From: Desulfocapsa sulfexigens DSM 10523
Lineage (GTDB): Bacteria; Desulfobacterota; Desulfobulbia; Desulfobulbales; Desulfocapsaceae
Assembly (NCBI RefSeq): GCF_000341395.1
Contig: NC_020304.1
Coordinates: forward strand, 1,140,001 to 1,172,000
Direction of reading: 5' to 3'
Length of the DNA: 32,000 nt
In this document: piece by piece, positions 1 to 32,000 of the stretch
Numbering within the stretch: position 1 is the stretch's first letter
Layout: the number at the start of each line of letters is the position of its first letter
Notes under the pieces: generated by a model
What the model was told of the DNA's origin: nothing
Databases searched by the model: none
Seen by the model: the letters and a program-made list of their open reading frames with translations, nothing else
Translations under genes and position numbers: made by a program

Positions 1-1410
1 GTTCTCATTTTATTTGCTACCTTACTGCTGTGTATCTGTTTTGCCGCTGTCAAGATCTCCATGGTACTTGATCGTTTCGTCAAAGAGTTACTCTCTGCCT
101 TTCAGGATCTGCTTCATCAGAAAAAGGCCATGAACTTCCCCTGCTCCGGCCCGGATGAGGTGCGAAAACTGAGTCTCAGCCTGAACACTCTTTCCCTTCA
201 GTACCTTGAGAGTCTGCATTCACAGGAACGCATGCTGGAGAAAACCAAAGAGATGGAAAATGAGTTGAGACAATCACAGAAGATGAAAGCCATTGGGTTG
301 CTGGCCGGTGGCGTGGCACATGATTTAAATAATATTCTCTCGGGAATAGTCAGTTATCCACAACTTCTGCTTCTGCAGCTTCCCGAAGATAATGAATTAC
401 GTGGTCCAATTCTTGAGATTCAACGATCAGGCGAAAGAGCCGCTGCAGTGGTGGCGGACCTGCTCACCGTTGCCCGTGGCGTTGCCAGTAAAAAAGAATG
501 TGCTGATCTCAACACCCTTATCCAGGAATATTTTGATTCACCGGAACACAAAACACAGAAAAAAAATTACCAGAATGTACTCTGTTCCGTGAATCTATCC
601 GAAGAAAGCCTTCCCATTAGCTGCTCTCCTGTTCATTTAAAGAAAACACTCATGAATCTAATGATTAATGCTGCCGAGTCCATCCCGGCAGAAGGAGAGA
701 TTATTGTAGAAACAAAGAAGGTACAGTTTTGCAATAAAGATATTCTCGGTTCAAATCTGGCACCTGGTAGTTATGCACTTCTCCAGATCAAAGACACAGG
801 GCCAGGGATAGCGGAAAAGGATCTGAAACATATTTTTGAACCCTTCTATAGTAAAAAGAAGATGGGACGGAGTGGCACAGGACTCGGCCTGACAGTGGTT
901 TGGAATACGATGAACGACCATGAAGGCAGGGTCAAGGTTATGAGCAGCGAAGAAGGAAGCTGTTTTGAACTCTATTTTCCGCTGTATCTGGAAGGACAGA
1001 ACGCCACTCCTGAAAAAACTGAAGAAACTGAGTTGCAGGGGAATGGAGAACGTATTCTGATCATTGACGATGAAGCGTTGCAAAGGGACCTTGGCTCGAG
1101 AATACTCGATATCTACGGCTATCATGTCGATGCGGTTGCTTCCGGGGAAGAAGCTGTCCAATTTCTAAAAGACCATGAGTGTGATTTGTTGATCCTGGAT
1201 ATGATAATGGAACCGGGTATGGATGGCTATGCAACTTTTCTGGAAATAGTGAAGATTCGTCCTCAGCAGAAGGCTGTTATTGTTAGTGGGTTCTCAGCTA
1301 GTCAGGCAGTTGAGAAAACGCAGAAACTTGGCGCAGGGGAACTATTAAAGAAACCATACTCTCCTGAAGCTCTAGCCCTTGCAGTGAAGAATGCTTTGCA
1401 GCAGAAATAG
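1..1410 (+). CDS. hybrid sensor histidine kinase / response regulator (5' end outside window)
   Basis: ORF 61..1410. The same frame stays open back to base 1 (VLILFATLLLCICFAAVKIS, TM-like), so the N-terminus probably lies upstream of the window. H-box GGVAHDLNNILSGI, N-box LMNLMINAAES, G1 DTGPGI and G2 GTGLGL are present. A receiver domain follows (ILIIDDE ... LLILDMIMEPGMDG ... LKKP). Confidence 0.85.
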   Translation, partial: VLILFATLLLCICFAAVKISMVLDRFVKELLSAFQDLLHQKKAMNFPCSGPDEVRKLSLSLNTLSLQYLESLHSQERMLEKTKEMENELRQSQKMKAIGLLAGGVAHDLNNILSGIVSYPQLLLLQLPEDNELRGPILEIQRSGERAAAVVADLLTVARGVASKKECADLNTLIQEYFDSPEHKTQKKNYQNVLCSVNLSEESLPISCSPVHLKKTLMNLMINAAESIPAEGEIIVETKKVQFCNKDILGSNLAPGSYALLQIKDTGPGIAEKDLKHIFEPFYSKKKMGRSGTGLGLTVVWNTMNDHEGRVKVMSSEEGSCFELYFPLYLEGQNATPEKTEETELQGNGERILIIDDEALQRDLGSRILDIYGYHVDAVASGEEAVQFLKDHECDLLILDMIMEPGMDGYATFLEIVKIRPQQKAVIVSGFSASQAVEKTQKLGAGELLKKPYSPEALALAVKNALQQK

Positions 1411-1591
1411 AAGATTGAAAGTGAGTACTAGTTGTGTAAAAATGTTGATCTTGTACTGTTAGAAATAGTGATATCCCAGGAATCAATTCCCTGAGTCACA
1501 CCATATTCGATAAATATTCAGTCAGGTAATACCAGCACACGCGGAGTATCTGATTGTATAGTACGTTTAGCTAGCCTGGATAACCGGTAAG

Positions 1592-2977
1592 ATGGAGAGT
1601 AAAGAACAGAAGACAACCTTAGCTGTGGCCACGGTTACCGCCTTTATGGCACCATTCATGATATCTTCGACCAACGTGGCCCTACCGGTCATTGGCAATG
1701 ACTTTCATGTGAATGCCGTATTGCTCGGCTGGGTTGCCACCTCCTATCTACTCGCCACAGCCGTTTTCCTTTTGCCGGCCGGCAAATATGCCGACTTACA
1801 CGGCCGCCGCAAGATATTTATGATCGGTATAGCCTTATTCACCCTGGGCGCACTTGGTGGTATGGCTGCAAATGGTATCGTTTTCTTCATCGCCACCCGG
1901 GTTCTCCAGGGCATGGGAGCGGCTATGTTCTTGACCACGGGAATGGCTATTCTCACCGCTACCTATCCACCACAAAGACGTGGTTGGGCCATCGGTATTC
2001 TAGTAACAGCTGTCTATGTCGGACTGGCAACCGGGCCCTTTATCGGCGGGATGTTGACCAGTTTCTGGGGGTGGAGATCAATATTTCTGGTAATCTTCGC
2101 TCTCGGACTCTGCTCCTTTGGCGTTACCCTGCGTTTTCTGCCAGGTAAGTGGCGACCTGCTGACGAACCCTTTGATAGTGTCGGCAGTCTGATCTATGGT
2201 ATTTCGATTTTATTGTGGGTCTACGGTGGAACCCGGGTACCGAGTACATCCGGCTGGTGGCTGTTCGGACTGGGATGGGGTGGCCTGATCCTCTTTTATT
2301 ACCTCCAGCGGCGCCGGCAAGAACCTGTTTTCGATGTCACCCTGTTTGAGAAAAACCGCATTTTTCTCTTTTCCAGCCTGGCCGCTTTAATCCACTATGC
2401 AGCCACCTTTGCCATTACCTTTCAGATCAGCCTCTATCTCCAGTATGTCAAGGGCTTGTCGCCCAAGGCAGCCGGGACCGTACTGATGGTGCAGCCTATC
2501 ATGATGGCCCTGTTCGCTGCCAAGGCTGGTAGTCTCTCCGACCGGATCGAAGTACGGCTTCTGGCCTCACTGGGAATGGGGATCACTGTCTGCTGTCTTA
2601 TTGGTTTTGTTTTTCTTGGCAGGGAGACCCCTATCTGGTTTGTGGCTGGAATTCTCGCCATACTCGGTTTCGGCTTTGCCCTGTTCTCCTCACCAAACAT
2701 GAGCGCGATCATGGGTGCAGTGGAACCGCGACAATACGGTCTGGCCTCTGGTTGTGTGGCTACCATGCGTCTTCTTGGCCAGGTTGGCAGCATGACCATT
2801 GCCACCACGTTCCTAGCCTTTTTTGTCGGCAGTGAACAGATATCTGAACTCCACAATGAACAGTTCCTCCTCTCCATGAAGAACTGTTTTGTCTTTTTTA
2901 GCGTCCTCTGTTTGGTTGGACTGGTATTTTCTCTGATGCGTAAGAGAAAAGAGAAGGGGAAAGAAGAGGGACTTTGA
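1592..2977 (+). CDS. MFS transporter, DHA2 (EmrB/QacA-like) type
   Basis: 461 aa with about 14 hydrophobic helices. An MFS motif-A-like loop, GKYADLHGRRKIF, follows TM2. Length and topology fit 14-TMS drug:H+ antiporters. Confidence 0.8.
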   Translation: MESKEQKTTLAVATVTAFMAPFMISSTNVALPVIGNDFHVNAVLLGWVATSYLLATAVFLLPAGKYADLHGRRKIFMIGIALFTLGALGGMAANGIVFFIATRVLQGMGAAMFLTTGMAILTATYPPQRRGWAIGILVTAVYVGLATGPFIGGMLTSFWGWRSIFLVIFALGLCSFGVTLRFLPGKWRPADEPFDSVGSLIYGISILLWVYGGTRVPSTSGWWLFGLGWGGLILFYYLQRRRQEPVFDVTLFEKNRIFLFSSLAALIHYAATFAITFQISLYLQYVKGLSPKAAGTVLMVQPIMMALFAAKAGSLSDRIEVRLLASLGMGITVCCLIGFVFLGRETPIWFVAGILAILGFGFALFSSPNMSAIMGAVEPRQYGLASGCVATMRLLGQVGSMTIATTFLAFFVGSEQISELHNEQFLLSMKNCFVFFSVLCLVGLVFSLMRKRKEKGKEEGL

Positions 2978-3005
2978 TTTGCAACTATGACACCCCTGCT
3001 TTTTT

Positions 3006-3860
3006 CTAAACTTTCATTTTGATACCAACCATTTTCAACTTGAGCCTATCAAACAAGCGATCAGGAAGCAGGCGAGATAACAGAATGATTTTTTTTGAGT
3101 TTGGGCCAACAGGATAACGAGTGCGTGGTTTTGTCGCTAACAATGCTTTTGCAATGACCTTGCCCACTGTTTCAGGCGCTGCACCCGTCATTTCTTGTTT
3201 ATGCATCGATTCCGCCATACTGAGTAATGGTTCGGCATATAGTTCACGCTGTTCCATTGTCATTTTACCTATTGTTTCTTTTGCTTGATCAAGCATTCGA
3301 TTTGCCGCTGGTGTCGCAATAGAAGAGGGGTCCACAGCGATAACATCAATTCCCCATGGCTTTAATTCGATTCGTAAACCTGAATTCAATGACTCAAGAG
3401 CATGCTTTGATGCACATATGGTTACACCAAACGGAATAGTTGTGTGGGCGCCAACCGAGCCTACATTAACTATTCTTCCTTTGCTTTTGCGAATAAAAGG
3501 TAGCATAGCTTGAGTTAATTCTAGAGTACCAAAAAGGTTTACGTCAAATATTTGCCTGAAGCGATCAATGGATAATGCTTCAATCGGACCAAAGTCTGCA
3601 ATCCCTGCCACATTGACTAATGCATATAATCCTTTATTGCCAAGGCTGACACGTAGTTTTTCCTTCAGGTCAGTAATGTCATTTGTTTGTGTAACATCTA
3701 GAATAACTGCCTCTAAGTTGGAAGAAGCTATTTGTGATAGTTTTTCACCATGTTCTTTTTTCCGCACACCAGCGAATACTTTAAAACCTAGTTTATCAAG
3801 CTCAAGTGCTGTTGCTTGACCAATGCCGGAACCAGCAGCGGTTACTAAAACTGTTTTCAT
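3006..3860 (-). CDS. short-chain dehydrogenase/reductase (SDR) family protein, atypical active site
   Basis: 284 aa. It has an N-terminal Rossmann motif VTAAGSGIG, an NVAG motif and the GSVG...ICASK segment. The Ser and Lys of the triad are present, but the catalytic Tyr position is Ile. Confidence 0.85.
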   Translation of the reverse strand: MKTVLVTAAGSGIGQATALELDKLGFKVFAGVRKKEHGEKLSQIASSNLEAVILDVTQTNDITDLKEKLRVSLGNKGLYALVNVAGIADFGPIEALSIDRFRQIFDVNLFGTLELTQAMLPFIRKSKGRIVNVGSVGAHTTIPFGVTICASKHALESLNSGLRIELKPWGIDVIAVDPSSIATPAANRMLDQAKETIGKMTMEQRELYAEPLLSMAESMHKQEMTGAAPETVGKVIAKALLATKPRTRYPVGPNSKKIILLSRLLPDRLFDRLKLKMVGIKMKV

Positions 3861-3996
3861 TCTTTTCTCTCTTTATTTCATCGATACACTCGTCTCGGGC
3901 GGCCTGACATTCTCTGCAACACCTGGAAGGAGCGTGTCATAACTAAAGCTGATTACCATCGAAACTCAGCTTTGCAACCCGGAGTTGTTCTGTGTC

Positions 3997-4071
3997 GATT
4001 ATATGGGACGCCATAAACCCATCCCTGGGGGCTCTGCTGCGGCCGTCCAGGCCGCAGATGCCCATATAATC
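3997..4071. repeat. nested inverted repeat / structured element in divergent intergenic region
   Basis: The outer 11-bp perfect inverted repeat is GATTATATGGG (3997-4007) / CCCATATAATC (4061-4071). It encloses a GC-rich 8-bp hairpin, CTGCGGCC (4037-4044) / GGCCGCAG (4050-4057), with a 5-nt loop. A further 8-bp hairpin, AAAGCTGA/TCAGCTTT, lies at 3945-3973. Confidence 0.5.
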
Positions 4072-4284
4072 AACACGAAAAAACTCCTCCTCTGGCGGGT
4101 AGGCTGAGGATTAGTGGTAACCAGGTAACTAAAAGACTGCTTTGAAAAAGCCCGTTTGTCAATCATTTTGAACAGTGCAGGTGTTTAACTCGCTCAACAC
4201 GTGCTTGCAAATATTATTAGTCAACGATAGAGTAGCCTGGTCCATGGAGTGGGAACTCCTGATAATCTTTACATTGAGAGACAT

Positions 4285-5082
4285 ATGCTAACCACATTTT
4301 TAACGTATTGCGCAGTCGGAGCTGTTGCAGGAATTCTTGCAGGATTATTAGGGATTGGTGGGGGGCTCGTAATTGTCCCCATGCTGGTTTATGTTTTCGC
4401 TCTAAACAATATTCCACCGGAATTGACCATGCACCTGGCTCTGGCCACATCCATGGCAAGTATAATGTTCACTTCGGTATCAAGTTTTATGGCTCATCAT
4501 AAACGGGGGGCCGTACGGTGGGATGTGGTGAAGAAAATCGTCGCCGGGATTCTCACTGGTACCTTTCTCGGTTCCTGTCTTGCCTCGGCAATGTCCACTA
4601 ACTTTCTAAAGGTGTTTTTTGTCATCTTTCTCTATTTCGTGGCCGTCCAGCTTCTTTTAAATAAAAAGCCCAAAGGAGGGCGGGAGCTCCCTGGAAAAAC
4701 TGGGATGTTTGCGGTGGGGAATGGGATCGGTGTGGTGTCCAGTCTGGTCGGCATCGGTGGGGGAACGCTGTCCGTACCATTCATGCTCTGGTGTAATATC
4801 AAGGTTCATCACGCCATTGGCACCTCCGCTGCCATTGGTTTACCCATAGCAATAGCCGGAACTGCAGGGTATGTCATTAACGGCTGGAATGTTCCCACCC
4901 TGCCAGCATATTCGTTGGGCTATGTCTATTTACCAGCCTTGGTCGGTATTGCAGCAGTGAGCGTCCTGACTGCACCCCTCGGAGTCAAACTGGCACATAG
5001 CCTTCCTGTAAATCGATTGAAGCGGGTGTTTTCTTTGCTGCTTTTTGGAGTAGCAACGAAGATGTTAATGGGAATTTTGTAG
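4285..5082 (+). CDS. TauE/SafE (TSUP, DUF81) family anion/sulfite exporter
   Basis: A polytopic membrane protein with the two-fold repeated GIGGG(x)V/L signature (LLGIGGGLVIVP and LVGIGGGTLSVP). The ORF track starts at GTG 4249. ATG 4285 (MLTTFL...) is the more likely start. Confidence 0.8.
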   Translation: MLTTFLTYCAVGAVAGILAGLLGIGGGLVIVPMLVYVFALNNIPPELTMHLALATSMASIMFTSVSSFMAHHKRGAVRWDVVKKIVAGILTGTFLGSCLASAMSTNFLKVFFVIFLYFVAVQLLLNKKPKGGRELPGKTGMFAVGNGIGVVSSLVGIGGGTLSVPFMLWCNIKVHHAIGTSAAIGLPIAIAGTAGYVINGWNVPTLPAYSLGYVYLPALVGIAAVSVLTAPLGVKLAHSLPVNRLKRVFSLLLFGVATKMLMGIL

Positions 5083-5151
5083 CAAGTGACGTTCTCACAA
5101 TGAGCAATAACGAAAATTTTATACCAGCTACACTTACCTGATTATAAGGGG

Positions 5152-5934
5152 TCAGCTTGCCTTCACTGGATGTTTTTGATACGTGCTGCTTGGCTGGCCG
5201 TCAATATAGATACCCTCCAGATAAGAGAGTTTTCGAGGCAGCTGTTTCACCGAGCCCCTGGTAATCAGAAATGTTGCCTTTCGTCCGACACAAAGTCTAC
5301 CCAAATTTGTCATATTGAAAAATCTGGCTCCATTTTCCGATGCACAGCAGATGGCCTCCTCAAGTGAGTACCCTGCCTTCATGAATAATTTCATCTCTTC
5401 GACCATCGACTCACCATGAAGGATGCCGACACTGCCACTTCCAGTTCCAACGGCGAGTGTCAGGCCTAACTCTTTGGCAAAACTGAGTTGCTTCAGCTGT
5501 TCGGCAAGTATCTTTTTCCAAAACGCTTCCGCGCCGGGAATTGGCTTGCCCGGTGCCACGTAACGTGTGGAAAACCGGCAGCACACACTTCCACCTGAGC
5601 TTGCACCATCGAGACCGTTTTTGGCCCGCACGATGCTGGGAATCCACAGCACATTCCTGTCGGCCATTTTTTGGAGGTTGCCTTCACCCATGTCATATCC
5701 CTGTTCAATGGCATCGCACCCTGCCTCAATGGCCTCTTTAACGTGTTGTGGTCCGTTGGCCAGCACCACAGCCTTTTTATTCCCTCTATGCTTGAGTGTA
5801 TGGCAGAGTTTTTCATGGCTTATAAGAGAATGTTGTGCGTCATCGTCTTCAATGCTCGCAGAATAGTTGATTCTGAGAAAATCAGGTTCCGTGGAACCCA
5901 TACTGCCAGAGCTGCGGATCTCCATTGACCTCAT
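5152..5934 (-). CDS. amidohydrolase-superfamily protein, C-terminal two thirds (metal ligands substituted)
   Basis: 260 aa. It resembles COG1228-type amidohydrolases (AGCDAIEQG vs the usual aGvdsIEHG, LAVGTGSG vs GTD, RKATFLIT vs ADLVV). Its start ATG overlaps the stop of the upstream ORF (ATGA). Confidence 0.6.
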   Translation of the reverse strand: MRSMEIRSSGSMGSTEPDFLRINYSASIEDDDAQHSLISHEKLCHTLKHRGNKKAVVLANGPQHVKEAIEAGCDAIEQGYDMGEGNLQKMADRNVLWIPSIVRAKNGLDGASSGGSVCCRFSTRYVAPGKPIPGAEAFWKKILAEQLKQLSFAKELGLTLAVGTGSGSVGILHGESMVEEMKLFMKAGYSLEEAICCASENGARFFNMTNLGRLCVGRKATFLITRGSVKQLPRKLSYLEGIYIDGQPSSTYQKHPVKAS

Positions 5935-6320
5935 CCATGATTTTCTTTTTGATATCGTTGCACCAGCTCACCTATGGCATCAGTATCGGCCATTCCCTGT
6001 ACACCGTGTGCGTGGCAGTAATGGATGTGACGATCAAGGATGGTGAGCCTTTGTGCCGTATCGTCTTTTTCAGGAAATACCTGTACCTTTTCCACAACAG
6101 ATGGTGATTGTAGCAGAGAAACACTGCAGTCAACCAGGGCCGGTACAATGGTACAATGTGCAAAATCGTCTATTTCTGGTTCATCTTGGGTGGGGAGGGC
6201 ATCTACTGGACCAATAGCACTTATAAGGCCATCTTTGATCTCTAGAAAAACACGCCTGCGCACCCTGGCACCACTACCGTCAATAAATGCTCCTGCTACG
6301 ATGTACCGTGTTGTATCCAT
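5931..6320 (-). CDS. amidohydrolase-superfamily protein, N-terminal third (HxH motif lost)
   Basis: 129 aa. It has the typical amidohydrolase N-terminus (YIVAGAFIDGSG...VFLEIKDGLISAIGP...CTIVPALVDCSVSL). CSVS occupies the position of the metal-binding HxH. The two ORFs together total 389 aa, the size of one normal enzyme. Confidence 0.55.
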   Translation of the reverse strand: MDTTRYIVAGAFIDGSGARVRRRVFLEIKDGLISAIGPVDALPTQDEPEIDDFAHCTIVPALVDCSVSLLQSPSVVEKVQVFPEKDDTAQRLTILDRHIHYCHAHGVQGMADTDAIGELVQRYQKENHG

Positions 6321-6462
6321 GAAGAGTTTTTTTCCTTCTATCTGTGCTATGCTGCTTATGGATGAGTTACCTACAAATGCTGTTCATTGAAATGATACCA
6401 TTTTTACTGGGCCATCTCACATTCTTTTGAGTAGAATCAAAAAAAACCATTTTGGAGTTTTA

Positions 6463-7464
6463 ATGAAAATCACACTCAAATCCCCCCTTGATATGCATCT
6501 TCATCTGCGTGATGATGAAATGCTAAAAACCGTTGCACCACTGTCCAGTAACAGTTTTTGCGGTGCACTTGTGATGCCCAATCTTGTCCCGCCTGTTACG
6601 GACAAAGATATGGTGAAAAGCTATAAGGGGCGTATTATTGAGGCAATTGGCAGTGATTGTTTTGAGCCTTACATGACCCTGTTTTTTCAAGACAGCTACA
6701 CAAGAGCTTTTCTTGAACAGGTGAGAGACGATATTTTAGCGGTTAAACTCTACCCTGCTGGCATCACCACCAATAGTGAGGGGGGCGTAGCTGCCCTGGA
6801 TGTGGAAACGCTTCGGCCTACCCTTCAGATCATGAGTGATTTGAAGATCCCTTTGTGTATCCATGGAGAGAGCAATGGATTTGTGATGGATCGTGAGCAG
6901 GAGTTTATGCCGATCTATGAGGCCCTGGCACAGTCCTTTCCTGAACTGAGCATTGTTATGGAGCATATCACTACGGCTGCTGCGGTGGCAATGCTTGACA
7001 GGTATGATAATATTTATGCAACCATCACCCTGCATCACCTGTTGATCACCCTTGATGATGTAGCTGGCGGAATGCTCAAACCCCATCTTTTCTGCAAGCC
7101 CATTGCCAAACGTTATGAGGATCGCGAAGCACTGCTTCATGTGGCGCTGAATGCACATCCAAAAGTGATGTTTGGAAGCGACTCTGCCCCACACCCTCAG
7201 CACAAAAAAGAGGCCTGTGGATGTGCTGCGGGAGTCTTTACGGCTCCCATTGCCCTGCCTGTCTTGGCGGAACTTTTTGCCAACCATGGTCTATTGGACA
7301 ATTTGCAATCCTTTGTAAGTAACAATGCAATGAACATTTATAATATTACCCCTCCTGTTACGGAATTAGTGCTTGAAGATACTCCGATGCATGTTCCTGA
7401 AAAATACAATACTGTTATCCCCATGTATGCTGGTGAACAGATCGGCTGGAGTATCAGGAAGTAG
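6463..7464 (+). CDS. pyrC: dihydroorotase, homodimeric (E. coli PyrC) type
   Basis: All metal and catalytic motifs are present: DMHLHLRD (HxH), AVKLYPAG (carboxylated Lys), LCIHGE, MEHITT and FGSDSAPH. ATG 6463 is preceded by GGAG 7 nt upstream. The TTG at 6427 in the ORF track is probably an over-extension. Confidence 0.9.
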   Translation: MKITLKSPLDMHLHLRDDEMLKTVAPLSSNSFCGALVMPNLVPPVTDKDMVKSYKGRIIEAIGSDCFEPYMTLFFQDSYTRAFLEQVRDDILAVKLYPAGITTNSEGGVAALDVETLRPTLQIMSDLKIPLCIHGESNGFVMDREQEFMPIYEALAQSFPELSIVMEHITTAAAVAMLDRYDNIYATITLHHLLITLDDVAGGMLKPHLFCKPIAKRYEDREALLHVALNAHPKVMFGSDSAPHPQHKKEACGCAAGVFTAPIALPVLAELFANHGLLDNLQSFVSNNAMNIYNITPPVTELVLEDTPMHVPEKYNTVIPMYAGEQIGWSIRK

Positions 7465-7518
7465 AAGAAAGGAAAACCTTGGGAAAAGCACCCCAACTCA
7501 ACACTTTATTCTGTTGGA

Positions 7519-8448
7519 ATGACCATGAAAAGAAAATTCCTCATCTTTCTTCCCTCCACCTGGGCTTACATCAAGGAAGGATACCATACCCAAGGGTATT
7601 CATTGAAAAACTGGCTGCATGGTTACATCTATAGCAGGTGGATCTACCTCTATATTGGCATCGGCACCGGTGAGCATATCCTTGCAAGAAAGTTCAAGCC
7701 CTTGGCCAAATTTCTTTGTCGCTTTTTTAAACCATCTGGCAAGTCTGAATCTCCGGAAACATGTATCAGCTTTTCAGACACCTATCACGGCAAGGTCATC
7801 AGTCTTGATACGGCAAAAAAACTTGTCACCATAAACAGGAGAATTGAAGTAGCCGATCTTGAACAGGTCATCCCCTATAAGCTTGCGCGGTCAATTATTC
7901 TGGAAAACCCAGAACATATCGTGGTTATGGATTGCCCATGCCGTAAAGTACGCCCTAATCCATGTAAGCCCATTGATGTCTGTCTGGTGATCGGTGAAAT
8001 TTTCAGCCAATTTATCCTGGAACACCATCCCGCTAACAGTCGTAAAATTAACATGAAAGAAGCTGTCGAAATCCTCGAGGCAGAGCACAAACGGGGGCAT
8101 GTTCACCATGCTTTTTTTAAATCTGATCTTTTTAACCGCTTCTATGCAATCTGTAACTGTTGCAGCTGCTGCTGTGGAGCCATACAGGCCTGGCGCAATG
8201 GTACTCCCATGCTGGCCTCATCTGGCTATGTCAGCAGAAGCAATCATGCATTGTGCACAGCATGCGGGGTTTGTGTGGTGTTTTGCCAGTTTGAAGCATT
8301 AAAAATGAAAGAGGACACCATTATCATCGATGAAAAACGCTGTTTGGGTTGCGGTGTCTGTGTTACGAAATGTAAGGAAAATGCCCGATGGCTCGAACGT
8401 GATACTTCCAGAGGCACACCTTTAGAGGTTGATAAGCTTTTCCTTTAA
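7519..8448 (+). CDS. Cys-rich Fe-S protein with C-terminal 2x[4Fe-4S] ferredoxin domain, function unknown
   Basis: 309 aa. It has two CxxCxxCxxxC motifs (CTACGVCVVFC, CLGCGVCVTKC) plus the upstream Cys clusters MDCPCRK...C...C and CNCCSCCC. Confidence 0.7.
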   Translation: MTMKRKFLIFLPSTWAYIKEGYHTQGYSLKNWLHGYIYSRWIYLYIGIGTGEHILARKFKPLAKFLCRFFKPSGKSESPETCISFSDTYHGKVISLDTAKKLVTINRRIEVADLEQVIPYKLARSIILENPEHIVVMDCPCRKVRPNPCKPIDVCLVIGEIFSQFILEHHPANSRKINMKEAVEILEAEHKRGHVHHAFFKSDLFNRFYAICNCCSCCCGAIQAWRNGTPMLASSGYVSRSNHALCTACGVCVVFCQFEALKMKEDTIIIDEKRCLGCGVCVTKCKENARWLERDTSRGTPLEVDKLFL

Positions 8449-8562
8449 CATGCAGTGGTAGACAGTTCACGAATTAGACTCGCAATCAGTCATTCATCAG
8501 AATCTTTTTACCTATGCAAAAAAGATATATTCTCCTGTTCTCTTTTGTCAAGACAGTACCTT

Positions 8563-9231
8563 CTATTGAACAAAATCCTCAGGCGTGTGGCGAACAATTT
8601 CTGCATCTACCAGATAAATGACTTCTTCGGCAATATTTGTGGCATGGTCAGCAATTCTTTCCAGATGCCTGCCAACCGACAAGGCGTGCTGGTAATAATT
8701 AATCTGTTCTGGGTTGCTCAGAATAGCCTCATTGAGACGTGCATACATTTCCTGATTCAGGGCGTCTACGTCATCATCTTCGGATCGAATTTTATAAGCA
8801 AGATGCACATCCATGTTGATCAGACAGTCGATGCTTCGGGTCAGCATGCTTTCAGCCTTCAAAGCCATCCCGGTTATATCAAAGGGAATTTTCACTTCAT
8901 CCTGAAGAGCCATAAAGGCACTGCGCTCGGCAATATTGACCGCCAAATCTCCAACCCGTTCCAGCTCGTTATTGATTTTCAAAACTGTGATAATAAAACG
9001 CAGATCAATGGCCACAGGCTGATAGAGGGCCAGGATACTGAGACAGGTCTCCTCTATCTCTACTTCCATTGCATCTATCTCAGCATCGTTATCTTTCACA
9101 TCAAGGGCCATTTTCTCATTGTGCTGAACAATGGAGAGAGTCGCGCGATATACACGGTCCTCAACGTCTTCCCCCATTTGAAGAATCTTATTCTTCAGAT
9201 TTTCTATATCTCTCTGCAGATGCCTGGACAT
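8563..9231 (-). CDS. phoU: phosphate signalling complex protein PhoU
   Basis: 222 aa. It has the typical PhoU two-repeat helical architecture (ERVGDLAVNIAE / ERIADHATNIAE) and sits directly downstream of pstB. Confidence 0.9.
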   Translation of the reverse strand: MSRHLQRDIENLKNKILQMGEDVEDRVYRATLSIVQHNEKMALDVKDNDAEIDAMEVEIEETCLSILALYQPVAIDLRFIITVLKINNELERVGDLAVNIAERSAFMALQDEVKIPFDITGMALKAESMLTRSIDCLINMDVHLAYKIRSEDDDVDALNQEMYARLNEAILSNPEQINYYQHALSVGRHLERIADHATNIAEEVIYLVDAEIVRHTPEDFVQ

Positions 9232-9250
9232 ACTCCTGCCCCCTGATAAA

Positions 9251-10036
9251 TTAACCGAACCTGCCGGTAATATAATCTTCTGTCTGTTTCTCTTTCGGTT
9301 TTGTAAAAATACGTTTGGTTTTGCCGGACTCGATCAACCGGCCCTCATAGAAAAAAGCTGTTGTATCAGAGACTCTGGCAGCCTGCTGCATGTTATGGGT
9401 AACAATGACGATGGTATATTCCTTACGCAGTTCACCTATGAGATCTTCAATGTGAGTGGTGGATTTCGGGTCCAGAGCCGAGGCCGGTTCATCCATGAGC
9501 AGAATCTGCGGGTCAACTGCCAGGGCCCTGGCTATACACAAACGCTGCTGCTGACCGCCGGAAAGTCCCATGGCGTTTTCAGTCAGGCGATCTTTCACCT
9601 CTTCCCAGAGCGCTGCCCTGCGAAGACTTTTTTCAACCACATCCATCATTTTATTTTTATGCATTTTATGGATGCGAGGCCCATAGGCAACATTGTCAAA
9701 AATTGACTTGGGAAAGGGGTTGGATTTCTGGAAAACCATGCCAACCTGTTTACGCAATTCAACGATATCCTCCTTTTCATCATAGATATCCTGCCCGTTA
9801 ATCAGCATTTTCCCAGTAAGCCGGGTCTTTGGAATGATATCATTCATCCTGTTCATACAGCGGAGAAATGTTGATTTCCCGCAGCCGGATGGTCCTATCA
9901 AGGCTGTGACCCTCTGCGGGATAATATCCAGGGAGATGTTGAACAGGGCCTGGCTCGGACCATAATAAAAACTGACATCCATAGCCTGGATAACTGCTCC
10001 GCTCTCCGGTTGTGCTTCCTCTTGCCTGTTTACCAT
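9251..10036 (-). CDS. pstB: phosphate ABC transporter ATP-binding protein PstB
   Basis: Walker [13 protein letters not shown] signature [14 protein letters not shown] and Walker B ILLMDEP are present. The sequence is highly PstB-like throughout. Confidence 0.95.
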
Positions 10037-10881
10037 TTGTATTTTTTCCGAAAATAGATACGTATCACTATGGCCCCAATATTCATCCCCAGAACCAGAG
10101 TGAGCAGGACCAGGGCTGTTCCGTATTGAAGAGGCAAAACCTTTTCCGCCTCCGGGTGCTGTGTCGCCAAAATATAAAGATGATAAGGAAGGGCCATTAC
10201 CTGGTCGAAAAGAGAACCTGGCATTTTAGGGAGATAAAAAGCCGCCACAGTAAGGAGAATGGGTGCTGTTTCACCGGCAGCCCTACCGATAGCCAGGATC
10301 GAGCCGGTTATCATCCCTGAAATGGAATAGGGCAGAACATTGGTCCAGATTGTTTCCCACTTAGTGGCTCCAAGTGCCAGACTGGCCTCACGAAACCCGC
10401 GCGGCACGGCACGGAGGGCCTCTTCACTAGTGACTATAATAATGGGCAGAACCATACAAGCAAGAGTGAGGGAACCCGCCAGAATGGAGGTGCCAAAACG
10501 ACAGAAAATAACGAAAAGACCTAAACCAAAAAGGCCATAGACGATGGATGGCACCCCGGCAAGGGTTATAATAGCCAGCCGTACCAGTTCTGAAAAACGA
10601 TTCTGATATGCATATTCCGCCAGGTAAATGGCACAGCCAATTCCAAGTGGCAGAGCAACGAGGATGGTGCCGACGGTAAGATAGAAAGTCCCCACAATGG
10701 CTGGCAGGATTCCGCCTTCTGACCCGCTGCGCCGGGGGAAAGTAGAAATGAAATCCCAATTGATCACAGGCAAACCATGGCGAATAATATCAAAAAGAAT
10801 GTAGCTGATACAGATGACAATACCATAGGTGAGCAACCGCAGTATCAGATAAGAAATATTCTGTGAAAACTTTCCGGTCAT
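10030..10881 (-). CDS. pstA: phosphate ABC transporter permease PstA
   Basis: A 283 aa polytopic permease in the second permease position of the pst operon. It overlaps pstC by 4 nt and pstB by 7 nt. Confidence 0.9.
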
Positions 10882-11744
10882 TGTGACATACCATATTTTT
10901 TCAGGACTACCCGGGAAAAGGCATTCAGGAGAAAAGTGACGAACAGCAGCATAAGGCCAATCCAGAATAGTGCCTGGTAATGGTGACTGCCAAAGGGAAC
11001 CTCTCCCATTTCAGCAGCAATGGTGGCGGTCATGGTACGAATAGGATCCAGAGGAAAGAGGGAGATAATCGCGGAGTTGCCGCTGACCATCAGCACAGCC
11101 ATGGTCTCTCCGATAACCCTGCCGATACCGAGCATAATCGCAGCAATGATTCCTGGCAGGGCCGCCGGCACCGTCACTCTGAAAATAGTCTGCAGTTCAC
11201 TTGCCCCAAGGGCAAGGGATGCCTGTTTAAAGGATTGTGGCACACTTGCCAGCGCATCCTCGGAAATAGTTATAATTGTGGGCAGGGCCATAAGAGCCAG
11301 CAGCAGAGAAGCTGTCAGGGCGTTGAGGCCTGAGTTGAGGCCAAAGGTCTCTTTTACCAGGGGAGCAAGAACCAATAGACCGAAAAATCCCAAGACCACC
11401 GAAGGAATACTGGCGAGGATTTCAATAAAAGGCTTGAGAAATTCCCTTTCTACTGGTTTTGCCACTTCAGAGATGTAAATAGCACCCACAACAGATAACG
11501 GGATTGACAACAGCATGGCAAGCAGAGTGACCAGGGAAGAGCCAACTACCAGTGGATACAGACCAAAGCGCTCTTCCTGAAAAGAGACAGGAACCCATGC
11601 GGAATCAAAGAGTTTTCCGATTCCAGGGTCAAAAGCAAAGGGCATGGCCTCTTTACCCAGAAAGAGAAAAATCAGGGCGACAATAAGAATACTGATGGAT
11701 GCTGTACCGATCAGAAGCATCCGCATGAATTTATCTATGCGCAT
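10878..11744 (-). CDS. pstC: phosphate ABC transporter permease PstC
   Basis: A 288 aa polytopic permease and the first permease after pstS. It carries the EAA-like loop SEDALASVPQSFKQASLALGA. Confidence 0.9.
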   Translation of the reverse strand: MRIDKFMRMLLIGTASISILIVALIFLFLGKEAMPFAFDPGIGKLFDSAWVPVSFQEERFGLYPLVVGSSLVTLLAMLLSIPLSVVGAIYISEVAKPVEREFLKPFIEILASIPSVVLGFFGLLVLAPLVKETFGLNSGLNALTASLLLALMALPTIITISEDALASVPQSFKQASLALGASELQTIFRVTVPAALPGIIAAIMLGIGRVIGETMAVLMVSGNSAIISLFPLDPIRTMTATIAAEMGEVPFGSHHYQALFWIGLMLLFVTFLLNAFSRVVLKKYGMSQ

Positions 11745-11903
11745 TATTGTTACCGACAGTTTAACTTAAACTCGTTTCGTTTTTTTTTACAAAATGAATA
11801 TAGCTATACTTGATTTTTATTTGTTAGCCTGTTCCGCGCTGCAAAGTTCAACCAGCGCATCAACGATGTTTACATTCAGGTAGTCCCAAGGCGACCCCTG
11901 CCA

Positions 11904-12800
11904 CTACTGTTTGTTTTCATTTGACATTACAGAAACATAGCCAGATTCGTAAACGATATTTTGTCCCTGTTCACTGAGTGTAAACTCAACAAAATCTTTT
12001 GCAGTTCCCTGAGCTTCTCCACTGGTATAGAGAAAAAGGGCTCTGGCAATGGGATAGCTTCCATCTTTTACCGCGTTATCAGAAGGTGCAATCGCCGTCC
12101 CTCCGTCCTTGTCCAGAATGGAGATGGCTTTGATCCTGTCAGCAGAGTTTTTCACATATCCAAGCCCTACATAGCCGATAGCTCCGGTATCTGCAGCAAC
12201 GCCCTGCACCAGTGCAGATGTTCCTGGAAGGAGGCGGGCCCGGGGGGTATAATCCTGCCGATTCATCACATGTTCCTGGAAAAAGACATAAGTTCCGGAA
12301 CTGGATTCCCGGGAGAACACCAGCAGGTCCTGATTTGCTCCCCCCACCTCCTGCCAGCTCGTTATTTTTCCTGTAAAAATACCCTGAAGCTGCTCCATGG
12401 AAAGGGCCTCCACCGGATTTTGCGGATGCACAATCACGGCTATACCATCAAGGGCAACACTGAGCTCCACAGGTACCCTTCCCTTTCCGGAAGCCAATTC
12501 CTTCTCTTTCTCATTAATTCTTCGTGAAGACGCACAGATATCAGTTGTGCCGTTAATCAGACCAGCGATACCAGTGCCGGAACCGCCTCCGGTAACAGAA
12601 ATTTCCACATCCTTATGCAGTTTCATAAACTCCTCAGCCCAGGAACTTACCAGATGGACCATGGTATCTGATCCTTTAATGGTAAGATAGCCAGTCCCAG
12701 CCGATTCTTTTTTTTCTTCATTCTGTGGCGCCCCGGAATCACATCCGGAGAAGCCTAAACACAATAGGACTAAAAAACAGTATGTATAAATGTTTCGCAT
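11904..12800 (-). CDS. pstS: phosphate ABC transporter substrate-binding lipoprotein PstS
   Basis: PstS/PBP-like-2 family motifs are present (GSDTM, GGGSGTG, ESSSGTY). The lipoprotein signal is LGFSGC. ATG 12800 is preceded by GGAGGGG. The TTG at 12821 in the ORF track includes that RBS and is rejected. Confidence 0.85.
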   Translation of the reverse strand: MRNIYTYCFLVLLCLGFSGCDSGAPQNEEKKESAGTGYLTIKGSDTMVHLVSSWAEEFMKLHKDVEISVTGGGSGTGIAGLINGTTDICASSRRINEKEKELASGKGRVPVELSVALDGIAVIVHPQNPVEALSMEQLQGIFTGKITSWQEVGGANQDLLVFSRESSSGTYVFFQEHVMNRQDYTPRARLLPGTSALVQGVAADTGAIGYVGLGYVKNSADRIKAISILDKDGGTAIAPSDNAVKDGSYPIARALFLYTSGEAQGTAKDFVEFTLSEQGQNIVYESGYVSVMSNENKQ

Positions 12801-13166
12801 GAAATCCCCTCCAGGTTTCAATTAACCGCCCTTCCAATATTCATCAGCCGCCTGTCTGCTCGTTCATTGTTTCACTACACTATCTGTTTAGAAACAGAAT
12901 CATGGTTTGACAGACCGAAGCGGACAAACAATGTCACCGCTTCCTCATTAAATCAGCCCAACAGCCTTAAAGTCAAGGAATACCTGTCAAACCAACCGAC
13001 CAACCCTCCTCCTAACACTTTTTTAATCTGTCAGGAGCCTGCAAGACCTCACCCTAAAACTTATAAAAAAACAAAGGGATCATTTTTTGTTTCTTGGCAG
13101 GGTATATTCACTCTGCTATAACAGAGGACCTTATTTGCCTTGTAAAAACAAACAAAAGGATATTGC

Positions 13167-14771
13167 ATGCGTATGCGAACAAGAATGGTTTTCTCCCTAA
13201 CGGCATTCATAGCTCTCCTCATTATCATTTCCTGGCCCATACAACTCAAGGCATCTCTGGCTGGAGACAGTCAGGATATCCAAAAAGTGCTGAACGGCAC
13301 AAAGAAACCTCCTTTTGCCCTGCAGAATATAAAGAAACTCCAGAGCTTTTACCAGAGCCGGGACTATCAATCAGCCTGGACACCTGTCCTGCTCAGTCAG
13401 CTGGTGACATCCATCAACAACACCACAAGCCACGGCCTCAGCCCCTGCGATTACCGGGTGACACTTCTCCAGAACACACAAACAGACTACTTATACAGAG
13501 AACTGCTGGCAACGGACTCCTACTTCACCCTGGCTGGCCACCTCCTGGGAGGAAAGGTGAACCCGGTCTCCATAGAACCTTCCTGGAATGCACCCGGTCG
13601 GGAAAATGATTTACCCAAATATCTTGAAACAAGCCTGCAAGAGGGGAATATCCAGGAAAGCCTGGAAGCCCTGGCCCCCAACACGCAGGAATACAAGCAG
13701 CTGAAACTGGCACTGGCCCATTACCGGAAAATCAGTAGCCAGGGTGGTTGGGGCCAGATTGCCTCAGGTCCTTTACTAAAACTCGGCAGCCACGGGGAGA
13801 GAGTCATCCAAATCCGTGAACGGCTGAAGGCAGGCGGGGAGCTGATTACAGACACAGACCAGGATCCAGCAGAATACACCACAAGCCTGCAAGAGGGCGT
13901 ACAGCGTTTCCAGAAACGAATCAACCTTGAGGCAGATGGCAAGGTTGGCCCCAACACCCTGCGCAACCTGAACAAGACCCCTGAAGACAGGATCAACACT
14001 CTGCGCGTTAACATGGAACGATGGCGCTGGCTTCCCGAAAATCTTGGTGATCGGCACCTTAGAGTCAACATTGCAGGTTTTTTTCTTGAAGCCTATGATC
14101 ATGGAATGCCAGTCAGGCGGCATAATGTCATTGTCGGCACGGACTATCGACAGACCCCGGTATTCTCTGATGCCATCGAATACATGATCTTAAATCCCTG
14201 GTGGTATGCCCCCCGCAAGTTGGCCGTGAAAGACAAACTCCCCCTGTTTCGCAATGACCCTGGATACTTTGAAAGATCAGGATTTCAACTGGTAGACAAA
14301 GACAGTAAGCGGGTTGATCAGCGAACAGTAGAGTGGAATAGGCTCTCTGAAAACAATTTCCCGTATCAGCTGCGACAAATGCCCGGGCCTAAAAATGCCT
14401 TGGGCCGGGTGAAATTCATATTCCCGAACCGTTACAATGTCTACCTCCATGATACGCCATCTACCGAACTCTTTGCCAAAGTGCAGCGGTTATTTTCCTC
14501 TGGCTGTATCCGGGTGGAGAACCCTCTGGATCTGGCTGAATGGCTACTCAGCTTTCAAAGAGAGACTGGCTGGAGCAGGGAGAAAATCGAGGAGGTTGTG
14601 GAGAGCGGCAAAGAAACACGCATCAATTTATCGGCTCCAATGCCCGTCCATCTCCTCTACTGGACCGTTCTTTGCGACAGTGTAAACAGTGAAATTCGGT
14701 TCATTGAGGACCAGTATCAACGGGACCCTCGTATCCTCGAAGCGCTGGATACCCTCTGTCCAATAAAGTAG
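13167..14771 (+). CDS. L,D-transpeptidase, YcbB/LdtD-like
   Basis: It has a signal peptide, a peptidoglycan-binding domain (LQEGVQRFQKRINLEADGKVGPNTLRNLN) and a YkuD catalytic domain (YLHDTPSTELFAKVQRLFSSGCIRVENP). RBS AAGGA lies 6 nt upstream. Confidence 0.85.
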   Translation: MRMRTRMVFSLTAFIALLIIISWPIQLKASLAGDSQDIQKVLNGTKKPPFALQNIKKLQSFYQSRDYQSAWTPVLLSQLVTSINNTTSHGLSPCDYRVTLLQNTQTDYLYRELLATDSYFTLAGHLLGGKVNPVSIEPSWNAPGRENDLPKYLETSLQEGNIQESLEALAPNTQEYKQLKLALAHYRKISSQGGWGQIASGPLLKLGSHGERVIQIRERLKAGGELITDTDQDPAEYTTSLQEGVQRFQKRINLEADGKVGPNTLRNLNKTPEDRINTLRVNMERWRWLPENLGDRHLRVNIAGFFLEAYDHGMPVRRHNVIVGTDYRQTPVFSDAIEYMILNPWWYAPRKLAVKDKLPLFRNDPGYFERSGFQLVDKDSKRVDQRTVEWNRLSENNFPYQLRQMPGPKNALGRVKFIFPNRYNVYLHDTPSTELFAKVQRLFSSGCIRVENPLDLAEWLLSFQRETGWSREKIEEVVESGKETRINLSAPMPVHLLYWTVLCDSVNSEIRFIEDQYQRDPRILEALDTLCPIK

Positions 14772-14967
14772 CTGGTGTCAAACAGGAAGACGCCCCCTTT
14801 TCTTTCCACAACCAACATTTCAGAAAGACTAAAATTTCTTGGTGTTTTATACGGCTGTGCCGAGTTCTCAGGAACTAACAATCCACATCCTGATGTAGCC
14901 AAATTGTGGCAGGATTTATTCCACCTTCAACCCCTCGCAACGTATCTCGCTAAACACTCAATTACCC

Positions 14968-16512
14968 TTAATAACCAAACCCGTCTTCTTCTGACTGCTT
15001 GCCTGCCCTGACAACCCTCACAGCAGAATCGCCCGGTAGAGGGCACTTGTTTTCGCAGATACCACAGCCGATACAAAGCTCAGGGATAATATATGGCTGC
15101 TTCAAGGCGACAGATTTTCCCTGTCGGTTGACAACTGTCACCTCCTGGAATTTTATCGCCTTATCATAGGTCGGGCAATGTTCTTCGCAGACGATGCAGG
15201 GACTCTGGTCAGCAAAAGGCAGACAGCGTGCGGGATCAAAAACTGCCCTGCCAATGACGAAACTATGCTTCTCAGACTGACTCAAGCGACCGATAGCCCC
15301 GGTGGGACAAACCTGACCACACAGAGTGCAGTTGAATTCGCAGTACCCGAGGCGCGGAATAAGCCTCGGGGTAAACATCCCTTCGTAACCACTCTCCAAA
15401 AAACAGGGCTGCAATGCATTCTGGATGCAGACCTTCATGCACTCTCCGCAGCGTACACATCTGGAAAAAAATTCGTTTCCATCTGCTGCACCAGGCGGAC
15501 GAAGAAGAAAGGGCCGCGGCAGGGTATGAGCAGCATCGACCTTGGACAGCAGCGGCAGGGTTATGCCTGCCAGTCCGGCTCCAATAAAGCTCCGGCGACT
15601 CATATCAATCTGCATTGGGCTATTCGGTACAGCAAACCGAAATCTGGAAGGCTGGTTGACGCAATCGTCAACACAATCCATACAGAGCGTGCACTCCTCG
15701 TGTCGCAGTTGTCTGCCGTCAGAATCAAAGGCATTCATCCTGCAATTAGGAGCACAGTCACGACACCCCTTGCATGCTTGCTTCGGAAAACGGCGAAAGA
15801 TGGAGAAACGGGAAAAAATGGCCAGTAAAGCACCAAGAGGACAGAGATTTCTGCACCAAAAACGTTTCTCTAATTTTTCCAGAGCAAAGATTGCAAGGAG
15901 TACGCACCCGGACAATGTACTCAGTTGAAAAAATGTCTGTTTATAGGGAAGCACGCTGTCCTGCAGAACGCCATAGACAGGCTCGCTGATATTGCTCAGC
16001 CATTGAGGGGCATAGCGATAGAGGGGATCAAAAAAACCGGTAACTAAAAGGTTAAAGACTGGATCCACAGCCAGGGTAAACCCCCTGACCAGGAGAGAAA
16101 ATGGATCCAGGTAGCCAACCAGCTGCAAGCCGAACAGACTGGAAACCAGGATAATACCAAGGAGGACGTATTTGACTGATCGTAGCGATTGACCAGACTG
16201 AGCAGGTGCATGGATTACTTTTCCTGTCCCATCCAGCAGTGTGCCCATTGGACATATCCAGCCGCAGAAGACACGTCCGAAGACCATGGTCAAAGCTATG
16301 ACAAAAAGAGACGGCAGAAGCAGGGAAACAAGGACCTTGGCAGAGAGCAGAACTGTTGCCGCGACCAATGGATCCCATCGAAAAAAAATGTTGACTGCAT
16401 AGGGTATCTCATCAAGCCCGGAATAATCGGTCAGACGAAAGAGAAGAAAAAAGAGCGCAAGAAAAAAAAGCTGAGACAGTTTGCGGAAAGTACGAAGGGT
16501 GATTTTGAACAC
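14968..16512 (-). CDS. membrane-bound polyferredoxin (NapH/MauN-like N-terminus plus multiple 4Fe-4S domains)
   Basis: 514 aa. TM helices carry two CxxxCP motifs (CGWICPMG, CRNLCPLG). A soluble part follows with five ferredoxin-type Cys motifs (CTLCMDCVDDC, CVRCGECMKVC, CTLCGQVCP, CIVCEEHCP, CIGCGICENKCP). Confidence 0.8.
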   Translation of the reverse strand: MFKITLRTFRKLSQLFFLALFFLLFRLTDYSGLDEIPYAVNIFFRWDPLVAATVLLSAKVLVSLLLPSLFVIALTMVFGRVFCGWICPMGTLLDGTGKVIHAPAQSGQSLRSVKYVLLGIILVSSLFGLQLVGYLDPFSLLVRGFTLAVDPVFNLLVTGFFDPLYRYAPQWLSNISEPVYGVLQDSVLPYKQTFFQLSTLSGCVLLAIFALEKLEKRFWCRNLCPLGALLAIFSRFSIFRRFPKQACKGCRDCAPNCRMNAFDSDGRQLRHEECTLCMDCVDDCVNQPSRFRFAVPNSPMQIDMSRRSFIGAGLAGITLPLLSKVDAAHTLPRPFLLRPPGAADGNEFFSRCVRCGECMKVCIQNALQPCFLESGYEGMFTPRLIPRLGYCEFNCTLCGQVCPTGAIGRLSQSEKHSFVIGRAVFDPARCLPFADQSPCIVCEEHCPTYDKAIKFQEVTVVNRQGKSVALKQPYIIPELCIGCGICENKCPLPGDSAVRVVRAGKQSEEDGFGY

Positions 16513-16516
16513 TTTG

Positions 16517-17431
16517 CTACACCATCCGGATATCTATTTTATTCAACCTCATCTCCCCCAGACCCATTTCAGCTGCGGCCCTGGTCGAATCAATCTCTTC
16601 CGGCCTCAGCCCAAACAGAGTGGTGGCGTAGGCATCTGCAGCCACCGGATCTGACGAGGCCACAATGGTGTCCAGCACCTTAACATCCCTGGTACTGCCC
16701 CCCTGAGGACCATTGCGGAGAAGAATCCTGGTGGCATCTATGATAGTCAGATCAGCCCTGATCACGGTATTCAGGTCGGCAAGATTCTGCCCCATGTTCC
16801 TGTGAATCTTGCCGCGATTCCCACCAATCACCCCCATGGTGTTTTTCAACCCCAGGGTCAACCTGGACAGACCATGGTGTTTTGCCACCGGAATATTAAT
16901 GTAACAGTCAGCCTCCAGAGCATCCTTATAAAAAGACCACTTGTTGATGGACCTTCCCTTCTCAATGGTTACTGGCACAAACTTCCTTTCATCGACATAG
17001 CTGCATTGAATCTGTCGACCACCAATGGAATCCAAAGCCGGTTTAATACCGCTGTTCATATAACAGCGCCGCTCTTCGTTGCAGGTTCGGTCAAAGACCA
17101 GTACTTTTTTCGCGCCAGCAAGGATAGCAAGTTCAGCCACAGCCTTGACGATTTCCGGATGGGTGTTTGCCGCCTGTTCAGGAGCCCGATCCCAGCCGAT
17201 ATTTGGTTTAATCACCACCTGATCACCGGGTTTGACAAAAGCAGCCATCCCGCCCAGAGGTTGCAAAACTGAAGCCACAAGATTCGCGTAATTTTTACCG
17301 ACACCAACACTCAGCAGTGGTGATACGGTTTCAGCGGCCAGCAGGTCCGGAGTTATGCGAAACACCGGTTCCACTAAAAGAACCCCGCCGGACCAGACAG
17401 CTACCTGCTTTAGAAAATTTCTCCTGTCCAT
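16517..17431 (-). CDS. DUF362 domain protein with twin-arginine (Tat) signal
   Basis: ATG 17431 is preceded by AGGAGGG. The N-terminus MDRRNFLKQVAVWSGGVLL is a Tat signal. The DUF362-like core is VVIKPNIGWDR... The stop lies 4 nt before the polyferredoxin start. The ORF-track start at 17509 runs through the upstream conserved non-coding element and is rejected. Confidence 0.75.
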   Translation of the reverse strand: MDRRNFLKQVAVWSGGVLLVEPVFRITPDLLAAETVSPLLSVGVGKNYANLVASVLQPLGGMAAFVKPGDQVVIKPNIGWDRAPEQAANTHPEIVKAVAELAILAGAKKVLVFDRTCNEERRCYMNSGIKPALDSIGGRQIQCSYVDERKFVPVTIEKGRSINKWSFYKDALEADCYINIPVAKHHGLSRLTLGLKNTMGVIGGNRGKIHRNMGQNLADLNTVIRADLTIIDATRILLRNGPQGGSTRDVKVLDTIVASSDPVAADAYATTLFGLRPEEIDSTRAAAEMGLGEMRLNKIDIRMV

Positions 17432-17448
17432 TTTCCCTCCTGAGTAAG

Positions 17449-17545
17449 AATGTCCCACTCTCTGAGCATCACACTCCACAAGCCACTCACATTTCCACCA
17501 AAACCTCAAAAAACACCACCAGGGGAGGCATCCAAAATTCCATTA
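17449..17545 (-). repeat. copy A of duplicated promoter/leader module (upstream of the DUF362 gene)
   Basis: Plus-strand blocks AATGTCCCA (17449-17457), AGCCACTCACATTTCCACCAAA (17481-17502, 22/22 identical to copy B) and CAGGGGAGGCATCCAAAATTCCATTA (to 17545) recur in the same order at 21458-21589. Confidence 0.7.
17528..17542 (-). promoter_or_regulatory. sigma54-like -24/-12 element (candidate)
   Basis: The minus strand reads TGGAATTTTGGATGC. This has the GG-N10-GC spacing of the TGGCACG-N4-TTGC consensus and is conserved in copy B. The -24 hexamer deviates from consensus (TGGAAT). Confidence 0.3.
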
Positions 17546-17696
17546 GCTGCTTTTATCATTCCACAGAGTTGCTTCCAATGCCAGCACAAAGCACGAATAT
17601 ATCTCCTCCGGCCGACACGAGTCATCTACAGGTTTTAAACAAGGAGAAATACCCTGAAATCAGATTCTACAATAATGATCACTCATATAAGGCTAC

Positions 17697-19613
17697 TTAT
17701 TCTTTTTTTCCTTTTTTTAAGGCACGAATAATATGCTGCAGTTTCAGGTATTCTTCCTTGGTCAGAATGTGCTCTGAGTATAGAGCAGGGGTAAAAATTT
17801 CGGCAAATTCCTGGCAGAGCGGATCTTTCAGCCTGGAAGCCAGTTCATGGAGGCCCATGTTCCGAGGAATGGGTTCATTCCTGTATTTTTTACGGAGACC
17901 ACTGTGATACTGTTTTAAAATTCTTTCTTCCCTGCTGCTCATTTTCCAGTGAAATCCACTCCATATGATAAACACACTCAGGCAGATACAGAGCAAGGGA
18001 TACATGTCCTGCCAGCTCATATTCCAGTTTTTTTGAAATGATCGGAAATTATTCCCGGTATTCCTGACAAGGCTGAACTGTTTCTTGAAGTCGTAGGTGA
18101 TAACCGCCTGGGTCCAGAAATAGTCAATACTGTCAACAGCCTGTCGAAGTAGGGAAAACCCAGATCTTCTTCCACCCAAAGGAGACTCGACATAATTCTG
18201 TGCAAGTCGGGTAGGGTCAATCCGCTGCCAGCGACCATCAACGAGGGCCTCAACCCACACATGGGCCATGGCATCGGTTACTTGATAATAGCCTCCCAGG
18301 TTGTTGTAATTTCCCCCATAATAGCCACCGACAAGTCGAGATGGCACATCGGCCATACGCAGGAGAAGTGCAAAAGATGAAGCAAAAAACTCACAGTAGC
18401 CCCGTTTTTTGGAAAAAAGAAATGTTTCAATGGGGGCATCAGGGCCGGGAAGGTCATCATTTGCGTAGGTTAAATTTTGCCTGAGAAAGAATGATTTGAG
18501 TAACTCAACTCGTTCTTGCCTTGATGCCCCCTCTTTTCGTATGGTGGCAGCAGTCTCAAGAAGAAGAGGGGACTCAAGAGGGGGAGTTCTCAGGTAGAAC
18601 GACTCGTCAACGGTTTCCACTGTTTTCAAGGTTCCGCCAACACGGGAAGTAACACCTATTTTTGTGCTTTTATCCATGCGTCTTTTGGCCAGAAATACCA
18701 GGTCATTACTTTTCTGATAGCGTACTCCTGAAAGGGACAGAGGCAGATCGAGGCTGAATAAAAAATTGTTATTTTGAATTGGAAGATAGAGGTTGCACTG
18801 TACCCTCTTACCTCCTGTAACGATGGATTTTTCAGAGGGAAGTTGGCTGCGGCTCCAGGTTTCATTGTCAATCGTGTTGAGCACAGTTCCACGCCAATAA
18901 AGTGAGGACTGTGGAAGTGTGGGACACTGGGCTCGAAAGGCGATGTTTGTTCCTGCAGTCATGTTGGCAATACTCCCTGGCCGGACTTCATCACTGAACC
19001 CGGAAACAGCAGAAGCACCCATGTTGATGAAATGCCAGAGTGGATGCTCTGTTCGAGGCAGGATAACGAAAAAGAGAAGCATGAGTACCAGGGAGACAAC
19101 GGGAAGTATGGCGGCTGTTCTGATTATGGTGAAAAACTGTGAAACTGGGAGACGTAACCCCGGTTCCCTTGTGTAAAAAGTGAGAAGCACCAGGCCAATG
19201 GTGATGCCAAAGACCAGGAAAATCAGGGCCGGGAAAAAGACAATACTGACACTGAACATGGAGGAACTGGCCAGGGCAAAGAGGGATAAAACAAAAATCT
19301 GTAGATAATTTCTTCCGTTTTTTTCGGTAAAAAGGCGCATGCCAAAGAGAATAGCAACCATGTTGACAACCGGTTCCACGATGTTTGCGAGACTCAGTTG
19401 ACTGGCGTAAAAAAGAAAAAAGGCAAGTGAAAGCACGGTCACTATATGGCCACGAAGCAGATAATGCCCCTTCAAATCAGAGCCAAAACCGCACACAAAT
19501 GCCACGGGCAGGAATATCTGGGCTGGAAGGCTGAGCCAGATATAGAGTGGACCGACCGCAACAATACTCACTGAATAGGCTATGAAATTAAGGGGCTTTT
19601 GTATCTTTAGCAT
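17697..19613 (-). CDS. transglutaminase-like membrane protein (DUF3488-type N-terminal TM domain plus TGase core)
   Basis: 638 aa. The N-terminus is multi-TM. The transglutaminase Cys-His-Asp core is RGYCEFFASSFALLLR ... AHVWVEA ... RIDPT. A C-terminal TM segment and a charged tail follow. It overlaps the DUF58 gene by 26 nt. Confidence 0.85.
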   Translation of the reverse strand: MLKIQKPLNFIAYSVSIVAVGPLYIWLSLPAQIFLPVAFVCGFGSDLKGHYLLRGHIVTVLSLAFFLFYASQLSLANIVEPVVNMVAILFGMRLFTEKNGRNYLQIFVLSLFALASSSMFSVSIVFFPALIFLVFGITIGLVLLTFYTREPGLRLPVSQFFTIIRTAAILPVVSLVLMLLFFVILPRTEHPLWHFINMGASAVSGFSDEVRPGSIANMTAGTNIAFRAQCPTLPQSSLYWRGTVLNTIDNETWSRSQLPSEKSIVTGGKRVQCNLYLPIQNNNFLFSLDLPLSLSGVRYQKSNDLVFLAKRRMDKSTKIGVTSRVGGTLKTVETVDESFYLRTPPLESPLLLETAATIRKEGASRQERVELLKSFFLRQNLTYANDDLPGPDAPIETFLFSKKRGYCEFFASSFALLLRMADVPSRLVGGYYGGNYNNLGGYYQVTDAMAHVWVEALVDGRWQRIDPTRLAQNYVESPLGGRRSGFSLLRQAVDSIDYFWTQAVITYDFKKQFSLVRNTGNNFRSFQKNWNMSWQDMYPLLCICLSVFIIWSGFHWKMSSREERILKQYHSGLRKKYRNEPIPRNMGLHELASRLKDPLCQEFAEIFTPALYSEHILTKEEYLKLQHIIRALKKGKKE

Positions 19614-20421
19614 AACGGGCCAGTGCAGTAAGAAGGGTGTATTTGTGTTGACGTCCGGTTCCTGCAGGGTAAACAGATTCCTCCAGCCTCAGTCCCACTG
19701 GCCGATTGGAGCGAGTGAACTCATTTATGAGAAACGATGCGCAGCTGAGCCTTGATTCAAGGCTTGTTCCCGGGAGATTGTGCGGATCGATTTCAACCGG
19801 TTCAGCACCAGTCGAAGAAAGCTCTTTGATCTTTAAGGTATCGTGTCGGGCAGAGAGTTTCCAGTGCACCATCTTTAATGGTTCACCGCCTTGATAATCA
19901 CCAATACGGGTGATGTCTCCTTCGTAGCCTTTCTGGGGAGATTCGTTTTTCATCCCGGCCTGCCGGGAAAAGAATGAAAGGGCAGATCCACAAGGGAGCG
20001 GTTTTGGAAAAACAACTATGGTCTGTTCTATTGTAATGGTTCGGGATCGAATAAAAAAATTGATTGGAAAATTTGACTGGATGCCTAGTGTATGGCGGAG
20101 ATGATCACCACGCCCATTGAAGGTTACTGGAATGTTGACCTTTTTCCTGGCTCCTTTGAATAAAATGGGAATAGGCGCACTGCACTGTTTTTGAAAAAGG
20201 ATTTCAAGGAGAAAACTATGCATAAAACGCCTGTTGTTTTTAATGGATACCGTTAGCAGGGTTTCCACTCCGTCATAAATCTCTTCTGGAGGTTCCAGAT
20301 AGATGGCGAGGTTCTTGAGATTCTGATTTCCAAGAATACCAGAAATGGACATAAAACCAAGGAGCGCTGAAACGATCAGGTAGAGCAGGTTATTGCCGGT
20401 GTTCACTGCACCGAACCCCAA
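19588..20421 (-). CDS. DUF58 domain protein (N-terminus probably extends upstream, to about 20502)
   Basis: The DUF58 signature is GDYQGGEPLKMVHWKLSARHDTLKIKE, with an N-terminal NTGNNLLYL motif. The TTG at 20421 cuts the first TM helix. The upstream in-frame sequence (RLKLTRAGSLYIAITLI) is DUF58-like but contains no ATG, GTG or TTG. Confidence 0.8.
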   Translation of the reverse strand: MGFGAVNTGNNLLYLIVSALLGFMSISGILGNQNLKNLAIYLEPPEEIYDGVETLLTVSIKNNRRFMHSFLLEILFQKQCSAPIPILFKGARKKVNIPVTFNGRGDHLRHTLGIQSNFPINFFIRSRTITIEQTIVVFPKPLPCGSALSFFSRQAGMKNESPQKGYEGDITRIGDYQGGEPLKMVHWKLSARHDTLKIKELSSTGAEPVEIDPHNLPGTSLESRLSCASFLINEFTRSNRPVGLRLEESVYPAGTGRQHKYTLLTALARYAKDTKAP

Positions 20422-20465
20422 TATAAGGGTAATTGCAATATAGAGGCTGCCTGCCCGGGTCAGTT

Positions 20466-21410
20466 TCAGACGATGGGAACGGAAACGCTTTGCAGAATTG
20501 ATTGTAAAACCTCCTGCTTGTTCAGGGATTCATGTTCCTGGCGCATGATCAGGCGATGGGCACCAACGGGAGTGGCAATGTATTTCACATCTTCAGGTAT
20601 GACGTAATCCCGTTTTTCCAGATAGGCGGCAGCCCGGGCAGCGGAAGCCATATTGATGGCTCCACGGGTCGATATTCCTGTGAGGATAAAAGGGTGCTCA
20701 CGGCTTGCCAGGGATATCCTGAAGATATAATCAACCAGTTTCTCGGAGAGGTGGATGGCCGCCACAGCATGACGTGCCTCTTCAATTTCTTCGAGGCTGA
20801 CCATGGGCTCAATTTCCATCATTTTCTTTCGAATACCACCATGGCGGATAATGGCCTTTTCGAGCTCTTCCGGGGGATAGCCGATCCCCGTTGTGATCAG
20901 GAATCGATCCATTTGTGATTCGGGTAACGGGTACGTACCAATCTGTTCCACAGGATTCTGGGTGGCGATAACCATAAAGGGTTCGGGCAAAGAATAGGTC
21001 TCTCCTTCTATGGTGACTTTTCCTTCCTCCATGGCTTCGAGCATGGCACTCTGGGTTTTTGGCATGGCCCGGTTAATTTCATCGGCCAGGAGAATGTTGC
21101 TAAAGATGGGCCCTTTGATAAAACGGAATTGGCTCTTTTCCCGATCAAAGATGGACAGCCCGGTGATATCAGAAGGAAGAAGATCACTGGTGCATTGTAT
21201 GCGGCCAAAGGAGAGACCAAGGGCTCTTGCAAAAGCCAAAGCCAGGGTGGTTTTGCCAAGACCCGGTATATCTTCCAGGAGAAGGTGCCCCTCTGAGAGC
21301 AGGGCGATGATGGCCATTTTAAGAGCGCGACTTTTTCCTTGAAGATACTTATGGGACAGCTGTTCAATTAAATTGAGTATGTTCGCCTGATGTGTCAGGT
21401 CTGGGCTCAT
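20466..21410 (-). CDS. MoxR-family AAA+ ATPase
   Basis: 314 aa. Walker A is PGLGKTTLA and Walker B is ILLADEINRAMPKTQSAMLEAMEE. ATQNP and the typical MoxR C-terminal lid are present. Confidence 0.9.
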   Translation of the reverse strand: MSPDLTHQANILNLIEQLSHKYLQGKSRALKMAIIALLSEGHLLLEDIPGLGKTTLALAFARALGLSFGRIQCTSDLLPSDITGLSIFDREKSQFRFIKGPIFSNILLADEINRAMPKTQSAMLEAMEEGKVTIEGETYSLPEPFMVIATQNPVEQIGTYPLPESQMDRFLITTGIGYPPEELEKAIIRHGGIRKKMMEIEPMVSLEEIEEARHAVAAIHLSEKLVDYIFRISLASREHPFILTGISTRGAINMASAARAAAYLEKRDYVIPEDVKYIATPVGAHRLIMRQEHESLNKQEVLQSILQSVSVPIV

Positions 21411-21457
21411 ATTTTTTCTACCTTAACTTAAGTGATAAAAATTCGTTTTCCAGCAGC

Positions 21458-21589
21458 AATGTCCCAAATTGTGAAACAGGCTCCCAGCCACTCACATTTC
21501 CACCAAACCATAGAAAATACCCTATAATACCCCTCTAAAAAAACAACATTAAAAAGACACAGCAGGGGGAGGCAGTCAATATTCCATTA
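21458..21589 (-). repeat. copy B of duplicated promoter/leader module (upstream of the MoxR gene)
   Basis: Plus-strand blocks AATGTCCCA (21458-21466), AGCCACTCACATTTCCACCAAA (21486-21507) and CAGGGGGAGGCAGTCAATATTCCATTA (to 21589). Relative to copy A it has roughly 35 nt of extra sequence in two AT-rich insertions: about 21 nt at about 21511-21531, and about 14 nt between the A-run and the CAGGGGGAGG block. Confidence 0.7.
21572..21586 (-). promoter_or_regulatory. sigma54-like -24/-12 element (candidate)
   Basis: The minus strand reads TGGAATATTGACTGC, with the same GG-N10-GC spacing as copy A. Confidence 0.3.
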
Positions 21590-21943
21590 CGGCCATCGCT
21601 TTCACCGTGCTCTCCGAAGAAAAAAATTGAGAAAAATGATATTTTTTGTCAGTAGTGTCGGTTAAAGTAAGAAAAGCAAAGCATAATGAATGATCACAGA
21701 TTGTAAGCTATTTGTGTGGCGCCTCCTATTTCTCCGTTCGATCGAATTTTGGTGGCCCGGATGATGACCCAATTTCAGGATATGATTCTGGTCATATGGC
21801 GTTTGACCAACATGAGGTTCTTCGGATGAGACGGTGTGAAGTATGGCATAATGCTATAGAAATACTAACATAAAAAACAGCCACCCCACTCTGTTATCCC
21901 CCGTATTTAATGGTAACTTCCGGTAGGAAGTAAGGAATAAGTT

Positions 21944-23725
21944 ATGAAAGTACGTTGGAAAATCACCCTGTTTTTATTTGTCTTTCTTGTAGCGACTTGT
22001 GTCTACGCAGGTGGAGGAAGCCAGGCATCGCAGCCGACTGGTGGAGCCTTTCCGCCGGATTTTGCAAGTTATCAGGATGCGGATATGACCAGCGTGGGCG
22101 AGATCCTTAAACACCGGGTCAGTCATACGCCATTCAACCTGGTCGCCACACTCATCTTCCTGGTTGCTATCATTCACACATTTCTCAGTAGTAAGTTTCT
22201 CTACTATGCTCATAAATGGAAGGCCGAGCATCAGAAAGAGATCGAGACAGGTCGGGAATCGGAGGACTCTACCCATCTCCTCTCGGAAATATTTCATTTT
22301 TTAGGCGAGGTTGAGGTCGTTTTCGGGCTCTGGGCCGTGGCTCTCTGTGGTGCTGTTGTCTTTTTTTTCGACTGGCATACCTTTGTCAACTATGTTAGCG
22401 GAGTCAATTACACGGAACCGATGTTTGTCGTGGTGATCATGACCCTGGCCTCTTCCCGTCCTATTTTGAAGCTCTCGGAAAATCTCATGAGCCGCATCGC
22501 TGCGGTTTTCAACAGCACCTTGGCTGCCTGGTGGCTGACCATCATGACCCTGGGACCGATTCTCGGTTCCTTCATAACCGAACCAGCCGCCATGACCATT
22601 TCCGCACTACTGCTGGCCCGCAAATGCTATGAGTTGCAGCCCAGTGACAAATTCAAATACGCCACCATCGCTCTTCTCTTTGTCAACATTTCAGTCGGCG
22701 GCACCCTGACTCATTTTGCCGCGCCACCAGTCTTGATGGTTGCAGCCCCCTGGAATTGGGACCTTCCCTTCATGTTTACCACCTTTGGCTGGAAGTCCGT
22801 CATTGGTATTATTATTTCAAACACCATGGTCTTTCTGCTCTTCAAAAAAGAAATTGCCGGCCTGGAAAAGAAATTCAAGATGACCCTGCTCAAGGATGAA
22901 ATCAAAGAGAAGTATATCCACAGCGAATATCTAAAAAAAGACTTGCAGATGGCCGAGGAGCGTATCGCTAAAGATCTCCAGCAAGAGTATGATCTTATCA
23001 AGGAAGCCGCCAGGGAGTCTACCCTGACCGCCGGCTGCTGGAAGGATGATGAAGACTGCACATTGCTTGAAGAGACCTTTGAGCAGGAGTTTGAGAACCT
23101 CAGGATGCAGCAGATGAGTGTCTCAGTGCCGGGCCTGCTCCCCCGGGACAAGCGACCCAAAATGAATGACCCCAACTGGGACAATCGCAGTGGGGAGGTA
23201 CCTGGCTGGATCATGGCCATCCATGTGGCCTTTATGGTCTGGACCATTGTTAATGCCCATTATCCTGCTATCTTTGTCTCCGGTATGCTCTTCTTCGTCG
23301 GCTTTGCCCATGTCACCTGGCCCTTCCAGAACACGGTTAACCTGAAACCACCCATGCTGGTAGGCTTCTTTCTTGGCGGCCTGGTGATTCACGGTGGCTT
23401 GCAGGGATGGTGGATTGCTCCAGTGTTGGGCAGCCTGGGCGAACTCCCCCTGATGTTAAGCGCCACAGTTCTCACCGCTTTTAATGATAATGCTGCCATC
23501 ACTTATCTGAGCACCTTGGTACCGGGCCTGACCGACAACCTCAAGTATGCGGTGGTAGCAGGTGCCGTTACCGGGGGTGGCCTGACCATTATCGCCAATG
23601 CTCCCAATCCGGCCGGACAGGCAATCCTGAAAAATTACTTCAGTAATGGCGTGTCTCCGATAAGGCTGTTGCTTTATGCCTTCGGGCCAACGGTCGTCAT
23701 GACGCTCTGCTTTTTATTTCTCTAG
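21944..23725 (+). CDS. large polytopic membrane protein, possible cation/proton antiporter-like transporter (family uncertain)
   Basis: 593 aa. It has a signal-like N-terminus and about 12-13 hydrophobic helices. A charged insert of about 120 aa, predicted coiled-coil, lies in the middle (KKEIAGLEKKFK...EQEFENLRMQQ). RBS AAGGAA is upstream. It resembles the putative Na+/H+ antiporter (DUF1504-like) family only by recollection and this is unverified. Confidence 0.55.
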   Translation: MKVRWKITLFLFVFLVATCVYAGGGSQASQPTGGAFPPDFASYQDADMTSVGEILKHRVSHTPFNLVATLIFLVAIIHTFLSSKFLYYAHKWKAEHQKEIETGRESEDSTHLLSEIFHFLGEVEVVFGLWAVALCGAVVFFFDWHTFVNYVSGVNYTEPMFVVVIMTLASSRPILKLSENLMSRIAAVFNSTLAAWWLTIMTLGPILGSFITEPAAMTISALLLARKCYELQPSDKFKYATIALLFVNISVGGTLTHFAAPPVLMVAAPWNWDLPFMFTTFGWKSVIGIIISNTMVFLLFKKEIAGLEKKFKMTLLKDEIKEKYIHSEYLKKDLQMAEERIAKDLQQEYDLIKEAARESTLTAGCWKDDEDCTLLEETFEQEFENLRMQQMSVSVPGLLPRDKRPKMNDPNWDNRSGEVPGWIMAIHVAFMVWTIVNAHYPAIFVSGMLFFVGFAHVTWPFQNTVNLKPPMLVGFFLGGLVIHGGLQGWWIAPVLGSLGELPLMLSATVLTAFNDNAAITYLSTLVPGLTDNLKYAVVAGAVTGGGLTIIANAPNPAGQAILKNYFSNGVSPIRLLLYAFGPTVVMTLCFLFL

Positions 23726-23889
23726 GCTAGAGAGGGGAAAGGACCGTTTCAAATGAAGAGAATTCGCCTTCCAGTAAATAGTTTACCGTTTTACCGATCA
23801 TCTGCCTTTTATGGGTTCGCTGCCGGTTAGTTCGTACAAAAATTAGGGGGTTTTTTAGAAATCACTATGTCATGGATTTCTCCAGCATT

Positions 23890-25308
23890 TCACTTTCTAG
23901 CGTCCTCCACCAGATTTTTATGTAAAGCAGCAACCGCCTTCTGGAAATCTTGTTCTTCAACGACAAACTGGATATCCACCTGGCGCATGCATTTATGCAG
24001 ACCAAGGATATCCACGCCAGCATTGGCTAGGGCGTGAACTGCAGTGGGCAAAACCCATGTGTCGGCCATGTTAGTGCCGATTACGGATACCAGGGCTACC
24101 TTTTTCACCAGGATATCGGCATTGGGAAAAGATTGCTGTATGGAACTGGTAAGTTTTTTGATCCTTCCCAATGGCTCAGCCACATAATGGGTCAGGGTGT
24201 TGGCGTTGCTGTCTTTTGCCAGGTAACGTATTTTAAGATTTGTGAAGTGTTTGAGAAGTTCGGAGTCATGGTCCCAGCGGCCGACCATGTCCTGATCCCA
24301 CACCTCGATGCCGGTAATCCCCTGGCGACTGGCAATGATTTCCACCCTGGCATCCTCACTCTTGTAGGTGTTGGTGATCAAGGTACCGGGGTGATCCGGT
24401 TCAAAGACATTTTTGATTCGCAGAGGGATGTCGGCTTTCCGCATTCCCCGCGCAGCCCCGGGATGAATAGCTTCCATGCCAAGATCCGAGAGCTGATCCG
24501 CCACATCATAGTTGGTATCTCCAATGACCTCGACCTTGTCTGCCCCTACCATATTGGGATCACCACTACTCAAATGGTATTCCTTGTGAATGACCCCTTC
24601 TCTTGCTCCGGTGAGCACAGCAATCCTGCTGAAGGTGATTTCCGTATAGCCGCGGTCATAGGTGCCCATAATACCTTCTTTACACTTGGTATAGCCTGTG
24701 ACAATGGGAAGTTCAGTACTCAGGTCAATATCATTGAAATGTTTTTTTATTACTTCGTCGAAAGAGAGCTGCTCCGTCTCCATCCATCCGGAAAGATCGA
24801 CGAATCGTGCGTTAACTCCTTTGGCGTTCAGGATAAGATATGAATTATGAGCACTGTGAGCTTCGCCAATGGCAGAAAGCATTTCCCGCACTGTCATTAA
24901 GTGTTCACTCAACTGGAAATGACCAAAAGAGCAGAGTCTGGTCAGATCGAGCAAACAGTTGCGAACCCCTTCGATACGCTCTTTGACAAAGCGATCCGCC
25001 TGTATGACATCCAGGCCTAAACCTTCAAATCCTTTATTAATCTCACACATATACTGGCTCACCCGCGAAATGGCATCGCCCCAGGCCCAGGAATCATCGT
25101 CTCTGGAAAAAAGAGAGTATATTCCAGACTTTCTAGACTTTTTATGCTCAAGGAGATCATTGGTTATACCGCTATAGGCAGAAACCACAATGATTCTGTT
25201 ATACAGAGCTTCCTTGGTTCGGGTCCCAAGCAAAACATTGTCAAGCACCTTGTCGAACTGGCTCATGGAGGTGCCGCCGATTTTTTCAACGGTATGGATT
25301 CCCATCAT
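23890..25308 (-). CDS. ask: aspartate kinase, ectoine-cluster type (Ask_Ect)
   Basis: 472 aa. The N-terminal VEKIGGTSM kinase motif and C-terminal ACT-like region are present. Its ATG overlaps the ectC stop (ATGA), as in ectABC-ask operons. Confidence 0.9.
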
Positions 25309-25697
25309 TCCTCCTCAATCAGCTCATAAGATCCTTCACTGTCGTGGGTCTCACGGCCAGTTACCGGCGGATTAAAGGCGCAGATCAAACGCATATCTTC
25401 TGTACCGCCCCGCAGAATATGGCGGTCATTATTGTTAAGGGCATAGATCACACCGTCGTGGATTTGATGCGTTTCGCCACTGGCCAGATCTTCAATTGTG
25501 CCATTACCCGCGACACAATACACCGCCTCCAGGTGGTTTTTATACCAAAGCCTAAGCTCTGCCTTAGCCGGGATGATGGTTTCGTGGAAAGAAAAGCCCA
25601 TACCGTCTTTTTTGAGCAACAGCCGGCGTGACGTCCAGCCGTCTCCTTTCACTTCACGCTCAGTTCCCAAAATATCTTTTCTATCTCTTACTATCAT
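25305..25697 (-). CDS. ectC: L-ectoine synthase
   Basis: A 130 aa cupin: [16 protein letters not shown]...[22 protein letters not shown]...[11 protein letters not shown]. It is highly EctC-like. The start overlaps the ectB stop by 1 nt (TGATG). Confidence 0.95.
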
Positions 25698-26971
25698 CAG
25701 AATTCACCTGTCAGGTTTTCTCTTTTTTCCTGGAGGATTTCGCCGATGGATTTGTCAACAATGGCGATACCGCGTAACAATGTTTCTTCATCAATGGTCA
25801 AAGCAGGCAAGAATTTTACCACCTGATCATCGGCTCCGGCCAGCTCAATAACCAGACCATTTTTAAAACATTTTTCAGAAATCTGACCACTCAAGCCATG
25901 CTCTGAAATCTCAAGACCATAGATCATGCCACGCCCACGAACCGATGCGTTCAGTTCCGGATACTTTTCAGCAATGGCCATCAATTCTTTTTCGATGACC
26001 GCACCTTTGTACTTTACAGCCTCGGAAAGATCGATACTGTCCCAGTAATGGAGAGCCTGATGGGAAGCGACGAATGCAAGGTTATTACCACGAAAGGTAC
26101 CGGTATGTTCACCGGGTTTCCACTGGTCAAGATCCGGCCGCATGAGAATAAAAGCCAAGGGCAGTCCGCCACCGATTGCCTTGGACAGACAGACAATATC
26201 AGGCTTTATTCCCGCCTCTTCAAAACTGAAGAAATCACCACTGCGTCCGTTGCCCACCTGGATGTCATCGACAATCAGGAGGATATCAAACTCATAGCAT
26301 ATGTTGGCCAGCTCTTTGAGCCATTCTGTGCTTGCGATATTCACCCCGCCTTCTGCTTGGATGGTTTCCAGAATTATGGCTGCAGGTAGATCCAACCCGC
26401 TGGAATTGTCGACAAGCATCTTGCGCAGCAGCTCAAGGGTATTACAATCCGGCCCGAGATAGCTGTCAAAAGGCATAAAGCTGACATTGGAACGACTGAT
26501 GTACGCCTCATCCCGATACTGACTGTTGCCGGTGATAGCCAGCGACCCCATGGTAAGCCCATGATAGCCATTGGTAAAGCAGACAATATTGGAACGCCCT
26601 TTGACCATACGGGCAAGTTTAAGCGCGGTCTCCACCGCATTGGTTCCGGTGGGTCCGGTAAACTGGATCTTGTATTCCAGATTCCGGGGTTCAAGGATGG
26701 TATCATTGAACTTCTGCATGAACATCTGCTTGGCAACGGTGGCCATGTCCAAACCATGAACCAAACCATCGCTTTGCAGGTATTCGATCATAGCCTGGGA
26801 AATCTGCTCATTATTATGGCCATAATTCAAGGTGCCGGCTCCGGCAAAAAAATCAATGTACTCATTGTCATTCTCATCAACCATGATTGAGCCCTTGGCT
26901 GATTTGAAGATGACCGGAAAGGAGCGGATATAGCCTCGCACCTGGGATTCCATATTTTCAAAAATACGCAT
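25697..26971 (-). CDS. ectB: diaminobutyrate--2-oxoglutarate transaminase
   Basis: A 424 aa class-III aminotransferase. The N-terminus is [19 protein letters not shown] and the PLP lysine context is [14 protein letters not shown]. It sits between ectA and ectC. Confidence 0.95.
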
Positions 26972-26992
26972 ATTTTTCTCCGTGAAAAAAGG

Positions 26993-27514
26993 TTAGTTCT
27001 TGTTAATAAATGTAAAAGGTCCAATGTGCATGAGATGTTCAACAGCTTCAGCGGCACCAAGATCCTCGGCCGTAAAAAATGGCTTTTCTGAAAATGTATG
27101 CTCAGCAGCAAAAAATTTGGCAACTGAACGGAACAGACCGATTGAAGCCTGGTTATCCGGGCTAATGGTCGCCTCAAGAAAATCTGGCCGTACTGCATTT
27201 AGAAGGGAAAGGAGCATGCTTCTGCCCACCCCTTTCCCCTGAAACTTGCGTGCCACACCCACCTGCCAGATGAACAAGGTGTCAGGCTGCCCTGGCGGGA
27301 TGTAAGCTGTGACATAGCCACATGGTATTCCTTCACACTCTGCAATGACGCATGTTTCCTCAAAATGTCTGGCCATCAGGGCATAATAGTAGGTGTCATG
27401 TACTGAAAGCACCTTTGAGTCCACGGCCAGCAACTGCATGGTGGTGGCATCGTAACTTGTTGGAGAACGGAAGCTTATCTGCTTATGCAGGTATTGATTT
27501 TCTTTTTTTGACAT
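26993..27514 (-). CDS. ectA: L-2,4-diaminobutyrate acetyltransferase
   Basis: A 173 aa GNAT. The blocks DTLFIWQVGVARKFQGKGVGRSML, TISPDNQASIGLF and LMHIGPF match EctA signature regions (compare Halomonas EctA DTYFLWQVAV..., TITPDNEASWGLF, LVRIGPF). Confidence 0.9.
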   Translation of the reverse strand: MSKKENQYLHKQISFRSPTSYDATTMQLLAVDSKVLSVHDTYYYALMARHFEETCVIAECEGIPCGYVTAYIPPGQPDTLFIWQVGVARKFQGKGVGRSMLLSLLNAVRPDFLEATISPDNQASIGLFRSVAKFFAAEHTFSEKPFFTAEDLGAAEAVEHLMHIGPFTFINKN

Positions 27515-27618
27515 CGTAACTATCTCTTTTCATTTTTTTATTATAAATACTGCAACTTACTTCCTCGAACAGGAGTCTTCCCCTTAGAGCTCCAATTGGT
27601 AGTAGATTTTACTTCAAT

Positions 27619-28803
27619 TTATTGTATCCATTGCCCGGATGTTTTGATTTCAGCAAGATCATCAAGCCAGCCGCCTGTGTCGGTTAATTGCCTGACCAAT
27701 AGTCGGGAAATTTCTTTATTGTGGCCTGTCCGGGCGTGGATCTGTTTCAGTATCAATTTGTTGCCGATACGGCCACAAATCTCGAGTTTACCGATGTTGT
27801 GACCAATGACAAACTTGAATCGTTTGGCATAGCCATCCATCTGCTGTCGGGCCTTATCTACCAGATCAACCCCACGTTTCAGCGGTACTTGAAAATGATG
27901 ACGAACCCGTGAGACAGGCATACACTGGTAGAGATAGTAGGGACTCACCCCGATACGCAGCAGGCCATTCATCAAATCTACAAGAGTTCGCTCATCGTCA
28001 TTTACTCCTTTAAGCAACACAGCTTGATTGTTCACCGTGATACCTGTATTTCTGATGCGACTCACCGCCTCCGCAGCCAACGTAGATATTTCATTAGGAT
28101 GGTTAAAATGAGTTGAGATAAAAAGGGCTTTCTGGCTGTTAAACTTAGCCAGAAGATCAATGAGTTCATCATCAAAAAACCGGATGGGGTAGCTCACCGG
28201 TGCTCTGGAAGCAATACGGACAAAACTAAGATGATCGATATCCTGCAAGGCCGTAAGCATCTGCCGCAGCACCTTGGTGGGTAGCATTAAGGGATCGCCT
28301 CCCGATATTACCACATTAGTGATTTCAGGATGCGATGCGATATATTGTACAGCCTTCTGAAAGTTATGAACGGTTTTGTCGTTTGTCATGCCAACCATTT
28401 TCTTGCGGAAACAGTGGCGGCAATACATGGCACAGTAATTGGTGGCCACAACCAGGGCCGTATATTCATATTTATGTAATACGCCGTTACCCTTATCATG
28501 CCTATCGTCACCGTAGGGATCTTGTGTGGTTTCTCCCATCTGTCCGTTTAGTATTAATTCGTCAGTCTGCGGAATGCAGAGTTTTCGGATAGGATCATCC
28601 GGGTCATTACGATCAATAAGACTCAGGTAATAACGGGGGATATTCATGGGATGAAGGTCTATCACCTTACTCATGTTTCCGCCTTCATCAACAGTCAATG
28701 GCAGATAGTCCTTAAGTCCCTCCACACTGGTGATATTATTCTTCTGTTCTTCCTGCCAGTTCTGTAATTGCCAGTTTATCCGAGCAAGTTGTGTAAATTG
28801 CAT
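27619..28803 (-). CDS. KamA-family radical SAM aminomutase (lysine 2,3-aminomutase-like, substrate unknown)
   Basis: The radical-SAM motif is CAMYCRHC. Other motifs are the SAM motif VVISGGDPL, NTHFNHPNE-like STHFNHPNE, PYYLYQC and the PLP-lysine context HNIGK. ATG 28803 (MQFTQLARINWQLQNWQ) is preceded by AGGA. The ORF-track GTG at 28884 is probably too far upstream. Confidence 0.85.
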   Translation of the reverse strand: MQFTQLARINWQLQNWQEEQKNNITSVEGLKDYLPLTVDEGGNMSKVIDLHPMNIPRYYLSLIDRNDPDDPIRKLCIPQTDELILNGQMGETTQDPYGDDRHDKGNGVLHKYEYTALVVATNYCAMYCRHCFRKKMVGMTNDKTVHNFQKAVQYIASHPEITNVVISGGDPLMLPTKVLRQMLTALQDIDHLSFVRIASRAPVSYPIRFFDDELIDLLAKFNSQKALFISTHFNHPNEISTLAAEAVSRIRNTGITVNNQAVLLKGVNDDERTLVDLMNGLLRIGVSPYYLYQCMPVSRVRHHFQVPLKRGVDLVDKARQQMDGYAKRFKFVIGHNIGKLEICGRIGNKLILKQIHARTGHNKEISRLLVRQLTDTGGWLDDLAEIKTSGQWIQ

Positions 28804-28992
28804 AGGTTTCCTTTTAGAAAGTCTTGTATAGCTCTTTTTTTGAACGGCTTCGTTAAACATTGCAAGAATGCTACCTGGAAGCACAACAGAGAGGATGGGG
28901 CCAGAAAGTAATACCTATCTATTTATTTAATTCTGAACAAAAACAGGATGTGACTTATGCAGAAAAAGATGACTGTGCATCTATATAAAGGT

Positions 28993-29022
28993 ATTATAGC
29001 GGTATATTACCAGCCCAGACAA
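28993..29022 (-). promoter_or_regulatory. candidate sigma70 promoter for the kamA-like gene
   Basis: The minus strand reads TTGTCT (29022-29017), an 18-nt spacer, then TATAAT (28998-28993). This implies a leader of about 185 nt. Pattern match only. Confidence 0.3.
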
Positions 29023-29142
29023 GGCTTCTTGCAACCCAGCCGATACGCCCCCCCCCTGCATGACGCACTTTGACCAATCATTTCACAGAAGCAATGGCCT
29101 GAAACACCAATCCTCTCTGTGCTCTAGCAATAATAGCATGTC

Positions 29143-29172
29143 GGGTTCCCGGCTTGGAGCGGAAACCCTTTT
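29143..29172 (+). terminator. orphan terminator-like hairpin (plus orientation)
   Basis: GGGTTCC (29143-29149) pairs with GGAAACC C (29161-29168) with one bulge and an 11-nt loop, and is followed by TTTT (29169-29172). No plus-strand gene ends nearby. Confidence 0.3.
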
Positions 29173-29245
29173 CCAAACTGCCATAATGCCTTATAACTGA
29201 TCGCTGACCCGCTGCGCACATTAACAATGTCTCTGTCGATGGGGA

Positions 29246-29602
29246 TCATTTAACACCTCCAAAAGCCCGACTATAACCAGCGACAATAAACACTAGAACC
29301 AAAACACATAAAAGAACAGACATGCCAAAACGATCAGACATCTCTTTTTGATTAGGCAAGCGCAGGCGTCCCTTTTCTCCAACTTGAGGGACCTTAAACA
29401 TTCTTCTTTTCTGTATTTTTTTTCTGTGACGATATATGCAGGCACAAAGAAGACAAGCTATTGAAAACAAACCTTTGGCATAAACATACGCAAAAGGCAG
29501 GATTGCACTGGCAAGAGATCTTTCCCAGACAAACCATCCAGGAAGACAAAGTGGACCGATGTAGAGAACGCCTATCAGGACTGCAGCAAAAATAAGGAAC
29601 AT
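29246..29602 (-). CDS. hypothetical small membrane protein (doubtful)
   Basis: 118 aa with 3 hydrophobic segments and a basic loop (RHRKKIQKRR). There is no recognisable RBS and no family motif. A TATAAT hexamer of the upstream palindrome lies 32-37 nt before the ATG. Confidence 0.35.
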   Translation of the reverse strand: MFLIFAAVLIGVLYIGPLCLPGWFVWERSLASAILPFAYVYAKGLFSIACLLCACIYRHRKKIQKRRMFKVPQVGEKGRLRLPNQKEMSDRFGMSVLLCVLVLVFIVAGYSRAFGGVK

Positions 29603-29629
29603 AAGAGCCGGGAAGAAGAAAAAGAGATC

Positions 29630-29677
29630 AAGTATTATACAATATATTATTGTACAATATTATATTGTATAATACTT
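29630..29677. promoter_or_regulatory. 48-bp near-perfect AT-rich palindrome (candidate operator / divergent promoter core)
   Basis: The sequence is AAGTATTATACAATATATTATTGTACAATATTATATTGTATAATACTT. 23 of 24 position pairs are complementary, with a single T/T mismatch at 29647/29660. It contains three TTGTAYAAT-like units, a central TTGTACAA, and an outward-facing TATAAT on each arm (29668-29673 plus strand, 29634-29639 minus strand). Confidence 0.6.
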
Positions 29678-29803
29678 ATGCTAATCTGTCAAGTAAGTAC
29701 AATCAAATGGGTGCCTACAAAGCCACACCACTAAAGAAGAGATCAAAAAGTACGAAAACGTCTCACAAACCTATTGCATAGAAGTTTGAAATGCTGAAAA
29801 TCA

Positions 29804-29831
29804 TTGACATTGCTTTTAGTGCAATTAAATT
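29804..29831 (+). promoter_or_regulatory. candidate sigma70 promoter for the permease pair
   Basis: TTGACA (29804-29809), a 16-nt spacer, then TAAATT (29826-29831), about 155 nt upstream of ATG 29987. Pattern match only. Confidence 0.3.
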
Positions 29832-29986
29832 GCATAGGGAATTTCGTATTTACGCTCGTTTTTATTCGGTTGTCGAAAAACTTCACCTACTACTGACTCC
29901 AAGGGCAGCGCCCGATAGCCTTCCCTGTGCTTTCTGGTCTACTCATCTGAAGAACCATTACCCTACCCTCAACTTCCTGTTAACTA

Positions 29987-31057
29987 ATGACGCAACGACC
30001 CTTACCGGATATCCCTCTCTTTAAGCCAAAAAAAGAAACACTCATTCTGCCTTTATCAACTGAGCTTGCGTTGATTGTTGAGATCACCTTTCTTGGTGTT
30101 GCTGTCCTCCTCTTTCTCATGGGAAAATCATCTCCCTGGAAAGACCTTATTGACAATATCTCTATAAACTTCCTGGCTATTATTGTGGAAGCATTTCCTT
30201 TTATGCTCATCGGTTCCCTTGCAGGGGGGATTATAGAAATGTTTGTATCGGTGACCTGGATAGAAAAGGTTTTCCGGCAGCGAAAAACAAGAGCCGTTTT
30301 CCTGGCAGGTGGTTTGGGGCTATTTTTCCCAGTCTGTGAATGTGCCATTGTACCCGTTGTGAGAAGACTGCTTGGAAAAGGGATTCCTTTTGGAGCCGCT
30401 ATTACCTTCCTGTTGGCAGGGCCTATCGTCAATGTCATTGTGGCTGCTTCCACTGCCATTGCATACAAGTATGATTGGCGCTTTGTTGTTGTCCGTCTGG
30501 CAAGCGGCTACATTATCGCCGTCATTGTCGGCTTGCTGCTCGGTCTATTGTATAACCGGAAAAATGGACTGATTCCTGCCTGGGGGAAAACAGTTCCCTG
30601 TGCCTGTGGTCATAATCATAATGATAAGGCTTTGCCCCTTTTACTTCGATTCCGCCATGCCATAGTACATGCCAGCGATGATTTTTTTGATGTGGGACGG
30701 TACCTTGTCATTGGTGCATTTATTGCTGCTTTGATGCGCAGCACCGTTTCCATGGGAGCTTTTGCCGACCTGATGGCCTCACCGTGGCTGGCCATTATAT
30801 TAATGATGGTAATGGCTGTTATCCTGAATCTCTGCAGTGAGGCAGATGCTTTTATCGCTGCCAGTTTCCGGGATCTTTTACCCGGCAGTGCTCAGATGGC
30901 CTTTATGGTCATGGGGCCGATGCTCGATATTAAATTAATTTTGATGTACTTCAGTGTCTTTCGCAATCGAGTCATTTTGTCACTGATTCTTGTTGTTACG
31001 ACAACGGTATTGCTAGCCATGCTCGCCCTGGAGTACCTTCATATCGGTCTATCATAG
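29987..31057 (+). CDS. permease, COG0701 / ArsP-like (DUF318) family, large subunit of a two-component permease
   Basis: 356 aa and polytopic. The characteristic Cys motifs are FPVCECAIVPVVRRL in the first half and LNLCSEADAFIAASF in the second half. No obvious RBS precedes ATG 29987, so the start is uncertain. Confidence 0.75.
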   Translation: MTQRPLPDIPLFKPKKETLILPLSTELALIVEITFLGVAVLLFLMGKSSPWKDLIDNISINFLAIIVEAFPFMLIGSLAGGIIEMFVSVTWIEKVFRQRKTRAVFLAGGLGLFFPVCECAIVPVVRRLLGKGIPFGAAITFLLAGPIVNVIVAASTAIAYKYDWRFVVVRLASGYIIAVIVGLLLGLLYNRKNGLIPAWGKTVPCACGHNHNDKALPLLLRFRHAIVHASDDFFDVGRYLVIGAFIAALMRSTVSMGAFADLMASPWLAIILMMVMAVILNLCSEADAFIAASFRDLLPGSAQMAFMVMGPMLDIKLILMYFSVFRNRVILSLILVVTTTVLLAMLALEYLHIGLS

Positions 31058-31067
31058 GAGAAATATT

Positions 31068-31787
31068 ATGCCGATATTGCTCTATAGCAAACTCTGTCTT
31101 CTTGGAATCTGGGCCCTTTTTTTCTGCTGGCTTGTGACTCTGGGTCAGAAAAATCTTGCCATGCTTCTTCATCCAAGCCTCTGGTGGCTTGTGGCTAGTG
31201 GTACCGTTATTCTGATTCTTTTTTTATTGGTGACCATGAAAAGGCAAATTGCAGAAAGCCGACAAGGTTCACTTGCCATACAGTGGCCCTCCCTCCTTAT
31301 TCTGCTTCTTCCATTGTTATATTTCACTCAAGTTCAGTCTGCACGCTTCAATAGCAGCACGTTTACGTCAAGAATCCTGCAGACGGAAGATGGATTTTTT
31401 CAGGGAAGTTTTGATGAGCAAGTGGCTGCTGAAATAAGAGCGTATGAGAAGGCAAACAAGGAGGTAGGACTGACTGAACTCCTTATGCATGCAGAGAAGT
31501 ATACAGGGAAGGAAGTGGAAGTGGTTTGTCAGACCTTTGTTGATGGACGTTTACCTGATAATCTGGTGATGTGTTATCGGTACCTGATGACCTGCTGTGC
31601 AGCTGATGCCAGGCCGATCTTTATCTTCATTGATCCTCCTGAGGGAACAAATGTTGAAAATGATAAATGGGTTAAAGTTAAAGGCACAGTGACGACAGTA
31701 ACCGGAACCCCTGGGATGGAAGTACCCGCCGTTATACCTGACTCTATACTCTATGTAAAAGAACCGAAATACCCTTATGTCTTTTGA
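31068..31787 (+). CDS. TIGR03943 / COG3689 (DUF1980) family permease-associated subunit
   Basis: 239 aa. Three N-terminal TM helices are followed by a soluble domain with the CC motif CYRYLMTCCAADARPIFIFI. RBS AGGAGA lies 7 nt upstream. It is the canonical partner directly after a COG0701 permease. Confidence 0.7.
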   Translation: MPILLYSKLCLLGIWALFFCWLVTLGQKNLAMLLHPSLWWLVASGTVILILFLLVTMKRQIAESRQGSLAIQWPSLLILLLPLLYFTQVQSARFNSSTFTSRILQTEDGFFQGSFDEQVAAEIRAYEKANKEVGLTELLMHAEKYTGKEVEVVCQTFVDGRLPDNLVMCYRYLMTCCAADARPIFIFIDPPEGTNVENDKWVKVKGTVTTVTGTPGMEVPAVIPDSILYVKEPKYPYVF

Positions 31788-31944
31788 TGACTTCAGTCAC
31801 GCCCATATGGAAAGAAACCTTTTCTGATTTAATCCTAGCGCCTAATGTATCTCAATTGCAGCTCGTTTTTACCTCTACAACCGTAAGCTAATTATTGCAA
31901 CGGTACGCAGCTAATAATAATTTTGCATAATGAGAGAAAATAAG

Positions 31945-31977
31945 TTGACCACTCCCTCTCGTGCAACTATGTTGCAC
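31945..31977 (+). promoter_or_regulatory. candidate promoter with overlapping 7-3-7 palindromic operator
   Basis: TTGACC (31945-31950), a 17-nt spacer, then TATGTT (31968-31973). The perfect palindrome GTGCAAC-TAT-GTTGCAC (31961-31977) covers the -10. The regulated gene would lie beyond the window end. Confidence 0.4.
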
Positions 31978-32000
31978 ACAAATTTGTTTGTATTTGACTA

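Follow-up and report, generated by a model that had tools for sequence, protein, structure and literature searches.

An orphan KamA-family aminomutase upstream of ectABC-ask in Desulfocapsa sulfexigens may form an unrecognised beta-amino-acid solute

The window analyzed here is a stretch of 32,000 nucleotides of the Desulfocapsa sulfexigens DSM 10523 genome (contig NC_020304.1, positions 1,140,001 to 1,172,000). On its minus strand we found the ectoine genes ectA, ectB and ectC together with an ect-type aspartokinase gene, and all four passed their NCBIfam cut-offs (Table 1). Upstream of ectA on the same strand lies kamX, which codes for a KamA-family protein, and the open reading frame coordinates agree with the distance of 104 nt that an earlier note on this DNA had given. 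The ATG start of kamX is backed by a Shine-Dalgarno-like AAGGAAA just 5' of it and by the N-termini of its homologues; an alternative in-frame GTG at 28884 would yield a protein of 421 amino acids. The gene product is 100% identical to a D. sulfexigens database entry named 'KamA family protein'. When kamX was compared with its 96%-identical relative, we obtained a dN/dS ratio of 0.089, which is similar to those of the ect genes. The gene is under purifying selection, and this ratio rules out that kamX is decaying. Its sequence features are deterministic facts and do not constitute a chance pattern.

Table 1. Features of the kamX-ect locus (positions are those of the window)
Feature	Position	Strand	Description
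kamX	27619..28803	(-)	KamA-family radical-SAM/PLP aminomutase, orphan 'Met-293' clade, 394 aa, ATG start
C124-AMY-C128-RH-C131-F-R133 codons	28405..28434	(-)	[4Fe-4S] motif and alpha-carboxylate Arg134 equivalent; invariant in clade
Met295 codon	27919..27921	(-)	PYYLYQC-M295; column of LAM Asp293 (ligand of lysine epsilon-ammonium)
H335-N336-I-G-K339 PLP-lysine loop	27787..27801	(-)	two residues shorter than that of LAM; within FVIGHNIGK
kamX-ectA spacer	27515..27618	(-)	exactly 104 nt; kamX upstream of ectA-ectB-ectC-ask, same strand
ectA	26993..27514	(-)	diaminobutyrate acetyltransferase; TIGR02406 130.8 bits, cut-off 120.6
ectB	25697..26971	(-)	diaminobutyrate-2-oxoglutarate transaminase; TIGR02407 643 bits, cut-off 552
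ectC	25305..25697	(-)	ectoine synthase; PF06339 and NF009806
ask_ect	23890..25308	(-)	ect-associated aspartokinase; NF006614 728 bits, cut-off 536

Upstream of kamX, consensus scanning gave one sigma-70-like promoter candidate on the minus strand (28993..29022; TTGTCT, an 18-nt spacer, TATAAT), which is a pattern match with 10 of 12 matches from scans that returned fewer promoter-like sites than expected from shuffling. In the kamX-ectA spacer, the consensus scan detected neither a terminator-like nor a promoter-like site on the same strand. Rfam searches of the whole window (gathering thresholds) and of positions 27400-29400 (E up to 5) returned nothing credible and, in particular, no Na+ or c-di-AMP riboswitch near kamX such as has been described for ablA and eam. 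With this Rfam result, a riboswitch or leader upstream of kamX was rejected. No conserved sequence is shared between the region upstream of kamX in the window and that in its 78%-identical relative (locus L084).

Among the KamA models, kamX passed only the general family model TIGR00238 (268 bits, cut-off 199.2). It failed the models for AblA/lysine 2,3-aminomutase (LAM; TIGR03820, 260.5 bits vs. a cut-off of 525.4), Eam (TIGR04368, 250.9 vs. 650), BlsG (TIGR04468, 258.4 vs. 600) and EpmB (TIGR03821, 230.9 vs. 369.3). In the tree, the kamX clade is monophyletic and stands apart from LAM/AblA, BlsG, EpmB and KamY. The four failed models stand for the groups against which the earlier note had wished to see the protein classified. 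The clade is compact (57-78% identity) and occurs mostly in marine anaerobes; judged by name, its hosts are mostly marine or saline taxa. All 98 of the 98 core-clade sequences carry methionine at position 293 (LAM numbering). Among the plasmids of PLSDB, we found no kamX relative above 37% identity. No paper in the searched literature characterizes the kamX clade or ties a KamA-like gene to ect clusters, which agrees with the earlier remark that no described ect cluster with such a gene was known to the writer. The AlphaFold2 model of kamX (pTM 0.82, with low confidence at residues 85-137 and 297-302, pocket elements included) gave PDB 2A5H as top Foldseek match (E 8e-25, TM 0.70).

This structure is the LAM of Clostridium subterminale (KamA), the only solved relative of kamX (E 5e-71, TM 0.70), which shares about 30-35% identity with it. 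The kamX residues were checked by translation and by alignment to this enzyme. It can be seen that the equivalents of E86, D96, Y113, the CxxxCxxC motif, R130, H131, R134, SGGD, R198, H230/H233, Q258, Y287/288/290 and K337 are kept, along with most scaffold residues. The SAM motif (S167-GGD170) is invariant in the clade, and K339 aligns to the PLP lysine K337. These data confirm that the radical-SAM cluster, the arginine following it, the GGD motif and the PLP-lysine context are retained, as had been read from the sequence before. The differences concern other parts of the protein. In LAM, D293 and D330 are the ligands of the epsilon-ammonium group of lysine. The first is replaced by methionine (M295), as the earlier note had seen, and the D330 column holds Val/Ile or Gly, varying with the aligner, and no acid. 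The glycine loop is two residues shorter, and R112, R116 and D165 are replaced by Lys, Thr and Asn, respectively. GVND-D270 stands in place of Cys268, and the other zinc-site cysteines of LAM (C375, C377, C380) are absent together with the LAM_C domain (PF12544). There are no C-terminal cysteines at all, which bears out the reported lack of the C-terminal CxCxxC motif.

The earlier statement that no acidic residue occurs in any register holds for the kamX protein but not for its clade, in which 91 of 98 sequences have Asp or Glu near the PLP lysine. At the position three residues before this lysine, 87 of the 98 sequences have Asp, 4 have Glu, 2 have Lys and 4 have Asn. The asparagine is confined to the kamX protein and its 96%-identical relatives (4 sequences), and Asn336 is a peculiarity of the Desulfocapsa lineage, not of the clade. 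That kamX is atypical of its clade at this residue counts against the best reading of its function. With the pocket assigned by sequence alignment, it is very unlikely that kamX acts as a 2,3-aminomutase of lysine or glutamate. The earlier proposal of a substrate other than these two is supported by the failed models and by the missing Asp/Asp and Lys/Asn signatures.

The other characterized relatives resemble kamX in part. AblA resembles kamX in belonging to the KamA family and in having its gene within an osmolyte operon (AblA/AblB, N-epsilon-acetyl-beta-lysine), but no AblB-type acetyltransferase adjoins kamX in the window. The bacterial glutamate 2,3-aminomutase Eam belongs to the same family, has its lysine-binding aspartates replaced and leads to a beta-amino-acid osmolyte; its signature, however, is Lys293/Asn330, where kamX has Met and Ile/Gly. 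The signature, which the earlier note had also given, fits P0205, the sole protein of this kind in our sample, although its score of 556 bits with the Eam model does not reach the cut-off of 650. The glutamate 2,3-aminomutase of methanogens, on which Tunckanat et al. worked in 2022, is said to make a beta-amino-acid osmolyte and reportedly carries an N-terminal extension of roughly 160 amino acids, which is absent from kamX. BlsG (arginine 2,3-aminomutase) shares with kamX the missing D330 acid and the short loop before the PLP lysine, but it keeps Asp293 and branches elsewhere, with KamY and LAM. EpmB, which acts in beta-lysylation of EF-P, also lacks the C-terminal zinc domain but keeps Asp293 and has Glu at 330, and neither efp nor epmA was found next to kamX in the loci surveyed.

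The closest relatives of the kamX clade (41-49% identity) form an 'Arg-293' sister clade with members from Methanothrix, ANME-1, Syntrophoarchaeum, Bathyarchaeia, Thermodesulfatator and Desulfurobacterium and with a rhizobial plasmid 'lysine 2,3-aminomutase'. Both clades have the motifs QC-x-PV.RV..FQ and (A/S)KRF(K/R)(F/Y)...H..GK and the short loop in common. The sister clade has Arg at position 293 and usually Arg, Lys or Gln three residues before the PLP lysine, whereas the kamX clade has Met and Asp/Glu/Asn. With Arg/Lys in one clade and Asp/Glu/Asn in the other, the charge is swapped, which one would expect if the substrate had changed. The sister clade is also an orphan in NCBIfam, and as a clue to its substrate its neighbours offered only unrelated, random-looking housekeeping genes.

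Our neighbourhood survey covered 101 core-clade loci. Here, we found kamX beside ect genes in four of them, which are the window, L081/L082 (96% identity) and L084 (78%); the remaining 97 have no ect gene within 5 kb. The kamX-ectA junction differs among the three ect-linked lineages: one has the 104-nt spacer, another a sigma-70 gene and the third an AAA_33 gene. Positions 27574-27617 of the spacer stand in place of the 1153-bp sigma-factor gene of the 96%-identical relative, and in L084 a MarR gene lies upstream and an MscS gene downstream. When EctA, EctB, EctC and Ask were searched by tblastn against 80 genome and 80 metagenome loci, none was detected outside the Desulfocapsa-related group, and a general ect linkage of the clade was rejected on this result. 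The link to compatible-solute genes that was drawn earlier from the ect locus is real and extends past ect to ablA-ablB, but ect adjacency itself is confined to one related group. A function specific for diaminobutyrate or an ectoine intermediate, which the earlier note had also considered, is therefore unlikely for the clade.

Other neighbours recur more widely. Genuine ablA-ablB genes adjoin kamX in five loci and in two gene orders, and the AblA proteins concerned score 552-781 bits on TIGR03820. In 8-10 loci, kamX has a MarR orthologue next to it, and these include two-gene MarR-kamX units. The commonest neighbours, commoner than ect, are glnHPQ plus RpiR and a non-ribosomal peptide synthetase (NRPS) with thioesterase and PPTase. 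The glnH/P/Q genes (glutamine-type ABC transporter) adjoin kamX in about 14 of the 101 loci and in two gene orders. These glnHPQ-kamX(-rpiR-kamY) arrangements have short gaps, RpiR is present in 12 loci, and all eight complete GlnH proteins tested passed the equivalog cut-off. KamY, a second orphan KamA paralogue, adjoins kamX in eight loci.

With moderate confidence, we propose that kamX is a catalytically competent, beta-amino-acid-forming radical-SAM/PLP 2,3-aminomutase of new specificity that was recruited into osmolyte operons. By analogy with LAM, the [4Fe-4S] cluster (C124/C128/C131) would cleave SAM reductively, and the 5'-deoxyadenosyl radical would take the C3 hydrogen from the PLP-bound aldimine of the substrate. 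K339 would hold PLP as internal aldimine, R133 would hold the alpha-carboxylate of the substrate, and the amino group would then move from C2 to C3. The distal pocket is rebuilt, with Met295 for Asp293, Ile/Gly for Asp330, the shorter loop and His335 plus Asn336 (Asp in relatives), and with such a pocket the substrate should not be lysine, arginine or glutamate. A neutral or polar L-amino acid is more likely. Our best guess is conversion of L-glutamine to beta-glutamine because glnHPQ adjoins the gene and because Met together with Asp/Asn/His would suit a carboxamide and not a carboxylate. As a beta-amino acid, the product would be metabolically inert. If kamX is read with, or co-regulated with, ectABC-ask in Desulfocapsa, it would add a second solute, or a solute precursor, to the osmostress response. 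That enzymes of the KamA family make osmolytes is documented for AblA and Eam (PMC9337991; PMC1224877; Tunckanat 2022 as cited elsewhere). Since the pocket argues against lysine, arginine and glutamate, kamX may make a beta-amino-acid solute that has not been recognized. Only tentatively, and as a possibility that we would not call probable, we extend this to the whole Met-293 clade, which may be a natural 2,3-aminomutase of a neutral amino acid (most plausibly L-glutamine, giving beta-glutamine) and may form a beta-amino-acid compatible solute that is so far unrecognised in Bacteria. It would then act as a one-gene, MarR-controlled osmolyte module that was recruited independently into ectABC-ask and into ablAB operons, and an NRPS pathway would have borrowed it.

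To our knowledge, the characterized radical-SAM 2,3-aminomutases are specific for lysine, arginine or glutamate only. If our proposal is true, the kamX clade, which occurs widely among marine sulfate/sulfur-cycling and symbiotic bacteria, represents a fourth, strongly conserved specificity class and would extend the chemistry of the family. It could reveal an overlooked beta-amino-acid solute of anoxic marine sediments, and kamX would be a new kind of gene joined physically to ectABC-ask. A beta-amino acid would become accessible to biotechnology by a natural route, and the residue pairs of the family (Met + Asp in the kamX clade, Arg + Arg/Lys in the sister clade, Asp/Asp in LAM, Lys/Asn in Eam) provide a ready handle for the engineering of specificity.

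The glnHPQ/RpiR and NRPS neighbourhoods are as compatible with uptake/catabolism or with natural-product supply as they are with the synthesis of an osmolyte. In a salvage scenario, kamX would interconvert an imported amino acid and its beta-isomer, so that beta-amino-acid osmolytes released by neighbours are used or glutamine/glutamate is fermented, and the proximity to ect and abl genes would reflect general solute turnover. The short-gapped transporter arrangements in two gene orders, RpiR and the second orphan aminomutase KamY speak for such a scenario. Moreover, clostridial LAM catalyzes the first step of lysine fermentation, and its reaction is reversible. Since 2,3-aminomutases are reversible, the direction of flux is not given by the family. 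We consider salvage rather unlikely, however, since no beta-amino-acid transaminase, dehydrogenase or CoA-transferase recurs beside kamX in the surveyed loci and since kamX of the window, like that of L084, sits inside a biosynthetic ect operon without a transporter. The MarR-kamX units and the ablAB linkage also fit synthesis better.

It is less probable still that kamX modifies the ectoine pathway, either by turning L-2,4-diaminobutyrate or N-gamma-acetyl-diaminobutyrate into beta products (3,4-diamino or acetylated ones) or by drawing off flux. In three lineages the gene immediately precedes ectA, the asparagine lineage is the ect-joined one, and a bulky Met at 293 with an acid near the PLP lysine might accommodate a shorter basic side chain. 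Against our main reading, the Asp/Glu at the third position ahead of this lysine could be a ligand for a short basic side chain such as that of diaminobutyrate or ornithine. However, the ect-less majority of core-clade loci, NRPS and glnHPQ loci included, has the same pocket at 57-78% identity. The 78%-identical ect-linked relative keeps Asp, so that Asn does not track ect linkage.

That kamX is a divergent LAM, a second AblA binding lysine through other residues, appears highly improbable: it shares the family, and most clade members carry one acid near the PLP lysine, but both lysine-binding aspartates are gone, the AblA model gives 260 vs. 525 bits, the enzyme would be redundant beside genuine AblA in five loci, and the kamX protein is without even the single acid.

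We give equally little credence to a role of kamX in providing a beta-amino acid that is built into a non-ribosomal peptide. In about 14 loci from Desulfovibrio, Magnetospirillum fulvum and metagenomic relatives (57-62% identity), an NRPS gene (~3200 aa) lies divergently beside kamX and is followed by genes for a type II thioesterase and a PPTase. However, the window and the loci of close relatives have no NRPS, thioesterase or PPTase near kamX, and NRPS supply would therefore be one use of the clade's product rather than the role of kamX. As a clue to the substrate we set aside the code of the single A domain beside kamX (DASTIAAVC), which resembles a tyrosine code, since this domain need not be the module that loads a beta-amino acid.

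In the window, kamX stands on the minus strand, 104 nt upstream of ectA as the earlier note had placed it, and ectB, ectC and an ect-type aspartokinase gene (ask) follow. An alternative in-frame GTG at 28884, 5' of the ATG, would extend the protein to 421 residues; the ATG is favoured since homologues begin there and a Shine-Dalgarno-like AAGGAAA precedes it. The 'KamA family protein' of Desulfocapsa sulfexigens DSM 10523 matches the product at 100% identity.

Coordinates of features in the window and in surveyed loci (L) with kamX homologues
Sequence	Feature	Position	Strand	Remark
Window	kamX	27619..28803	minus	ORF from ATG, 394 aa
Window	ectA	26993..27514	minus	above NCBIfam cut-off
Window	ectB	25697..26971	minus	above NCBIfam cut-off
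Window	ectC	25305..25697	minus	above NCBIfam cut-off
Window	ect-type aspartokinase (ask)	23890..25308	minus	above NCBIfam cut-off
Window	kamX-ectA spacer	27515..27618	minus	exactly 104 nt
Window	segment replacing sigma gene	27574..27617		44 nt
Window	sigma-70-like site	29022..28993		TTGTCT, 18 nt, TATAAT
Window	G9 homopolymer	29048-29056	minus
Window	118-aa ORF	29246-29602	minus
Window	Na_H_antiport_3 family gene	21944-23725	plus
L081	segment with sigma-70-family gene	9187-10339		1153 bp; gene of 393-399 aa
L084	AAA_33 kinase-like gene	5867-6448
L084	MscS-type channel gene	10138-11685
L068	Arg-293 clade gene	10001-11098
L001	KamY	11778-12881
L006	KamY	8820-9890
L015	KamY	8772-9872
L028	KamY	1382-2563
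L047	NRPS	1-9534	minus
L051	NRPS	1-9577
L057	NRPS	1203-9821

Translation and alignment to the lysine 2,3-aminomutase of C. subterminale (LAM, PDB 2A5H), the sole solved relative, recovered the full motif list of the earlier note. kamX carries the radical-SAM motif C124-AMY-C128-RH-C131, R133 (LAM R134), S167-GGD170 and K339, which aligns with the PLP lysine K337. It reads PYYLYQC-M295 where LAM has D293 and FVIGHNIGK in contrast to FVVD330-APGGGGK; D270 takes the place of the zinc ligand C268, and the C-terminal CxCxxC is absent. Pfam detected the radical-SAM core alone and no LAM_C domain. Among the LAM residues compared, E86, D96, Y113, R130, H131, R134, S169-D172, R198, H230, H233, Q258, Y287, Y288, Y290 and K337 are kept and R112, R116, D165, C268, D293 and D330 are altered. 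An AlphaFold2 model (pLDDT 77.6, pTM 0.82) gave a TM-score of 0.70 to 2A5H. kamX also passed the KamA family model TIGR00238 (268 bits, cut-off 199); it is a KamA-family member whose catalytic scaffold is intact and whose distal pocket is rebuilt. Every function-specific NCBIfam model scored far below its cut-off: AblA (260 bits, cut-off 525), arginine 2,3-aminomutase (258, 600), glutamate 2,3-aminomutase (251, 650), AblA_like_2 (238, 396) and EpmB (231, 369). The dN/dS ratio against the 96%-identical relative was 0.089, similar to that of the ect genes (0.09-0.14), and kamX therefore codes for an intact enzyme kept up by selection.

Many homologues (57-78% identity) were found in Desulfobacterota (Desulfuromonadales, Geopsychrobacteraceae, Desulfobulbales, Desulfobacterales, Desulfovibrio), in marine Gammaproteobacteria (Thiodiazotropha, Sedimenticola, Neptuniibacter) and in Campylobacterota, Magnetospirillum fulvum and others; a library clustered at 50% identity held one full-length representative of this core clade among 949 KamA-family representatives. 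When we aligned 183 KamA-family ORFs from fetched loci with LAM, EpmB, the arginine 2,3-aminomutase BlsG and a rhizobial homologue, all 98 core-clade members carried Met at the D293 position. This Met-293 clade is monophyletic and lies far from LAM/AblA, BlsG, EpmB and KamY, a second orphan KamA paralogue. Its sister is a diverse Arg-293 clade (41-49% identity) from Methanothrix, ANME-1, Syntrophoarchaeum, Bathyarchaeia, Thermodesulfatator, Desulfurobacterium and rhizobial plasmids. In both clades the PLP loop is two residues shorter than that of LAM, and a charge swap three residues before the PLP lysine separates them: the Met-293 clade has Asp (87), Glu (4), Asn (4) or Lys (2) there, the Arg-293 clade usually Arg, Lys or Gln. 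Asn is confined to the window protein and its 96% relatives, four sequences in all; therefore the earlier statement that no acidic residue occurs in any register fits the kamX lineage, not the clade. The Lys/Asn signature given there for glutamate 2,3-aminomutase (Eam) agrees with P0205, the one Lys-293/Asn-330 protein of the sample, which scored 556 bits against the Eam model (cut-off 650). The Arg-293 clade is large and uncharacterised (L062-L080, L118-L128), and its bacterial members include thermophiles. Its pocket, with Arg at 293 and usually Arg or Lys near the PLP lysine, suggests an acidic substrate; the genes around it offer no hint.

Synteny was examined in 101 core-clade loci, drawn from genome and metagenome contigs and from those that encode the nearest proteins. 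Of 10 kb of flank that a locus could have, 7.2 kb was present on average; the loci, and with them all counts, are phylogenetically non-independent. Genes of the ect pathway within 5 kb of kamX were limited to the window, L081/L082 (96% identity) and L084 (78%). Between kamX and ectA lies a 104-nt spacer in the window, a sigma-70-family gene in L081/L082 and an AAA_33 gene in L084, where a MarR gene lies upstream of kamX. Since the junction differs in each lineage, the linkage has been retained during remodelling, and it is confined to one related group. An ectoine-pathway-specific role, one of the options in the earlier note, is thus unlikely. The note's link to compatible-solute genes held and proved wider than ect: genuine ablA (552-781 bits, cut-off 525) with ablB accompanies kamX in five loci, in the orders MarR-ablA-ablB-kamX and kamX-ablA-ablB. 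By a rough estimate, far fewer than 1% of genomes should by chance carry the gene within 5 kb of either of two given loci, and therefore nine loci beside osmolyte clusters, in at least three distinct arrangements, would exceed chance. Other recurrent neighbours were MarR orthologues (8-10 loci, including divergent two-gene MarR/kamX units in Gammaproteobacteria), glnH-glnP-glnQ before or after kamX (about 14 loci; each of the 8 complete GlnH proteins tested exceeded the equivalog cut-off), an RpiR regulator (12 loci, often with glnHPQ), KamY (8 loci) and an NRPS of ~3200 aa accompanied by a type II thioesterase and a PPTase (about 14 loci, Desulfovibrio/Magnetospirillum-type).

By analogy to LAM, the enzyme would cleave SAM reductively and abstract the C3 hydrogen of a substrate-PLP aldimine; the amino group would then migrate from C2 to C3 via an azacyclopropylcarbinyl radical, and the hydrogen would be returned. 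The substrate must reconcile osmolyte operons, a glutamine-type importer and an NRPS. L-glutamine fits these contexts and the Met/His/Asp(Asn) pocket best, and we propose it tentatively, as a reading more likely wrong than right. beta-Glutamine is a zwitterionic osmolyte of Methanohalophilus, and beta-amino acids form metabolically inert pools (PMC1224877). Alternatively, the Asp/Glu close to the PLP lysine might hold diaminobutyrate or ornithine, both short and basic; further candidates are N-acetylated diamino acids and alanine. In engineered alanine 2,3-aminomutases, the second aspartate is replaced by His or Gly. Lysine and arginine are disfavoured because Asp293, kept by AblA, EpmB and BlsG, is lost, and glutamate because residue 293 is not basic and an acidic residue lies near the PLP lysine. 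Together with the function-specific model scores, this makes a new specificity, neither lysine nor glutamate as suggested earlier, well supported. kamX would work in the manner of AblA, Eam and a methanogen glutamate 2,3-aminomutase (reported by Tunckanat et al. 2022), yet it fell outside each of them in membership tests. Some ablA and eam genes are under Na+ riboswitch control (PMC9337991). The literature searched describes neither the Met-293 clade nor an ect cluster with such a gene, and kamX is a good target for experiment.

A pattern scan found a sigma-70-like site upstream of kamX and neither terminator-like nor promoter-like sites on the minus strand of the spacer. Since this evidence consists of pattern scans, kamX-ect co-transcription is regarded as plausible rather than established. 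The 44-nt segment stands in place of 1153 bp with the sigma gene in L081, and homology picks up again 59 nt before the ectA ATG; this indel is placed exactly at the kamX stop codon. The sigma protein is RpoD/RpoS-like and below all equivalog cut-offs. Against L081, dS was 0.17 for kamX and 0.03-0.09 for ectA, ectB, ectC and ask (a 2-5 times difference), which suggests that the two sides of the junction have a mosaic or recombinant history. The G9 homopolymer, which precedes the promoter-like -35 hexamer of kamX by 26 nt, is G6 in the 96% relative. Directly upstream of kamX, the 118-aa ORF looks hydrophobic; an NCBIfam search gave no match, and its homologue in the 96% relative has no recorded Pfam family. 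The antiporter-family gene, directly past the ect operon and convergent with ask, is kept in that relative. In L084, ask is followed by the channel gene, which encodes a cNMP-binding domain.

KamY (356-393 aa, Glu at 293, ATNIGK loop) is under all equivalog cut-offs, with arginine 2,3-aminomutase as best model (340-380 bits, cut-off 600). It directly adjoins kamX in at least eight loci (L001, L006, L015 and L028, also L002, L018, L089 and L095), so two uncharacterised aminomutases stand in tandem. In the NRPS of Desulfovibrio and Magnetospirillum, a single A domain precedes several C-T units that lack one; the A-domain code, DASTIAAVC, is tyrosine-like. In these loci, the type II thioesterase and PPTase genes lie downstream of kamX. 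On the contig of P0011, a 77% kamX relative paired with KamY comes after genes for two MttB-family methyltransferases, corrinoid proteins, a SAM-methyltransferase-like protein, an amidotransferase of asparagine-synthase type and AdoHcy hydrolase, a context of quaternary amines and methylation.
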